Virus record (IMG/VR): IMGVR_UViG_3300025572_000005
Source: a virus
Direction: 5' to 3' (one strand)
DNA: 41,544 bases
The position numbers and the translations under genes were made by a program. Under the pieces are notes generated by a model. That model did not search any database. It was not told the DNA's origin and worked only from the letters and a program-made list of their open reading frames with translations. How positions within the stretch are numbered: the stretch's first letter is position 1; each line of letters starts with the position of its first letter. This document shows, piece after piece, positions 1-41,544 of the stretch.

Positions 1-127
1 AAAGTCGACAAACTTCGCCACAGTTCCACCTCCGTTAAGTGTGAAAAGGGCGAGGCTTTCGCCCCGCCCCGTCTTACTCGCCGCCGCTTACTGGCGTGAT
101 GTCGCCGCTCACCGTGATGGTGACGCT
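1..127. repeat. Terminal direct repeat, identical to 41418-41544 (circular-contig overlap or terminal redundancy)
   Basis: The same 127-nt string (aaagtcgacaaacttcgccacag...gtgatggtgacgct) occurs at both window ends. Gene order is continuous across the junction. Confidence 0.95.
44..65 (-). terminator. Possible intrinsic (attenuating) terminator after the major tail gene
   Basis: The minus strand reads GGGGCGA-AAGCC-TCGCCC followed by TTTT. It lies between the major tail stop (74) and the chaperone start (21, equivalent to 41438). Confidence 0.45.
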
Positions 128-523
128 GTATGTGCCGGGATCGTTTCTTCCACCGCCCGGCATCCCGACGACCGCGGACCCGGCGAACTGGATGCCGTCG
201 CCCATCTTATTCACGTACTGGAATTCGCCGATGGACTCGTGGCCGATCTTGGTCGCGAGCTCGCGCAAGGCCTCGTTGCCGTCCGGCTCCTTGCCCGTCA
301 CGTCGTCGATCACATACTTGATCGTGAGCGTGAACTCGTCGCCCCGTTCGGCCACGATGTGCCGGGCTCGCCCTGCCGCCGAGAAGCTACCAGTGTCGGC
401 GTCCGTTTTGGTCGGGTTGTGCGTGACGGAATCAATGTTCTTGATCTCCTCGAATGCGCCGTTCACCTTGATCTTGAACAGCATTTCTCGTGCGAGGATC
501 TCAACTGCCGCCATTTGGATCAC
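74..523 (-). CDS. Major tail protein
   Basis: 149-aa ORF directly upstream (across the circular junction) of the G/GT chaperones and tape measure. Its size and position after the tail terminator are typical of siphovirus major tail proteins. Confidence 0.7.
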   Translation of the reverse strand: MIQMAAVEILAREMLFKIKVNGAFEEIKNIDSVTHNPTKTDADTGSFSAAGRARHIVAERGDEFTLTIKYVIDDVTGKEPDGNEALRELATKIGHESIGEFQYVNKMGDGIQFAGSAVVGMPGGGRNDPGTYSVTITVSGDITPVSGGE

Positions 524-526
524 TCC

Positions 527-943
527 TTACTGTCGATGTTCCGTGTAGGCGCGCACCCGCGCCCAGAAATTGAGGCTGAATCGGTGCCTGTTGTTTTGGT
601 CCTGGCCGACACGTATCGGCCCCGGCTGGATCGCTCCGATGCCGACGACGTACGTGCCGTCATCGAGCGTGACGCCCGTGAGTCCCTGCAGGGCGTTGTA
701 GATCGCCTCTGCTCTGGTCTTGGCGGGACGTGGATCGGCGCCTCCTCGGACGAGCACCTGGAAGCTCCGAGTGTCGAACGGATAACGGATGTTCGGCTCC
801 TCTGGGCCTCCCGTAGACATGAGGGCGACGGCGCTTGAGGGAGTGTCAGGCATCGCCTCGATGAACACATCGCCGGTGATGCCGTCCGGGTCGAATGTCA
901 CGATGCCCTTATCGTGCAGGTATCTCGCAATTCCTTCGAGCAC
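527..943 (-). CDS. Tail terminator / tail completion protein (SPP1 gp17-like position)
   Basis: 138-aa ORF, 3-nt gap to the major tail gene. It sits in the conserved slot between the neck proteins and the major tail protein. Confidence 0.55.
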   Translation of the reverse strand: MLEGIARYLHDKGIVTFDPDGITGDVFIEAMPDTPSSAVALMSTGGPEEPNIRYPFDTRSFQVLVRGGADPRPAKTRAEAIYNALQGLTGVTLDDGTYVVGIGAIQPGPIRVGQDQNNRHRFSLNFWARVRAYTEHRQ

Positions 944-947
944 CGCA

Positions 948-1298
948 TCACCCCCTCAGAGCGTCTTTGATCTTGTCCTCGATGTAGCGCTGGATCTTGC
1001 TCCGCTCCTCATTGAGCGTCTTTTCGAGCCACTTGGCCCGACGCCCCGGATCGTGCCGGAGTGTCGTGTCCTCGTGTTGCGTGACGGCATACGGCGTATC
1101 GTAGCTCACTGACGCCTCAAGACGCTCCTCGTCTACGTCGAGAACACCTGAGCGCATCATATCGCCTGTTTCGAGTGGGATTGTGTAGTTTGCGGTCGTA
1201 AGCAGGTGCTCGGCTCCATCGCGCAAGCCCCGAACTGCCGCTTGAGCCACTGCCTCACTCACCCTTTGGCCGTGCCACGTCATGCGAACGTCGTTCAT
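948..1298 (-). CDS. Head-tail joining protein, HK97 gp10 / minor capsid protein-like
   Basis: 116 aa with the ...IPLETGDMMRSG...YDTPYAVTQHED pattern typical of the HK97 gp10 family. Overlaps the upstream gene by 4 nt. Confidence 0.6.
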   Translation of the reverse strand: MNDVRMTWHGQRVSEAVAQAAVRGLRDGAEHLLTTANYTIPLETGDMMRSGVLDVDEERLEASVSYDTPYAVTQHEDTTLRHDPGRRAKWLEKTLNEERSKIQRYIEDKIKDALRG

Positions 1299-1636
1299 GG
1301 CGTCGCATCCTCGGTGCTTTGCAACAACACCTCAACGTGATTGGTGCGTCCGAAGGGTCTCTGGGGCTGAGCGTCGATCACGGCGTAGCGGCGTCCCTGC
1401 CACTCGCATAGATCGCCTATGCCGATGGGTACATCCCCATCAAAAAAAGCCGTGGCGTTTGCCACGACCTCTTTACCCGTTGAATCGACAGCCTGACGGT
1501 TCCCCGGTTCGATGTACACACCCTTGTAGGGCGGCGCATACGTGGTCGGCGAGCCGTAGATGGGTCCATAGGCACCTGAGCCCAAGTAGGGCGTCACGAC
1601 GACCGTTTCTCGGCGCAGAGAGGCGGGAATCCTCAT
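1295..1636 (-). CDS. Head closure / head-tail adaptor protein (SPP1 gp16-like)
   Basis: Start trimmed to the internal ATG (MRIPASL...), which forms an ATGA overlap with the stop of the upstream gene at 1633. The longer ORF-track N-terminus is Arg-rich and overlaps that gene. Confidence 0.6.
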   Translation of the reverse strand: MRIPASLRRETVVVTPYLGSGAYGPIYGSPTTYAPPYKGVYIEPGNRQAVDSTGKEVVANATAFFDGDVPIGIGDLCEWQGRRYAVIDAQPQRPFGRTNHVEVLLQSTEDATP

Positions 1637-1989
1637 CGCATCGCCACCCCTCGGTAAAGGAGACCGGCGAGGAGGAGATGTCGCCTGGCCCGAGGCGCAA
1701 GCGCAGGAGGCCCGCCGCCGTTGCCGCTTGATGCGTAGGTGGCCGACCAACGCCCGATTGAGAACGACTGGAGCGCTCCCCGAATGTCCGCCTCCTCGCC
1801 GACTTCGAGCCACATCTCGATCTGGGCGCATGTAGCGAGTTTCGTCGCTTCGCTCTGCGTCGCCCTACCCAGAGTGTAGTAGTCGATGTCCTCGGACGCC
1901 CGCTCCAGAAGCCTCTCCGCGTCGTCGGGGAGGTCAGCCAGCGACACGCCGAGGTAGTCAGCGAGGTCTTGCTCAGTTGCATAGGCCAT
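1633..1989 (-). CDS. Head-tail connector protein (gp6 / SPP1 gp15-like)
   Basis: 118 aa. The acidic N-terminus MAYATEQDLADYLGV...LPDDAERLL is characteristic of gp6-like connector proteins. It is the first gene of the neck module. Confidence 0.65.
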   Translation of the reverse strand: MAYATEQDLADYLGVSLADLPDDAERLLERASEDIDYYTLGRATQSEATKLATCAQIEMWLEVGEEADIRGALQSFSIGRWSATYASSGNGGGPPALAPRARRHLLLAGLLYRGVAMR

Positions 1990-1992
1990 GAT

Positions 1993-2874
1993 CTATCCAC
2001 CTCGCAGAGCCGCTAGGGCCGCATCCTTACCGCGGACGCGCCCGCCATCTGGTAACTCGTACCATCCGCCACCCACATGTCGAGGTTCAGCTTCGAGTGT
2101 GGTCTCTCCGGATTCGTTGCCCTTCGGCGGCCACTCGACGCGAGGTGGTTCGAGGCTCGCGAGGTACTGCATTCGTTCTTCGTTCGGGTGGCGGTATACG
2201 TCTCCCGGACTGTAATTTTGTTTGGTGAGCTTGCACCGGAATGGTGCAATCACCTTCGCCTCTAACACAGGTCCTCGCCCTCCTCCCGATAGTGCCGCAT
2301 CGACTAGCCGGCACGTGTAGCACCGATGACACGGCTTGCCGCTTGGCGTAGGATGCCGACACCACCAGCACAATTTCAGCAGATCGGGTGGTGTCGCCCT
2401 CACGACCTCGGCCTTCATCATGTGCTGAATGGGATGCTCCCAGATAAGTTCTCGTTCGCACACCTCGTACGATAGATTCCGATACCGCCGGTGCGCTCGC
2501 TGCATGACAGGACCATCGGGGCCGTCCGCATCGGAGTCCCAATGATCGGTGCGGATCACGTGACGAATGTGCTTGTATTTTGGGTCCGACATCAGAATCC
2601 CGATCCACAGTGCCCAGATGCAATGATCCCGCACGACGTAGCGCACCGTGCCGTAGTCGAACGCGCTTTCGCTGTAGATGAAACGGGTGAGGCCCTGGCC
2701 GCGCATCCAATCGAGGATGCGTTTCACGGCCTGGGCCTCGTATGCGACACGCCCCTCGCGATTGGTGAGGTGGACGTGGTGAACGAGGAGCGTCCTCCCC
2801 TCCAGGAGCGCCCGCCACATGCAGTAGGCAGAGTCAATGCCCCCGGAGAGGAGGAGCAGGGTGTCCGGCGTCAT
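1993..2874 (-). CDS. QueC-like PP-loop ATP pyrophosphatase fused to a C-terminal head-module-type domain
   Basis: PP-loop LLLSGGIDS at residues 6-14. Cys cluster CWWC-x9-CHRCYTCRL resembles the QueC Zn site. The C-terminal ~90 aa (…SPGDVYRHPNEERMQYL…HVGGGWYELPDGGRVRGKDAALAAL) is a distinct domain. Gaps are 6 nt to the capsid gene and 3 nt to the connector gene. Confidence 0.75.
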   Translation of the reverse strand: MTPDTLLLLSGGIDSAYCMWRALLEGRTLLVHHVHLTNREGRVAYEAQAVKRILDWMRGQGLTRFIYSESAFDYGTVRYVVRDHCIWALWIGILMSDPKYKHIRHVIRTDHWDSDADGPDGPVMQRAHRRYRNLSYEVCERELIWEHPIQHMMKAEVVRATPPDLLKLCWWCRHPTPSGKPCHRCYTCRLVDAALSGGGRGPVLEAKVIAPFRCKLTKQNYSPGDVYRHPNEERMQYLASLEPPRVEWPPKGNESGETTLEAEPRHVGGGWYELPDGGRVRGKDAALAALRGG

Positions 2875-2880
2875 GGGCCG

Positions 2881-3912
2881 TTAGACCTCCCCGCCGTTCT
2901 CCCCGCCGTTCTCCCCGCCATTCTCGCCGCCGCCACCGCTACCGAGGGCGACCTTGTGCTTGAACGCGACGATTCGAATCGCCTTGTTCTCGTACACTCG
3001 TTGCCAGTTGGTGCTGGTCGCGAGTTCCGCATTGGTCGGGAACGCGCCGGTGACGGAAGTTTCCGTCCACTTCACACCGCGCGGGTGCAGGATGAATACA
3101 CGCCGGTTGATGAGGTAATCCTCACCCGCAAGCGCGTTTCGATCCGTCTCGGTGAGCGGAACCGCACCCATGGCGTCGCCGTTGCCAAGCGCGATTGCAC
3201 CAGGCCCGAATAGGTACGTGGTCGTCACGCCCGTATCCGTGTCGAACGGGATGCCGTCGTCGACGATCACGCGCTTGCCCATGTAGGTGGGCACGCGGTC
3301 GCTTTGTCCCGCCTCCTGCACGTACTCGATGAGCTGCTGCTTGGCGAGGTAGGCTTCCGTCGCCGAGTGCATGAGGACGCCCGTTAGCTGACCCTTAGCG
3401 TCGCCGAGCTTCTGCGTCGCGTCGATGAATGTGTTGCCATTGATGTACGCGCCATCCCCGGCCTCACTGGAGATGTCGTGGACGTTGCCCGACATCGTAG
3501 CGGCGCCGAAGATGCCGTCGAGGGTCGAGAGCAGGATCGCCTGGAACCTGCGCGCCCAGTATCCGGCCACGAGATCGCCAATGGCTCGCATCGGGTCGTC
3601 GCCCGCCAGCAGGTGCGCCAAGTCGTTGACGCCCCAGGCACGGCCACGAGCCTGCCGACGCGCCACGTCCTGCCCGGCGGTGATCTTGCCCGGCGTCAGC
3701 GCTCCCTGGTCCGAGAGCACCTCATCGTCGCCCGTCAGGTCCTCCCAATAGGGCATGTGCACCAGCGTGCCGCCGCTGTTCGCGAGTCGGTCGAACTCCG
3801 TCGTGTTCGCAATGATCCCCGACTGATACAGCGCCGACAGTTCCATGCTGCGCTGGATCACATACGGGTTAAATACCTCGGGAATGATCACGTCCGAGAT
3901 TTTGGTAGACAT
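2881..3912 (-). CDS. Major capsid protein (HK97 fold)
   Basis: 343 aa, immediately downstream of the scaffold gene. Composition and length are typical. The C-terminus is GSGGGGENGGENGGENGGEV. Confidence 0.85.
   Translation of the reverse strand: MSTKISDVIIPEVFNPYVIQRSMELSALYQSGIIANTTEFDRLANSGGTLVHMPYWEDLTGDDEVLSDQGALTPGKITAGQDVARRQARGRAWGVNDLAHLLAGDDPMRAIGDLVAGYWARRFQAILLSTLDGIFGAATMSGNVHDISSEAGDGAYINGNTFIDATQKLGDAKGQLTGVLMHSATEAYLAKQQLIEYVQEAGQSDRVPTYMGKRVIVDDGIPFDTDTGVTTTYLFGPGAIALGNGDAMGAVPLTETDRNALAGEDYLINRRVFILHPRGVKWTETSVTGAFPTNAELATSTNWQRVYENKAIRIVAFKHKVALGSGGGGENGGENGGENGGEV
2887..2934. repeat. 12-bp tandem repeat (ctccccgccgtt, three copies plus one degenerate) encoding the (GGEN)n tail of the capsid protein
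   Basis: Read directly: ctccccgccgtt ctccccgccgtt ctccccgccatt ctcgccgccgcc. Confidence 0.85.
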
Positions 3913-3919
3913 AACTCAA

Positions 3920-4609
3920 TCACTTTCCTTTCGCTTCTTTCTGCAGACGGGCCGCGAGCTGCGGATTCTCCCGCAGGATGCGACCCTGTTCGGTCAGATT
4001 GAAATGCTCCTTGCTCCACGGGTTACGGTCGATGCCGCCCCCGCCGCCTGTGAATTCACTGCCGCTCTTGCCTGGTGCTTGCGTCCCTTTGAGTTCGGGC
4101 AGGTCGTTGAGCACGGCCTCAAGCGCGGCCTTGATCGCCGCCGCGTCAGGATTGCCTTGCTCGTCCACATCGACGCCCGACAGGTCAGCGAGTTTGAGCG
4201 CATAGGCGATGCGCTCAGGCTTGATACCAAGCGTCACAGCCTGGACGCGCGCCTCGGCGTTGATAAGGCGCTCGTTGGCCGCGGCCTGCGCCTCTTGTGC
4301 CTTGCGTTCGGCCTCCTCTTTTTCGGCCTTGAGCCGCTCCTCGGCGCTCATTTGCTCCTTCTTGCGCGCTTCTTCCGCCTCGGCTTCCCACTGTTTGCGG
4401 GCGCGGGCGAGACGCTTTTCGATCATGGCGTCGATCTCGGCTTGGGTCATCGTTTTAACGTCGCCCTTGCCCTTGTCGCCGCCACCGGCGTTATCTGGAC
4501 CGCCGTCGCCACCGGTGCCGCCGTCATTGCCCCCGGCGTTGGGGTCGCCGCCCTCTCCAGGCTCGGCGAACAGTTGCAGGTTGATCTTGAATCGCTCGTC
4601 GGTTTGCAT
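3920..4609 (-). CDS. Capsid scaffolding protein (DUF4355-like)
   Basis: N-terminal ...INLQLFAEPGEGG motif, Gly-rich linker and a long charged coiled-coil (EAEAEEARKKEQMSAEERLKAEKEEAERK). Sits directly upstream of the capsid gene. Confidence 0.8.
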   Translation of the reverse strand: MQTDERFKINLQLFAEPGEGGDPNAGGNDGGTGGDGGPDNAGGGDKGKGDVKTMTQAEIDAMIEKRLARARKQWEAEAEEARKKEQMSAEERLKAEKEEAERKAQEAQAAANERLINAEARVQAVTLGIKPERIAYALKLADLSGVDVDEQGNPDAAAIKAALEAVLNDLPELKGTQAPGKSGSEFTGGGGGIDRNPWSKEHFNLTEQGRILRENPQLAARLQKEAKGK

Positions 4610-4675
4610 GTCGTACCTCCATCCGTTTTAGGGCCGTCGCCCATGTATCCAGCAGTTTTGAGCCGTGCCGTAGGG

Positions 4676-4704
4676 CAAAAGAAAAGCGCCCCGAAGGACG
4701 CTTT
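4676..4704 (-). terminator. Intrinsic terminator on the minus strand upstream of the scaffold gene
   Basis: The minus strand reads GCGTCC-TTCG-GGCGC (one bulge, TTCG tetraloop) followed by TTTTCTTTTG. Confidence 0.5.
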
Positions 4705-4720
4705 GTGATAAACTGTTGGC

Positions 4721-4984
4721 ATGCCTGATAAATCAAACTTGGTCAAAGGTCAATTCCGCCCACCCGCGCCGCCCGTGTCGGCCCGCATCGACGCCGACGT
4801 GTTGCAGGAAGTCGAGCACCGGGAGGACGGCCCCTGGCTCGTCGTCTACGTGTCCGGTCGCAAGGTCGGCGAGGTGCCGATCGAGCCGGGAACGGAGCCG
4901 AAGCTCAAGCGGGCGAAGGTGTTGGACTTTCCTCACACCGCTCCGTCCGACATCGTTCCATTCGATGTCACCTCGCCCCCGTAA
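4721..4984 (+). CDS. Hypothetical 87-aa protein on the opposite strand inside the head module
   Basis: It fills a 358-nt minus-strand coding gap. Third-codon-position GC is high through most of the ORF, as in genuine genes here. There is no SD before the ATG. The 3' end overlaps the convergent gene by 17 nt. Confidence 0.45.
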   Translation: MPDKSNLVKGQFRPPAPPVSARIDADVLQEVEHREDGPWLVVYVSGRKVGEVPIEPGTEPKLKRAKVLDFPHTAPSDIVPFDVTSPP

Positions 4985-6041
4985 TCGACTCGCGCTCACG
5001 CCTGCGCTTGTGCTCCCTGCCCGATCTGGCAAGGTGCCGTTCAAGCTCCATTTCCCACTTCGTCACCATCTGCTGCGCCTGCATCCTTGCATCCATCGTG
5101 AGCGCCACGGCTTCCCTCCGCTTGTACTTGCGGATGTTACGCTCGATCTCCCGTTGGCGTTGCCGCGCCTCGTAGGAGGCTTCCCTCAGTTCCTTCGGGC
5201 GCCTCTCTGGCGGCTCCGTCAGACCGGGAATGAACGCCGAAATGCTATGTGTGCAATTTGGGTGCTGCAAGCCGTCTGCGTGCGCCTCGTCGACGGTCGG
5301 GTACCGCCCCGCATACTCGCCGCCGAGCGAGAGGATTCGCCCTTCCCACGGATCGCACTTTTCGCACGGTGACGGCGAGTGTGACACGATCACGAGGTCG
5401 TAGTTGTTCTCTCGCAATCGGTCAAGGTGCCCTTCCACCGCAGCCCGACCGGACGCCGTGCGCGTCGCCATCTCAGCGTAGCTTGCGATGTCCCAATTAC
5501 GACCTGCCGCGTCGACGAAGCCCGTGATACCCTGATCGGCCCAGACATTGAGCGCTACCTGCGCTGCCTCTCGGCGCGTCATCACGCCCGTGAGCGAGTA
5601 ACTTGCCGCCTCTGCAACGACGCTGCGGTACATATCCTCCGCAACGCGCAAAATGCGAAAGTGTGTTCCCATCAGCTTCCTCGTCGACTCTCCAACGATG
5701 CGCTCCACGGCTCGACGGTGCGTCACATGAAAGCTCGTGACAAGAGGTCGGTCGATCACGCTCTTTAGGTCGGCGACCGCCTCGGCGCTCCCGCCTTGGT
5801 ACGCCTCCCACACCGCCTTGCTGACTTGTTGCATCGCCTCTTTCTCCAGCTTCGAGGCTTCACGCTCGATGTCGCGCCGCACTCGCTGGATTTCGGCGAG
5901 CTTTGCTTGTTCCCAACCGTCGCTTTCGATGCCCTCAGCAATCGACTGCGCCACGCGCTGGAGCATGATGCGTTCAGCGTTGGCGTAGATGCGCCTAAGC
6001 TCAAGGGCCGCGTCTTCCCAATCTGCGGGTGAGGTGGGCAT
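4968..6041 (-). CDS. Minor head / head morphogenesis protein (SPP1 gp7, Mu F-like)
   Basis: Motifs ...NYDLVIVSHSPSPCEKCDPWEGRILSL... and ...LQHPNCTHS are typical of the Phage_Mu_F family. The start is set at the ATG with AGAGGTGGG SD and a TAATG overlap with the upstream ORF. Confidence 0.8.
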   Translation of the reverse strand: MPTSPADWEDAALELRRIYANAERIMLQRVAQSIAEGIESDGWEQAKLAEIQRVRRDIEREASKLEKEAMQQVSKAVWEAYQGGSAEAVADLKSVIDRPLVTSFHVTHRRAVERIVGESTRKLMGTHFRILRVAEDMYRSVVAEAASYSLTGVMTRREAAQVALNVWADQGITGFVDAAGRNWDIASYAEMATRTASGRAAVEGHLDRLRENNYDLVIVSHSPSPCEKCDPWEGRILSLGGEYAGRYPTVDEAHADGLQHPNCTHSISAFIPGLTEPPERRPKELREASYEARQRQREIERNIRKYKRREAVALTMDARMQAQQMVTKWEMELERHLARSGREHKRRRERESITGAR

Positions 6042-6238
6042 TACGTCCCACCTCTCTCGATGACGAGAAATTCGATCCCGTTCTCGTGCAGGACGACGTT
6101 CAGGTGTTCGACGTTGATCTGTTGACCGTCCGGCTTCAGCACTACGTGCGTCCACCTACCAGTTCGGTGCTCTCTCACAGCCGTTCCCCATGCAAACTCG
6201 TGCATCTCCCACACCTGCAACGGAATCACGTTCTCCAT
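6041..6238 (-). CDS. Hypothetical 65-aa protein between the portal and gp7-like genes
   Basis: Translationally coupled on both sides by 1-nt TGATG/TAATG overlaps. Confidence 0.55.
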   Translation of the reverse strand: MENVIPLQVWEMHEFAWGTAVREHRTGRWTHVVLKPDGQQINVEHLNVVLHENGIEFLVIERGGT

Positions 6239-7743
6239 CAGTCAACCCCCACCTGGAACGGGTCCTCCACGAACCGACCCTGCTCCGCCTGGATGCGCTG
6301 GACCTCGGCGTCGATCTCCTCATCGCTCCAGTCAGGATGCAGCATCTCGACCAGCGTGCGAGTGGAGGCCGCTCTCGCACGGGAAAGCAGCTCGACCGAC
6401 TCCGCGACCTCCTGCGTACTCTCAGCAATGCTATCTGCCAGCGCCACCGCCGGGCGATACGGCGTCACGCCGCTGCGGAAAATTTCGCGGTCGAGCACGA
6501 GCATCATCCACAGTACATCAGCGAGCGCAGGCTCCCAGTAGCGCCGTTTCTTCGCCGTCGTGACGAAAGATTTGCGTTCCCTAACCTTCAGTGCTGTCCC
6601 GCTTTCCGCCCGCCCCTCGATGTGCAAACCGAAGCTCTGCGGGCTGTATCCGGCGGCGCTGATGATGCGCTCAAGGTAGTGCAGGCAGGTTTGCTCGTGC
6701 TCCGTGAAGCGGATCGCAGGCTGAAACAGCGTCGCCGTCAGCGCGCCTTCGGTGGAATCCATCGGCAGTGCGACGAATAGCTCCTTGTCCTCGTCGAAGC
6801 GCAATACGGCCTTACCATCCTGCGTCATCGCGACGGGTTGAAGCCATGTGTCGGGGATCACCAGGCGCGCCTTCGCAAGCCGGATGTCCCGCTGCCAGGA
6901 CGTGTACGCCTCGTCAAGTGCGTCCATTAGGCCCTCGCTGCCTGAGTAGTCACTGCGGCCCAGGTACGAGCCGATTGGATCGCTGCGCCACACCCGAGAC
7001 GGGCGCATGTTGGGCACATACCGGATCGCCAGCGTGTCCTGCATCTGCGGCGGCAGCGTCACGACCTCCTGCAGATCTGCCGTCGCCGGATGTGACGCAA
7101 GCGGCACCCGGCGGCCAAGTTCCGACGTCGTGCCGCGGTACAGCCCGTGCAGGATCACGCCCGGCTCATGCCGCTCCAAATGCCGCCAGACGGTCTGCCC
7201 GTCGTCCTCGACCACGCGCCACAGCGTCACAGCAACGAGCTGACCCCACCGAAACTCAGGCAATGCCGCGTCCGCCTGCACCACGCGCAGGAGCGGCATG
7301 TCGGCGACGCTGGTGTCCCAAACCGGGCCGATAAACACGCCGCCAAGCGCCGAAGCCGTCTCGGCGGCTTCAAGAAGCCTGCTGTGCACGCCGCTGTCGT
7401 CGATGAGTTCCCAGAGCCTGTCTTGCGCCTCAATCGCGTCCCGCGGCGCGCTCTCATCAAACGCCTCCGCGATGCGGATGTCCGGCACCTCACTAAACAG
7501 CAGGTCCGCCGCGGCCTCCGCGATGTCGCCAGCAACAGGCACGTGCAGCATGACGCGGCGTTCCTCGCGCACCTCTCGTGCCCAGAAACGACCATGCGGA
7601 CCGCGGACGACAAGGCGTGCGTAGACGTCGGCGATCTGTTGAGCGTCGCCGGAGTACCAAGCGCTCCACTCTGCGTATTTGTCATAGATCGCCTGCCACT
7701 CGTTCGGTGGCCAAGCGATGTTGCCGCCTTCTGGTAGAGCCAT
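6238..7743 (-). CDS. Portal protein (SPP1 gp6-like)
   Basis: 501 aa, abuts terL (stop/start adjacent). The N-terminus ...WPPNEWQAIYDKYAEWSAWYSGD is typical of SPP1-family portals. Confidence 0.9.
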   Translation of the reverse strand: MALPEGGNIAWPPNEWQAIYDKYAEWSAWYSGDAQQIADVYARLVVRGPHGRFWAREVREERRVMLHVPVAGDIAEAAADLLFSEVPDIRIAEAFDESAPRDAIEAQDRLWELIDDSGVHSRLLEAAETASALGGVFIGPVWDTSVADMPLLRVVQADAALPEFRWGQLVAVTLWRVVEDDGQTVWRHLERHEPGVILHGLYRGTTSELGRRVPLASHPATADLQEVVTLPPQMQDTLAIRYVPNMRPSRVWRSDPIGSYLGRSDYSGSEGLMDALDEAYTSWQRDIRLAKARLVIPDTWLQPVAMTQDGKAVLRFDEDKELFVALPMDSTEGALTATLFQPAIRFTEHEQTCLHYLERIISAAGYSPQSFGLHIEGRAESGTALKVRERKSFVTTAKKRRYWEPALADVLWMMLVLDREIFRSGVTPYRPAVALADSIAESTQEVAESVELLSRARAASTRTLVEMLHPDWSDEEIDAEVQRIQAEQGRFVEDPFQVGVD

Positions 7744-8970
7744 CTACGCCGCTCCTTTCTCTGCCACGATCCACGGTCGCCACACGCGTCGCAAACCGCG
7801 CACCGCATAGCGCAAGGCATCACATCCGTGGTCATTCTGCTTCAACGGCTTGTCTTCGCCTCTCACTTGCGCTTTATCGTCCCACACGTACGTGCCCATT
7901 TCTTCGATCAGGCCCGTGCAACTCGCATGAATCTTAAGCCGTCCCGCACCCAAGAGTGTGCTCACGTCCTGGATGCCGTCGATGACGGCGTTGTCGGCGG
8001 GCCACGTGCGAATTCCGTCGTGGCGCAACTGCGTGATAAACGACGCCGCCGACGGGTCGATCCAAATCCTCTGCGGAACGACGTTGCCGAGCCACCGCCG
8101 CAGTTCTGCGCTTAGCTGAGCGTCCGTCAGCCGCCGCCCCTTCGCCTCGCTGTCCCAGCGCCACTCGCGGCAGACGTAGAGCACTCCGTCCTGACCGACG
8201 CCGAGAAGGAGAAACACCGTCGGGTTCGTCGTGCCATAGTCGATGCCGACGTAATAGTGTTGGATCGGCGGGAGCGCCTTTATGACGTGTTGATCGGGGT
8301 CGAACATGTCGTAAACAGTACCTTCGGCGAGGACCCAGAGGCCGAGGATGTAGCGTTTGTACCACAGGCCCGTGTATTCCCGCTTGAGCGACTCGACGTA
8401 GGCTGGGTCGAGGTTTGGATTGTCATCAAGTCCGAAGCTCCAGTGCCGCAGGTCCAGCTCATGCGCCCGGTCGATGAAATCCCGCTTGAGCCAGTGAAAC
8501 GGACTGTCCGGGTTCGTCGTGCCGAAGAAGCGCGCTCCTGGAAGTGACAGGCGCGAGAGCATCATGGCGAAGAAGCTCTCCGGCCACAGCGTGATCTCAT
8601 CGCCGTAGCATCCCACGAGAGTCAGACCCCGGATTTTACCCTCACTGCGCTCGTCGTTCGCACCCGCGAGATAGACCCGTCTCCCGAGGATCATCGCTTC
8701 GCCTTTGCCGGACAACAGGCGAAACTCGTCCTCGTCCAACATCTCGGCAATGGGGTCGAGGATGTTTCGCTTGAGCGTACGCTCTGTCTTTCCGACCATG
8801 AGCAATTCGCCTGGAGGCCCATGCGCGACAAAATCGAGCCACCGGATGATACTCGCGACCGTCTTGCCCGAACGCACCGAACCATGCCAGATGTTGAGTC
8901 GCGCGTCTGCCTCAAGGATCGAGCGCCGTTGCTTACCCGTCGGTAGCGCCAACGTCGGCATCGGCCTCAT
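7744..8970 (-). CDS. terL: Terminase large subunit (PBSX / Terminase_3-like)
   Basis: Walker A GSVRSGKT, Walker B-like VGCYGDEIT, C-terminal nuclease region with IDYGTTNP and NDHGCDALRY. Confidence 0.92.
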   Translation of the reverse strand: MRPMPTLALPTGKQRRSILEADARLNIWHGSVRSGKTVASIIRWLDFVAHGPPGELLMVGKTERTLKRNILDPIAEMLDEDEFRLLSGKGEAMILGRRVYLAGANDERSEGKIRGLTLVGCYGDEITLWPESFFAMMLSRLSLPGARFFGTTNPDSPFHWLKRDFIDRAHELDLRHWSFGLDDNPNLDPAYVESLKREYTGLWYKRYILGLWVLAEGTVYDMFDPDQHVIKALPPIQHYYVGIDYGTTNPTVFLLLGVGQDGVLYVCREWRWDSEAKGRRLTDAQLSAELRRWLGNVVPQRIWIDPSAASFITQLRHDGIRTWPADNAVIDGIQDVSTLLGAGRLKIHASCTGLIEEMGTYVWDDKAQVRGEDKPLKQNDHGCDALRYAVRGLRRVWRPWIVAEKGAA

Positions 8971-9364
8971 CCCCCCGCAGGCGTTGCATTAGCTCGCTGA
9001 TTGCACCGCGCCGCTTGCCGCCGTCGTCGTCCTCCTGGCGGCGCTTATCCAAGAGCACCGCCAGTGCCATCGCTAGTTGCTGCAATTCGCCAGGTTTTGC
9101 CAGAATCTCAAGCATCGCGTCGGCCTTGTCAAGCGCCTTGTCAATCAGGCGAATCCGCTCGGCGCGTGCGTAAGTGATCCGGGCCTCGGTCGCTTTTTTC
9201 GGCTCGGCAACATTGCTCTTGATCCCTTCGACCTTCGCAATCCGGTTGATGGTGGACACATGACGCCCGAACTTGCGAGCGATTGCTCCCTGCGACATCT
9301 CGCCACTCTTGAGGGCTTCGATGATCTGTTGGCGCTCTTTCTCGCTCACAGGCTTCGGACGCAT
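8933..9364 (-). CDS. terS: Terminase small subunit (HTH-containing)
   Basis: HTH SQGAIARKFGRHVSTINRIAK. Overlaps terL by 38 nt. ATG at 9364 is preceded by GGAAGGTGG. The ORF track extends to GTG 9373. Confidence 0.7.
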   Translation of the reverse strand: MRPKPVSEKERQQIIEALKSGEMSQGAIARKFGRHVSTINRIAKVEGIKSNVAEPKKATEARITYARAERIRLIDKALDKADAMLEILAKPGELQQLAMALAVLLDKRRQEDDDGGKRRGAISELMQRLRGDEADADVGATDG

Positions 9365-9387
9365 GACCACCACCTTCCTTCACAAAC

Positions 9388-9428
9388 GGCGCGCGACGCG
9401 CCCCGCGGCGGAGGTGAGACCGCGGGGC
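9388..9428 (-). promoter_or_regulatory. Two adjacent GC-rich hairpins just upstream of terS
   Basis: Plus-strand sequences ggcgcg-cga-cgcgcc (9388-9402) and ccccgcgg-N11-ccgcgggg (9401-9428). Confidence 0.3.
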
Positions 9429-9469
9429 GTCGGGCCTGTGATCGTATTGCGCGCCGTGCCCGATAAATT

Positions 9470-10264
9470 CTACTTCGCCAACGGTAGCGCAGGCTGTAGC
9501 TCTGCCATGCGCTTTCGGATGACCTCGCAATACTCCGGCTCCTTCTCGATCCCGATACACGAAAAACCCTCCTGGATCGCTGCCAGGAGGGTTGTGCCGG
9601 AACCGGAGAAGGGGTCGAGGACTGTGCCGCCGGGAGGAGTGATGAGACGGATCATCCAGGCGGCCAAATCACGTGGATATGCTGCCGGGTGGCCGCGCGA
9701 GTCTGTTTGGGAAGGCGATACGGCAACCCAATCACGACAACGAGCGATTCCGCTTCTCAAGTCGGATGCCCCAGCCAGCCATTTCTTAAAACCTTCACCA
9801 GCCAGGCTTACGCCTATCCTGTCTGAAAACCTCCCATTCGCCTTGGGATCGCAGTACGGTTGCTGATCCTTCGCAAACCACAAAATGCGTTCCCAAGAAC
9901 GTCTGGGTCGCTTCGGGTGTCCAACAGGAGGCGCGTCAGGCTTCATCCAAATCAACTCATCACATTCGATCCATCCCGCCTCACGCAGTGCCAAACGGGT
10001 CCGATGCACGTAGTCCGACATCTCGCCGTTGCGAATGTGCTCCCGAATGTTGATGAGCACGCTCCCATGCGGCTTCAAAATGCGGCGCACCTGCTCCATC
10101 CACGCTACAGTCCAAGCGGGGTATTCCGCTTCTGGAACGCCGCCATACAACTTCGCCCGTTGCATCGCGTAAGGCGGCGACGTAACAACCGAGTCGACAC
10201 TTCCCTCGGGCAAGCCCTTCATCACTTCGATGCAGTCGCCTTCGTAGAGCGTCCACTCGGCCAT
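9470..10264 (-). CDS. DNA N4-cytosine / N6-adenine methyltransferase (beta class)
   Basis: Motif IV VVTSPPYA lies near the N-terminus and motif I VLDPFSGSGTT near the C-terminus. No adjacent endonuclease gene. Confidence 0.88.
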   Translation of the reverse strand: MAEWTLYEGDCIEVMKGLPEGSVDSVVTSPPYAMQRAKLYGGVPEAEYPAWTVAWMEQVRRILKPHGSVLINIREHIRNGEMSDYVHRTRLALREAGWIECDELIWMKPDAPPVGHPKRPRRSWERILWFAKDQQPYCDPKANGRFSDRIGVSLAGEGFKKWLAGASDLRSGIARCRDWVAVSPSQTDSRGHPAAYPRDLAAWMIRLITPPGGTVLDPFSGSGTTLLAAIQEGFSCIGIEKEPEYCEVIRKRMAELQPALPLAK

Positions 10265-10278
10265 GCGCTCACCCCCAC

Positions 10279-10305
10279 AAAAAAAGCGCCGCCCATCGGC
10301 GACGC
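10279..10305 (-). terminator. Intrinsic terminator 2, 14 nt upstream of the methyltransferase start
   Basis: The minus strand reads GCGTCGCC-GATG-GGCGGCGC (8-bp stem with one G-U pair) followed by TTTTTTT. Confidence 0.65.
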
Positions 10306-10311
10306 CATTCT

Positions 10312-10353
10312 ATCAAAAGCAAAATGCCGCACACCCTTGTTTGGGTGTACGGC
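10312..10353 (-). terminator. Intrinsic terminator 1
   Basis: The minus strand reads GCCGTACACCC-AAACA-GGGTGTGCGGC followed by ATTTTGCTTTTG. Confidence 0.6.
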
Positions 10354-10363
10354 TATCGCCGCT

Positions 10364-10393
10364 ATTATACACCTGTTTTGCAAGTGTCGTCAA
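10364..10393 (-). promoter_or_regulatory. Near-consensus sigma-70-type promoter (candidate late promoter)
   Basis: The minus strand reads TTGACG (10393-10388), an 18-nt spacer, then TATAAT (10369-10364). It starts 5 nt after the stop of ORF 10398-10739. Confidence 0.6.
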
Positions 10394-10397
10394 CACC

Positions 10398-10739
10398 TCA
10401 TGCGATTGTCCACTTTGGCGCGGGTTTGTTGGTGTACTGTCGCTTTCGTCGTCGACCGCCCTTGCTCCCGCCGCCGTGCTTGTCCTGCCTGCCCAGAGGA
10501 GCAAGATGCCCCCAAGGATACAGTGCGCCGTCGTTTGGATCGGGCTGCTCACCCTCCAATCGTTCGCGGTGCAGCTCATCGAACGTCCGGCGCACGTCGT
10601 CGGCGTCGTAGTCGATGAGTTGCGTCACAAACCGGCATACCGGGCACCTAATCCAGCCAGTGTGTTCCTCAATCGGTTGCATCACCGCGTCATCTTTGAA
10701 ACAGCGCACCTCATCATATCGCATGGGCATGCTCCTCAT
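10398..10739 (-). CDS. Hypothetical 113-aa protein with Cys motif and basic C-terminal tail; positional candidate for a late-gene regulator
   Basis: Contains ...GWIRCPVCRF... and a C-terminal GGGSKGGRRRKRQ. It is the last gene before the late promoter. The true start may be Met6 (10724), which has AGGAG 7 nt upstream. Confidence 0.55.
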   Translation of the reverse strand: MRSMPMRYDEVRCFKDDAVMQPIEEHTGWIRCPVCRFVTQLIDYDADDVRRTFDELHRERLEGEQPDPNDGALYPWGHLAPLGRQDKHGGGSKGGRRRKRQYTNKPAPKWTIA

Positions 10740-10742
10740 TTC

Positions 10743-10955
10743 TCACCCGGCACGTCGTACTACACGCAACTCATCGTAAGGGAAACTCTCGCGATAACCA
10801 CAATCCAGCTCCACCGTCGCAAACCGCGGGCCTGTCCACACGACGCGTCCGCGCAGGCGTTGCTGCGTCATCCGCACGTCACGCCGATCCGTGCGCTTGC
10901 CCCACGCTGTCAGATGCACGACTACCTCCACGCGGTCGCCTATCTGTACGCTCAC
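10743..10955 (-). CDS. Hypothetical 70-aa protein (small beta-rich, SH3/KOW-like impression)
   Basis: ATGA-type 4-nt overlap with the upstream gene. Sequence GDRVEVVVH...GRVVWTGPRFATVELD. Confidence 0.55.
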   Translation of the reverse strand: MSVQIGDRVEVVVHLTAWGKRTDRRDVRMTQQRLRGRVVWTGPRFATVELDCGYRESFPYDELRVVRRAG

Positions 10956-11281
10956 GCCCCACCACCTCCGTTTTTCGCCTCAGAACGTTTGAGAGCCGAC
11001 AACAGCGCAGCGCGGCAGATGGCTTCTGGTGCGTTCTTGCTCGACACCACCACTTCTGCGCCACCGACAGCGACGACCCAATCGCCCTTGACGTAGGTGA
11101 TCGTGAGGGCTTCGTCAGGCGTCGCGAGGTGCTCCACAACCTGCCATGCCGCGTCGATGTCTCGACTGTATGGCACAGGACCGGCGACTGGCGACCACGT
11201 TAGTCCGAGAACATCCCTCGCCACCGCCTCGTCAAGCTCCCGCCCGCTCAACCGCATCACGTCGTCCCGCGTCATGCTCAT
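10952..11281 (-). CDS. Phage ABA-sandwich-domain-like protein
   Basis: N-terminal LSGRELDEAVARDVLGLTW...DIDAAWQVVEHL resembles the phage ABA sandwich domain signature (sgrELDalVAekVmGW). Confidence 0.55.
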   Translation of the reverse strand: MSMTRDDVMRLSGRELDEAVARDVLGLTWSPVAGPVPYSRDIDAAWQVVEHLATPDEALTITYVKGDWVVAVGGAEVVVSSKNAPEAICRAALLSALKRSEAKNGGGGA

Positions 11282-11412
11282 TGCTTGACCTCGCCTCCTG
11301 TCAGGCGTTGCGCTTGACGCGCCGCTTCATCCGCTCTCCCCGCCGCCTGACACAGCGCCACGACCAGCACGCCCACGATGCAGCCGACCCATGCGCCGAG
11401 TAGGAACGTCAT
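11278..11412 (-). CDS. Small 44-aa membrane protein (not in the ORF track)
   Basis: My translation is MTFLLGAWVGCIVGVLVVALCQAAGRADEAARQAQRLTGGEVKQ. ATGA overlaps with both neighbouring genes. Confidence 0.5.
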   Translation of the reverse strand: MTFLLGAWVGCIVGVLVVALCQAAGRADEAARQAQRLTGGEVKQ

Positions 11413-11681
11413 GCGCTCTTCTCCTCCGCCTCAGCGATTGCTCCCGCGGCTCGGATTATCTTGACGCACAACTCAAAGAGGCGGAAGTCGAGCTCGCGCG
11501 CAATTCCCTGTTCCAGTTCCCGGCACAGTTTGTTCAACTGTTCCTCGTCAAGCCCCGATGTGTCCCCCTCAATGGCGACTCGCACCGGAGCCGAAACGAC
11601 CAATGCCAGGTTGTCCCCAAACCGCAACCTCGTCTCGACTTTGCCGTCGTTCTTGTACGTCATGTCCTTGATCTTCATCAC
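11409..11681 (-). CDS. Hypothetical 90-aa protein
   Basis: ORF with 4-nt overlaps on both sides. Confidence 0.6.
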   Translation of the reverse strand: MMKIKDMTYKNDGKVETRLRFGDNLALVVSAPVRVAIEGDTSGLDEEQLNKLCRELEQGIARELDFRLFELCVKIIRAAGAIAEAEEKSA

Positions 11682-12043
11682 ACAGCCGCCTCCTTCGCCT
11701 CCGCTATCTCCACCTCGACGCGCTCCGGCGTCCCCGTCATCGCATACACATGCAGCGCCACGACCTGGCTGTCGTCCCGGTACGCGACTCCGTTCAGCCC
11801 GTCCATGATTGACTTCGCGGCGTTGTCGATGTCGGCCCGCCGTCGCCCTTTAGAGTACAGCCACATCCGCAGCGCAACAGGGCCGTCGATCATCGTCACG
11901 GCTGCAGCCCGCGCTTCCCATGCGACGCGCTCCTCATACTCCCGCGTCTCGCGAGGCGTGTAGGTGACGACGCGGTTGCCGCGGCGCAGAGCCACGCGCG
12001 GGCGACGTTTGCCGTGAGGTCGGCCAGGGATCACGAATCGCAC
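11678..12043 (-). CDS. rusA: Holliday junction resolvase RusA
   Basis: Motif RADIDNAAKSIMDGLNGVAYRDDSQV. The start is set at GTG 12043, preceded by GGAGG 7 nt upstream. The ORF track extends to 12100. Confidence 0.85.
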   Translation of the reverse strand: MRFVIPGRPHGKRRPRVALRRGNRVVTYTPRETREYEERVAWEARAAAVTMIDGPVALRMWLYSKGRRRADIDNAAKSIMDGLNGVAYRDDSQVVALHVYAMTGTPERVEVEIAEAKEAAV

Positions 12044-12231
12044 CGCGATCCCTCCTTCCGGCCAAACTCCCTCTTCAAGTCCTCTTCGTCCCGATAGCAC
12101 ATCCTAATACCCTGACGGCGCAGGTAACGGTCCAGTACCGCAACGTTGTGCCCGATGTTCAGAAGGAGGCGAAGAGCGAGAATGAGGCCGACCAGATTCG
12201 CGACGCCGACCACCAAGAGAAACATAATCAC
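12031..12231 (-). CDS. Small 66-aa membrane protein
   Basis: N-terminal hydrophobic helix MIMFLLVVGVANLVGLILALRLLL. Coupled to neighbouring genes. Confidence 0.55.
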   Translation of the reverse strand: MIMFLLVVGVANLVGLILALRLLLNIGHNVAVLDRYLRRQGIRMCYRDEEDLKREFGRKEGSRCDS

Positions 12232-12614
12232 TCCCGCCCCTCCTCCCGGTCCACCGCCGCATACGGGTTCGCCGGCGCGGAGGAGAGGGCGGCAGCGAGT
12301 TCGCAGTCAGGGGCGTGGCCGTCTCGTTTCTCCCATCCGCACCAGGGACAAACGTCGCCGTTCTCATTTGGATCGTATCCCCGCCACTCCACCCGCTCCA
12401 GCACCCGCCGCAGCCATGCCTCGCGGACGAGGGCGGTGTCACGATCCTGGTGCGCCTGCGCGAGCTGGCGGCGGAGACAGAGTGTCGACTCCTCGACGTA
12501 GCCTGAAATCCTCTTGCTCGACTTACAGGCCCAATCGTAGGTGTAGGCTCCAGGCTCAACAGGTAACGCCCCACACTTCGGACACCGCTCCTGCTCATCG
12601 GACATCGGTGACAC
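12228..12614 (-). CDS. Hypothetical Zn-ribbon protein (128 aa)
   Basis: CPKC near the N-terminus and CPWC in the C-terminal half. Confidence 0.6.
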   Translation of the reverse strand: MSPMSDEQERCPKCGALPVEPGAYTYDWACKSSKRISGYVEESTLCLRRQLAQAHQDRDTALVREAWLRRVLERVEWRGYDPNENGDVCPWCGWEKRDGHAPDCELAAALSSAPANPYAAVDREEGRE

Positions 12615-12807
12615 CTCCGGCTTCTAGCTCATCCACGCAATCCGGGCAAAGCCATAGATTGCTGTACTCTTGAAACCCGAGCCGTTCAGCCCGCCTCTTC
12701 GCGTCGTCTTCATCGACTGCGCCCAACAGGATGGCTCCCTGAACACATGCCGAGCAAGCAACACACCAAGCAAGACCAATCCTGCCAGGCTCGATCGTTC
12801 TATGCAC
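12595..12807 (-). CDS. Hypothetical Zn-ribbon protein (70 aa)
   Basis: GTG 12807 is preceded by GGGAGGTGGGG and overlaps the upstream stop by 8 nt. Contains CVACSAC ... CPDC. The ORF-track N-terminal extension overlaps the upstream gene. Confidence 0.5.
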   Translation of the reverse strand: MHRTIEPGRIGLAWCVACSACVQGAILLGAVDEDDAKRRAERLGFQEYSNLWLCPDCVDELEAGGVTDVR

Positions 12808-13102
12808 GATCCCCACCTCCCGGCGCATGGAGGGCGGCCTTTGCACGCCCTTTCTTCTCATCAATGCACCTCGGGCATGTCCATTTCCGACGAAGTTGCC
12901 CTCTATGCCGCATCCTGCGCCAGCACATAGTGACGAGAAGTCGTTTGAACCTTCGCTTTTGATCACTCGGATACCACACGTTCTGCGAGCATGAGATGCA
13001 CGTAACCTCAATCCCGCCTCGCCGATTGAGAATCAAATCGTTACTGTAGTGGATCACACCGCGTGGAGTCGTAGGTCCCCAGCTAAGCACCACGGATGCC
13101 AT
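12800..13102 (-). CDS. Hypothetical Zn-ribbon protein (100 aa)
   Basis: Internal ATG (MASVVLS...) 20 nt inside the upstream gene end. Contains CISC ... CPRC. Confidence 0.45.
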   Translation of the reverse strand: MASVVLSWGPTTPRGVIHYSNDLILNRRGGIEVTCISCSQNVWYPSDQKRRFKRLLVTMCWRRMRHRGQLRRKWTCPRCIDEKKGRAKAALHAPGGGDRA

Positions 13103-13691
13103 CCCCTTTCTCGCCGTCGAGGAGAGCGAGGGCTGTGACAAGCGCCCGTTTCGCCCGGTACGACAACTCGCCACCTGTAGGGCATAGGTCGAAACTACAT
13201 TGATCGCACTCGGCGATATGATCGTTGCGATCGTGTTGCGCCGTCACCGCCGCCGCCAACGTCTCCCGCTCCCGCATGATTCTTTGCAGTCTAGCTGGCA
13301 GGTCGCTCAGTCTCCATTGCTTGCCCTGCGTCTGAAACTCAGACGAGTTCCGGCTAATCATCAAATGACACTCGCCAACCGACGAACGCAGAAACTCGGC
13401 GTTTTCCTTTACGTAGGCACGCTCCCGCCGCAGACGCTCGATCTCGTCGAGCATCGCGAGGACGGTCGGCGGTGTGAATTCCCGGCCGTAAGTCACGCAC
13501 CGCCATAAGTTTTCAGGAAGTTGGCGTTCCTCAAGCGGCAATTGCTCAACAGTGTTAGCCGCCTCTGCGATCCGGCGTAGCTCTGCGAGGCGGGCGGGGG
13601 TCAACGTCCGCTCACTCAACGTCTGCCGCACCGCCCCCGCCGTCGTCGCCTCGCTGTCGATCATCGCCCGCTCATCGCTCATCGGTGGCAC
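13083..13691 (-). CDS. Ead/Ea22-like protein (paralog of 14895-15308)
   Basis: LTPARLAELRRIAEAA ... TVLAMLDEIERLRRE is shared with the paralog and reminiscent of lambdoid Ead/Ea22-like proteins. Confidence 0.55.
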   Translation of the reverse strand: MPPMSDERAMIDSEATTAGAVRQTLSERTLTPARLAELRRIAEAANTVEQLPLEERQLPENLWRCVTYGREFTPPTVLAMLDEIERLRRERAYVKENAEFLRSSVGECHLMISRNSSEFQTQGKQWRLSDLPARLQRIMRERETLAAAVTAQHDRNDHIAECDQCSFDLCPTGGELSYRAKRALVTALALLDGEKGDGIRGA

Positions 13692-14511
13692 CTCCCGTGT
13701 TCACGAACGTCCTCTCCACCGCCCGCCGCAGGCTCGATGTAGCTCGCTCTATATCCCTCACGTGATCCAGGATCGCCGCCGTCACGCCGCGAGAAAGCAG
13801 CTCTCTGAGACGCTCCTCCCATCCCCATCGGTAGGGGTCGATCCCCGCCTCGCGAAGTACAGCCTGGATCTTTTCGAGTTCCCGCTTCGGCTGTTCCCAC
13901 TCGCTGTCGAGCTTCCGCCGCAGATCCTGGAGCTCGTTTTCCTGTTTGAGGAGTTGCGACCACAATTTACCCTTGACGGCGTCCCCCATGTCACTCCGAG
14001 ATCGTTTGTCCGCCAACCATGCCTCGAACATCTCGCGCTTGCTGCTGAAAAAGGGATGACCCCCATCGTCGCAGTGGGACATGAGGATGTGGTACAGCAT
14101 GTCCGCCGAGAGTTCGATACGGCGATAGACGGCCTTCTTCCGCGTCGTCAGCGACTTGGTTTCCGGGTTGTACCAGACGAGACCGACCTCTTCGGCGACC
14201 TCCTCCGGTTGGATTAGACCGGACGGGCAAGCGAAGTAGAGTTCGTGGCAGAGGGGCAGATAGTCGGTCCATTTGGTGTCGCTCGTGAAATCAGACCGAT
14301 TGACCTTGACTTCATAGCCGATCAAGCACGGCTGCGTCCACGATTTGCGGACGGCCAGACCGTCGATGATTCGCAGACGACCGCGCTCCACGCCCTGCGT
14401 CTTTCCGTTGCGCACCTGCGTAAAAAAGGAGTCAGGTCGCTGCATCTTCTTCGTATGCTTGGCGTGCAGTGCCCGAAGAACTTCGTCGGCACGAACGTAT
14501 GGAACGCTCAC
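13672..14511 (-). CDS. MmcB-like PD-(D/E)XK nuclease with C-terminal coiled-coil
   Basis: Motif LIGYEVKVNRSDFTSDTKWTDYLPLCHELYFACPSGLI. The start is set at GTG 14511 (GGGAGGTGGGGAGGC upstream, GTGA overlap). The ORF-track N-terminus is discarded. Confidence 0.7.
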   Translation of the reverse strand: MSVPYVRADEVLRALHAKHTKKMQRPDSFFTQVRNGKTQGVERGRLRIIDGLAVRKSWTQPCLIGYEVKVNRSDFTSDTKWTDYLPLCHELYFACPSGLIQPEEVAEEVGLVWYNPETKSLTTRKKAVYRRIELSADMLYHILMSHCDDGGHPFFSSKREMFEAWLADKRSRSDMGDAVKGKLWSQLLKQENELQDLRRKLDSEWEQPKRELEKIQAVLREAGIDPYRWGWEERLRELLSRGVTAAILDHVRDIERATSSLRRAVERTFVNTGGATDER

Positions 14512-14837
14512 GCCTCCCCACCTCCCGACGCACGGAGGGCGGCTTGCGCGCCCCCGTGTTTCCGCACCAGCTTTACAACCGCGTCGCTGTACTCCGACGT
14601 AATACCGTACTTGCGAGCGAACCAATGGCCCCACGCGAACAGGTCGTCGAGCGAATCCGACTCCGGATCGACCTCCGGCTCCGGCTCATCGAAGCCGGGC
14701 TCGGGGCGCAAAAGGTGCTTCAATGCATCGAGTTCGGTCGCAAACTCTTTGTCTTGCATCAACTCCGCAATGTGCTTTTCCACACGTTCCATGGCTTGCT
14801 CCAGCCTTTCGCCCAGGTCATGCACCGTACTCATCAC
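14508..14837 (-). CDS. Hypothetical 109-aa acidic protein
   Basis: ORF coupled to the downstream nuclease gene. Confidence 0.6.
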   Translation of the reverse strand: MMSTVHDLGERLEQAMERVEKHIAELMQDKEFATELDALKHLLRPEPGFDEPEPEVDPESDSLDDLFAWGHWFARKYGITSEYSDAVVKLVRKHGGAQAALRASGGGEA

Positions 14838-14894
14838 CTCCCGGCGCCCTCAGCGCATTCTCAGCCTCGCCGACCCAACAGCCCTGTAGGCATG

Positions 14895-15308
14895 TCAATC
14901 ACACCCGCCACCACTTTTCACGGCAGTCTTCAGTCTCGTGTCAGTACGCCTCTCCTTGGACGAGAGCGACACAAGAGCGTCGATGATGCGATGCTCCGCC
15001 GACTGAATCCTCCCATGAGCCAACTCGTCTCGTGCGTCTTCTAGGTATCGGCCTGCCCTGCGTTGCTCCTGTTCGAGTACACTGATAACGTCCTCAAGGG
15101 TGCGTCGATCCAGTTGCAGCGCGTCTACGGCTTGCCGCAGCCGCTCGATCTCGTCCAGAAGCGCCAGGACTGTGCTGTGCTCCAGTTCGATCATGTCCCA
15201 GTCGCCCGCGGGGCCTGCCTCCGCGATCCGCCACAACTCCGCCAGGCGCTCCGGTGTCATCTCACCCACGCTCCCCAGCCTCCTCTCCCTCATGCCAGCC
15301 TGCGTCAT
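14895..15308 (-). CDS. Ead/Ea22-like protein (paralog of 13083-13691)
   Basis: MTPERLAELWRIAEAG ... TVLALLDEIERLRQA. ATG 15308 has an ATGA overlap and GGAGGGAGG upstream. Confidence 0.55.
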   Translation of the reverse strand: MTQAGMRERRLGSVGEMTPERLAELWRIAEAGPAGDWDMIELEHSTVLALLDEIERLRQAVDALQLDRRTLEDVISVLEQEQRRAGRYLEDARDELAHGRIQSAEHRIIDALVSLSSKERRTDTRLKTAVKSGGGCD

Positions 15309-15493
15309 GCTGTTGCCTCCCTCCACGCCTGCATGAACTCGTCTAAGCCGTACTCATCGATGCGCGCCATGAGTTCCACAAGCCTGTCTAACTGCTCTTG
15401 GCTGATCTGTCCTGTGTCGTGAAGCCCGTGTACCGCCTCGAGAAACCGAATATGCAGCCGATCTAAATCCCGCTCAACCTCGCTGCTTGGCAT
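15305..15493 (-). CDS. Hypothetical 62-aa protein
   Basis: ATG 15493 is preceded by GGAGGG 8 nt upstream. Overlaps the dnaB end by 20 nt. Confidence 0.5.
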   Translation of the reverse strand: MPSSEVERDLDRLHIRFLEAVHGLHDTGQISQEQLDRLVELMARIDEYGLDEFMQAWREATA

Positions 15494-16829
15494 CTCGCAA
15501 TCCCTCCAGATACCGCCGTTTCTCATCAACGTTCATGTCCCTCAGGACCGATCTCTCAGCGTCCAGCTTGACGTAGACCTTGCCGCCGTCCTTGGCGTAG
15601 CGCACTTTCTTGACGTCGATCTCCATGACACCTTGGATTTTCGTGTAGTGAGGCGCTGTCTCGTCCGTCCACTTCTCCTCGCGGTGCAACAGGAGGATCC
15701 CATCCGAGTGCTGCTCGATCACTCCCGACTCATACAGGTCGCTGATCTCAGGCCGCTTGTCCTGGCGACCAGAAAGAGCACGGTTAAGCTGACTCACCAT
15801 GATGACCGGCACCCCGATCTCACCCGCCAGAGCCCGCAACTTTTTGACGTTGTAGGCCACGGCGTGGCGCTTTTCTCGCATTCCAGGCGGGTCCTCGAGC
15901 ATCGTCAGGTAGTCGACAACGATCATGTCGATGCCCCACTGAGCGTCGAGCACTCGAGCAAGCGACTGGATATGCCGGACACCGATCTCCCGGTTGTCGC
16001 AGATGAAAAACGGCAACCCGGCAATCTTCGAAACTCCATCTACGACTCGAGTCTTCACTTCAGCCGTGACACGTCTCGAAAGGTCGAAGTCGCCCACGTA
16101 ACGAGCTACCATGCGCTCGAGTAGTGCGTCCCGGTCCATCTCGAGCGACACGAACAGGACCGTATGCCCCGTCATCGCCGCATGGTGCGCCAGGTGGAGT
16201 GTCAGATGCGTCTTGCCCACTCCTGTTCCCGCGCCGACCGTGTAGAGGCACTTGGCGCGGAGGCCCTTGAGTTTGGCGTTGAGTTCCGACAGGCCGCACG
16301 GGATGGCTTTGACGAGCGGTGCGCCACTCTCGAGCTCATCCAGTCGTTGCAGGAGGCTCCGAGCCACGTCGCCGATCTGTACCGCGTCCACAAGCTCCCG
16401 GCCGCTCACCGCCTCGGTCGCAAGCCGGATCGTCTCTGCATCGACGTCGGAGGAAGAGAGGCTATCGTCCTTGGATACTTGGGCGATGGCCTGCGCAGCC
16501 TCCCAGATGCGGCGCCTGTGTGCTCGTTCCCCGAGGAGCGCCATGCTCTCGTCCCACGAACCGAACGCCGCTTCGCCGGATGCGTGTTCCATGAGCGCTT
16601 GAGCCTCTACGGGGCCGACATCGCTGCGGAGGATACCGTACACAACCTCCCGGATCACGCGACCGTGGCGATCCCGGCATTGCACCAGGGCATCGTAGAG
16701 TGTCCGAGCGTGCTTGCTCGAGAAGAGCGCCCTCCCGCCTCGCCGCTCCAGATCGTCGAACCGGCGCGCGTCCTCGAGGACAAGGCCGAGCACCCTGCTC
16801 TCGTCGGTGTCGAAGTCAGTAGCCGTCAC
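15474..16829 (-). CDS. dnaB: Replicative DNA helicase DnaB
   Basis: 451 aa, Walker A GAGTGVGKT, VLFVSLEM, Walker B-like DMIVVDYL, and a DnaB-type N-terminal domain. Confidence 0.92.
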   Translation of the reverse strand: MTATDFDTDESRVLGLVLEDARRFDDLERRGGRALFSSKHARTLYDALVQCRDRHGRVIREVVYGILRSDVGPVEAQALMEHASGEAAFGSWDESMALLGERAHRRRIWEAAQAIAQVSKDDSLSSSDVDAETIRLATEAVSGRELVDAVQIGDVARSLLQRLDELESGAPLVKAIPCGLSELNAKLKGLRAKCLYTVGAGTGVGKTHLTLHLAHHAAMTGHTVLFVSLEMDRDALLERMVARYVGDFDLSRRVTAEVKTRVVDGVSKIAGLPFFICDNREIGVRHIQSLARVLDAQWGIDMIVVDYLTMLEDPPGMREKRHAVAYNVKKLRALAGEIGVPVIMVSQLNRALSGRQDKRPEISDLYESGVIEQHSDGILLLHREEKWTDETAPHYTKIQGVMEIDVKKVRYAKDGGKVYVKLDAERSVLRDMNVDEKRRYLEGLRDAKQRG

Positions 16830-17713
16830 GTCGCCTCACCTCCCGCAGCCTGCTGGAGTCGTGCAAGCTCGGCGTCGATCCAAGATGTTTCGTCGTAGGC
16901 CGGAGAGGCGCGGGGGTGCGTGGTCCTCTGCCTCCGCTCTCGTTCGTGCGCTTCGGCGGCTTCGGCAGTAAGTAGGCCGTCGTCAAGAAGCCGCTGCATG
17001 ATCCGGCGCAGATGTTTTGGACCGCGCCCGTCGGACAGCCGATGCTCGTATATGGCCCACTTGATGGCAGATGGTTGCAGGCCCTTGGCTTCGAACTCGT
17101 CGATCACTTCGAGGCTTGTCTGAGGACAGACGGTGCCGAATGACTGCTCGTAAAACTTGAGTGGCGAGATAGTGTCGTCGGCGATCTGGGCGGCGGGGGT
17201 GGCGGCGGCAACGGGTGGTGTCTCCCGTTTCTTACTCGCACTAGCATTACTACCACCACCACTAAGGTTAGGTACGGTACGGTTAGGTACGGTGCCGCGC
17301 AACTTTTCGCGGTCGACCGTTGTACCGTCCGCGGGTCGACCGTCGGTCGACCGTTGGTTGTTGGTGCGACGTTGGCGCGATCTCTCGCGTTCTTTCTCCC
17401 GCTTCTCGAGGAGTTTCCCGGCGTAGTCATACCAGTCGTGGAGGCGTCTCTCGCCATCTCGCTCATCAATGAACCCCGCCTCCGTAAGGGCGGCAACGAA
17501 CTCAGTAGGGTCGCCTCTCCACTCGGCGGCCTCGGCAAGCTCATAGTCGGTGATGTCCCCGAGATTTCCGTCTGACGGCACGTTGTCCAACCCCCACCAC
17601 CACAACAAGTGCAGATGGCCGATCAACGTTGCGCGGTCGACCGACAAACGACCGGCGGCCCTCAACGTCTTTCGGTGCTTCGCAAGTGTCTGGTGCGACT
17701 CGATCCACGCCAC
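16826..17713 (-). CDS. Replisome organiser / DnaD-domain replication initiation protein
   Basis: C-terminal DnaD-like segment (FYEQSFG...IDEFEAKGLQPSAIKWAIYE...HLRRIMQRLLDDGLLT). 4-nt overlap with dnaB. Low-complexity linker in the middle. Confidence 0.78.
   Translation of the reverse strand: MAWIESHQTLAKHRKTLRAAGRLSVDRATLIGHLHLLWWWGLDNVPSDGNLGDITDYELAEAAEWRGDPTEFVAALTEAGFIDERDGERRLHDWYDYAGKLLEKREKERERSRQRRTNNQRSTDGRPADGTTVDREKLRGTVPNRTVPNLSGGGSNASASKKRETPPVAAATPAAQIADDTISPLKFYEQSFGTVCPQTSLEVIDEFEAKGLQPSAIKWAIYEHRLSDGRGPKHLRRIMQRLLDDGLLTAEAAEAHERERRQRTTHPRASPAYDETSWIDAELARLQQAAGGEAT
17266..17354. repeat. Iteron-like repeat cluster inside the organiser gene (candidate origin of replication)
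   Basis: Tandem ggttaggtacggtac / ggttaggtacggtgc (17266-17295). Three copies of ggtcgaccgt at 17311, 17334 and 17345. Confidence 0.5.
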
Positions 17714-17728
17714 GCCTACCGCCTCCGT

Positions 17729-17911
17729 CTAACTCGCCTTCCTACCCACCGTCAACATCTGCCTGGCCCACGCCGCAATCTCAGCCGGGCCCATCTCCTC
17801 GACTCTCTGGCTGATCCGGTCTGCACCCTCGCTCGTCAGGTGTCCCATTTCGGCCAGCTCCCACACCACGGCGCAGAGTCGAAGCCGGATGCCGTTGAGT
17901 TTATCTGCCAT
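17729..17911 (-). CDS. Hypothetical 60-aa protein
   Basis: ORF in the operon context; no motif recognised. Confidence 0.5.
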   Translation of the reverse strand: MADKLNGIRLRLCAVVWELAEMGHLTSEGADRISQRVEEMGPAEIAAWARQMLTVGRKAS

Positions 17912-17926
17912 CGTCCCACCTCCCGC

Positions 17927-18784
17927 TCATGCTCTGAAAACCGCGTCCATGTACGCCCTTATGAAACGCGCCGCGAGGACTGGAACGATTGCATTGCCCG
18001 CACCCCGCAGGAGAGCCACTCGTCCGGGTAGCCCATCAACCAGAGGCTCAAGGCCGGGTTTAATGCGCCTTGCGGTGCCGTCTGCGCAGGGGACCCAGAC
18101 GTAATCCCCCCACGGCCTGCAGAATGCGCCGTCCTCGTCAGCGATGTCCAGGGGCTCTCTTTCCGCACACGATTCTTCGCGTCGTCGGCCAACGGCGTAG
18201 GCCAACCGGCTAGCCGTGCCTGATCCTCCAGATTCCGCGCTTGCCCCTTTATCCATCGGGTGCCCTTTGCGTCGCCACGTGCCCGGGGAATATGCCACCC
18301 ACCATAGCCGTTGTCGGATGTGCGGCGCGCCGACGCTCGCAGCCGGCAAATCGGCGGCCCCGACGGCATATCCCATTGCTTCCAGGTCAGCTCGTACTCC
18401 GGCGAGCCATCGACGGCCATCAGAGCTTGCAACCTGCTCGCCAAAGATAACTGGAGGTCTACACTGATCAATGAGCCAACGCCATGCCCACCATAAGGCC
18501 CTCGGGTCGTCATCCCCCTTTCGAGCGCCTGCCGAGGAGTAAGGATGGCAAGGGCAGGATCCGGTCCACACGGGCCACTCATCCGGCCATCCTGCGAGCC
18601 TGAGCGCATACGGCCATCCGCCGATCCCGGCGAAGAAGTGAGCGTGTCGGTATCTAGCAAGCTCGTCTGGACGTACATCCTCGATGCTCCTCTCATCCAC
18701 TACGCCGGCGGGGATCTGATCTGCTGCCATGAGTTCGCGCAACCACGCTGCCGCTTTGGGATCGAACTCGTTGTAGTAGATCAC
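17927..18784 (-). CDS. DNA (cytosine-5) methyltransferase
   Basis: Motif I FFAGIGG, motif IV SCPCHPYSSAG, motif VI FGEQV, motif X GAGNAIVP. The start is set at GTG 18784, preceded by GGGAGGTGGGG. Confidence 0.88.
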   Translation of the reverse strand: MIYYNEFDPKAAAWLRELMAADQIPAGVVDERSIEDVRPDELARYRHAHFFAGIGGWPYALRLAGWPDEWPVWTGSCPCHPYSSAGARKGDDDPRALWWAWRWLIDQCRPPVIFGEQVASSDGRRWLAGVRADLEAMGYAVGAADLPAASVGAPHIRQRLWWVAYSPGTWRRKGHPMDKGASAESGGSGTASRLAYAVGRRREESCAEREPLDIADEDGAFCRPWGDYVWVPCADGTARRIKPGLEPLVDGLPGRVALLRGAGNAIVPVLAARFIRAYMDAVFRA

Positions 18785-18872
18785 GTCCCCACCTCCCGCA
18801 TATCTGTTGTGCGCATGGCGCATCCTACACTCGCGCCCTGTGCGCCTGTGGCGGCGGGGTTGATAACGCAGG

Positions 18873-18992
18873 TGCCCGCCAGTCTGCGCGCCTCCCGCCT
18901 AACGGCGTTCATCGGCGTGGGTCAAATATGGGTATGGAGTCGTGACTTCCGGTGCCAATGGCATCACCCCCTCTAAGTGCCCGCCAGTCTGC
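18873..18992. repeat. 16-bp direct repeat gtgcccgccagtctgc (18873-18888 and 18977-18992) in a non-coding gap
   Basis: Read directly; the two copies start 104 bp apart. Confidence 0.6.
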
Positions 18993-18996
18993 CGCG

Positions 18997-19416
18997 TCAC
19001 CTCGTGCCAACTATCACGCTCTCCCCGCGACGCCACGATCCAGGACCGGTCTGAACCCAACCGTCAGCGACGCGTCCTGCATCCTCCAGCTGCTTCATGC
19101 GTTCGTACATACGCCTGGACTCGTCCGACACGTTCTTCCCGGTCGCGAGCGCCGCTTCGTACATCCGCTCCAGTTCATCCCACGCCTCGACCATCGGACC
19201 CCATATCGGGTATCGCTCTGCAACCTCCCGGAGCCGTCCACGCCATTCGGGGATCAGCTTGAGGAGTCGATAGCAACGCCCAAAGTCGGATGGATCAGCA
19301 GGTGGACGAGGCCCGAAAATGCCGTTGTACTCCACGCCCATCATCACGGACCAAATCGTCTCGCTCGAAATGCCTGTGTCGCCGCCAACGATCCATTCCA
19401 AAGCCCTCTTGTCCAT
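18997..19416 (-). CDS. Hypothetical 139-aa protein
   Basis: Strong SD AAAGGAGGATAG before the ATG. No motif recognised. Confidence 0.65.
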   Translation of the reverse strand: MDKRALEWIVGGDTGISSETIWSVMMGVEYNGIFGPRPPADPSDFGRCYRLLKLIPEWRGRLREVAERYPIWGPMVEAWDELERMYEAALATGKNVSDESRRMYERMKQLEDAGRVADGWVQTGPGSWRRGESVIVGTR

Positions 19417-19652
19417 CTCTATCCTCCTTTCTGTGCTGTACTCACTGGTGCCGGGTTGATACGCTCAGCCCGGCAAAGCGGCGGGTCTCACGCTCCCCGC
19501 GGCGGCACCATGCCATGTAGCGATCAGTGAGCGTCTGATGCCCTCTGATCGACCCTCGATCCAACGCTCCATCCTCGGCAGCGCGCTCCAGCCGGTTTGC
19601 CGACCCTCATCGCACGCCGCCTCATCGCGACCACCCCCCGCTCACCTCTGCC

Positions 19653-20009
19653 TCAAAACGGCACGTCGTCGGGGTTGAAGCCGCCGCCCTCATCGCCTGC
19701 GCTGTCCGGGCGAGGGCCGACAAACGTGATCTCCTCGACGACGACCACGACCTTGCTGCGCTTCTCGCCATCCTTCTCCCACCGCTCCTGCTGGAGGCGT
19801 CCGGTGATGCCTACCTGCCGCCCCTTGGCGAGGTTATTGGCGGCGAGCTCTGCCGTCTTGCCCCAGAACGTGAGTTCGAACCAGTCCACCTCGTCCCTAT
19901 TGCCCCGTCGTGGCACGGCGATGGAGCAGGTCGCCACCGCCGTGCCGCTCTGCGTGTAGCGGAGCTGCGGATCGCCGCCGAGTCGCCCGATCAGCGCGAC
20001 TGTGTTCAT
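19653..20009 (-). CDS. ssb: Single-stranded DNA-binding protein
   Basis: OB-fold N-terminus MNTVALIGRLGGDPQLRYT and an acidic C-terminal tip DDVPF. Confidence 0.92.
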   Translation of the reverse strand: MNTVALIGRLGGDPQLRYTQSGTAVATCSIAVPRRGNRDEVDWFELTFWGKTAELAANNLAKGRQVGITGRLQQERWEKDGEKRSKVVVVVEEITFVGPRPDSAGDEGGGFNPDDVPF

Positions 20010-20920
20010 ACGAGAGCCTCCTGTTCATAGCCGGGCACCGGATCCGGCTGCATCTCGCCCAGCGCCTCGCCCGTCGCCCGCTTTGCGTCCCGCCACTCCT
20101 GCACGGCCTTCTTGACGCCAGCCTTGGCGTTCTCGTTGCCCTGGGCGGCGGCGTTGCAGTAGTCGGCGAGGGGTTTGAGCTTCGCAATGTCCACCTTGTC
20201 GGGCTTTGCGCCCAGTCGAAAGTCGATGAAGTCGGCGTAGTCCTGCGGGCTCATGCGGTGCGCCTTGTGGAGGTAGGCGAGTGCCATCGCGTTGAGGTCG
20301 TCGCGGTTGGGTGTAGCGTTGGCCGCGCCGTTCGTTGTCGGGGCGGGCGTTTCAATCTTCGGCGGCGTGACGTTCTTCATGGGCGACTTGATCTCGCCCG
20401 TTTCCATGTCCACATCCACCGCCGTGGCGTCCGGCACCGTGGCAACCTCCGTCTCATCGAGCCAGCCGAGACCGCAAATCGAGAGCGTCACACGGCGCTT
20501 CGCCTTCGTTTCGCATTTCATAATCGCGTTCGCGAGAGCGTCTCCCTTGAGCCCGGCGATGCTCACCGCGCCGATGGCCTCGTCCGTGCGTCCATTCCTG
20601 TCCTTGGCTCGGGCCGTCACGACATAGATGCCGTTGTCGTGCATCTCCCGACTTGTGATCTCCACGCTCACCCCGTTGATGGAGCGCAGTTGATCCGTGG
20701 CGTCTCGCTTGGCGTAGAGCGTGAGCTTGCCGTTGAGGTTGATGTACTCGAAAGGCTTGGTGAACGGGTTCAGACCGAGGCTGTCACACACCGTTTTGTA
20801 GTAGGCCACCCGCTCCGCCGGCTGGAGTTGTGAGAGATCGCCCTGTACGACGACCCGCTCCAACACCGCCGTTTTCTCGTTACTCGCTACCGCTAGGGCC
20901 GTGGTATTGCGTGCCATCAA
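20006..20920 (-). CDS. Single-strand annealing recombinase (RecT / Bet-like)
   Basis: YYKTVCDSLGLNPFTKPFEYINLNGKLTLYAKRDATDQLR and MKCETKAKRRVTLSICGLG are typical of Bet/RecT-family annealases. 4-nt overlap with ssb. Confidence 0.78.
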   Translation of the reverse strand: MMARNTTALAVASNEKTAVLERVVVQGDLSQLQPAERVAYYKTVCDSLGLNPFTKPFEYINLNGKLTLYAKRDATDQLRSINGVSVEITSREMHDNGIYVVTARAKDRNGRTDEAIGAVSIAGLKGDALANAIMKCETKAKRRVTLSICGLGWLDETEVATVPDATAVDVDMETGEIKSPMKNVTPPKIETPAPTTNGAANATPNRDDLNAMALAYLHKAHRMSPQDYADFIDFRLGAKPDKVDIAKLKPLADYCNAAAQGNENAKAGVKKAVQEWRDAKRATGEALGEMQPDPVPGYEQEALV

Positions 20921-21459
20921 ACAGCCCTCCCTTTCTCAGCGATCCTAATCTGTGCATGGAGCTTCATGTGTTCGCTCCGAGTCATCACCATCAGATTCTC
21001 GGGTCGGTTGTCCGTCTTATCACCGTTGATGTGGTGAACAACCTCATCGTCTCGTAGCGGTCGTCCAATCATCTGCTCAGCGACCAATTTGTGCTCTGCG
21101 TAGTAGGGGGAAACCCGATGCCTCTGCATCCTTACATAACGGTAGCCATTGCTCTCGACGGTGCCGCCCTTCCAGTTGGGGTTTCCCTCACCACTGTGCT
21201 TGACGGGGATGTATTGGCGGCTACACTCGGGAGAGCAGAACACTCGTTTCTGACGGCCCGTAGCAAGAGAGCGCGCCTGCCTTCTGTCGGGAGTAAACAG
21301 CACGCCGCAGTTCGGACACTCGACGGGATCACACCGATACTTGCGCTGGGCCGCTTGTGAGCACTCACGACTGCAGTAATGCGCCTTCTTACTGGGGTCG
21401 TTTCGGGCCTCAAACAACTGCCCGCAGTGACGGCACGGTTTGGTGATCGTAGCCATCAC
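20917..21459 (-). CDS. HNH endonuclease
   Basis: VVHHINGDKTDNRPENL plus several N-terminal CxxC Zn-ribbon motifs. Confidence 0.88.
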   Translation of the reverse strand: MMATITKPCRHCGQLFEARNDPSKKAHYCSRECSQAAQRKYRCDPVECPNCGVLFTPDRRQARSLATGRQKRVFCSPECSRQYIPVKHSGEGNPNWKGGTVESNGYRYVRMQRHRVSPYYAEHKLVAEQMIGRPLRDDEVVHHINGDKTDNRPENLMVMTRSEHMKLHAQIRIAEKGRAV

Positions 21460-21743
21460 TCACTCACCTCCTGCACTTGCTCCCACACGACGCGCTGCGT
21501 CCGCTCCCACCGGGCGTAGACGCGCCGCTTGCCGTCGTCGTACCCCCGCTCCCTCGCCCTCCGCTCGATCTCGCTCCGCACGGCCCGCTCGATCAGCCGC
21601 CAGTCGCGCTGCATGTCGTAAGCGACGGAGAGCAGCGCGCCGAGGTCGAGATCCTCCAGCTCGTGCAGTTCGATCCTTTCGCCCGTGTCGGGGCGGACGA
21701 CTGTCAGCGTCTCCGTCCCCCGCCCCACCGTGCCGATGCTCAC
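21456..21743 (-). CDS. Hypothetical 95-aa protein
   Basis: GTG 21743 has a GTGA overlap and GAGGAGGAG upstream. The ORF-track N-terminus is discarded. Confidence 0.55.
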   Translation of the reverse strand: MSIGTVGRGTETLTVVRPDTGERIELHELEDLDLGALLSVAYDMQRDWRLIERAVRSEIERRARERGYDDGKRRVYARWERTQRVVWEQVQEVSE

Positions 21744-21958
21744 GACTGCTCCTCCTCGTAAGGACCGAGGAGCCGTTGGACGTAGGCTTCGATCTGACGC
21801 GCCTTGTCGGCGATCTCTCGACATGCCCGCTCGATATCGTTAGAAACCGGGGCCTCTCGGGCGAGTTCCCACATGGCGTCCGCCGTCGAAGCCACATCCG
21901 CGGCGTACTGTTCAAGATCGGTCAGCTCTTCGATCTGACACTCTGTGAATCTCATCAC
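21740..21958 (-). CDS. Hypothetical 72-aa acidic protein
   Basis: ORF coupled to the downstream gene. Confidence 0.55.
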   Translation of the reverse strand: MMRFTECQIEELTDLEQYAADVASTADAMWELAREAPVSNDIERACREIADKARQIEAYVQRLLGPYEEEQS

Positions 21959-22041
21959 GCTTCTCCACCCTCCAGGTTGCGCCCCGGCCCCAGCCGTGGT
22001 AGACTGGAGCCGAGGGCGCTTGAGTTTGTCGCCAGCCAGCC

Positions 22042-22257
22042 CTACGCGACCACCGTTGCCGCGGTGGTCTTTTTCTGTGCCTTCGCTTCGTGCGCCGCTG
22101 CCAGAAGCGCCCGAGCCAGTTCCCGCACCTTCGACCGTGCGATGTACAGGACGGACTCGCTGTTCACCCTGACGACGATCTCACCGCTCCGAGTCTCGCC
22201 CGTCTCGATTCTGTCGCCCGGCTCGATGACGAGCTGCACCAGTTCTTTCACCCTCAT
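22042..22257 (-). CDS. Hypothetical 71-aa protein
   Basis: ATG 22257 (MRVKEL...) has a TGATG overlap and GGGGGAGGTG upstream. Confidence 0.5.
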   Translation of the reverse strand: MRVKELVQLVIEPGDRIETGETRSGEIVVRVNSESVLYIARSKVRELARALLAAAHEAKAQKKTTAATVVA

Positions 22258-22517
22258 CACCTCCCCCGCCTGATCTGCCTTATCGTCCTCTGTGCCAGTC
22301 CAGGCGCAGGCCATCGCAGGCCCGTTGCCGTCCGCAGCTTGTGCGCCGTCCTCGTGTCGTCGTAGTCGTCGTGCTCCCACTGCGCCTCGATGCCGTATAC
22401 CGCCTCCAGCAGATGGTCGGGCACGTCCACTGCACGCCGGATGCAGCGATAGATCGCGTCCATCTCACGCTGTTGGCGACGGCGCTGTAGGTCGATCACG
22501 ACTTGGTTACGCACCAT
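22257..22517 (-). CDS. Hypothetical 86-aa protein
   Basis: ATG 22517 is preceded by GGGGGTG. Overlaps the upstream stop by 11 nt. Confidence 0.5.
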   Translation of the reverse strand: MVRNQVVIDLQRRRQQREMDAIYRCIRRAVDVPDHLLEAVYGIEAQWEHDDYDDTRTAHKLRTATGLRWPAPGLAQRTIRQIRRGR

Positions 22518-22899
22518 ACACACCCCCATTGCGCCCGAATCGCTCGGTGTGGTCGATCAGCCACCGTACCGCTGCCCTCGCCGCCTGGCGTGGCAGCATG
22601 TCGCTGTTATGCACGTAGTCGACAGCCCGCTCAATCATCTCGTCCCACAGGTCGTAGCTCACGTCCCGGTGATCGATGCGGCGCTCCCACAGGGCGTCGA
22701 CCAGATAGTCGTTCACCCTGTCGGCGATGGCGCCGCCGACGCGCGCCCGCAGGTGCAACACCTTGGGCAAGCTCCCGTCTTCGTAGTGCCCGAGGCTGTT
22801 GTCGTGGCCGTAGGGTGCGGCTTTGACACGGCTCGGCGTGGGCCGCACGAGAGGGCAGAGCTGTTCGATGGGTCGTGTCGGTTGATGTGCTAGGGCCAT
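22507..22899 (-). CDS. Hypothetical 130-aa protein
   Basis: ATG 22899 (MALAHQ...) is preceded by GAGGTG at 7 nt. The rest of the 352-aa ORF-track entry is an Arg-rich shadow over the XRE gene. Confidence 0.55.
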   Translation of the reverse strand: MALAHQPTRPIEQLCPLVRPTPSRVKAAPYGHDNSLGHYEDGSLPKVLHLRARVGGAIADRVNDYLVDALWERRIDHRDVSYDLWDEMIERAVDYVHNSDMLPRQAARAAVRWLIDHTERFGRNGGVYGA

Positions 22900-22904
22900 G
22901 TGTG

Positions 22905-23444
22905 TCACCTCGGCTTCTTCTGGTATCCCTTGTCCTGCATGCGCCAGTTGAAGCGCTCGTACACCTCGGCGGGGCTGATGCCGTACTCCTCGCAGATCAC
23001 CGACACCAGCGTTTCGATCGCGTTCTCTGCGCCGAGGAGCTCCATCATCAGGCCCTCGATGATCTCCTCGCGCCGCTCTGGCGTGACGTTGCTCGGCTTG
23101 TTCACGGCGTCGAACCCCCGTATCGCCTCGATGGCCTCCTCCAGCTCCTCCAACGTTTTGGCTTTCACACTGCTCCGGTGCAGGTCCACGTTCTCGCCGT
23201 CGAGCTTGCGATGGACGAACACGAGTGACGCAACCGCCTCGTGCAGCGCCTTGTAGAGCCACGCGCAGTCCAGCTCTTTGGCGAGCGTCCGCAGCACGTC
23301 GGGGTTGTCGGGGATGCGCCCGTTCTCGACGTGCGAGATGTACGTCCGATGCACGTGGGCGATCCGGGCGATGTCGTCTTGCCGGATGCCCCGCTTGGTC
23401 CGAACTTCCCTCACTGCCACTGCAACTGCGTTCACGATCTCCAC
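22905..23444 (-). CDS. XRE-family HTH regulator with C-terminal domain (179 aa)
   Basis: HTH_3-like segment VREVRTKRGIRQDDIARIAHVHRTYISHVENG. Confidence 0.75.
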   Translation of the reverse strand: MEIVNAVAVAVREVRTKRGIRQDDIARIAHVHRTYISHVENGRIPDNPDVLRTLAKELDCAWLYKALHEAVASLVFVHRKLDGENVDLHRSSVKAKTLEELEEAIEAIRGFDAVNKPSNVTPERREEIIEGLMMELLGAENAIETLVSVICEEYGISPAEVYERFNWRMQDKGYQKKPR

Positions 23445-23701
23445 CCCCTTGCCATCGCTTTTTCACGCCAGGGCGCTTTCGTGTGCGCCGTCTTCGGTGT
23501 AGATTCAAAACCGTCGAGCCCGAGGAGGCGTTTGACCTCCTGCTTGGTGACCAAGATCCGACCACCGATTTTCACGGCCCGAATGTGGCCCCGGTCGATC
23601 TTGTGACGCACTGCCTTGTCGGTCGTGCGCAGGAGAGCGGCGATCTCCTTGACATAGAGCACGTCGGGGAGGTTGTCTAGGGTGATGCGCTCGGCGCTCA
23701 T
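23432..23701 (-). CDS. Excisionase / MerR-type HTH DNA-binding protein
   Basis: LYVKEIAALLRTTDKAVRHKIDRGHIRAVKIGGRILVTKQEV matches the excisionase-family HTH_17 pattern. Confidence 0.7.
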   Translation of the reverse strand: MSAERITLDNLPDVLYVKEIAALLRTTDKAVRHKIDRGHIRAVKIGGRILVTKQEVKRLLGLDGFESTPKTAHTKAPWREKAMARGWRS

Positions 23702-23964
23702 ACGGCGACCTCCTCCCTCCCGTGGTCGAGAGCACCGTCCGTCCCTTTATCTTGTTCGCGATCTGCGGACTCAAAGGCAGGGAAGATGATTTGGTCGATT
23801 CGCACTCCGAAAAAGCGAGCCAATTTGTGTGTCATCCGGTACGATGGAACACGCTCACCATTTTCGATCTCGTTGTAGTACGAGCGGCTAATACCTGCAC
23901 CGTCGGCGACTTCGGACTGGGCGAGGCCCATCTTTTCCCGAAGCTGCCTTGGGGTATATCGCAT
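23698..23964 (-). CDS. Cro-like XRE-family repressor (first gene of the early operon)
   Basis: HTH LREKMGLAQSEVADGAGISRSYYNEIENG. ATG 23964 has GGAGGTGGTGATC upstream. Divergent from the repressor gene. Confidence 0.75.
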   Translation of the reverse strand: MRYTPRQLREKMGLAQSEVADGAGISRSYYNEIENGERVPSYRMTHKLARFFGVRIDQIIFPAFESADREQDKGTDGALDHGREEVAV

Positions 23965-23985
23965 GATCACCACCTCCTTCTAGTG

Positions 23986-24034
23986 TCCGCATACTGCGAA
24001 CCGTCATCCTTATTATACGTTCGCATAATGCGAA
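23986..24034. promoter_or_regulatory. Operator sites in the divergent switch region
   Basis: Perfect 15-bp palindrome TTCGCATAATGCGAA (24020-24034) and a 13/15 copy TCCGCATACTGCGAA (23986-24000). Each is followed by (A/C)CGTCA. A related GGATTTGCGATCC lies at 24068-24080. Confidence 0.6.
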
Positions 24035-24041
24035 ACGTCAA
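24012..24041 (-). promoter_or_regulatory. Early (Cro-side) promoter
   Basis: The minus strand reads TTGACG (24041-24036), an 18-nt spacer, then TATAAT (24017-24012). The perfect palindromic operator fills the spacer. Confidence 0.6.
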
Positions 24042-24071
24042 GAGGTATTTTCGCTTTTTGAGTACAAGGAT

Positions 24072-24099
24072 TTGCGATCCGAGGAAAAGGGGGTATGAT
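24072..24099 (+). promoter_or_regulatory. Possible repressor-side promoter
   Basis: TTGCGA (24072-24077), a 16-nt spacer, then TATGAT (24094-24099), about 20 nt before ATG 24120. Confidence 0.35.
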
Positions 24100-24119
24100 A
24101 GGCGGTGAGGAGTGTCGCC

Positions 24120-24494
24120 ATGAGCGAACAAACACTTGGACAGAAACTCAAGATGCTTCGCGGCGACGCGACGCTTGAAGAAATCGCCTCCCGCGTCGGA
24201 ATCGCGAAGACGACGCTTCACGGATACGAATCCGGTCGTCGAGAGCCGGATCTTGCTACTCTACAAAAGCTGGCTCGGGCGTTGAATACGACCGCGGCTT
24301 TCCTCCTCGGTGAAACCGACGATCCATCTCCGTCTCGCCACGTAGATACGATAGCCGCCTGGAGTCCACATGGTTATGACAAGCTGACGCCTGAGCAGCA
24401 GAAGGAGGTGGACGAGTTCATCGCCTACGTCCGGCACAAGTATCGAAAAGGAGGGCCGTATGATCGCCATGCGCGTCGGGATGACGTCAACTGA
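24120..24494 (+). CDS. immR: CI-like XRE-family repressor (ImmR-type)
   Basis: HTH LKMLRGDATLEEIASRVGIAKTTLHGYESG. ATG 24120 has GAGGAG 8 nt upstream. Overlapped by the downstream ImmA-like gene. Confidence 0.78.
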   Translation: MSEQTLGQKLKMLRGDATLEEIASRVGIAKTTLHGYESGRREPDLATLQKLARALNTTAAFLLGETDDPSPSRHVDTIAAWSPHGYDKLTPEQQKEVDEFIAYVRHKYRKGGPYDRHARRDDVN

Positions 24495-24951
24495 ATACCT
24501 CTACCAACTCGCGGATCGAGAAAACATCGCAATCGAATACAAGGCGCTGCCGGTCGATTGGCTGGGCGTTTACATTCACCTGGGCGACATGTGCGGGCCG
24601 TACATAGGGCTTTCCGAGCTCCTAGCACGAGATGAAAGGCAGGAGCGTTGCGTAATAGCGCATGAGCTGGGCCACCATTTTACGACGGTGGGCTACACCG
24701 TCGCCGCAAACTCGCCGACGGTCGGCTACCATATCTGCCGCGCGGAGCGGATCGCGAACGACTATGCTGTCGATTTGCTCGTACCTGCGGCTAGGTTTCT
24801 GGAGGGGGTGTATCGCAGGTATACGATGGACGAGCTTGCCGACGCCTTCTACGTTGTGCCGGAGTTCATCCAGTACCGGGCGATGAAAATCTATCGAAAC
24901 GGGTTACGCTGCTCTGAAATTCGAAACTTGTGTCGGAAGATGTCGAAATGA
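24460..24951 (+). CDS. immA: ImmA/IrrE-family zinc metalloprotease
   Basis: HEXXH motif VIAHELGHH. 35-nt overlap with the repressor gene, the classic ImmR-ImmA arrangement. Confidence 0.85.
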   Translation: MIAMRVGMTSTEYLYQLADRENIAIEYKALPVDWLGVYIHLGDMCGPYIGLSELLARDERQERCVIAHELGHHFTTVGYTVAANSPTVGYHICRAERIANDYAVDLLVPAARFLEGVYRRYTMDELADAFYVVPEFIQYRAMKIYRNGLRCSEIRNLCRKMSK

Positions 24952-25003
24952 TGGGACAACGGAATGATGTGCCAGTTAATTTTCGACTCGGAGGTGCGTT
25001 GCG

Positions 25004-25537
25004 GTGAAGCGTCTGGCGATTATGTGGATAGTTGGGGCGTTTGTGTTGATGACATTCCCTTCTTCAATGCTCGCCCAAGGCCAAGAACCCATCTTTCAAG
25101 GATTGTCATGGGGGGACTCTATCGAGGAAGTTCGAAAGGTATACGCTGTTTCCCCCAAGCTCGACACCATTTATCAAGAAGAGTGGATTCACGACGAAAC
25201 CGCAGGGCCAGAGTTTCAAGCATCGTTAGGTAATATAAAGGTTACGTCGATCTCGTTCGTTTTCTTTGACGGGCGTTTGATGCAAATTCAAGTTCGGGTA
25301 CCTGACATTATTTCTGGAGTACGAGCACAATCAGCGCTCAATGAAAGGTACGGGAAGGCGAAGTTTGAATTACTTGCCCAAGGTGCGGTAGCCTTTTGGG
25401 CTTGGAGTCATGGGGACGATACAACAATACGGATGCCAGAGAATATGCGATCCTTTACCTTCTCCAGTAATTCCATCACCAGCGAATACCAGAAGTGGCG
25501 AGAAAGCCAAACTGCCCAAGACGCCCAGTCGTGGTGA
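25004..25537 (+). CDS. Secreted hypothetical protein (lysogeny-module moron)
   Basis: GTG start with GGAGGTG 7 nt upstream. Signal-peptide-like MKRLAIMWIVGAFVLMTFPSSMLA/QGQ. GC is visibly lower than the rest of the genome. Confidence 0.7.
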   Translation: MKRLAIMWIVGAFVLMTFPSSMLAQGQEPIFQGLSWGDSIEEVRKVYAVSPKLDTIYQEEWIHDETAGPEFQASLGNIKVTSISFVFFDGRLMQIQVRVPDIISGVRAQSALNERYGKAKFELLAQGAVAFWAWSHGDDTTIRMPENMRSFTFSSNSITSEYQKWRESQTAQDAQSW

Positions 25538-25549
25538 TGAGGTGATCCC

Positions 25550-26716
25550 ATGCCCCGCGGCAACATCGAAAAGCGCGGCGAAGGCCGCTACCGTATCCGC
25601 ATCTACCTCGGCAAACTCCCCGATGGCACGCCGATCTACCACCGGGAGACGGTCCGCGGCACGCTCGATGACGCCGAGCGCCGCCTGACGGCGATCCTGC
25701 GGGAACTCGACACCAATACTTACGTCGAGCGAAACGACTTAACGCTCGGCGAGTTCCTGGGGCAATGGCTGAAGGAGTGGGTGGAGGTCAGCGGCAAGAG
25801 CCAAAAGACTGTCGCGAGCTACAAGGAGATGTTGGGCTACATCATCCCGTCCATCGGTCACATCCCGCTCCAAAAACTCACGCCCCGACACATCCAATCT
25901 CACTACGCCAAACAGCTAAAGAGCGGGCGCAAGCGAGGCGGAGGACTCAGCCCTACGAGCGTCCACGGTCAACACCGGGTGTTGCACGCGGCCTTGGAAG
26001 TCGCCGTGCGTTGGGGGTATATCGCACGCAACCCCGCCGATGCCGTCGAGCCCCCGCCCAAGCGCAAGCGGGGCGGCGACGTGTGGACCGATGAGGAGGC
26101 AGCGCGGTTCCTCGCCCATGTGCGTGGCCATAGACTATATGCCCTGTTCGCCCTGGCGATGTCTACCGGGCTCCGGCGCGGGGAACTGGGTGGCCTGCGG
26201 TGGAAGGATGTAGACTTTGAGCGTCGACGCATCCACGTGCATCAGGTGTTGGTCTATATCGACGGCGAGCACGTGTTCAAGGACAAACCAAAGACCGAGG
26301 CGAGCGAGGACTACGTCTCGATCAGCCCTGCCGTCGTGGCGATCCTCCAGGAGCATCGCAAACGCCAACTGCGCGAGCGTTGGGTCTACGGCGAGCGATA
26401 TGAGGACAATGGCCTCGTATTCTGCCAGCCCAACGGACGCCGCCTCAACCTGGACAACCTCAGCAAGCGCGACTTTCCAAAGCTCTGCGAGGCGGCGGGC
26501 GTCTCGCGCATACGGTTTCACGACATACGCCACACCTACGCCACCCGCCTGTTCGAGCAAGGTGAGGCGTTGACCACAGTCCAGCGACGGCTCCGGCACT
26601 CCAAGGGCTCGACCACCATCGACATCTACGGCCACCCGTCGTCGAGGGCCGAGGAAGAAGCAGCGACCGCGATGGATGATTTACTGCCCCCTCTTGAGGA
26701 AGCCGAGGGCGAGTGA
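25550..26716 (+). CDS. int: Tyrosine integrase
   Basis: SAM-like N-terminal domain. Catalytic region ...GLRRGEL...RFHDIRHTYATRL...RLRHSKGSTTIDIYGH (R, H-x-x-R, H, Y). Confidence 0.93.
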   Translation: MPRGNIEKRGEGRYRIRIYLGKLPDGTPIYHRETVRGTLDDAERRLTAILRELDTNTYVERNDLTLGEFLGQWLKEWVEVSGKSQKTVASYKEMLGYIIPSIGHIPLQKLTPRHIQSHYAKQLKSGRKRGGGLSPTSVHGQHRVLHAALEVAVRWGYIARNPADAVEPPPKRKRGGDVWTDEEAARFLAHVRGHRLYALFALAMSTGLRRGELGGLRWKDVDFERRRIHVHQVLVYIDGEHVFKDKPKTEASEDYVSISPAVVAILQEHRKRQLRERWVYGERYEDNGLVFCQPNGRRLNLDNLSKRDFPKLCEAAGVSRIRFHDIRHTYATRLFEQGEALTTVQRRLRHSKGSTTIDIYGHPSSRAEEEAATAMDDLLPPLEEAEGE

Positions 26717-26772
26717 TTCCCCAAAACACCCACAATGTTCTAGCTGGGTTTTAGTGTGTGGCCGAGGTGCCA

Positions 26773-26792
26773 TATGCCCAATTCATGCCCAA
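26773..26792. repeat. Candidate arm-type integrase binding sites, left arm (TATGCCCAA, CATGCCCAA)
   Basis: Direct repeats at 26773-26781 and 26784-26792. The same motif recurs at 26994-27013. Confidence 0.45.
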
Positions 26793-26800
26793 AAATCGAA

Positions 26801-26826
26801 AGGCCCGTCGAGTGACGGGCCTTTTA
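26801..26826 (+). terminator. Intrinsic terminator downstream of int
   Basis: aggcccgtc-gagt-gacgggcct followed by ttt, and preceded by an A-run, so it may work in both directions. Confidence 0.6.
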
Positions 26827-26828
26827 GC

Positions 26829-26874
26829 TGGTGCGCGCGAGAGGATTTGAACCCCTGACCTTCTGATCCGTAGT
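26829..26874 (-). other. attP core: 3' half of a tRNA-Arg(ACG) gene (anticodon loop to CCA), not a complete tRNA
   Basis: The minus strand reads ACTACGGATCAGAAGGTCAGGGGTTCAAATCCTCTCGCGCGCACCA. This covers anticodon loop CTACGGA, variable AGGTC, T-arm AGGGG/TTCAAAT/CCTCT, acceptor 3' strand and CCA. No matching 5' acceptor, D-arm or 5' anticodon stem lies upstream. Confidence 0.65.
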
Positions 26875-26993
26875 TGGAAGCCATGCGTTCCCACCCCGCC
26901 CCGCCGATGTCCGATGTGCCCACTCTAACAGCAGTTTTACTAGCTCAGCCGATCGGGTGTTCGGGTATTCGTCCCCGCGTTTCCCCGCGCTTC

Positions 26994-27013
26994 CATGCCC
27001 AAACCATGCCCAC
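26994..27013. repeat. Candidate arm-type integrase binding sites, right arm (CATGCCCAA, CATGCCCAC)
   Basis: Direct repeats at 26994-27002 and 27005-27013, in the same orientation as the left-arm copies. Confidence 0.45.
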
Positions 27014-27064
27014 GATCTACCGCCCCTCCAACACACATGTGTGTAATGATCATGCTACCGCGAT

Positions 27065-27095
27065 ATAAAGCCCCGGCCACTAAGACCGGGGCTTT
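27065..27095 (-). terminator. Intrinsic terminator ending the late/lysis/cargo operon
   Basis: GCCCCGG-N9-CCGGGGC flanked by AAA and TTT. On the minus strand it is followed by TTTATAT. The stop codon of ORF 27080-27442 lies in the loop. Confidence 0.6.
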
Positions 27096-27442
27096 CCTAT
27101 TTCCCACCTCGCCGCCAGTCCATCACCGGACGTTTCGAGGCGTATCATGTCCTGCGGCGACAAAGCGTCCTCAAGTCGGAGCACAAGCTCCTCCTGACTC
27201 ACGGTTTGGTCGATTCGGCGCTGAATCTCGGCTCGGGTTGCGTAAACCCATTGCCCTGTTTCCGGGACGCGATGCCAGTCTTCCGCCTCTGGTTCTACGC
27301 CGAGGCCAACGAGGAGTCGCTCGACGGCTCCCCAGGCGGCGTCGTAGACTCCCCAAAAGGGCCATACGTGTTCGCCGACCACACGATGATGTCCACGAGC
27401 CAGCCAATGAACGTCCGCCGCAGGAACAGGTCGGCGGCCCAT
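27080..27442 (-). CDS. ORF without a convincing start; probably the -1 frame extension of the 27295-27591 product, otherwise a separate hypothetical protein
   Basis: No SD before ATG 27442 or GTG 27382. It overlaps the upstream ORF by 148 nt and is exactly its -1 frame. High third-position GC downstream of 27355. Confidence 0.35.
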   Translation of the reverse strand: MGRRPVPAADVHWLARGHHRVVGEHVWPFWGVYDAAWGAVERLLVGLGVEPEAEDWHRVPETGQWVYATRAEIQRRIDQTVSQEELVLRLEDALSPQDMIRLETSGDGLAARWEIGKPRS

Positions 27443-27591
27443 TTGGGCAGAGACAGGTGTTGTTTCGCCTCGGTCATAAACAGGTCGACGACCTCTTTGC
27501 GCTTCGCCTCGCCGTCGCCGGGACGCTCGACGATGTTGACAAGCGCCGTGATGATGGCGATGACTTCCATGACGACTTTGAAGATGTTCAT
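27295..27591 (-). CDS. Holin-like small membrane protein (LL-H-holin-like layout)
   Basis: N-terminal TM helix MNIFKVVMEVIAIITALVNIV followed by a charged region. Strong SD GAGAGGAG. The last ~20 aa may be out-of-frame read-through. Confidence 0.5.
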   Translation of the reverse strand: MNIFKVVMEVIAIITALVNIVERPGDGEAKRKEVVDLFMTEAKQHLSLPKWAADLFLRRTFIGWLVDIIVWSANTYGPFGESTTPPGEPSSDSSLASA

Positions 27592-27620
27592 TTTCGTTCT
27601 CCTCTCTTAGCTTCCGAGCG

Positions 27621-27716
27621 CTAATTCAGCACGATTAGCACCACAACGCAAACGGCCGCGAGGATCATGCTCCCCACGGCCACGATACCGGATATGAGGT
27701 TGTAGCTGTCGAACAT
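27621..27716 (-). CDS. 31-aa hydrophobic peptide (not in the ORF track)
   Basis: My translation is MFDSYNLISGIVAVGSMILAAVCVVVLIVLN. TGATG overlap with the upstream ORF. Confidence 0.4.
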   Translation of the reverse strand: MFDSYNLISGIVAVGSMILAAVCVVVLIVLN

Positions 27717-27835
27717 CAGTCATCACACCCTATGCAGCGCACCTTCCGTCCGGTCGTCCAGCCGCATCGGCGACACAGCAAAGCGCCAAGGTGGACCGAA
27801 AGCGGATAGCGGCACGTCGGGCATTTTGGGATCAT
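27716..27835 (-). CDS. 39-aa Zn-ribbon protein
   Basis: MIPKCPTCRYPLSVHLGALLCRRCGW.... ATGA overlap with the upstream gene. The ORF-track N-terminus is discarded. Confidence 0.45.
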   Translation of the reverse strand: MIPKCPTCRYPLSVHLGALLCRRCGWTTGRKVRCIGCDD

Positions 27836-28149
27836 TCTGCATCCATCCCCGACTCCATCGGCAATCCCCACCAGCTGCGGCGCACCATCTGCGCGATGAT
27901 GCCGTAGTTTGCGAGGTCGAGCCATGCGTCGTCGATGCTCTCGTGATTGGGCGTTCGATTGCCCGTGATGAGATGCTTGAGCCGTTCGAGTTTGTCGCTC
28001 GCGCGGACGAGTACGCCTAGCTCCCCGAAGGCGGCGATGTTGCCGGGGCCGTAGTCGGCCTGTTTCGAGACCATCACCGCCCTCATCTCTGCGAGGATGG
28101 TATCGAGAGCGTCTTCAAATGTGCGCGGCTTCGATTCGGCCGTTCTCAC
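27832..28149 (-). CDS. MazG-like all-alpha NTP-pyrophosphohydrolase-fold protein (DUF1599-like)
   Basis: KQADYGPGNIAAFGELGVLVRASDKLERLKHL ... ESIDDAWLDLANYG pattern. GTG 28149 is preceded by GGAGGTGG 7 nt upstream. ATG 28170 is an alternative start. Confidence 0.55.
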   Translation of the reverse strand: MRTAESKPRTFEDALDTILAEMRAVMVSKQADYGPGNIAAFGELGVLVRASDKLERLKHLITGNRTPNHESIDDAWLDLANYGIIAQMVRRSWWGLPMESGMDAE

Positions 28150-28465
28150 CGTCGATCCACCTCCACTCATAGACGGGTATCCCACATCGTTTCGCTTCCT
28201 CAACCTCTCCGCGTGTCCCGACAGAAGACTCCCACCCAGGGACGAGCACGACAAGATCGCAGCGTCGAAGAATCTCAAGATCGCCCTTGAGCCACATTTC
28301 ATCGGGGCAGGTGCCGCCGAAGAATGCGGTATTCTTGTGCGGACAGATGACGGCGTACCCGAGCTTCCAAAGCATCACCGCTACCCGTTCTGCCGCTTCG
28401 ATGTTGCACTTGACACCCCACTCGGTCGGCGCTCGATACGGGCCTGCAACGTATGCGACCTTCAC
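28115..28465 (-). CDS. DUF4406 / nucleoside 2-deoxyribosyltransferase-like protein
   Basis: VKVAYVAGPYR...ICPH...CDLVVLVPGWESSVGTRGEVEEAKRCGIPVY. GTG 28465 has a GTGA overlap and GGAGGTG upstream. Confidence 0.68.
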   Translation of the reverse strand: MKVAYVAGPYRAPTEWGVKCNIEAAERVAVMLWKLGYAVICPHKNTAFFGGTCPDEMWLKGDLEILRRCDLVVLVPGWESSVGTRGEVEEAKRCGIPVYEWRWIDGENGRIEAAHI

Positions 28466-29232
28466 AACGTCACCTCCACCCGCTTGGGTTCTGCATAGAG
28501 CCGTGTCACCGGACTCCCCTGTGCGCCGGGCTTGTAGCCTTGCACTTGAGCGTAACCACCCCAATGAAGGTTCGCGCTCGAATTAAGGAACGTCTGTTCG
28601 ACGAGGCGGACGTTGTTGTTGTAGAGGTCCGGCACGTAGATGCTCTCTTTGAACACGACCTTGAAATGCGTGTGCGACGAGATGTAGATGTCGGCCAGCA
28701 CGACGTTTGCCATACGCGCCATGCGGAGCACTTTCCCGCCCTGGAGTGCGCCGCCGCCTCGCCCGTGGGTGTGGTAGATCGTGTAGACGGCGCGTTTGCC
28801 GTTCTTGCGCTTACGCCCGAATCCGAGTTTGAGCAGGACGCCGTTGGGGAAGTGACGGTCGCGGATGCCCAGGTGCTCGGCCAGCTCGCCCACAACGTCG
28901 ATGCTGGTGTCCCGCTTGATCCGGTCCTCGTGGTTGCCGTTGGTGATCGAGAGGATGCGGTCGCGTAGCGGGTAGAGTTCCTGCTTGCACCAGCGCAACT
29001 GCTCGGCGGGCGTGAGCACGTCCTCGTACACGTCGGAGATGGAGCGCTTCGTCGCGATGTTCATGAGATCGCCGTTGAGGATGACATATCGGTTGGGCTG
29101 CTCTAGCACCCACTCCCGACGCTCGTAGAACAGGTCGCGGTTGAACAGTGGATCGCCAACGTGGAGGTCGCTGAACGTGTCCAGTTCAACGGTGTCGTGA
29201 TCGGGCGAGAGCGAGATTTCGTGGAGGATCAT
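28462..29232 (-). CDS. Calcineurin-like metallophosphoesterase
   Basis: Motifs FSDLHVGD, NGDL, ITNGNHE, YHTHG and SSHTH. ATG 29232 lies 2 nt after the endolysin stop. Confidence 0.85.
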   Translation of the reverse strand: MILHEISLSPDHDTVELDTFSDLHVGDPLFNRDLFYERREWVLEQPNRYVILNGDLMNIATKRSISDVYEDVLTPAEQLRWCKQELYPLRDRILSITNGNHEDRIKRDTSIDVVGELAEHLGIRDRHFPNGVLLKLGFGRKRKNGKRAVYTIYHTHGRGGGALQGGKVLRMARMANVVLADIYISSHTHFKVVFKESIYVPDLYNNNVRLVEQTFLNSSANLHWGGYAQVQGYKPGAQGSPVTRLYAEPKRVEVTL

Positions 29233-29234
29233 GC

Positions 29235-29699
29235 TCACACGCCCCGCCTCCTCGGCGTGCCCTCCACGCCGGCGTAGAACAGGTGCGCGCTGTCCCACGG
29301 CACATGGATGAGCTGCGCGCCCACCGTCCATTCAGGAGGCTTGATCGTGCGCGTGTGGTAGTGTGTCGGGAACGGTCCCTTGGTCCCGAACAACTCGTGA
29401 AGGTCGCGGTCGCGCAGGTGGTTCACGACGAGATGGGCCGCCGCGACGCACAGCGGCCATACGTCCGGGCAGGATTTTTCGGCCTGAAGGATCACTTCAC
29501 GGTTCGGATCGTCTTCGTTCCAGCACGAGAACTGCCACGGCTTGCGGCAAACGCTGATCCAGTCAATTCCCCACCAGCCCGGACGCAAGACGCGTTCTCG
29601 GATCACGGCCCCGACCGCAACCATGTCGAGGAACCCGCACCCGCGGGCCTCCCCGCATATCGTGCGAGCAACGATGTCGACGTTTGGATCAACGGCCAT
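29235..29699 (-). CDS. Endolysin, SleB/CwlJ-like cell wall hydrolase (Hydrolase_2)
   Basis: ARTICGEARG...AVGAVIRERV...PWQFSCWN. The start is set at ATG 29699 (MAVDPN...), overlapping the holin end by 11 nt. Confidence 0.85.
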   Translation of the reverse strand: MAVDPNVDIVARTICGEARGCGFLDMVAVGAVIRERVLRPGWWGIDWISVCRKPWQFSCWNEDDPNREVILQAEKSCPDVWPLCVAAAHLVVNHLRDRDLHELFGTKGPFPTHYHTRTIKPPEWTVGAQLIHVPWDSAHLFYAGVEGTPRRRGV

Positions 29700-30099
29700 G
29701 CGGCGTTCCCTCCCGGTCGCGCAGTACCGCAAGTGCATCTCGCAAGCGCTCTGGAATCGGCACACCGACTTCGCCTAGGTTCTCGACGATGCTCAGTGCC
29801 TCGTTGCCTATGTACCACCACACGGCCATTGTCCGCAGGATCGGGTCGCCCAGTCCTCCTGTCTGGTCGATGATGTTGCAGAGGGCAATGATAGCGAACA
29901 TGCCTACCTTTCGTGCAATTCCCCGGCGCCCCACTTCCGAGGAAAGGCGTCGTCCCACCCATGCGGCTGCCCACCCGCTGGCGTAGTCGATACACGCCAA
30001 CACCACCAGCGCCGTCAGCACGGCGTCCCACCCTCCCCACAGGTACGTGGCCGCCATGCCGATCGCGGCGAGAAGCGCCTTGACCGTCGATTCGTCCAT
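29689..30099 (-). CDS. Holin (toxin-secretion/phage-lysis holin family, Phage_holin_4_1-like)
   Basis: Three hydrophobic segments. ...CIDYASGW...LSSEVGRRGIARKVGMF...YIGNEALSIVENLGEVGVPIP. Confidence 0.8.
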   Translation of the reverse strand: MDESTVKALLAAIGMAATYLWGGWDAVLTALVVLACIDYASGWAAAWVGRRLSSEVGRRGIARKVGMFAIIALCNIIDQTGGLGDPILRTMAVWWYIGNEALSIVENLGEVGVPIPERLRDALAVLRDREGTPHGR

Positions 30100-30210
30100 C
30101 GTCTCACGTCCCGTCCGTTTGGCGTTGAAAGCGAAGACGCCGCAGGATCAAATCCCACGGCGTCGGTGTTTGTCCGTGATGTTTCGTTCTTCTACTGGTG
30201 CTCTAGAACT

Positions 30211-30924
30211 CTAGAAAACGAATGCGACCCAGTTTACGTCGAAGGTTGAAGGTCCAATATTCAGGAACCCCGGCTGATGCACGATCGACTTACCCGCGAT
30301 CTCGAACCGATAATAGTCACCATTCCCGTCTTGCTCGACCGGTCCCAAAACCGGAACATAGAGGTCATACCCGCCCACCCCATCGGGCACAAACTTCATA
30401 AAATCTGCGCATGAGATGTGGAAGTATGGGCGCTTACTGGTGGGCGGAATGTTTATCAAGGCACTTCCATTGTACGCGATGGTTTCGGTCCCGGCTGCTA
30501 GAACTTGCAAGATACGTTTCGAACTGGAGAACACCTTCTGGCCGAACGGGTCGAATACCTGAATGCCGTGGCTACTCGTTTCTAGGAAGAAGTCATAGGT
30601 GAAGAGCTGCACCCTCGCCTTCCCTGTTGTAGCGGTCTGGTCTTTCGTGACGGCCGTAATCACAGAACTGTAGGCATACGGCATGTTCGGTTGGACTTTC
30701 TCCAAACCTGGAGGTGCGAGATACCCCTCCTCAAGAGACATGACCACCACAACCGGGGCGGTTTCTACCAGTAGCAACGTAAGGAATAATGGTGTCGAAG
30801 GGGCCGACCAAGCGGGTAACTGGAATTCCCAGCTCGCCGATGGTACGACATGGGCGTGGTACGGATCGACCAATATGGCCCCGTCGTCACGCTTAATGAG
30901 AATCCCGTATTCTGGCATGCCCAT
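30211..30924 (-). CDS. Hypothetical tail-associated protein (237 aa)
   Basis: Last ORF of the tail module before the holin. GC is lower than the genome average. No motif recognised. Confidence 0.6.
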   Translation of the reverse strand: MGMPEYGILIKRDDGAILVDPYHAHVVPSASWEFQLPAWSAPSTPLFLTLLLVETAPVVVVMSLEEGYLAPPGLEKVQPNMPYAYSSVITAVTKDQTATTGKARVQLFTYDFFLETSSHGIQVFDPFGQKVFSSSKRILQVLAAGTETIAYNGSALINIPPTSKRPYFHISCADFMKFVPDGVGGYDLYVPVLGPVEQDGNGDYYRFEIAGKSIVHQPGFLNIGPSTFDVNWVAFVF

Positions 30925-30930
30925 GTTCGA

Positions 30931-31221
30931 TCACTCCCTAGCGAGTACGACCACAAGTGACTCGTCAACGAACATTCCCAATGGATAGTCGATCTCAAGA
31001 CCGACCCATTGCCCCCCTGAAATGATGTGGGCCCAACTGTGCGGTACGATGCTGTTTATGGCGTAAATAACAACGGTAGGCTCATGGTACAATGGCTCGT
31101 CATAGGTAATCGTCCCCGGAGTGTCGACAACCTCAAAATGCCATACGCGATGAAGTAGCAGGCTACCATCGAAGATCAGATTTCCCTGATCGTCATACGT
31201 CGCCATTCCCCACGCCATCAC
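30931..31221 (-). CDS. Hypothetical tail-associated protein (96 aa)
   Basis: ORF in the tail module. The N-terminal ...ATYDDQGNLIFDGS resembles the N-terminus of the next gene (GILIKRDDGAILVD). Confidence 0.55.
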   Translation of the reverse strand: MMAWGMATYDDQGNLIFDGSLLLHRVWHFEVVDTPGTITYDEPLYHEPTVVIYAINSIVPHSWAHIISGGQWVGLEIDYPLGMFVDESLVVVLARE

Positions 31222-31399
31222 TCGCCACCTCCGTCACGGGGAACTTGTCCAATTCCCTCCTGCCACGCGTCTTTGATACAATCTGCATGTGACGATTCAA
31301 CGCTTTCTGATCGCGCGACGGCAGAGTTCCCCTTGGAGCGATTGTGATTGCATGTTCGCGGCCGATTGACAGGATGCCCTTCAAGTCTGGTCGTTTCAT
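31193..31399 (-). CDS. Hypothetical 68-aa protein
   Basis: The ATG overlaps the stop of the 798-aa gene (TGATG-type). Overlaps the next ORF by 29 nt. Confidence 0.4.
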   Translation of the reverse strand: MKRPDLKGILSIGREHAITIAPRGTLPSRDQKALNRHMQIVSKTRGRRELDKFPVTEVASDGVGNGDV

Positions 31400-33795
31400 C
31401 ACAATTTCCCGATCCTCACTCGCAATTCATCGTTGTCGTCGTATACTTCCCACCTGTCGCCCGTGAATTTCGTCCGCCCGTCGTTGCTCACGATCTCGAC
31501 CGATCCCGCATCGATGGTGATCTGGCTACCATCTGCGGCCGTCATCCTAAATCCGCTCGCGTCGATTTCAACCGTTCCCGCCTCATTGGTGATTTTCATG
31601 CTGCCTGTGAGCCGCAGTATTTGCGTCAGGATCTCGTCGGCGAGGGTGATGGTCCAGAATTTGAGCTCGCGCAAATCGACAGGACTTGAGCCTGGAAACG
31701 TGACCCGCAGCGCGTCCGTTACGATCATCTTGTTCGACGCAAACCGCTGCACCGTATACCCGTTGGCTACGGACGTGTGATCGCCGGTGACCTTGGTCCA
31801 GGTGCCTTCCTTAGTCCGTGCCTCCACGTAATACGCCCGGCCTGTCGTCGTGTAGAGCCGCACCATGTCAAAGAACCACTGCATGGGATATTCGAACGTC
31901 ACCGTCACCGGCCCGCTCGACCACACCGCGCCCGTGCTCACATCCATGTCCCACAGATTATCAAGCGAACCCGCATCGGGAGTCACGTCCGAACTCGCCT
32001 TGATCTGAAACAGATCGCCCGGAAGCCCTTCCGCGACCGACCTCGGCACGCCCGTCAAAACGGTGCTGTAGGGTGAAAACGAGCCGGACACATCGAGGTA
32101 TGCGCTGCGGACGAAGTGCGTAACGCCGCCCGTCAGACCATCAAACTCGAACTTGCTGGCTTTGTTCACCGCTCTCCGTGTGGACATTTCGGGGAACGAA
32201 GGGTCCGTGCTGACTTCCACGAGTGTCGCTGCCCATCTGACCGAATGGACCGGCGGCGTGGGAATCTGGACCGTAAGCCCCTCGATGAACGGAGTAACTT
32301 GACCACCAGACGGAGCAGGAAGCGTGACTCCGCCTCCACTGATGTCCTCCGGCGGCACCGGCGGCTTTGCCCCCGGTCGCGTCTGCATCTTGCGCCAGCG
32401 CTTATCGCCGCCGACGACGCGGGATTGGCCGACCATCTCCGTCTCGAACACTTTGGCATCGAAATCGAGTACGTGGCGGACGCTCACGACGCCCATGAAA
32501 TCCTCGGTGCTGCTGATCCGCGGATCGGCGATAACGACGCCCGTGAAAACGTCCGCGGTGGGCATCAGGGGCGTGACGACCGTTTTCGATCCCACGATCT
32601 CGCCGCAGTCATGGACGGCCGCCTCACCAAGAGCAAGTGCCTCTTCCTCCGTGTCGATGAGCGAGAGTTCGCCCTCGGAAAACTGCATCGCCCGTTCTTC
32701 CCATTGGGCGATCGACGCCTCATTGCGGACGATCACAGTCTTGCGCTCGCCCGTAGCCTTCTCCGTGAACTCGATCACGGCCACATTTCTGATCTGGTCG
32801 TCACCGATCTCGTCTGTATGGTCGTAGATGTGCTTGACATGCGTGAGGTAGAAATCGGCGCTTCCCGAGTCCTTGAGCCTCGGCGGCTCCATGAGGACGA
32901 GTCGGAACGCCCCGAGCGCCGGAACCCATCGATAGCCGAGGAACCACCCAAATTGAGCGGCCACGTTTTGAATCGCATCCCACACACTCTGATATTGCGT
33001 GCGAAAACGACCGCAACGAAACGGAGGCTGCTTGGGCACGTAGAGTTGCGGCGTCGCGGTTTTGATGTAGCGATTTAGAATCTGCTGGATCACCGTCGCA
33101 GCCGGCACCGGATTGTCGTCGTCGCCGAACTCCTCTGCCTCGTAGATGTAGGTATACATCAGGCGCTTGGCGAGGTCTCGGCACTGCACGGTCACGTCCG
33201 AGCCAGAGGTCGTCGTCTTGTCGATGAACCCATGAAACAGCGTGACCCAATCGATTGCCGTGGGTTGCACACCGAGAGGCGTCACCGCGGCCCGGAGAGC
33301 CACTTCCGCCATCGGTCTTAGAATAGGCGCGAAATCGCCCTTGAAGCGGTTCCATGCGCTCGTTTGATCTCTCGGGGAAAACCCATCGCGGGCGTACTTG
33401 TGCTTCGTCCCGAACAGGCGGTCGATGAGGAGCGCGGCACTCTCCTTCTCATCGCCAATCACGTCCGACTCGTCGCCGACGACGTAGGTTTCGTCCTGCG
33501 ACGTGTCCTCGGGCCACGCCGGGACGAGCATGCCCTCATTTTGCACCGTGAACGTCATGCTCCGTACCACCGCATCCGCCCCGGTGCCGCCCGTTCCGAC
33601 GCCCGATACGTCGCCGAGTTCCACTTCGGCGCGGACGAGATAGCCGGTCAGATCTTCCCAAGTGTAACCGTCCGGCCGTCCAACGAGAAGCTGCGCGTGA
33701 ATCTGGCGATTGGCTTCGTCGAGCCAGAACTGTTCACTTTGCGCCGTGGACCAGGAGGTCGAGAGCGTGGTCGGTAAGGTGAGTCCGGTTGCCAT
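31399..33795 (-). CDS. Large tail tip / baseplate hub-like protein with C-terminal carbohydrate-binding-like region
   Basis: 798 aa. The central segment YQSVWDAIQNVAAQFGWFLGYRW resembles hub (gpD/gp44/Tal-type) proteins. The C-terminal beta-rich part suggests a discoidin-like module. Confidence 0.6.
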   Translation of the reverse strand: MATGLTLPTTLSTSWSTAQSEQFWLDEANRQIHAQLLVGRPDGYTWEDLTGYLVRAEVELGDVSGVGTGGTGADAVVRSMTFTVQNEGMLVPAWPEDTSQDETYVVGDESDVIGDEKESAALLIDRLFGTKHKYARDGFSPRDQTSAWNRFKGDFAPILRPMAEVALRAAVTPLGVQPTAIDWVTLFHGFIDKTTTSGSDVTVQCRDLAKRLMYTYIYEAEEFGDDDNPVPAATVIQQILNRYIKTATPQLYVPKQPPFRCGRFRTQYQSVWDAIQNVAAQFGWFLGYRWVPALGAFRLVLMEPPRLKDSGSADFYLTHVKHIYDHTDEIGDDQIRNVAVIEFTEKATGERKTVIVRNEASIAQWEERAMQFSEGELSLIDTEEEALALGEAAVHDCGEIVGSKTVVTPLMPTADVFTGVVIADPRISSTEDFMGVVSVRHVLDFDAKVFETEMVGQSRVVGGDKRWRKMQTRPGAKPPVPPEDISGGGVTLPAPSGGQVTPFIEGLTVQIPTPPVHSVRWAATLVEVSTDPSFPEMSTRRAVNKASKFEFDGLTGGVTHFVRSAYLDVSGSFSPYSTVLTGVPRSVAEGLPGDLFQIKASSDVTPDAGSLDNLWDMDVSTGAVWSSGPVTVTFEYPMQWFFDMVRLYTTTGRAYYVEARTKEGTWTKVTGDHTSVANGYTVQRFASNKMIVTDALRVTFPGSSPVDLRELKFWTITLADEILTQILRLTGSMKITNEAGTVEIDASGFRMTAADGSQITIDAGSVEIVSNDGRTKFTGDRWEVYDDNDELRVRIGKL

Positions 33796-33812
33796 GTGAT
33801 GTGCTCCACCTC

Positions 33813-35453
33813 CTATGACGACGATGTAATGTTGCCGGTGAGTGTGCTCCCCGAATTCGTGCGCTGGTGGATTTGCTCAACGGCGTTGCCCAGGCAATAG
33901 TTGAATGCGATCTGATGCGATCCGGTACTCGATGAATCGATCTCTTGGATGCCGTATTGCTGCGTCGCGGTCTCCTGGTCGTCGAAACATGAGTTGCCCA
34001 TGATGACGCACCTAACCGCGGTGCCGGCTAGGCTGATCCCGGCGCGCTCCGTCGCTAGCTCGTCCTGCCCATTGTTCCGGCAAATGTTCCCCTGGACCAT
34101 GATGCCCTCATAGTCCTGGACCTTGATCCCCGCGAACCCGTTCGACGAGCAGATATTGCCGATCAACGTCCAGCCGTTAGACTTCACCTGAATGCCGTGC
34201 TGAGTGTTGCTGTGGCAGTTGTTGCCGATGAGCTGGTTGCCCGTGCAGTCATCGCTCTCATGCGTCTCGATGCCGTTCAACGCGTTGTCGTGGCAGATGT
34301 TGTCCGCAATCACCAGCCGCTGCGACGCATTGGTAATGCTGATCCCGTCGTCGGTCGAGTCGAAACACTCGTTCCCCCGAATCACGCCGTCTTTGGAGTA
34401 GTCGGGATGGATGCAGGGCGCACCGTTGGAAATCACGTTGTTTTCGACCACGAAATGTCTACAGGAACCCAGGTAGATTCCATTTCTATCGGTACCTGCA
34501 TCTGCGATGCGGCATCCCGAGACTCGGAAATGTTCACTTAGGAAAATGTTGAGCAGATCGTCGCTGCCGTTTTTGATGATGCAGTCCTCGATCACGAAAT
34601 GGTCGCACTGGTCAACGAACACGACGCGCGCCGCATTCGACATGGCGTCGCCCTGGCCATCGAAGCAGATCCCGCGGACGCTCCAGCCGTCCACCTGCGA
34701 CGGCGCAAATACGATGCCACCCGTCGTGCCCGACAACGCGCGCTTGATGACCGTGGACTCCGCACCTGCGCCGACCAGCGCAATATTCTCGCGAATCGTG
34801 AGCCCCGAGCCAAGCATATAGGTGCCGGGCGGGACCAGGACGATCCCCCCGTTGGGTAGCGAATTCATCGCGGCATTGAATGCGGAGAGATCATTGGTTG
34901 CACCGTCGCCCTTGGCCCCGAACGCACGCACGTCCACGACGGGAACACGCCCCGGAACGATCATGCCGCAAACGTCCTCATCGTCACGTTCGTCGGTGAT
35001 GTCTGCGGCCTCGATCTCGGTCGCATTCGCTTCGACCAGCACTTGCGCCAGGCTAATCTCCCATGCTTCGGTATCGCGTGTGAGCGACGGCGGTGCAGGA
35101 TTGGCGGCGGGCGTGCCTTGCTTCACCTGCACGGTGATGGTGCGAGCCGCCACCGCCGTATCCATCCGCACCACAATGCGGTCGATGCGCGGGTTCGTGG
35201 AGTCGGCGGCGGCGATTTCGAGCACTTCGGGCACGGAGTAGAGATTGTAATGGCGTCCTTGAATCCACGCGCTACCGAGGCCCACTTGCACGGCCATCGA
35301 CGCGGGGCTTGTCGGCGAAACCGCGAGTTCGTCGCCATCGCCTGCGATTACGCCGTCGCGGCCAGTGAGCGATGCGAACACACGGGACCAGTCGGCAGCC
35401 GCGTACGGACGGTCGCCATTTTGGCTGTCGAAGAATGCGGATCTCTGTGCCAT
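33813..35453 (-). CDS. Tail fibre / tailspike with pectate-lyase-like right-handed beta-helix (putative depolymerase)
   Basis: N-terminal fibre-anchor pattern (NGDRPYAAADW...IDRIVVR...ITDERDDEDVCG). Then VDVRAFGAKGDGATNDLSAFNAAMNSLPNGGIVLVPPGTY (Pectate_lyase_3) and repeated beta-helix coils. Confidence 0.85.
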   Translation of the reverse strand: MAQRSAFFDSQNGDRPYAAADWSRVFASLTGRDGVIAGDGDELAVSPTSPASMAVQVGLGSAWIQGRHYNLYSVPEVLEIAAADSTNPRIDRIVVRMDTAVAARTITVQVKQGTPAANPAPPSLTRDTEAWEISLAQVLVEANATEIEAADITDERDDEDVCGMIVPGRVPVVDVRAFGAKGDGATNDLSAFNAAMNSLPNGGIVLVPPGTYMLGSGLTIRENIALVGAGAESTVIKRALSGTTGGIVFAPSQVDGWSVRGICFDGQGDAMSNAARVVFVDQCDHFVIEDCIIKNGSDDLLNIFLSEHFRVSGCRIADAGTDRNGIYLGSCRHFVVENNVISNGAPCIHPDYSKDGVIRGNECFDSTDDGISITNASQRLVIADNICHDNALNGIETHESDDCTGNQLIGNNCHSNTQHGIQVKSNGWTLIGNICSSNGFAGIKVQDYEGIMVQGNICRNNGQDELATERAGISLAGTAVRCVIMGNSCFDDQETATQQYGIQEIDSSSTGSHQIAFNYCLGNAVEQIHQRTNSGSTLTGNITSSS

Positions 35454-35473
35454 GTAAAGACCTCCAGAACGCG

Positions 35474-35496
35474 AAAAAGACGCCTTCCGGCGTCCT
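35474..35496 (-). terminator. Intrinsic terminator just upstream of the tailspike gene
   Basis: The minus strand reads GGACGCC-GGAA-GGCGTC followed by TTTTT, then SD GGAGG and ATG 35453. Confidence 0.55.
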
Positions 35497-35524
35497 CAGA
35501 TTGCCACTAACGAGCACTACTGCG

Positions 35525-35785
35525 TCACTCGGCGCTCTCGGCCTCCCATTCCGCCCGGTACGCCTCGATGTACGCACGCGCGGCCGCGGCGTCACCTAGT
35601 ACCGTACCGTGCTGCTCCAACCATTCCACCTCGTCGTCGTTGAATAGACCCTCGACAAGCGCCGCCGACTGGTCGAGACTGTACCGCACAGCTCGATTGT
35701 ATGGCGGGTAGTCGTAGTCCGTCCGGCCGAGTTGCACGGCCCGGCCGATGTCGTCGCCCGTGACGAGTGCATACAGGTGCCTCAT
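35525..35785 (-). CDS. Hypothetical 86-aa protein
   Basis: ATG 35785 has an ATGA overlap with the LamG gene stop. Confidence 0.55.
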   Translation of the reverse strand: MRHLYALVTGDDIGRAVQLGRTDYDYPPYNRAVRYSLDQSAALVEGLFNDDEVEWLEQHGTVLGDAAAARAYIEAYRAEWEAESAE

Positions 35786-36540
35786 GCCGCGAACCCTCCG
35801 ATTCTCGCGAGCGCCTGGATTTCGGACTCCGACAACACACGCGACCACATAGCGATGTAGGCCATGTCGCCCGCAAACCAAGGATTGGATCCAGTGCCAG
35901 ACCCCGCGCGTGGCCCACCGGCGGGGGCAGTATCCTCAAACGTGGTATCGTCCCCAAAATCGGGCGTGCCTGTCACGGCGACTTCAGATCCATCAACAAA
36001 GAGGTTAACGTCATCATTCGGGATGTCCACAGTAACGTGGATCATATGCACTCCGATGGATAGGCCGGAGTTTGACGCAACCGTCTGTGCATTGGGATTA
36101 GTTGCAGACCGCAGTACGACATTTAATTGTTCATTAGCATTCAGGCTCAAGTTAAACCGAGACATAGAACTTGATCCCGACTGAGACTCGTACCAGATCG
36201 TTTTGTTGTTCGATGTGTCGACAACCTCGACGATCGCCATGAATGTTACGGTGCTGAGCCCCCGCACGCTACACCCTGCCGCTGCGGTGATTACGTCGTT
36301 TATACCATCAAACCGGACCATTGCGTCCACGCGGTGACTCGGCCCGATGACCCCGAGCGTCGGCCCGTTGAAGGTGCCGATGCGGCCATTTCCGGAGGCG
36401 TCAGCGGCAGTAGTGCCCGAGAACTCCTGCAACGGCCAGCAGAAGCGCAGGTCGGACAAGCTGAGAATGTGCTGCAGGAGTTGAGGGCGTACGGCGGCAT
36501 CCGTGTACGATTTGGCAAGCGCCAGCGTTACCGGGTCCAT
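35782..36540 (-). CDS. LamG / concanavalin-A-like lectin domain tail protein (candidate receptor-binding protein)
   Basis: ...FDGINDVITAA...VTFMAIVEV...IHVTVD...VNLFVDGSEV...FAGDMAYIAMWSRVLSESEIQAL is the Laminin_G_3 pattern. ATG 36540 has a 1-nt overlap. Confidence 0.7.
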   Translation of the reverse strand: MDPVTLALAKSYTDAAVRPQLLQHILSLSDLRFCWPLQEFSGTTAADASGNGRIGTFNGPTLGVIGPSHRVDAMVRFDGINDVITAAAGCSVRGLSTVTFMAIVEVVDTSNNKTIWYESQSGSSSMSRFNLSLNANEQLNVVLRSATNPNAQTVASNSGLSIGVHMIHVTVDIPNDDVNLFVDGSEVAVTGTPDFGDDTTFEDTAPAGGPRAGSGTGSNPWFAGDMAYIAMWSRVLSESEIQALARIGGFAA

Positions 36541-36920
36541 CACGCCACCCCCAGGCTGCGCCACGTCGAGCCATCCGAAACCGACACGTCGCCAGTGTCT
36601 ATGCTCCAGTACGTCACACCGGGGTCAACAGCGTCCGCAGAGGGACGGTTGGCAGCGGGACCTCGGAGGTCCATTAAACTGCCCGTTAGTGTCACTTGTC
36701 CGAGCGCACGGTTCGCCCGGTCGGAAACATCGACCGTACCCGATAGTTGCATTTTCGCCGTACCATTGTCGAGCAGGCCTTTGAGGGCGGCTAGCGTCGT
36801 TTCCGTCGAGAAATCCTTGCTCTCAAAGGCAGTTTTGATCGCGTCCAAAGTGGCTTCGCGCGCCGCCTGCTGTATCGCCTGGTAGAACTGTAGCAGATTG
36901 ATGTCCGCCATGCTCCACAC
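36540..36920 (-). CDS. Hypothetical tail protein (126 aa)
   Basis: ORF coupled to the LamG gene, within the tail module. Confidence 0.55.
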   Translation of the reverse strand: MWSMADINLLQFYQAIQQAAREATLDAIKTAFESKDFSTETTLAALKGLLDNGTAKMQLSGTVDVSDRANRALGQVTLTGSLMDLRGPAANRPSADAVDPGVTYWSIDTGDVSVSDGSTWRSLGVA

Positions 36921-36923
36921 CCC

Positions 36924-37283
36924 CTACCGTTCGATGACCGTAAACGACATCGTGCGATACTCATTGAGGCCCAGGATGCGGCCCTTGATCCACGATTCGG
37001 CGTCAATCCGTGCGATGACTGTGTTGCTTTCGTCGCCGAATTCGTCGACCCACCAGGTGCTATATCCCCACATGATGGTGTTGAGGAACAGTTCGATTTC
37101 CTGTACCTGTTCAATTGGTATCGGTCTTGTCGCGATGTCCCATGCTCGTTTAACAGCTATCGCATCTCGTCTTTCGACGCCGCCTGCTATCCTGCGGGTT
37201 TGCGCGATGTCGATCAACCGTTCTGCGTACTCGTATATGTCCGGTATCTCGAATCCACCGAACCGAGCGATCACGATGTGCAC
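36924..37283 (-). CDS. Minor tail protein, lambda gpM / distal-tail-like (tentative)
   Basis: 119 aa immediately after the tape measure. Its layout (...RAWDIATRPIPIEQVQEIELFLN...STWWVDEFG...MSFTVIE) parallels lambda gpM. Confidence 0.45.
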   Translation of the reverse strand: MHIVIARFGGFEIPDIYEYAERLIDIAQTRRIAGGVERRDAIAVKRAWDIATRPIPIEQVQEIELFLNTIMWGYSTWWVDEFGDESNTVIARIDAESWIKGRILGLNEYRTMSFTVIER

Positions 37284-37289
37284 CGATCA

Positions 37290-40200
37290 TCACACCCCAT
37301 ATTGGACGGACATCTCATGGCGCAATGCTTCCCTGACCGAGCGCCTGATAAGTCGGTCGAGATCGCTCTGACCGTATATGGGACCCTGGATGGAAACATG
37401 GACTGACGTTTGACCTGCCCGTCTGATAATCTGTTCGAGTCGATTTAGCGGAATCACCGCCTCGCGTCCTCGTTCGCCCACAAGCGCTACCGTTGGTTGC
37501 GTCACGATGCCCCCATCCGCTAGAGGCATGGGGACCGCGATTTGGCCTCGGACCAGTGCGGTTTTGAAAATGGCCGGCACGTTTCGGAGCGCCCCGAACT
37601 CTTCTCGGACGCGCTCCGTCGCATCAGCCAGCAGCCCCATTTCTTCGAGGAGCTCGTACAGGGGCGTGGACCGAGTTTTGATCTCATCCATGATCTCCCG
37701 AATTCCCCGCATCTCCTCGGGCGAAATGTCGATGTCGACGAGGGCCTCACGGATCATGTCGCCAAGTTGCTCGAATAGCGGGGCCATCGCCGCCGACTCC
37801 AGGAACGCCGTCACGAACGCGCTACGCACCCGACTCGTCAGGGCGCCTTCCATGTCCCGCGCGAAATCCTCCGCCGTGCTCGCCGAGAACGCTGCGGCGA
37901 CGGCACTCTGTAGGCCCCTGGTCGTGATGCCGAGGAGTTCTCGGATACGATTCTCCAGTTGCTCTCCGGCGCCGGACTGGAACGCCTCAATTTCCGCCTC
38001 GATCTGCGCGAGCTGCGCTTTGAGCGAATTGAGTTGCGCCCGTTGATGTGCGCCACCGAACCGCTCGATGTTCTCGATTTGTTCGATCAACGCGTTTCGG
38101 GCCGCGATGAGGTCGGCGATCATCGACTCGGGGTCCGCTGTGACGAGTTCGTGAAACTGCGCGTTGGCGAGCGTGCGGCTCCATGCCTGAGACGCCTGTT
38201 CGAGGGCCTGCGCCACCTGCTCCAACATCTGCCCCGTCCGATTCATGCCGGAGAGTGCCTGGAACAGGAGGTCGATGCCGACCGTGAGGGCCGACGTCAT
38301 GAACCCACTCGCGTTGAATCCGAACGATCCGGTCAGGCCAGGTCCCGCCGTGAACGTAATCGACTGCGCGAGAACGCGCCCGAGCGGACCGAGGTTTCGA
38401 CCAAATGCCTCGATCCCCGCGCGCACCACGGATTCTGTCTGCGTCAGCGCCGCCTGCTCCATCCGCAGGATTTTGACCTGCCAGATGAGTTCCTCCATCT
38501 CTGGCGTGATCGCATCCGTGACGGCGAACATTTCCCGGATCGACTGCGTGAGCACGTCGATTTGGTATGAGAGCGGGTCGAACCCGATGCCGGTCAGTTG
38601 CCGCTCCAACTCCATGCCGATGCCGAGCGCCCGTCCCCTTTCGGCCCGGATTTCGTCTAGACGCGATGGGGCGGTTTCGAGCGATTCGACCAGTCGATCA
38701 ATCGCCCGCGTAAGTTCGTTGTAGAGGCGTAGTTGCTCGTTGTTCGCGTAGTATAGACCGCCGCTTGCCTGGGTGAGTTCGATCAGCTGCATCCGCAGCC
38801 GATGCAATGCGGCCAGTGCGTCCTCCATCGGGATGAGGCCCGCATCCACGCGCAGTTCCAACCTGCGGAGTTCGTTTTCGAGAGCCTGCTCCGCCACCAG
38901 AGGTCGTGGCATCTGCCGCGGCAATGTCTCCCGGGAAATGGCCTGCGGCAGGCTCGCCATGATCTCGTCGTGCACGTTTTTCACGTTTTGGAGCGTGGTT
39001 AGCCACGTCAGCGTACCGTCGTTGAGTTTCTCGGTCCGCCTGACGAGGTCCGCCGCACGGTCCGCTAGCGTTTCGAGCGGGACAATGCCGAGATCGAACT
39101 GGCTGCGGATCAGTCGTGCCAGATGATTGATGGCCTCGAACGGCTCGGCATACCTGCCTAGCCGGAGTTGTTCCGCAGCCACGGTGAGTTCGGCACGGAG
39201 GCGTCCTGCTTCCACCTCCGCCATAGCCAGAGCGAATGTGAGTTCGTCGACCTCTTCAGGCAGGAGTTTCCCGTCGTCGAGGACGTCCCGTGTCAACCTC
39301 GCGATCTCTTCGCGAGCCCGGATCTCCGCTTCGAGGCTCCTCACACGCTCCTGCGCTGCATCGCGTAACCACTGCTCTTGGTCGACCGCCGCGCCGATTC
39401 GGTTCTGGACCTCCGCCATGCCTGCGAGGAATAGGTCGAGTTCCCGATTGACGTCTCGGACACGTTCCTCCCAGCGTCGAAACGCCGCCGACGATTCGGC
39501 TGAGGTATCCGTGATCTCGACATTCAGACTCTCGAGGAACGCCTTCTGCTGTTCCTCAAGACGCTCGAGTTCGCTCCTCCTCGCCACAAGCGCATCGCGT
39601 AGCGCCCGGAGGTCCTCCAACTGATCGAGTAACCCGCCTTGGCCCTCCGGTGCCGCCTCGAACGTGATGCGAGGCCCTCCGATTACGGGCGTTGTGAGTT
39701 GCTCGCGGAGTTCCGCTATCCGGGCCTCGGTCTCGGCGATTTGGGCATTCACCCGCTCCAGTTCCCGGTCGATGTCGCCCACCGTGGCGAACTGCGAGAG
39801 GTCCTGACGGAGATTCCGAGCCTGCATCGAGGCGAGGCTCAACCCCACGGTCAACGACACGACCGCGCTTGCGACGAGTGCGATCCATCCGGCGGGACCG
39901 GCCGCCAGGCGCAGCGTGGTCGAGAGTGCTTGCCATGCTCGAACCGCCGCCCACGTGCCGGTCGTCAACGCCGCCATAGACCCCACGGCGCCGACAGTGC
40001 CAACACCGATCGTCCCGATGAGCGATCTCGTCTCGGTGCCCAGGTTCGCAACGGATGCACTTGCCTGGGAGATCAATTGCACCATTGGCCGCAGGGTCGG
40101 GATGAATTCCGCCACAATGCTGCGCGTGGCGCCGGCGAGTTGGGCGCGCATGACATCGAGTTCGCTCGCGAAATCAGCGAGTGCGGCGATGGTTTCCCGG

Positions 40201-40787
40201 TCGGTCACGATGCCAAGGCGCCGTGCCTCCTGCATTGCCTCGCGGATTCCGGCTGCCCCTTGCGATAGCATCGGCACCAACTGGCGACCTGCGTCACCGA
40301 GAAGCTGCATGGCGGCGGCAGACCGTTGCGCCTCCGTCGGAAGGCGGGAAATACGCTCGGCAACGAGGAGAAATAGACCCTCGATGTCATGCAGACCAGC
40401 GGCCACCTCATCTTGCGAGATGCCCAGCATTTGGAAGGTCTGCAGGAAGCTCATGTTGCCCTGCGCCGCCTCAGCGGAACGCCTGACGAACGCACGAAGG
40501 CTCGTCTGGAGCAGGCCCAAATCGGCGTTAAACCGCATAGCGGCGTGCGAGAGCGCCTGCACGCTCTCTACCGCGAGGCCCGTCTGCCCGGCAATCGCCT
40601 GCATCTGGTCTGCGTACCGTCCCCCGGCGATGGCGGCGGCGGTGATCGACCCGGCGATGGCCGCAAAAGCTGCGGAACTCTTTTTCGCAAGGTCGCTCAT
40701 TCGACGTTCTGCGTCTTCGAGCGACTTTTTGAACTTCGCGTCGTCAAGCTTCAAAAGGGCGTAAAGTTCGCCCACTTGCAGCGCCAC
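37290..40787 (-). CDS. Tail tape measure protein
   Basis: 1165 aa. N-terminal TP901-type TMP core, hydrophobic segments and long coiled-coil repeats. Follows the G/GT chaperones. GTG start. Confidence 0.92.
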   Translation of the reverse strand: MALQVGELYALLKLDDAKFKKSLEDAERRMSDLAKKSSAAFAAIAGSITAAAIAGGRYADQMQAIAGQTGLAVESVQALSHAAMRFNADLGLLQTSLRAFVRRSAEAAQGNMSFLQTFQMLGISQDEVAAGLHDIEGLFLLVAERISRLPTEAQRSAAAMQLLGDAGRQLVPMLSQGAAGIREAMQEARRLGIVTDRETIAALADFASELDVMRAQLAGATRSIVAEFIPTLRPMVQLISQASASVANLGTETRSLIGTIGVGTVGAVGSMAALTTGTWAAVRAWQALSTTLRLAAGPAGWIALVASAVVSLTVGLSLASMQARNLRQDLSQFATVGDIDRELERVNAQIAETEARIAELREQLTTPVIGGPRITFEAAPEGQGGLLDQLEDLRALRDALVARRSELERLEEQQKAFLESLNVEITDTSAESSAAFRRWEERVRDVNRELDLFLAGMAEVQNRIGAAVDQEQWLRDAAQERVRSLEAEIRAREEIARLTRDVLDDGKLLPEEVDELTFALAMAEVEAGRLRAELTVAAEQLRLGRYAEPFEAINHLARLIRSQFDLGIVPLETLADRAADLVRRTEKLNDGTLTWLTTLQNVKNVHDEIMASLPQAISRETLPRQMPRPLVAEQALENELRRLELRVDAGLIPMEDALAALHRLRMQLIELTQASGGLYYANNEQLRLYNELTRAIDRLVESLETAPSRLDEIRAERGRALGIGMELERQLTGIGFDPLSYQIDVLTQSIREMFAVTDAITPEMEELIWQVKILRMEQAALTQTESVVRAGIEAFGRNLGPLGRVLAQSITFTAGPGLTGSFGFNASGFMTSALTVGIDLLFQALSGMNRTGQMLEQVAQALEQASQAWSRTLANAQFHELVTADPESMIADLIAARNALIEQIENIERFGGAHQRAQLNSLKAQLAQIEAEIEAFQSGAGEQLENRIRELLGITTRGLQSAVAAAFSASTAEDFARDMEGALTSRVRSAFVTAFLESAAMAPLFEQLGDMIREALVDIDISPEEMRGIREIMDEIKTRSTPLYELLEEMGLLADATERVREEFGALRNVPAIFKTALVRGQIAVPMPLADGGIVTQPTVALVGERGREAVIPLNRLEQIIRRAGQTSVHVSIQGPIYGQSDLDRLIRRSVREALRHEMSVQYGV

Positions 40788-40791
40788 ACGA

Positions 40792-41438
40792 TCACCCCGC
40801 CTTCTTGGTCACAAGTCCACGCAAGTACATCGTCGCCTCTTGGGGATCGGTAATCTTGCGCGTCTCGCCGCCTCCTTTGTCGCTCTTGTGCCGCCGATAC
40901 GCAATCGCATTGGCATAAGCGCTCTGCGGCGAAAGGCCGCGTACCAACGCCAAAAAGCGCCGCCAGGAGAATGTGTCATCCCGCAGCGCTTCGCGTAGGT
41001 CAATACGGTATTCACGCAGGAAATCAGCTTCAATTAGCGGCCAGTCTTCGAGGATCGACCTTGTTTCTTCGGCGTCTCCCCCGTCGCGGGGGCCTCTCCG
41101 TTTCCCTTCTCTTGGTCGCCGTCCTCAGCAGAGGGCAGGTACATGCCGATGATATGGGTAAAAATCTGCACGATCTGCACAGCCTCGATGCCTCGGTCGA
41201 GCCACTGCTCCACGCGATCAGTGCCGACGAACAGCTTGAGGTCGTCGATGTAGGTTTCCAGCTGCTCGCCAAGACCGCGACCATCATCCTCTTGATAGCG
41301 CATCGCCTTGAGCATGATGCGCGCCGGGAGCGTGGTCGGAAGATCGATGACTTCACCAAAGACTTTGATCTGCTTAGGTTCTACTTCTTCTGGTTTAGTC
41401 TCTTCCCAAAACGCGTCAAAGTCGACAAACTTCGCCAC
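40792..41438 (-). CDS. Tail assembly chaperone GT fusion produced by -1 frameshift at 41100-41106
   Basis: My translation of the -1 frame downstream of the slippery site reads ...ILEDWPLIEADFLREYRIDLREALRDDTFSWRRFLALVRGLSPQSAYANAIAYRR..., typical of gpT. It stops at 40792, 4 nt before the TMP start. Confidence 0.7.
41034..41438 (-). CDS. Tail assembly chaperone (gpG-like)
   Basis: 134 aa with an acidic N-terminus, between the major tail gene (across the junction) and the TMP. GTG start. Confidence 0.8.
   Translation of the reverse strand: MAKFVDFDAFWEETKPEEVEPKQIKVFGEVIDLPTTLPARIMLKAMRYQEDDGRGLGEQLETYIDDLKLFVGTDRVEQWLDRGIEAVQIVQIFTHIIGMYLPSAEDGDQEKGNGEAPATGETPKKQGRSSKTGR
41100..41106 (-). 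promoter_or_regulatory. -1 programmed frameshift slippery heptamer G_GGA_AAC
   Basis: In phase with the gpG frame (codons GGA112 and AAC113). Lambda G/GT uses GGGAAAG. Confidence 0.65.
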
Positions 41439-41544
41439 AGTTCCACCTCCGTTAAGTGTGAAAAGGGCGAGGCTTTCGCCCCGCCCCGTCTTACTCGCCG
41501 CCGCTTACTGGCGTGATGTCGCCGCTCACCGTGATGGTGACGCT
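41418..41544. repeat. Second copy of the 127-nt terminal direct repeat (identical to 1-127)
   Basis: Identical string, read directly. Confidence 0.95.

Follow-up and report, generated by a model that had tools for sequence, protein, structure and literature searches.

Two enzymes of the QueC family, Cap9 and QatC, modify proteins (PMC13329287). Cap9, the protein deazaguanylase of type IV CBASS, has a minimal QueC fold of ∼190 amino acids with a PP-loop and a C-terminal zinc cluster, keeps the CDG-pocket motifs Y/FxQ(x)5E, RN and YxDC (PMC13329287), and belongs to a bacterial defence operon in which the genes for a CD-NTase and Cap10 adjoin it. QatC is longer (∼400 amino acids, extended at both termini and with motifs of its own), has a remodelled pocket and a C(x)19CGxC variant of the zinc site, and lies next to qatA, qatB and qatD; its target is a partner protein whose gene is adjacent (PMC13329287). 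A third group, the PHROG 1550 'QueC singletons' of phages, was left without an assigned function in earlier work, and the homolog from phage Muddy was set aside as 'another subfamily' (Hutinet et al. 2019, PMC6884629). It has also been reported that virion proteins of mycobacteriophages are modified by phage-encoded enzymes, with 'extensive glycosylation' (PMC12582341).

Here we analysed a window of 41,544 nucleotides, the viral record IMGVR_UViG_3300025572_000005, in which a QueC-like gene lies within the head module. We propose that its product covalently modifies acidic, Gly-rich tails of virion proteins in an ATP-dependent manner, a reading to which we assign a probability of roughly 45%, because the enzyme occurs almost only in phages whose major virion proteins carry such tails. 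The features of the locus are as follows.

1633..1989, minus strand: head-tail adaptor gene (phrog_541, E 1.5e-28).
1993..2874, minus strand: QueC-like::small-head-protein fusion gene, 293 amino acids (phrog_1550 at aa 1-195, phrog_6480 at aa 203-290, AlphaFold2 pLDDT 92.5).
2278..2874, minus strand: N-terminal PP-loop ATP-pyrophosphatase domain of the QueC family, aa 1-199 (Foldseek; clade profile against PDB).
2830..2847, minus strand: PP-loop SGGIDS (S10-S15), ATP alpha/beta-phosphate binding motif (clade alignments).
2311..2361, minus strand: zinc-site cysteines C172-x9-C182-x2-C185-x2-C188 (invariant; aligned with QueC C(x)8CxxCxxC).
2266..2287, minus strand: domain junction, Shine-Dalgarno-like GGGAGGAGGG and then an in-frame GTG (V203), a possible internal start for a free C-terminal domain.
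1996..2268, minus strand: C-terminal domain, aa 203-293, a small post-capsid-slot protein with a GGGWYELPDG..GK..A motif (phrog_6480, E 1.8e-18).
2881..3912, minus strand: major capsid protein gene, 343 amino acids (phrog_247, E 2.8e-115; Pfam Gp13-like).
2884..2946, minus strand: capsid C-terminal tail LGSGGGGENGGENGGENGGEV, aa 323-343, proposed substrate or recognition element (Tandem Repeats Finder; homolog comparison).
3920..4609, minus strand: scaffolding protein gene, upstream in the late transcription unit (phrog_2303; Pfam DUF4355).

An earlier, sequence-only reading had placed the QueC-like gene 6 nt past the major capsid gene and 3 nt before the adaptor gene, and the ORF coordinates confirm both gaps. 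It had also taken the gene to be co-transcribed with the virion genes; this fits, because the intervals separating the scaffold, capsid, QueC-like and adaptor genes have no terminator-like or promoter-like site on the minus strand.

The two sequence features that had first suggested QueC, the PP-loop LLLSGGIDS and the cysteine cluster C169-W-W-C172-x9-C182-x2-C185-x2-C188, are both present, and their catalytic residues are conserved in the clade to which the enzyme belongs. S10, G11, G12, D14, S15, C172, C182, C185 and C188 are invariant in a 22-sequence alignment of the N-terminal domain; a full-length alignment of 28 sequences again showed the four cysteines to be invariant and the PP-loop residues to be at least 90% conserved, and Lys154 is also kept. 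By PHROGs profile search aa 1-195 match phrog_1550 ('QueC-like', E 5.5e-29), and Pfam QueC (PF06508) scores 28.8 bits against a gathering score of 22 (E 1.1e-6) in a match that spans aa 6-53 only. The AlphaFold2 model of the 293-aa protein has a beta-alpha-beta core, and all of its structural matches in Foldseek are PP-loop enzymes, with Cap9 (9nto_B, E 1e-7, TM 0.69 on target) and QueC (3bl5) at the top and QatC (9y02_B) at E 8e-4. A profile of the clade run against the PDB gave QueC 2pg3 at E 2e-6, Cap9 at 3e-5 and a weak match (E 0.04) to PH1257, the Dph6-type archaeal homolog. The alignment to QueC (3bl5, 2pg3) is full length and reveals the same fold, with PP-loop, conserved Lys and Cys4 zinc site in the same order. 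The N-terminal part has a QueC-family fold, and the resemblance is no chance match.

Within that family the clade is divergent, with 16-19% identity to QueC. Its zinc motif aligns with the C(x)8CxxCxxC of QueC, but the spacing is x9, one residue longer. The YxQxHxxE of canonical QueC (SSN cluster 1 of PMC13329287) is absent: the aligned stretch reads HHVHLxNxEGRxxxE, which has counterparts at R42 and E46 alone and lacks the Y, Q and H. VPxRN and YPDC, including an essential Tyr, are likewise lost, the loops of the window enzyme reading V-V-R-D-H and H-W-D-S..G118-P-D120-G, and are replaced in the clade by RDH and HxDS..GxD. Although the window enzyme resembles Cap9 in fold and size, sequence similarity between Cap9 and the clade is confined to the PP-loop, and the Cap9 signature Y/FxQ(x)5E, RN, H(x)4YxDC is absent from the clade alignments. 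Its domain of ∼200 amino acids also sets it apart from QatC, whose extensions, motif set, zinc variant and qat neighbours are not found in the window. PADLOC returned only a weak PP-loop match to its QueC model (E 1.4e-4), and beyond the PP-loop the enzyme matches none of the defence models. The window gene is thus a divergent QueC-family PP-loop enzyme that lacks the canonical CDG-pocket motifs.

The PHROG 1550 singletons Muddy gp16, FF47_16 and DS6A gp2 are true homologs that share the clade motifs HHVHL, EGR..E, CWWCRRP and CHxCxTC, all invariant or nearly so. The window enzyme is 42-46% identical to Muddy gp16, DS6A gp2 and PIS_015, and the singletons as a group fall in the same range. Our exhaustive search gave 394 representative clusters of this family at E <= 1e-30. 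In contrast to Cap9, the gene lies in phage virion operons and has no CD-NTase or Cap10 partner. Most clade members are free-standing proteins of ∼200 amino acids (∼185-210 for the singletons); that of the window differs in being joined to a small protein of the head module.

The last ∼90 amino acids had been likened to the small proteins of phage head modules, and this holds. phrog_6480 matches aa 203-290, and free-standing homologs lie directly 3' of the capsid gene in Bacillus phages B13, Athena and phage 1, in Parageobacillus phage NIIg3.2, and in two relatives of the window capsid (L172 and L181). The more specific suggestion of a fusion to a capsid-associated domain stands in part: the fusion is present in the window and the domain is that of the post-capsid slot, but association with the capsid found no support, aa 203-293 returning no structural match. 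phrog_6480 is annotated as an 'Arc-like repressor', a role to which the post-capsid position lends no support. A purine tract and an in-frame ATG likewise mark the fusion junction in L006/L007, L014, L028 and L029. Since a Shine-Dalgarno sequence and a start codon survive at the junction, separate production of the small protein is possible, and it can probably still be translated from this internal start; the enzyme ORF has fused in frame, via the ribosome-binding site, to the protein that normally fills this slot.

The capsid protein of the window ends in GSGGGG(ENGG)3EV, as noted earlier, and the underlying 12-bp tandem repeat was recovered at 2887-2932 (3.8 copies, 91% matches; Tandem Repeats Finder) where 2887-2934 had been given. 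This tail is absent from all 43 homologs of the window capsid (up to 87% identical), the full-length ones ending in ..KHK(V/I/L)A. In the nearest relatives (capsids 85-87% identical) ..KHKVA is followed by a stop, ∼190 nt and then the same adaptor N-terminus; the adaptor N-terminus of the window hardly differs from those of L165 and L167 and marks the downstream edge of an inserted block. The enzyme gene and the 21-codon tail take up this one block, which is bounded by the point where capsid conservation ends and by the adaptor gene. The enzymes of the window and L006 share 75% identity, yet their capsids are unrelated, and both tails end in ..NGGE(E)V.

Across the clade, a Gly/Glu or Gly/Asp tail was found on the major capsid and/or major tail protein in 15 of the 16 enzyme-carrying phage lineages, the 16 being those clade-carrying phages that show a major virion gene end. 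Examples are GGGGEGEGEGE, (ENGG)3EV and GGGDDD..DDDAI. Tails are present in the window, L006, L014, L010, L015, PIS136, L268 and L270; on both capsid and tail tube in L025 and in the mycobacteriophages Muddy, FF47 and DS6A (the enzyme gene of DS6A being 7-10 kb away); on three proteins in L272; in a Gly/Asp version in L276 and L277; and in a short form in L023. By PHROGs, the tailed ORFs are major head proteins, major tail proteins or members of the head-module family phrog_779, and the cores of the tailed capsid proteins represent five or more sequence families between which BLAST detects no similarity. The enzyme gene is directly 3' of a tailed gene in the window, L014, L025, L010, L276, L277, Muddy/FF47, L268 and L272. 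The slots that it occupies differ: it follows the capsid gene or the major tail gene, precedes the terminase in DS6A and adjoins Acb5 in L265. Fusion-type enzymes pair with tails that end in E/D-x-V/I, and free-standing ones with tails that end in ..GE or ..SE.

Close and distant homologs of three tailed capsids provided 114 evaluable loci (26 + 39 + 49) with neither tail nor enzyme, the two occurring together only in the index contigs of these sets. Among 98 control loci, 1 of 6,352 ORFs had such a tail. Fisher's exact test gave p = 9e-19, or 8e-16 with three borderline tails counted, values that overstate the evidence because the lineages are not fully independent. The capsid protein of L265 has no tail, though its enzyme is 46% identical to that of the window and the gene adjoins Acb5 (anti-CBASS); the 82-kb phage L269 has none within 10 kb on either side, and distant relatives (<33% identity) have none. 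ORFs ending in (GE)4 or longer had no clade gene in 13 of 16 loci, nor did those ending in GGEGEGE in any of 8 loci (1.6-14 kb fetched in both cases), and L344 has a Gly-rich acidic end with no enzyme. The association runs from enzyme to tail; acidic tails also occur where no enzyme was detected.

The sequence-only reading had suggested that the enzyme may act on Glu or terminal carboxylates of the capsid tail, or on a small molecule, which may still prove to be the substrate. For the tail as target, co-occurrence in 15 of 16 lineages against 0 of 114 control loci is strong comparative support; the chemistry below is inferred. The enzyme, a PP-loop ATP pyrophosphatase from a divergent part of the QueC family that is produced alongside the virion proteins, would act on the short flexible tail of the major capsid protein and, in related phages, also on those of the major tail-tube protein and of a third head protein. 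If the analogy with QueC, Cap9/QatC and diphthine-ammonia ligase holds, ATP would be bound on the SGGxDS loop, a tail carboxylate (a Glu/Asp side chain or the C-terminal alpha-carboxylate) adenylated, and the acyl-adenylate resolved by ammonia or another amine to an amide. The amide would alter the charge or chemistry of a tail expected to be exposed on the virion surface. Diphthine-ammonia ligase (Dph6) and the Asn-synthetase-like lasso cyclases use a PP-loop to adenylate a protein or peptide carboxylate and then form an amide; the resemblance is mechanistic only, since they belong to different PP-loop subfamilies and lack the zinc cluster. Cap9 modifies a protein, as proposed here, but Cap9 and QatC activate the small-molecule carboxylate CDG, which a protein amine attacks, and the polarity suggested here, with a protein carboxylate activated, would be the reverse. 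The Glu/Gly-rich C-terminal tails of tubulin are modified by TTLL glutamylases and glycylases, and there too a genetically encoded flexible tail is paired with a dedicated enzyme. This tail code and mycobacteriophage glycosylation are functional analogies only, their enzymes (ATP-grasp ligases and glycosyltransferases) being unrelated.

Other explanations of the gene have to be weighed against tail modification. Public records label the homologs 'QueC-like queuosine biosynthesis', and the Pfam QueC score above threshold agrees with canonical activity, in which preQ0 would be made from host CDG for queuosine or 7-deazaguanine DNA modification. We consider this very improbable: the Pfam match covers the PP-loop only, the NCBIfam QueC equivalog TIGR00364 scores 13.1 bits against a cut-off of 150.3, the contexts of Y35, R99 and Y131, which have a demonstrated essential role in E. 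coli QueC (PMC13329287), are not conserved, and the Muddy homolog had already been assigned elsewhere. A Pfam scan of ∼61 called ORFs of the window (8 head-module ORFs and 53 others) also detected no GTP cyclohydrolase I (FolE), PTPS/QueD, radical-SAM/QueE, TGT/DpdA or QueF family, bearing out the earlier statement that a 7-deazaguanine pathway is not encoded, and queD/queE/folE/dpdA linkage was not found in the annotated neighbourhoods of related loci that we looked up. A Cap9/QatC-type deazaguanylation, in which host-made CDG is adenylated and joined to a virion-protein amine such as the N-terminus, would leave the tail as a docking handle, a role compatible with the enzyme-tail association. 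The top structural match, 9nto_B, shows Cap9 bound to its modified partner, and QatC, although it too is without the canonical motifs of the pocket, is reported to use CDG (PMC13329287). Against this stand the replaced motifs, the absence of amines from the tails, and a phage with neither a CDG pathway nor a partner, the Pfam scan of window ORFs having returned no CD-NTase or Cap10/TGT-like family and no KAP ATPase or TatD neighbour of the enzyme. Mycobacteria are not known to make queuosine, so that Muddy and DS6A would have no CDG supply. We give deazaguanylation little credence.

We are similarly doubtful of ATP-dependent cross-linking, in which a lysine of a neighbouring subunit would attack the adenylated tail carboxylate to form isopeptide bonds that stabilise capsid and tail-tube lattices. 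Such bonds are formed by Asn-synthetase-like PP-loop cyclases, as in the lasso-peptide cyclases. The enzyme-tail association applies here equally, both tailed proteins are lattice-forming polymers, and in one mycobacteriophage capsid of known structure six C-terminal extensions of the capsid protein meet at the centre of the hexon (Jabs preprint). However, the variable-length repetitive tails (a 12-bp slippage repeat; 3 to 8 GE units) look like flexible surface bristles and less like an exactly positioned site for a cross-link, and no conserved lysine was identified that could serve as acceptor. The gene might instead be a moron, an anti-defence gene or one for a small-molecule enzyme, lodged in late operons with no direct link to virion proteins; the tail association would then be indirect, for example through shared ecological or host adaptation. 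The variety of slots that the gene occupies, one of them beside the anti-CBASS nuclease Acb5 (bioRxiv 10.1101/2025.07.12.664507), the predominance of free-standing members and the acidic tails without a detected enzyme would all suit this explanation. It nevertheless seems unlikely, since in three capsid families close relatives have gained or lost enzyme and tails jointly, the enzyme gene physically adjoins the segment that encodes the tail in most lineages, the style of the tail follows the subtype of the enzyme, and the window enzyme resembles defence models in its PP-loop only.

Modification of the tails would give a specific, testable role to a phage gene family noticed earlier and then set aside (PMC6884629). 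If true, it would be a new class of virion post-translational modification and a viral counterpart of the tubulin tail code, and would extend protein modification by the QueC family from bacterial immunity (Cap9, QatC) to virus particles, possibly with reversed polarity. Carriers include Muddy, used therapeutically against Mycobacterium abscessus, and the tuberculosis phage DS6A, and a surface modification could affect how stable therapeutic phages are, how they adsorb or how the immune system recognises them; the genetic tractability of Muddy opens the proposal to a direct test. More broadly, there is in our estimate a little less than an even chance of a two-part virion-surface system, a QueC-family enzyme and its tails ((GE)n, (ENGG)n, GGGDDD), moving as a pair between unrelated head and tail modules, with a cellular branch acting likewise on secreted RTX proteins. 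The RTX/type I secretion context of the cellular relatives looks like the setting of a protein-modifying accessory gene and suggests that secreted proteins undergo a second modification, as yet unexplored. Of 12 cellular loci, 10 have the distant relatives beside an HlyB-type ABC transporter and HlyD, often with an HlyC-like acyltransferase and a giant RTX protein in addition.

The QueC-like gene of the window lies within the head module, on the same strand as its neighbours, and the very short spacers that the sequence-only reading placed on either side of it (6 nt after the major capsid gene, 3 nt before the adaptor gene) are real.

Features of the window
74-523, minus strand: major tail protein, ending ..TPVSGGE
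1633..1989, minus strand: head-tail adaptor gene (phrog_541), downstream of the enzyme gene after a 3-nt gap
1993..2874, minus strand: fusion ORF of 293 aa, enzyme plus C-terminal domain
2881..3912, minus strand: major capsid gene (phrog_247, E 2.8e-115; Pfam Gp13-like), upstream of the enzyme gene
27832-28302, minus strand: 156-aa ORF with a marginal DUF1599 match, between the lysis genes and the integrase gene

We searched the minus-strand run of scaffold, capsid, QueC-like and adaptor genes for terminator-like and promoter-like sites and found none; a late enzyme gene, co-transcribed with the virion genes, fits this arrangement. The window is a complete, circularly permuted temperate siphophage genome (41.5 kb, 61% G+C) that also encodes an integrase, cI/Cro-type HTH proteins, an ImmA-like peptidase, DnaB, SSB, RusA, an N6/N4 methylase, a holin and a SleB-type hydrolase. 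Among the ∼61 called ORFs scanned there was no GTP cyclohydrolase I, PTPS/QueD, radical-SAM/QueE, TGT/DpdA or QueF, which bears out the earlier statement that a deazaguanine pathway is not encoded; the factual statements of that reading were all upheld. The match of the 156-aa ORF to DUF1599 ('nucleotide modification associated domain 1') scores 24.8 bits against a cut-off of 25, and we set this ORF aside as unrelated.

Residues 1-195 of the fusion protein match phrog_1550, annotated as 'QueC-like' (E 5.5e-29). The Pfam QueC model is also above threshold, with coverage limited to the PP-loop (aa 6-53), and the curated QueC equivalog fails (13 bits vs 150). The AlphaFold2 model is confident (pLDDT 92.5) and has its best structural match in Cap9 (9nto_B, E 1e-7), with B. 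subtilis QueC (3bl5) in second place and YcfA, TtuA, MnmA and QatC at lower rank. A profile of the protein's clade likewise placed QueC and Cap9 first among PDB entries and aligned to 3bl5 over its full length. When compared with the canonical QueC signature defined by Libby et al. 2026 (PMC13329287), the clade retains SGGxDS, the conserved Lys (K154) and the zinc cysteines C172, C182, C185 and C188, although the zinc-site spacing is x9 rather than the x8 of canonical QueC. Of the QueC motif YxQxHxxE only R42 and E46 have counterparts, within HHVHLxNxEGRxxxE, a motif specific to the clade. An RDH loop stands in place of VPxRN, and HxDS..GxD in place of YPDC, whose Tyr, essential in E. coli QueC, is thereby lost. 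Because the core residues are kept while the substrate motifs of QueC are replaced, we assign the protein to the QueC family as an enzyme with a remodelled substrate pocket, distinct from QueC, Cap9 and QatC. A word-indexed search returned only 37 relatives; by exhaustive profile search the clade is large, comprising at E ≤ 1e-30 a total of 394 representative clusters, most of them free-standing and ∼200 aa long. We file the window gene as a fused-form member of the phage QueC-like singleton clade, a gene family that earlier work had noted without explaining it; Hutinet et al. 2019 placed the Muddy homolog in another subfamily (PMC6884629).

The remainder of the protein (aa 203-290) matches phrog_6480 (E 1.8e-18). 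This domain has free-standing homologs immediately 3' of the capsid gene; they are found in three Bacillus phages (B13, Athena and phage 1), in Parageobacillus phage NIIg3.2, and in two loci whose capsids are related to that of the window (L172 and L181), so that the earlier suggestion of a small protein occupying a post-capsid slot proved correct. Foldseek searches with the domain gave nothing usable, either against PDB (best E 0.95) or against BFVD (best E 0.02, to small uncharacterised phage proteins, DUF7443/DUF7210). Gene position lends no support to the phrog_6480 label 'Arc-like repressor': all members examined immediately follow the major capsid gene within late operons, and this public annotation of the family looks wrong (e.g. 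Bacillus phage 1 gp22, L011 3998-4258). In two fusion members the terminal GGGWYELPDG..GK motif is swapped for a Rho_N/HeH-like motif. In all fusions examined as DNA, a Shine-Dalgarno-like purine tract lies 8-14 nt before an in-frame ATG or GTG at the junction; in the window this reads gggaggagggcgaggacct GTG, the GTG being V203 (2266-2268), and the same arrangement is seen in L006/L007, L014, L028 and L029. The Gly-rich linker is thus what results when a ribosome-binding site is translated. Loss of a stop codon produced the fusion, and the small protein is, judging from these junctions, probably still separately translatable from the internal start. There were three calls of apparently free-standing close homologs (P0039-P0041), with verdicts on the two from L028 and L029. 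That from L028 is a gene-calling artefact at an internal Met, its ORF running in frame off the contig end. The L029 call, with the junction and its internal ATG only 63 nt away from the end of the contig, is probably another such artefact. Those enzyme relatives that have names come from actinophages and the window is 61% G+C, yet the free homologs of the C-terminal domain are in Bacillus and Parageobacillus phages, and the lysis genes of the window (29235-30099, minus strand; Phage_holin_4_1 and SleB-like Hydrolase_2) are of Firmicute type; its host may be a high-G+C Firmicute.

The capsid protein encoded immediately upstream of the fusion gene ends in LGSGGGGENGGENGGENGGEV, and the 12-bp repeat said to encode this acidic Gly-rich tail is present at 2887-2932. 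The window major tail protein has only a minimal Gly-Glu end, below the criterion for a full tail, leaving the long tail on the capsid protein alone. When ORFs upstream of the enzyme gene were inspected across other phages, the same type of tail was found each time.

C-terminal tails of virion proteins in other enzyme-bearing phages and loci
L014, capsid: ..GGGSGEGEGEGEEI
L025, capsid: ..GGGGGEGEGEGEGEGEGESE
L025, tail tube: ..DDEGEGEGEGEGEGEGE
L006, capsid: ..DDGNGEDNGGEEV
L010, ORF upstream of the enzyme gene: ..GGGEGGESEGGETE
Muddy, capsid gp9: ..GGGSGEGEGESE
Muddy, tail tube gp15: ..GGGGEGEGEGE
FF47, capsid and tail tube: tails of this same kind
DS6A, capsid gp11: ..GGEGEGEGEGEGEGE
DS6A, tail tube gp16: ..GGGEGEGEGEGEGE

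Further tailed cases are PIS_019 of phage PIS136, L015 (tail tube), L268, L270 and L272 (three tailed proteins), and the two most divergent fusion enzymes are accompanied by Gly/Asp tails (..GNGGGDDDTGGGDDDSSDDDAI and ..GSGGGDDDASDDDTI). In DS6A, 7-10 kb separate the enzyme gene from the tailed genes. PHROGs assigns each tailed ORF to the major head proteins (phrog_777, 10, 422, 247), to the major tail proteins (phrog_792, 885, 476) or to one further head-module family (phrog_779). The cores of the tailed capsid proteins belong to five or more families that share no BLAST similarity. The window and L006 enzymes are 75% identical and their capsids are unrelated, and both tails end in ..NGGE(E)V. 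Fusion-type enzymes go with tails ending in E/D-x-V/I and free-standing enzymes with tails ending in ..GE or ..SE. One locus with a PIS136-type structural module (L023 8001-9214) carries two tandem clade paralogs of 189 and 215 aa, the second matching the clade HMM at E 1e-62, and its virion proteins have short acidic ends only (..ENGGGE, ..GESEE). In Saccharomonospora phage PIS 136 the QueC-like gene adjoins PIS_014 (L003 6702-7451), which has a 'cyanophycin synthetase' domain annotation; we rejected this neighbour as a conserved partner, having found no homolog of it in L268, L270, L272 or L023.

Homologs of the tailed capsid proteins served as controls. Neither tail nor enzyme was found at the 43 loci with homologs of the window capsid (43-87% identity), and the full-length homologs end in ..KHK(V/I/L)A, at precisely the point from which the window tail extends. 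Among 56 loci with Muddy-capsid homologs either feature occurred in Muddy only, and among 56 with L006-capsid homologs in the index contig only. Evaluable control loci with neither feature numbered 26 + 39 + 49 over the three capsid sets (114 in all). An unbiased scan of 98 control loci in all six frames (1.2 Mb) turned up one ORF among 6,352 that satisfied the tail criterion. Tails were thus present in 15 of 16 enzyme-bearing lineages vs 0 of 114 controls (Fisher p = 9e-19, or 8e-16 when three borderline tails are counted; in both cases the lineages are not fully independent). The 21-codon tail and the enzyme gene of the window form one block; its closest relatives have at this point, between the conserved capsid end and a near-identical adaptor start, ∼190 nt with a tiny basic ORF. 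This ORF (L164-L167, e.g. L164 7970-8164) encodes ∼60 aa, MGLTGFNLRRR..KKPKRRKREGDG.., and since it replaces both the C-domain protein and the enzyme, the post-capsid slot is a gene-replacement hot spot.

The association has limits. Its one clear exception is L265 (10001-11544; Logan SRR30933959, a 60.6-kb contig), where a clade member of 417 aa, which shares 46% identity with the window enzyme and has a long unrelated C-terminal extension, accompanies an HK97-type capsid protein that lacks an acidic tail. No tail was found within 10 kb on each side of the L269 enzyme, nor were tails seen with enzyme relatives below 33% identity. When the search was reversed and started from GGEGEGE-stop and (GE)4-stop, it found Muddy, DS6A and L272 again. 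The GGEGEGE-stop test also returned eight other tailed ORF ends, and the test for (GE)4 or longer gave 13 of 16 loci (three giant-virus contigs among them), with no clade gene within these 1.6-14 kb loci, so that a tail cannot be taken to imply the enzyme. With a generic (GE)4 DNA query, 78 of 80 matches were internal low-complexity sequence or in another frame. Three capsid homologs without the enzyme (L344, which is IMGVR_UViG_3300010327_000030, L217 and L236) have Gly-rich, mildly acidic ends (..PEEPDEGEGGEGGGGEGGGSGS, ..AAEDEGGEG and ..AAGGAGAGE, respectively), which may be intermediates or tails served by another enzyme. Such asymmetry, the enzyme depending on tails and tails not depending on the enzyme, is expected if the tail is a substrate or docking element.

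The enzyme thus has the PP-loop/zinc fold of the QueC family with an altered pocket, and its gene tightly co-occurs with, and neighbours, genes for lattice-forming virion proteins that bear acidic Gly-rich tails. We infer that the tails are its substrate, in line with the earlier proposal that it may act on a virion protein. The enzyme would adenylate a tail carboxylate at the expense of ATP, and the adenylate would react with ammonia or an amine to give an amide. We model this chemistry on the first half-reaction of QueC itself and on the protein-directed activity of the QueC-family proteins Cap9 and QatC (PMC13329287). Cap9, the QueC homolog of type IV CBASS, deazaguanylates protein. Diphthine-ammonia ligase and the lasso cyclases provide further models for adenylation followed by amide formation. 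An HK97-fold capsid protein can have a C-terminal extension that comes out on the outer face of the capsid, in the middle of the hexon (Jabs preprint), and the tails are therefore probably exposed on the virion surface.

A Cap9-like conjugation of CDG, with the tail as a handle, would agree with the structural rank of Cap9, and we think it quite improbable; lysine cross-linking is just as improbable. That the protein is a canonical QueC or serves a 7-deazaguanine DNA-modification pathway is very improbable indeed, given that the substrate motifs are missing, the equivalog fails and no pathway genes turned up among the ∼61 ORFs scanned. It is also unlikely that the gene is an unrelated moron or an anti-defence enzyme. 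The L265 enzyme gene does overlap the start of a Pfam Acb5 (anti-CBASS nuclease) gene, but we saw this adjacency at that one locus and the Acb5 paper makes no mention of QueC. In the literature on Muddy, DS6A and FF47, on polyglutamylation and on virion glycosylation we found no account of a link between enzyme and tail, and we file the pairing as a new candidate variant of QueC-family protein modification. The enzyme-tail association is strong, and it concerns the therapeutic phages Muddy and DS6A.

A scan of reference genomes revealed cellular relatives of ∼30% identity that carry the clade motifs, mostly in Alphaproteobacteria (L021 and L031-L042: Sneathiella, Denitrobaculum, Hyphomicrobiales, Rhodobacteraceae and one Flavobacteriaceae MAG, in hlyCABD-like operons). 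At 10 of 12 cellular loci the relative adjoins genes for an HlyB-type ABC transporter and HlyD, and several of the loci also encode an HlyC-like acyltransferase along with a giant RTX protein. The QueC-like gene is often duplicated or triplicated, in tandem or as fused ORFs of 450-640 aa, and single copies also occur. Acidic tails were sought in the RTX loci and none were found. By its gene content, this context is that of an accessory enzyme for a secreted protein, and the cellular relatives may modify RTX proteins in a way not yet described. P0036 (L022 6229-8672), a distant cellular relative with 32% identity, is encoded two genes downstream of a protein that contains the helical domain of 5-hmdU DNA kinase (PF18723), a context unlike those of both the phage and the RTX loci.

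Follow-up and report, generated by a model that had tools for sequence, protein, structure and literature searches.

A candidate late antitermination switch with a new protein family in phages probably of Bacillota

Here, we describe a locus in a temperate phage in which the late genes may be controlled by antitermination, with a 113-aa protein as the factor, a reading that we hold with moderate confidence. The window, that is, the whole stretch of 41,544 nt that was analysed (IMG/VR record IMGVR_UViG_3300025572_000005), carries a near-consensus promoter that abuts the gene for this protein, and two terminator-like hairpins lie within 90 nt of this promoter. From this arrangement we infer a late antitermination module of the Q/AlpA type that uses a new protein family. 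We document the sequence elements, their statistical rarity and their conservation among related phages. A sequence-only reading of this DNA had already pointed to a promoter, terminators and a late operon without a recognisable Q, and this layout is real; its further suggestion that a 70-aa ORF or the second terminator takes part found no support in the comparison with relatives, and it is unlikely that the RNA acts by itself.

Late promoter and leader terminators

The late promoter (10393-10364, minus strand) consists of a -35 element TTGACG (10393-10388) and a -10 element TATAAT (10369-10364) separated by an 18-bp spacer (ACACTTGCAAAACAGGTG), and it matches the sigma-70 consensus at 11 of 12 positions. 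Re-reading the letters confirmed the earlier coordinates of TTGACG-18-TATAAT, and also that the -35 starts 5 nt past the final stop-codon base of the ORF at 10398-10739 (4 nt lie between the gene and the -35). Two sites in the 41.5-kb window match at 11 or more of the 12 positions, whereas 300 dinucleotide shuffles gave 0.047 such sites on average. Both are on the minus strand, and the second is the early promoter (24041-24012). The expectation that the late strand has no further promoter agrees with a consensus scan, in which the minus strand from 10264 to 1 holds no site of at least 9/12. Repressor control of the late promoter was rejected, given that the operator TTCGCAnTATGCGAA is confined to the early promoter (24020-24034 and 23986-24000) and has no copy at the late promoter.

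Terminator 1 (10314..10353, minus strand) has an 11-bp stem GCCGUACACCC/GGGUGUGCGGC and a tail AUUUUGCUUUUG at 10325-10314. Its hairpin, GCCGTACACCC/GGGTGTGCGGC, spans 10353-10326 and is followed by the tail ATTTTGCTTTTG; it had been placed correctly before, but the loop is AAACAA, 6 nt, and not AAACA. With a dG of -21.8 kcal/mol it exceeds every other terminator-like hairpin of the window in stability (fold z = -5.8), and the 96-nt leader as a whole folds at z = -6.0 relative to shuffles. The short RNA predicted from terminator 1 is approximately 40-45 nt long. Terminator 1 begins about 5 nt past the predicted start, and hence any factor must load within approximately 25-30 nt.

Terminator 2 (10279..10306, minus strand) has a stem GCGUCGCC/GGCGGCGC, the loop GAUG and a U7 run, with a dG of -15.7 to -17.3 that ranks it among the best hairpins in the window. 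Its description as GCGTCGCC-GATG-GGCGGCGC at 10305-10286 with T7 at 10285-10279 was right, as was the distance of 14 nt from the T-run to the ATG at 10264. This ATG belongs to an N6/N4 DNA methyltransferase (9470..10264, minus strand; Pfam N6_N4_Mtase, 1.8e-40), the first gene after the terminators. The late genes follow on the same strand as previously described, with the methylase, a terS-like HTH gene (8933-9373, minus strand), terL (7744-8970, minus strand; 53% identity to Streptomyces phage terminases), portal, minor head, scaffold and major head genes, and the tape measure and tail genes continue round the end of the window to its other side. Another terminator-like hairpin on the late strand (4704-4683) lies in an intergenic gap and is compatible with a processive mechanism. 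Hairpins at 1471-1446 and 9592-9566 on the same strand fall within coding sequence, and one at 40989-40957 lies in the gap between the tail-chaperone and tape-measure genes; none of these was counted as evidence.

The second terminator had been regarded as part of the switch, but it is lineage-specific: it is absent from L001, L003 and L005, which have other sequence at that place. The methylase site is likewise occupied by HNH or terS in relatives. A GC-rich leader block (9384..9472, minus strand) lies directly 5' of terS and is homologous to the sequence after terminator 1 in L005. Because L005 has this terS-preceding block straight after hairpin 1, hairpin 2 and the methylase together are, judged by alignment, a lineage-specific insertion, and the methylase is by the same comparison inserted cargo relative to related phages. 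DNA similarity against 50,697 phage records was limited to a 45-nt methylase motif. The GC-rich block can be drawn with an outer stem CGGCGCGC/GCGCGCCG and an inner stem GCCCCGCGG/CCGCGGGGC followed by UUUGUG, and it was considered as a structured RNA. This was rejected, with folds no better than shuffles (z -2.1, +0.3, -2.2 and -0.4), and the block appears to be a matter of sequence homology only.

The 113-aa protein and the conserved unit

The candidate antiterminator gene (10398..10739, minus strand) encodes 113 aa with a zinc-ribbon-like N-terminus (C13, C32-x2-C35), a helix at residues 46-61 and a C-terminal half that is predicted to be disordered, with a Gly/Arg-rich tail GGGSKGGRRRKRQY ending in PAPKWTIA. 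The protein has no match in Pfam, PHROG or NCBIfam, and none to Q, N, AlpA or HTH_17 profiles. Close homologues numbered only 3 among 5.8e9 proteins, a profile scan of 1.8e9 representatives gave 8 homologues, and the genome collection contained no relatives. Two AF2 runs gave a pLDDT of 55-65, with order only in residues 11-40 and 46-61, and these low-confidence models show beta strands and one helix. Foldseek searches of PDB and BFVD and a sequence profile search of PDB returned nothing significant, and in the low-confidence models we recognised no HTH and no known DNA- or RNA-polymerase-binding fold. The absence of a recognisable Q extends beyond this protein, with no member of the Q, N or AlpA families among the early ORFs scanned, where the one related signal comes from a generic HTH_17 ORF at 13 kb distance.

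Of the 19 loci that encode a member of the protein group, 17 have a promoter scoring 10/12 or better that starts -28 to +35 nt from the stop-codon end, although these loci are few and partly related and the counts are not independent. The promoter mostly starts -3 to +5 nt from the stop-codon end, the stop codon often lies inside the TTGACA or TATAAT of the promoter, and the spacer is usually 18 bp in related metagenomic phages. In L006, a 61-aa ORF separates the homologue from a weaker promoter, TTGACG-17-TAATCT. Most loci have one or more terminator-like hairpins with a T-run within approximately 130 nt, and terminase genes lie downstream. The upstream neighbours vary among loci (SNF2 helicase, Thy1, HTH, VRR_NUC, Ead-like or the 70-aa ORF), as does the first downstream gene (methylase, HNH, que genes or terS). 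Since the flanking genes vary on both sides, the conserved unit is the gene with its promoter and leader. The comparison shows a linkage of gene, promoter, terminator and terminase that appears obligate across diverged phages. The 113-aa ORF had been one of two positional candidates and is strengthened as such, being the one gene that always abuts this promoter in relatives.

The other positional candidate, a 70-aa ORF (10743..10955, minus strand) described as SH3/KOW-like, has no Pfam, PHROG or NCBIfam match. Its homologues occur only in L001/L002 and L004; L003, L005 and all distant loci lack it and have other genes in its place. We rejected it as a switch partner because it is not consistently linked, and it is probably not part of the switch.

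Within the unit, conservation is concentrated in a few elements. Comparison of the cassette across relatives, which the earlier reading had suggested, showed that the promoter and the first hairpin are conserved, with pairing at the RNA level. Among five close relatives, conservation covers both promoter hexamers, the start region and hairpin 1, whereas the spacer and flanks have diverged: the -35 and the -10 are invariant and 11 of the 18 spacer positions vary. Equivalent promoters are present in distant loci too, and the -35 scores 5/6 to 6/6 in all loci. A second exact TTGAC occurs within the spacer in 10 of 16 lineages, with none in L011 and L012; the window has CTTGCA where most relatives carry it. 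Hairpin 1 is kept in L004, L001/L002, L005, L016 and L029, with 98.5% of cells paired. Two of its base pairs are changed on both sides among relatives, and a conserved U-G wobble and G-U variants allow pairing only in the sense-strand RNA. L003 has other sequence in place of the 3' arm, and the terminator-like hairpins after it are all weak.

The discriminator and initially transcribed core (10347..10363, minus strand; AGCGGCGATAGCCGTAC) is also conserved. It is the same but for a 1-nt indel in L001, L003, L005, L014 and L029, and nearly identical in L016. Within it, the palindrome CGGC-GATA-GCCG at 10361-10350 straddles the predicted start at approximately 10357/10356. L027 has the symmetric variant CGAC-GAA-GTCG, and the covariation of the palindrome rests on this single locus. 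Exact-pattern scans of IMG/VR found the core solely beside these genes, apart from 3 chance matches in coding DNA, and pattern scans for further covarying copies of the palindrome gave only chance coding matches (L026, L030 and L031). By-eye inspection of positions +1 to +25 of the window revealed no pause-like TAnnnT hexamer. The window has GATAGC at +1 to +6, L011 and L021-L024 have TATAG at +2 to +6, and TATAG is absent from the GGCGAAGCCG group.

The Gly/Arg-rich tail is common to protein families A, B and C. The protein of L014 and L029 resembles the window protein only in its C-terminal WG..SP..K..GGSK-RKRK part, and in both loci the same 24-nt -10/start core follows it.

Proposed switch and alternative explanations

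Read from their letters, the promoter is presumably active and the hairpins presumably terminate transcription; read-through would then depend on a factor, for which the 113-aa protein is the candidate. Host RNA polymerase would fire from the late promoter constantly, given that this is near-consensus and has no repressor operator. Transcripts would end approximately 40-45 nt downstream at terminator 1, any leakage would end at terminator 2, and the methylase, terminase, head, tail and lysis genes would thereby be silent. On induction, the early operon (promoter 24041) would make the 113-aa protein, which would load on RNA polymerase at or just after initiation. It may recognise promoter or start DNA, that is, the TTGAC-like spacer repeat and/or the start-spanning palindrome; alternatively, its basic tail may read the first RNA nucleotides. 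The loaded polymerase would resist the leader terminators.

An unlikely alternative is that the protein acts like lambda N, with its Arg-rich tail binding the nascent leader RNA at its first nucleotides or in its 5' arm, which would block formation of terminator 1 or tether the protein to the polymerase through the RNA. The Gly/Arg-rich tail is the feature that families A, B and C share, disorder is predicted for the C-terminal half, as in N, and the conserved core runs into the transcript as GA(U)AGCCGUAC, within the 5' arm of the first hairpin, and is kept in L003, L014 and L027 despite a differing rest of the hairpin. However, a start 7 nt after the -10 puts half of CGGC-GAA-GCCG upstream of +1, and hence the small hairpin would not be in the RNA. 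Binding to one hairpin would also hardly cover the unrelated second terminators across lineages, and the TTGAC repeat of the spacer is a feature of DNA.

The switch could also be real with another phage protein as the antiterminator, and the 113-aa gene would then be the last early gene with some other function, which we regard as quite doubtful. The 113-aa protein has no recognisable nucleic-acid-binding fold, and the early operon encodes a broadly Xis/AlpA-like HTH_17 protein (23432-23701) as well as several small ORFs without annotation, zinc-ribbon ones among them. Yet the adjacency or overlap of the family with the promoter persists where other early genes differ, the 70-aa ORF is not conserved at this position, and the HTH_17 gene is 13 kb off, beside cro. 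Excisionases commonly sit next to cro.

It is likewise improbable that the promoter with terminator 1 serves as a small-RNA gene, or as an insulator that closes the early operon, and not as a switch; the late genes would then be expressed from the early promoter by read-through, or from a promoter that needs an activator and is invisible to our consensus scan. Short terminated transcripts of lambdoid late promoters can themselves function, as in the case of StxS (PMC7547250). The predicted RNA here is, however, nearly all terminator stem, with about 4 unpaired 5' nt and little room for a seed, and the hairpin is replaced in L003, L014 and L027 although the promoter and start core are kept. RinA, ArpU and Ltr activators are common at promoters 5' of terS in Gram-positive phages (PMC3152322, PMC3753634), and just 5' of terS the window has a 97-nt gap that contains a conserved block, but no RinA, ArpU or sigma-like protein was found among the scanned ORFs. 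Transcripts that start at the early promoter would run into these terminators as well.

Protein-free resistance by the leader RNA alone, as in HK022 put (a precedent; PMC9378689), would fit two adjoining stem-loops near a promoter and the lack of a recognisable Q, but this suggestion of the earlier reading is very improbable, given that a self-acting element behind a consensus, operator-free promoter would be constitutively productive and express the lysis genes in the lysogen, that both stem-loops have U-runs and resemble ordinary terminators, that the second is lineage-specific and that no Rfam family matches the window at the gathering threshold. Rfam in E-value mode for 10200-10450 and for L003 6300-7000 returned only sub-threshold noise (a trpB motif at 24 bits against 59, and a miRNA).

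Known systems and implications

Antitermination by the 113-aa protein would most resemble that by lambda Q, Q21 and AlpA. These small proteins are unrelated to one another, and each binds a constitutive promoter between its -35 and -10 and takes polymerase past one or two terminators in the leader (PMC6606751, PMC7969949). As with the lambdoid Q proteins (Q-lambda, Q21 and Q82), the candidate regulator gene lies just 5' of a strong unrepressed late promoter, intrinsic terminators separate this promoter from the first late gene, and the module is a mosaic one whose flanking genes are exchanged. The spacer may also hold conserved sequence where Q-binding elements sit, those of Q21 being 6-bp direct repeats at -21 and -13 (PMC6606751). 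The 113-aa protein nevertheless has no sequence or fold similarity to any Q; it is smaller and has no predicted HTH, but a zinc-ribbon-like part and a disordered basic tail. Other differences are that the gene often overlaps the -35 or -10, that the terminator starts about 5 nt after the start without a clear sigma-dependent pause element, and that the likely hosts are Bacillota and not enterobacteria. The phages are probably phages of Bacillota; a tRNA/tmRNA scan found nothing, and a 41-nt tRNA fragment by the integrase had no exact match among GTDB representatives. In lambda, tR' lies at +194. The AlpA terminator tB starts at +54 (PMC7969949), and compared with lambda and AlpA, factor loading here would have to be earlier.

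AlpA of Pseudomonas aeruginosa is a small protein unrelated to Q that recognises a site between the -35 and -10 and lets polymerase bypass one or two leader terminators (PMC7969949, PMC9371919). It illustrates that promoter-site antitermination arose in more than one protein family. Unlike AlpA, which has an HTH, the 113-aa protein matches neither HTH_17 nor AlpA profiles. Lambda N is small and largely disordered and has an arginine-rich motif. It shares with the present system a conserved element at the very start of the controlled transcript, but N regulates the early operon from a gene that lies apart from its targets, and boxB is not a terminator, whereas the only conserved hairpin here is a predicted one. 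We recognised no boxA/boxB pair here; the small start palindrome spans the start and is probably not fully transcribed. RinA, ArpU and Ltr resemble the 113-aa protein in being encoded by the last regulatory gene before terS, and they switch on packaging, morphogenesis and lysis genes, as it is proposed to do (PMC3152322, PMC3753634). They activate otherwise inactive promoters, in contrast to the consensus promoter with terminators here, and the 113-aa protein matches none of these families. HK022 put likewise has stem-loops near a promoter, which here too may influence downstream termination, but put lacks U-tracts and is protein-free, whereas the window has canonical terminators of which only the first is conserved.

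As a tentative extension that may well prove too broad, we propose a new late-antiterminator superfamily in Bacillota phages that shares the C-tail W-G-x-(S/A)-P...K...GGSK-(R/K)n and has at least three N-terminal parts. These would be a CxnCxxC zinc ribbon, a four-Cys motif (GCxDCPAAKCxxSCPRYL) or an N-terminus that has no Cys domain; the gene would overlap its own target promoter. Loading would rely on the tandem -35-like repeat and/or the start-spanning palindrome, and, with the terminator beginning at about +5, it would be complete within the first 25-30 nt. If true, promoter-loaded antitermination would have been invented independently a third or fourth time and, to our knowledge, for the first time in late-gene control of Gram-positive phages, whose described late regulators, as far as we found, are activators (RinA, ArpU and Ltr).

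The unit is compact, with a gene, a 30-bp promoter and a 45-nt leader, and may serve as a model for near-start terminator resistance conferred by a very small protein and as a candidate orthogonal switch for synthetic biology. For annotation, a stop codon in or beside TTGACA-18-TATAAT, followed by a hairpin and lying 5' of terS, would mark the early/late boundary in metagenomic phages. Late-gene control sets when a prophage kills its host and packages its DNA, and if confirmed, an unannotated family would be carrying out Q/AlpA-like antitermination via a different architecture.

Genome plan and the late promoter

The window holds a temperate phage genome of ~61% GC, with most genes on the minus strand. 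In its lysogeny switch region (23.7-26.9 kb), a cro-like HTH gene occupies 23698-23973 on the minus strand; an XRE repressor (24105-24494) diverges from it and is paired with an IrrE/ImmA-type peptidase (24460-24951), and an integrase lies at 25550-26716. Between the cro-like gene and the XRE/ImmA pair, a TTGACG-18-TATAAT promoter (24041-24012, minus strand) has two copies of the palindrome TTCGCAnTATGCGAA on its flanks; this stretch (23986-24041) provides the early promoter/operator for an ImmR/ImmA-style switch that extends over 23698-24951. The early gene block extends down to 10398 and encodes SSB, an HNH gene, a C5 methylase, a DnaD/DnaB-like initiator, DnaB helicase, MmcB-like and Ead-like proteins, RusA and an ABA-sandwich protein. 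Its second gene (23432-23701, minus strand), adjoining cro, encodes an HTH_17 (excisionase/AlpA-like) protein that is most likely Xis, though the antiterminator AlpA shares its broad HTH type. Late genes run downward from 10264 in the order N6/N4 DNA methylase, HTH terS-like, terL, portal, minor head, scaffold and major head, and the tape measure and tail genes run on across the window end.

Adjoining the integrase, the 3' part of a tRNA, its CCA encoded (GGATCAGAAGGTCAGGGGTTCAAATCCTCTCGCGCGCACCA; ~26826-26880, minus strand), precedes a strong hairpin and T-run (26824-26799). This fragment probably serves as the attP core; an exact search with 41 nt of it matched none of 185,579 species-representative genomes. 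The DnaD/DnaB_2-type initiator, DUF3789, the ImmA/XRE switch, strong GGAGG ribosome-binding sites and the Bacillota label of one relative together suggest a Bacillota host.

The sequence-only reading had placed a late promoter (TTGACG-18-TATAAT, 10393-10364, minus strand) and two hairpins with T-runs ahead of the first late gene. All of these elements and their distances are correct as placed, as is the stem of hairpin 1, but its loop is AAACAA rather than AAACA. Promoter sites matching 11/12 positions occur twice in the window, against 0.047 expected from 300 dinucleotide shuffles, and the two head the early and late gene blocks, respectively. Compared with the early promoter, the late promoter lacks the operator TTCGCAnTATGCGAA. 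Hairpin 1 (10353-10326; -21.8 kcal/mol) tops all terminator-like hairpins in the 41.5 kb on both strands, and hairpin 2 (10306-10279), with T7, also ranks among the best. The 96-nt leader is more stably folded than shuffled sequence by 6 standard deviations, and neither Rfam families nor a tRNA scan gave a match that explains it.

Several further features were noted. A small plus-strand ORF (ATG near 4722, ~87 aa, MPDKSNLVKGQF...) lies opposite the late genes at 4610-4985, between minor head and scaffold. The late strand has a hairpin and T-run there (4704-4683), and a weak TTGACC-17-TATCAG is found just upstream; either a moron or an internal attenuator would be a possible reading. An 11-bp hairpin (9566-9592, minus strand; dG -18) followed by TTTTTCGTG falls within the methylase gene, in the part encoding its conserved C-terminal motifs; it may be an internal attenuator or may simply have arisen by chance. 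Another hairpin, with TTTTTGG (40957-40989, minus strand), lies in the gap that separates the tape measure gene (start 40787) from a tail-chaperone-like ORF (41034-41438), the usual location of programmed frameshift signals. A QueC-like PP-loop ORF (1993-2874, minus strand) sits amid the head genes, and the related metagenomic locus L006 carries queD/queE/folE-like genes (2138-3944) between switch and terS; these genes hint at deazaguanine DNA modification as cargo of the phage group. The window carries two DNA methylases (9470-10264 and 17927-18823).

The 113-aa protein and its conserved locus

The gene directly upstream of the late promoter (10398-10739, minus strand) encodes a rare 113-aa protein, with three homologues in 5.8 billion clustered proteins; profile searching of 1.8 billion representatives yielded eight. 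The AlphaFold models have low confidence (pLDDT 55 from 4 sequences, 65 from 11); both predict short beta strands near C13 and C32-x2-C35, a helix at 46-61 and a disordered C-terminal half. Foldseek searches of the PDB and viral models gave only non-significant zinc-ribbon-like matches, and a PDB sequence profile search gave none. Q-, N- or AlpA-specific profiles had no match among the early ORFs, which upholds the earlier statement that no recognisable Q is present.

Proteins 77-94% identical occur in five distinct metagenomic loci (L001/L002, L003, L004, L005), each with TTGAC(A/G)-18-TATAAT 4 nt past the gene and then AGCGGCGA(T)AGCCGTAC. The hexamers and start region are unchanged, and the spacer varies at 11 of 18 positions. 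Hairpin 1 with its T-run is kept in four of the five; L003 retains the 5' arm, the 3' arm having been pushed away by an insertion. The 70-aa ORF (10743-10955, minus strand), also put forward as a candidate, is not a consistent partner, being the upstream neighbour in only three. Downstream of the promoter, L001 has an HNH gene, L003 a long leader, and L005 apparently terS. Because the block 5' of terS in the window (9472-9384) corresponds to sequence directly after hairpin 1 in L005, the methylase and terminator 2 look like an insertion in the window's lineage. When 9470-10306 is compared with L005 1015-1142, both insert junctions carry TAGAAT (10312-10307 and 9472-9467), and in L005 the flanking leader runs on unbroken.

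Loci with proteins only 35-55% identical have the same gene-promoter-leader plan. In L011 the stop codon lies within the -35 of TTGACA-17-TATTAT, followed by a weak and a strong hairpin, both with T-runs, and a terS-like gene. The promoter of L012 (TTGACA-18-TATAAT, 12/12) overlaps the gene's last codons and precedes a 12-bp hairpin with a U-run. L006 has a 61-aa ORF between gene and promoter (TTGACG-17-TAATCT), then a 7-bp GC hairpin with T6, que genes, terS, terL and portal. An IMG/VR search with the exact -10/start core (the conserved sequence from the -10 into the first transcribed bases) found it behind an unlike 120-aa protein in L014, which has only the C-terminal WG..SP..K..GGSK-RKRK in common with the window protein; its family has 24 clusters, none annotated, one stemming from a 'Bacillota bacterium' genome bin. 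A third protein variant, in L021-L024, lacks any Cys motif. In 17 of 19 such loci the promoter reaches at least 10/12 and its -35 starts -28 to +35 nt from the stop codon end (mostly -3 to +5 nt); terminator-like hairpins come after the promoter, and terminase genes lie 0.15-2 kb downstream. Since this order recurs, the conserved unit is gene, promoter and leader at the early/late boundary.

Two observations concern leaders of relatives. In L023 and L024 (~3204-3235) the late leader contains one CRISPR-repeat-like unit, GTCGCTCCCCGTGCGGGAGCGTGGATTGAAAC, which scores 17.6 bits against Rfam CRISPR-DR9, below threshold, with an identical 3' handle; it may be a solitary repeat that serves as an RNA anti-CRISPR, expressed from the constitutive late promoter. 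A GC-rich segment, GGG(C/T)GCA...GGGCGGTC-TTCG-GACCGCCC-TTT...GCGCCC, is common to L001 (4655-4800), L003 (6560-6700) and L011 (760-830) between the first terminator and HNH/terS, with an inner hairpin and T5 tail in L011. The segment, whose folding is no better than that of shuffled sequence, may represent a second terminator or be related to cos.

Recognition and proposed antitermination

The alignment of hairpin 1 supports pairing in RNA read from the late-gene strand: across six distinct sequences 98.5% of cells are paired, two pairs are altered on both sides (A-U to G-C; C-G to G-C), a U-G wobble never varies, and G-U variants would be mismatches if read on the opposite strand. The best-conserved element, however, is not the hairpin but the -10 with AGCGGC-GA(A)GCCGTAC, kept in L003, L014 and L027 despite differing hairpins. 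This core includes the palindrome CGGC-GAA-GCCG, which spans ~-4 to +7 given a predicted start 7 nt after the -10, so that its left half would be untranscribed. In L027 the palindrome has the symmetric variant CGAC-GAA-GTCG, a single event that is suggestive only. The spacer is mostly 18 bp long, and 10 of 16 lineages have a second, exact TTGAC in it (~1-2% per spacer by chance). This repeat and the conserved core and palindrome across the start favour recognition of promoter DNA, as with Q and AlpA; the basic tail may instead read the first transcribed bases.

In the proposed mechanism, the late promoter would be constitutively active and its transcripts would abort at ~42 nt, with a second, back-up stop at ~76 nt in the window's lineage. 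The early operon would supply the 113-aa protein, which would load onto polymerase at the late promoter and suppress termination, so that the late genes are read. Control by termination rather than initiation is argued by the lack of an operator at the late promoter, and because unregulated late expression would kill a lysogen.

Q-lambda, Q21 and AlpA are unrelated small proteins that act in antitermination from sites between -35 and -10 (PMC6606751, PMC7969949). The window system differs from them in its very short start-to-terminator distance, the lack of a clear sigma-dependent pause element, the overlap of gene and promoter in its module group and a non-HTH candidate protein. The layout likened to lambda PR'/tR' is real and recurrent in relatives, and antitermination is the function we infer for it. 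Comparison with relatives carries the finding past resemblance to a known layout: what began as a guess from position is now a module that recurs. The switch is best filed as putative promoter-loaded antitermination, for which a new protein family is the candidate factor.

Follow-up and report, generated by a model that had tools for sequence, protein, structure and literature searches.

An endolysin-coupled phage metallophosphoesterase with DUF4406 and DUF1599 partners: a possible late nucleotide-catabolic cassette next to a probable attP site

A described system that resembles the locus reported here belongs to the PurZ0 "Z-genome" actinophages, in which DutZ or DUF5664 converts dATP to dAMP and the NDT-like protein DmtZ then splits dAMP, which sets a precedent for a two-step pathway (PMC12884076). 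DmtZ, which has no Pfam model according to the authors, cleaves the glycosidic bond of dNMPs with a Tyr/Asp(Asn)/Glu triad, the Tyr/Asp/Glu logic being described for Rcl and NDT as well, and the Z-genome genes are adjacent or fused (PMC12884076). Another precedent is a calcineurin-type effector that turns dNDPs into dNMPs; in some systems of the PUA-Cal-HAD type, this effector is replaced by MazG-like enzymes (bioRxiv 10.64898/2026.01.15.699771). In phages, Gp48 of mycobacteriophage A10ZJ24 is a metallophosphoesterase (MPE) with five motifs and phosphodiesterase activity, which damages host genomic DNA and serves counter-defence (PMC12287305). The locus described below places an MPE, a protein of the NDT superfamily and a DUF1599 protein directly behind an endolysin gene.

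The window, i.e., the whole analyzed stretch of 41,544 nt (IMG/VR record IMGVR_UViG_3300025572_000005), carries a 127-bp terminal repeat and is therefore considered to be a circular assembly, which fits the presence of an attP site. The genes of interest follow each other on the minus strand in the order holin, endolysin, MPE, DUF4406, DUF1599, 39-aa Zn-ribbon, 31-aa transmembrane peptide and 98-aa membrane protein. The features of the region are as follows:

30136–30164, minus strand: 13-bp GC-rich hairpin with a U-rich tail, terminator-like in the scan (−22.8 kcal/mol, z = −3.8)
29689–30099, minus strand: holin, 136 aa (Pfam Phage_holin_4_1, 1.9e-39; phrog_199)
29235–29699, minus strand: endolysin, 154 aa, SleB-type cell-wall hydrolase (gene call; Pfam Hydrolase_2, 2.1e-6; phrog_938, endolysin)
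28462–29232, minus strand: MPE of calcineurin fold, 256 aa, or 258 aa from GTG 29238 (phrog_7339, 2.9e-33; Pfam Metallophos, 19.2 bits)
28115–28465, minus strand: DUF4406/DUF1937/DUF7768 protein of the NDT superfamily, 116 aa (Pfam, 2.4e-9; phrog_355, 1.2e-24)
27832–28149, minus strand: DUF1599 protein, "nucleotide modification associated domain 1", 105 aa (phrog_1485, 2.8e-16; Pfam, 24.8 bits)
27716–27835, minus strand: 39-aa Zn-ribbon mini-protein with three CxxC pairs (ATGA overlap; weak Zn-ribbon Pfam and NCBIfam matches)
27621–27716, minus strand: 31-aa single-pass hydrophobic peptide (TGATG overlap; GC3 0.81)
27295–27591, minus strand: 98-aa predicted membrane protein with an N-terminal transmembrane helix (own strong RBS, AGAGAGGAGAA; GC3 0.84)
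27067–27095, minus strand: unit-ending hairpin terminator, perfect 10-bp stem (−25 kcal/mol, z = −4.0)
26799–26885, minus strand: tRNA-3'-end-like stretch (~26829–26885, read from the sequence) and an 11-bp hairpin with a U-tail (computed)
25550–26716, plus strand: tyrosine integrase (Pfam Phage_integrase), convergent on the probable attP

All of the genes and junctions that the original prediction had listed from the endolysin to the 31-aa peptide were found on the minus strand. The first 11 nt of the endolysin gene lie within the end of the holin gene, and the endolysin stop codon (TGA, 29237–29235) is separated by 2 nt from the ATG of the MPE at 29232, which is preceded by GAGGAGG. The metagenome gene caller picked an alternative, in-frame GTG at 29238 that creates a GTGA overlap with the endolysin. 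The stop of the MPE and the GTG of the DUF4406 gene share a GTGA at 28465–28462, the DUF1599 gene starts with GTG at 28149, 35 nt within the DUF4406 gene and preceded by GGAGGTGG, and the Zn-ribbon and hydrophobic peptide genes are joined to their upstream neighbors by an ATGA overlap and a 1-nt TGATG overlap, respectively. The junctions that follow the endolysin thus measure +2, −4, −35, −4 and −1 nt, an SD-like sequence lies ahead of each gene, and the junctions are compatible with translational coupling.

The best reading of the region 27295–30099 (minus strand) is a single transcription unit, late as judged by the position of its genes, which is closed by the hairpin beside attP. The block had been predicted to end at a terminator at 27065–27095; the hairpin is real (27067–27095), but the conserved 98-aa gene that precedes it had been overlooked. 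The T-run of this hairpin is short, and it is absent from the list produced by the consensus terminator scan. The other hairpin (30136–30164) precedes the holin start by 37 nt and may act as a terminator or attenuator between the tail genes and the lysis unit. The tRNA-3'-end-like stretch comprises a T-arm, GGTTCAAATCC, and further on GCACCA; ARAGORN found no complete tRNA there, and positions 26799–26885 are the probable attP core.

The three small products at the end of the unit are all conserved in relatives. All six cysteines of the Zn-ribbon protein, at which the ENA gene caller took another frame (27723–27842), are kept in its homolog in relative L279 despite substitutions, while L278 has a conserved copy of the 31-aa peptide and L008 a similar one. 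Both ORFs are considered to be real genes, because they are conserved with amino-acid substitutions in the relatives. The 98-aa membrane protein, whose gene follows the 31-aa ORF and completes the unit ahead of the terminator, has conserved counterparts in both L278 and L279, each time at the cassette end, and gave no match in Pfam, PHROG, PADLOC or the phage database.

The conserved core of the cassette is the MPE, translationally coupled to the endolysin. All five metal-binding motifs of the calcineurin-like superfamily PF00149 (DxH, GD, GNH(D/E), H and GHxH) are present in its sequence as SDLHVGD, NGDL, NGNHE, HTHG and SSHTH, and residues D22, H24, G54, D55, G99, N100, H101, H156, H187 and H189 are invariant across 35 homologs. 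The MPE itself scores below the gathering threshold of PF00149 (19.2 bits vs. 21.5), a domain that many of its homologs carry. Its profile matches about 1,400 clusters (50% identity) at E ≤ 1e-30. The AF2 model (pLDDT 92.3) shows the two-sheet beta-sandwich of the MPE fold and has 105 PDB matches at E ≤ 1e-3, those listed being MPE-fold proteins. The best of these is the exonuclease domain of PolD DP1 (TMq 0.62, ~15% identity), Mre11, SapH, LpxH and Rv0805 being more distant, and the best sequence-profile match is likewise PolD DP1 (E-value, 6e-4), followed by SbcD and Mre11. The protein looks like an active enzyme, and its model is closest to nuclease-type MPEs of the PolD-DP1/Mre11 kind.

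These matches, together with the PHROG label of phrog_7339 ("DNA repair exonuclease"), could mean that the MPE acts late, at packaging or lysis, as an Mre11/SbcD/DP1-type nuclease on DNA or RNA, for example on unpackaged, branched or host DNA, and that the NDT-like and MazG-like proteins form a separate nucleotide-pool module. Several observations agree with such a role: members of the family lie beside late genes (terminase, portal or lysis), the L094 homolog has an intein directly before motif V, and the activity of Gp48 shows what a phage MPE may do to DNA. Inteins favor nucleic-acid enzymes. However, the TM-score to DP1 is only about 0.6, no OB or capping domain was found in the single 256-aa domain, and no gene for Rad50, SbcC, DP2 or a polymerase subunit occurs in any MPE neighborhood examined. 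Gp48 is the product of an early gene without detectable similarity to the cassette MPE, and there was no mycobacteriophage among the matches when the phage records were searched with the MPE. A nuclease role would also leave the specific adjacency to DUF4406 (see below) unexplained, and it is considered unlikely.

The second enzyme scores above the Pfam gathering cut-offs of three related families: DUF4406 (37.9 bits vs. 22), DUF1937 (36.1 vs. 23) and DUF7768 (30.8 vs. 26). Its profile matches PDB 1T1J, a DUF1937 structure (E-value, 3e-5), and the CMP N-glycosidase 4JEN (E-value, 7e-5). In the alignment with 4JEN, the motif S81-x-G83-x3-E87 (SxGxxxE) places S81 and G83 on the SPG of that enzyme and E87 on its glutamate. 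Residues P42, D70, S81, G83 and E87 are invariant, Y5 is kept in at least 90% of the sequences, and D62 in most close homologs, so that the triad of the NDT superfamily (the Glu nucleophile, the Tyr that follows strand 1 and the Asp of the preceding helix) is present. The Ser-x-Gly element would correspond to the 5'-phosphate pocket of the hydrolases rather than to the 5'-OH pocket of the transferases, and the protein is predicted from its sequence to be a (d)NMP N-glycosidase of the DNPH1/MilB type. A further match covers part of the profile phrog_12019 (241 positions, labelled as MazG-like pyrophosphatase), which hints at fusion proteins.

The third enzyme was predicted to be a MazG-like (DUF1599-type) all-alpha protein. 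The all-alpha part agrees with its AF2 model, a helical bundle (pLDDT 91). For DUF1599 (PF07659), the protein itself is borderline (24.8 bits vs. a cut-off of 25; the precomputed match is flagged "weak"), and most homologs of 50–90% identity carry this domain. The MazG-like label depends on a weak fold similarity, with AF_0060 as the top Foldseek match (probability 0.99, E-value 0.53) and YpjD, DCTPP1 and MazG at E-values of 1.5–5; these best fold matches are NTP pyrophosphatases of the all-alpha kind, and a PDB sequence search returned no match. At least 90% of the sequences share D32, while D52, K53, R56, D74 and D78 are invariant and E70 is conserved; the bundle carries a conserved cluster of acidic and basic residues. 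The textbook metal-binding motif of MazG is EExxE...ExxD, and the acidic residues of the DUF1599 protein do not follow this canonical spacing. To our knowledge, there is no DUF1599 protein with demonstrated activity, and the assignment as a MazG-like NTP pyrophosphohydrolase is putative and weak. The original prediction was to fall if catalytic residues were lacking; they are kept in the MPE, DUF4406 and DUF1599 proteins, and all three look active as far as their motifs tell.

The genomic context of the MPE was compared among the close relatives, defined as eight informative loci with MPE identity of at least 63% (nine counting the window). In all eight, the MPE gene directly follows the endolysin gene, and in these and L281 it starts −4 to about +5 nt from the endolysin or holin stop, with the exception of L278, where a 64-nt overlap was called. 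The upstream endolysins belong to three unrelated catalytic classes (Hydrolase_2, GH108 and Amidase_2), which demonstrates that the MPE clade is tied to the upstream endolysin irrespective of its catalytic class. Coupling to lysis genes, which had been called unusual for this cassette, is thus normal for the MPE clade and atypical only for DUF1599, whose usual neighbors are replication genes.

The tight junction, kept across different endolysins, is what would be expected if the MPE were a lysis accessory that escapes with the endolysin through lesions made by the holin and cuts envelope phosphodiesters, such as those of teichoic-acid-type polymers. Conserved membrane proteins end the unit, and the MPE also lies beside lysis genes in Marinitoga MPV1 and Bacillus phage Slash. 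PhoD, which breaks down the wall teichoic acid of B. subtilis, has the MPE fold as well. Nevertheless, although distant family members adjoin either lysis or terminase genes, most of them are located upstream of terminase, far from lysis genes; the recurring partners are nucleotide enzymes and not wall enzymes; the MPE has no cell-wall-binding domain; and its structural neighbors are nucleases and nucleotide hydrolases. A role in envelope degradation is accordingly regarded as quite improbable.

The partners of the MPE vary even between close relatives. DUF1599 is present in 5/8 of them (6/9 with the window) and DUF4406 in 3/8 (4/9 with the window); DUF1599 is the only enzyme partner in L008 and L279, while the MPE is accompanied by an AAA_18 kinase-like gene in L006 and by an unrelated membrane protein in L007. 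Because these relatives carry the MPE with DUF1599 alone or with other genes, and about 90% of the MPE loci lack both DUF4406 and DUF1599, the MPE must be able to work without them; DUF1599 and DUF4406 are facultative partners rather than members of a fixed trio. By contrast, direct adjacency of the MPE and DUF4406-like genes recurs in unrelated phages. A DUF4406-like gene was found in 6/67 non-redundant viral and 3/26 bacterial-genome MPE loci, where it always abuts the MPE gene, on either side, and an MPE gene lies within about 1 kb in 7/80 DUF4406 loci. Searched from either side, the adjacency thus amounts to ~10% of loci, as compared with base rates of 0.06% and 0.5% (29 MPE, 276 DUF4406 and 67 DUF1599 matches in 50,697 phage records), with counts that ignore kinship and HMMs that were built from close homologs. 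The stop and start codons of the two genes often overlap. The two genes are found side by side in either order, with MPEs of 35–45% identity, which argues for repeated selection, and the trio itself recurs in three other lineages, L009, L278 and L094 (MPE identity 37–66%), in a different order in L094. The families therefore do co-occur in phage genomes, far above the base rate and directly adjacent, as the original prediction would require, though not as a constant threesome.

The same variability could reflect independent accessory genes stacked at the insertion-tolerant end of a late operon beside attP, with no pathway in common. This would account for the scarcity of loci with partners, for the TnpB/IS605 gene next to the L009 cassette and for the usual company of the partner families elsewhere: DUF4406 is commonly found by methylases, helicases and polymerases. 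Independent stacking does not readily explain the enrichment of direct MPE/DUF4406 abutment, its occurrence in both orders among distant homologs or the trio in three other lineages, and is judged to be rather unlikely.

The reading preferred here, which is plausible although tentative, is a late catabolic chain in which a (d)NMP, the intermediate shared by the three enzymes, is made and then split to base and sugar phosphate, as by DutZ and DmtZ in the Z-genome phages. The MazG-like DUF1599 protein would convert (d)NTP to (d)NMP and PPi, the MPE would also yield 5'-(d)NMP by cutting phosphodiester or phosphoanhydride bonds in nucleic acid, oligonucleotides or (d)NDP, and the NDT-like DUF4406 protein would irreversibly split (d)NMP into free base and (deoxy)ribose-5-phosphate. 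The enzymes would be made together with the endolysin and would thus come into play as infection ends. Removal of a particular nucleotide species would be the likeliest purpose, general replication support being less likely, and candidate targets are non-canonical or methylated (d)NMPs freed from methylated DNA. Other neighbors of DUF4406 include pyrophosphohydrolase-type genes (dGTP_diPhyd_N, 5; DUF6378, 2; DUF3310, 2; dUTPase, 1), and dGTP_diPhyd_N (DUF5664) is a recurrent neighbor of both DUF4406 and the MPE. Points against the chain include the large majority of MPE loci without either partner, the weak MazG resemblance of DUF1599, the nearest MPE structures, which are nucleases rather than nucleotide hydrolases and modest in TM-score, and the lack of an obvious benefit of destroying nucleotides at lysis.

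An anti-defence role, which the original prediction had raised, would have the MPE cleave cyclic, oligonucleotide or NAD-derived signals and its partners degrade the resulting products or else a danger signal of the modified-dNMP kind, for example m6-dAMP. Enzymes of the MPE fold, Calcineurin-CE among them (bioRxiv 10.64898/2026.01.15.699771), can hydrolyze NAD+, Ap4A or cyclic nucleotides, and the fold matches include Rv0805 and SapH; m6-dAMP has been proven to trigger a defence system. The phage encodes DNA methylases of the N6/N4 and C5 types, the N6_N4 methylase is the commonest DUF4406 neighbor (18/146 neighbor ORFs), and an attP-adjacent position is typical of accessory cargo. On the other hand, counter-defence genes are usually early, while the cassette is coupled to the endolysin; methylase adjacency may only mirror a common position upstream of terminase; the search of PADLOC-DB v2 gave no meaningful match for any of the seven cassette proteins; and the MPE neighborhoods examined consist of phage late genes, with no defence-related neighbors in any locus. 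The anti-CBASS and anti-Pycsar enzymes Acb1 and Apyc1 have a 2H fold or a metallo-beta-lactamase fold, unlike the calcineurin-type fold of the MPE, which is nearest to nuclease-type MPEs. With nothing pointing specifically to second-messenger degradation, the anti-defence role is considered improbable.

Even less probable, to the point of being very remote, is that the cassette is a prophage defence or superinfection-exclusion module, expressed from the lysogen to deplete nucleotides. The site beside attP is a common one for prophage defence cargo, and calcineurin-type and MazG-like enzymes are dNTP-depleting effectors in systems of the PUA-Cal-HAD type, but no sensor domain or independent promoter was detected in the cassette, its genes are coupled to the endolysin and without PADLOC matches, and homologs occur beside terminase genes in apparently strictly lytic phages.

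Returning to the catabolic chain, a broader and decidedly unlikely version of it would make the MPE family an unrecognised, widespread late function of Bacillota phages, which together with its partners destroys nucleic-acid breakdown products at lysis. If so, it might serve to eliminate such danger signals as m6-dAMP or other modified dNMPs, or to keep nucleotides from competitors; in either case, the cassette would be no metabolic helper but a lysis-stage counter-measure of a new class.

In comparison with known systems, the cassette resembles that of the Z-genome actinophages in combining a predicted pyrophosphohydrolase that would yield dNMP with cleavage by a member of the NDT superfamily. 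Unlike in that system, the scanned window proteins include no PurZ-like, adenylosuccinate-synthetase-like or Dut/dUTPase match, the NDT-like protein is of the DUF4406 type, the pyrophosphohydrolase is DUF1599 and not Dut/DUF5664, an MPE is added, and the genes sit in the lysis operon instead of among replication genes. The (d)NMP N-glycosidases DNPH1/Rcl, MilB and BcmB have the Ser-x-Gly-x3-Glu phosphate and nucleophile motif in common with the DUF4406 protein, which differs from them and from 1T1J in its low identity, much shorter length, phage origin and coupling to an MPE. MazG, DCTPP1, MazZ and AF_0060 share with the DUF1599 protein a helical bundle and conserved acidic residues, with different motif spacing and Foldseek E-values of 0.5–5. 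The five MPE motifs are common to PolD DP1, Mre11 and SbcD, which differ from the cassette MPE in the domains and partners discussed above, and to Gp48, which has no lysis or NDT-like linkage. The Calcineurin-CE and HAD proteins of PUA-Cal-HAD likewise include a calcineurin-fold enzyme acting on dNDP within a multi-enzyme cascade, with NAD+ cleavage, but act as effectors of a bacterial defence that involves a PUA sensor and the assembly of filaments (bioRxiv 10.64898/2026.01.15.699771), whereas the cassette has no HAD or PUA gene. Members of the MPE's own family, PHROG 7339, are found at 26–34% identity in Bacillus phage Slash, Marinitoga MPV1 and the Geobacillus vB_GthS phages, where their annotations are homology guesses; in the Geobacillus phages, the gene is near terminase, and DUF1599 is located 3.5 kb from it rather than adjacent.

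In the window, the lysis genes and the cassette behind them lie on the minus strand, with the holin and endolysin genes followed by genes for a calcineurin-fold metallophosphoesterase (MPE), a nucleoside 2-deoxyribosyltransferase (NDT)-like DUF4406 protein, a putative MazG-like DUF1599 protein, a 39-aa Zn-ribbon, a 31-aa hydrophobic transmembrane (TM) peptide and a 98-aa predicted membrane protein (p98). The features discussed below are as follows:

9473-10264, minus strand: N6/N4 DNA methylase
17930-18823, minus strand: C5 DNA methylase
25004-25537, plus strand: 177-aa ORF between the ImmA-like gene and the integrase gene
25550-26716, plus strand: integrase, adjoining the tRNA-3'-end-like stretch
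26799-26885, minus strand: tRNA-3'-end-like stretch with T-arm and GCACCA, then an 11-bp hairpin with a U-tail
27067-27095: closing hairpin of the unit (-25 kcal/mol, z = -4.0)
27295-27591, minus strand: p98
27716-27835, minus strand: Zn-ribbon frame
28462-29232, minus strand: MPE, 256 aa
29235-29699, minus strand: endolysin (Hydrolase_2), overlapping the end of the holin gene (Phage_holin_4_1, 1.9e-39)
30136-30164, minus strand: 13-bp terminator-like hairpin with a U-rich tail (-22.8 kcal/mol), in the 111-nt gap from the last tail-region gene to the holin gene

Every gene and junction of the original prediction was recovered on the minus strand. The MPE gene starts with an ATG at 29232, 2 nt past the endolysin TGA and preceded by GAGGAGG, and an alternative GTG start at 29238 would give a 4-nt overlap with the endolysin gene. 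The DUF4406 gene starts in a GTGA overlap at 28465, the DUF1599 gene at a GTG (28149) that lies 35 nt within the DUF4406 gene and is preceded by GGAGGTGG, and the Zn-ribbon and TM peptide genes start through ATGA and TGATG overlaps, respectively. Codon-position GC supports the coding status of the three enzymes, the TM peptide and p98 (GC3 of 0.66-0.84, with lower GC2), and gives no clear signal for the Zn-ribbon ORF, which is very short. The block does end at a hairpin, as had been described, although the gene for p98, which has a strong RBS and lies ahead of that hairpin, had been missed. A 120-aa ORF at 27080-27442 is unlikely to be a gene, since it lies across p98 in a different frame, lacks an RBS and has atypical codon-position GC (GC1 0.77, GC3 0.61).

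The small proteins recur in related loci. The Zn-ribbon is conserved with all six Cys in L279, and for this reason the public call of the 39-aa ORF (27723-27842, minus strand, MQNDPKMPDV...), made by a metagenome gene caller on the 41,470-bp ENA metagenome contig matching the window, is probably wrong. The TM peptide is conserved in L278, L008 has a comparable hydrophobic peptide in the corresponding place, and p98 is conserved as the last gene of the cassette in L278 (3741-4043) and L279 (1832-2101). These conservation patterns indicate that all three are real genes travelling with the cassette. No homologue of p98 was found in Pfam, PHROG or the phage database, and the p98 position in L007 is taken by an unrelated 137-aa TM protein with no similarity to it. 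As membrane proteins ending a lysis operon, p98 and the TM peptide may serve lysis control rather than nucleotide chemistry, with p98 as a possible lysis regulator. The strong hairpin upstream of the holin gene suggests that the lysis-plus-cassette unit may be transcribed separately or depend on antitermination; a promoter scan detected no sigma-70-like promoter within the unit, a consensus that may not be that of the host.

The position of the MPE gene behind the endolysin gene is kept in relatives whose MPE is at least 63% identical to that of the window (L170, 100%; L279, 91%; L277, 86%; L007, 79%; L278, 66%; L008 and L009, 65% each; L006, 63%). In all of these except L278, where the called endolysin and MPE genes overlap by 64 nt, the MPE start lies between -4 and about +5 nt of the endolysin stop. 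The upstream endolysins of these relatives belong to three unrelated catalytic classes, namely SleB-type Hydrolase_2, GH108 (with or without PG_binding_3, in L009 and L278) and Amidase_2 (in L006). In L007, the identity of the MPE (79%) exceeds that of the holin (66%) and the endolysin (51%). In the more distant L281 (MPE 41% identical), the MPE gene directly follows the holin gene. The order is MPE and then a SleB-like endolysin in Bacillus phage Slash, which has a MazG gene three genes upstream; tail fibre, MPE, holin and endolysin in Marinitoga MPV1; and amidase, TerL, MPE and portal in Eggerthella phage EL753P1. In a set of 67 non-redundant viral MPE loci, terminase subunits are the most frequent products of the two genes that follow the MPE gene (Terminase_6N in 9, Terminase_3 in 8, other terminase families in fewer), and holins or amidases occur within two genes of the MPE gene in a subset. 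These neighbourhoods mark the MPE gene as one of the late region, and the coupling to lysis genes that the original prediction regarded as unusual is normal for the MPE clade. A wall-directed accessory role in lysis was placed fifth among the six purposes that we ranked. In L006, the end of the MPE gene is coupled to a gene (3957-4568) for an AAA_18 P-loop protein of the nucleotide/polynucleotide kinase type, which stands where DUF4406 and DUF1599 would be; the pairing is reminiscent of polynucleotide kinase-phosphatase end-healing enzymes.

The MPE matches phrog_7339 (2.9e-33), with Pfam Metallophos slightly below threshold. Its metal ligands (D22, H24, D55, N100, H101, H156, H187 and H189) are kept in 35 out of 35 homologues of 30-79% identity. 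The family is large and uniform in length (about 255-270 aa); E-value cut-offs of 1e-10 and 1e-30 give 4,856 and 1,418 cluster representatives, respectively. The homologue in L094 (519 aa, 1642-3198) is split by a classical intein (HAD|CLHP...THN|CYIMSHDH), inserted just ahead of MPE motif V and giving weak LAGLIDADG and intein Pfam matches, and another family member of 583 aa may likewise contain an intein. Single-sequence PDB searches returned no match for either the MPE or the DUF1599 protein, and profiles and AF2 models were required. The MPE model (pLDDT 92.3) best matches the phosphodiesterase/exonuclease domain of archaeal PolD DP1 (E 5e-9, TMq 0.62), followed by SapH (Ap4A hydrolase), LpxH, Vps29, PP5, Mre11 and Rv0805 (TMq of about 0.35-0.5); the sequence profile finds DP1 at 6e-4 and SbcD marginally. 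A nuclease-like substrate class is our best guess. A late DNA-processing nuclease, accompanied by a separate nucleotide pool module, ranks third as the purpose of the cassette.

For the DUF4406 protein, DUF4406, DUF1937 and DUF7768 all score above the Pfam threshold, and phrog_355 ("nucleoside 2-deoxyribosyltransferase") matches at 1.2e-24. Searched with the family profile, the PDB yields the DUF1937 structure 1T1J (3e-5) and the CMP N-glycosidase 4JEN (7e-5), with weaker matches to MilB, BlsM and a true NDT. Five residues (P42, D70, S81, G83 and E87) do not vary, Y5, which follows strand 1, is kept in 90% or more of the sequences, and the stretch S81-x-G83-x3-E87 lines up with the 4JEN motif that binds phosphate and carries the nucleophile. 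These features point to a nucleoside-5'-monophosphate as the probable substrate. The DUF1599 protein scores 24.8 bits in Pfam against a cut-off of 25 and matches phrog_1485 at 2.8e-16; its profile has no match in the PDB. In its model (pLDDT 91), three to four helices form a bundle that gives top Foldseek matches (E 0.5-5) to AF_0060, YpjD, DCTPP1, Thermotoga MazG, HisE and iMazG, and its conserved residues (D32, D52, K53, R56, E70, D74 and D78) could plausibly form a metal and phosphate site. Together, these matches and residues make the designation "MazG-like" reasonable but not established. The interpretation in the original prediction is partly supported: the chemistry predicted for the three enzymes holds at the level of catalytic residues in homologue alignments and profiles.

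Base rates were obtained with tblastn in 50,697 phage records, where the MPE occurs in 29, DUF4406 in 276 and DUF1599 in 67. A DUF4406-like gene is present at 6 of the 67 non-redundant viral MPE loci and at 3/26 MPE loci in bacterial genomes, always abutting the MPE gene, on either side; conversely, an MPE-family gene lies within about 1 kb at 7/80 DUF4406 loci. An adjacency of about 10%, against base rates of 0.06-0.5%, seen in either gene order and among MPEs of 35-45% identity, is far beyond chance, in counts that ignore phylogeny and come from incomplete loci and HMMs built from close homologues. DUF1599 accompanies the MPE in L008, L009, L279, L278 and L094, and lies 3.5 kb from it in Geobacillus phages; both other genes of the trio occur at only 1 of 80 DUF1599 loci. 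DUF1599 more typically lies among genes of replication (gp32, PD-(D/E)XK nucleases, clamp loader, polymerases). The full trio is found in three lineages besides the window: L278, in the window order after a GH108 endolysin and including the 31-aa and ~100-aa genes; L009 (MPE, DUF4406, a 73-aa gene, a second DUF4406, DUF1599); and L094 (MPE, DUF1599, DUF4406). Co-occurrence of the families in phage genomes, named as a check in the original prediction, holds. The idea of an obligate three-gene system was rejected, since one or both partners are missing from close relatives, and the MPE clearly also functions without them; a cassette of unrelated accessory genes ranks second among the possible purposes. 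In L009, termed the closest viral relative, the DUF4406 copies (8756-9133 and 9518-9880, flanking the 73-aa ORF) are each about 72% identical to that of the window, and a TnpB/IS605 OrfB gene (10826-11947, minus strand) lies immediately beyond the cassette.

The terminal 127 bases of the window are identical (1-127 and 41418-41544, by sequence comparison), which shows it to be a circular assembly of a complete phage genome of 41,417 unique bp. The phage is a complete temperate virus of siphovirus type, with a G+C content of about 61%. A minus-strand run leads from tail genes through the lysis genes and the cassette to the hairpin terminator and the attP-like tRNA-3'-end fragment, and the plus strand carries the integrase, a putatively secreted 177-aa protein and an ImmA/HTH repressor pair. 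The early genes, all on the minus strand, encode HTH regulators, HNH, SSB, the C5 DNA methylase, DnaB, RusA and the N6/N4 DNA methylase, and are followed by small and large terminase, portal and minor capsid protein genes. The tRNA-3'-end-like stretch probably forms the core of attP and would duplicate the 3' end of a tRNA gene of the host together with its terminator; ARAGORN and Rfam scans near attP gave no complete tRNA and no credible family. The 177-aa ORF has no family match, and its signal-peptide-like N-terminus (MKRLAIMWIVGAFVLMTFPSSMLAQG) suggests that it may be a secreted protein or lipoprotein expressed in lysogeny. The proteins most closely related to those of the cassette are found in metagenomes and in Bacillota/Clostridia MAGs, and a narrow MPE alignment scanned against a genome collection found relatives of only 34-42% identity, nearly all in Clostridia MAGs.

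The reading best supported for the three enzymes is a chain of nucleotide-catabolic steps that share (d)NMP as an intermediate. The DUF1599 protein would turn (d)NTP into (d)NMP and PPi, the MPE would release (d)NMP from phosphodiester or phosphoanhydride substrates, and the DUF4406 protein would cleave (d)NMP to the base and (deoxy)ribose-5-phosphate. Among viral contigs (loci L197-L276), the gene found most often directly beside DUF4406 encodes an N6_N4 DNA methylase (18/146 neighbour ORFs); others are dGTP_diPhyd_N (5), Metallophos and UDG (3 each), DUF6378 and DUF3310 (2 each) and dUTPase (1), so that DUF4406 repeatedly lies beside (d)NMP-making enzymes and DNA methylases. Methylases also precede the MPE gene in Geobacillus phages and L282. 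The clearing of methylated or non-canonical nucleotides ranks first among the purposes, favoured by the two DNA methylases that the phage encodes and by methylases being the top neighbours of DUF4406. An anti-defence role, proposed in the original prediction, does not follow from the evidence, and the destruction of defence signals ranks fourth, with prophage defence last. PADLOC and NCBIfam gave no useful matches for any cassette protein.

Two regularities emerge that are apparently undescribed and that hold whatever the mechanism. One is the endolysin-locked MPE, whose translationally coupled position is kept behind three unrelated endolysin classes; the other is MPE-DUF4406 adjacency in many unrelated phages. 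Literature searches turned up no paper on an MPE within a lysis cassette or on what DUF4406 or DUF1599 does. Both are testable entry points into three large families, with Bacillus phage Slash, Geobacillus vB_GthS phages and Marinitoga MPV1 as culturable relatives for genetics.

The cassette belongs with a known kind, the phage accessory nucleotide-hydrolase modules. The conserved residues of DUF4406 fit the Tyr/Asp/Glu logic described for the superfamily members DmtZ, Rcl and NDT, and a two-step scheme of this kind has been demonstrated in PurZ0 phages, where DmtZ acts together with DutZ or DUF5664 (PMC12884076). Conversion of dNDP to dNMP by a calcineurin-type enzyme has been demonstrated in PUA-Cal-HAD (bioRxiv 10.64898/2026.01.15.699771). 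If the proposed pathway is true, the combination of a dNMP-generating hydrolase with an NDT-like N-glycosidase, which has so far been shown for Z-genome phages alone, would be a modular strategy general to phages, to which the calcineurin-fold phosphoesterase would add a third type of upstream enzyme.
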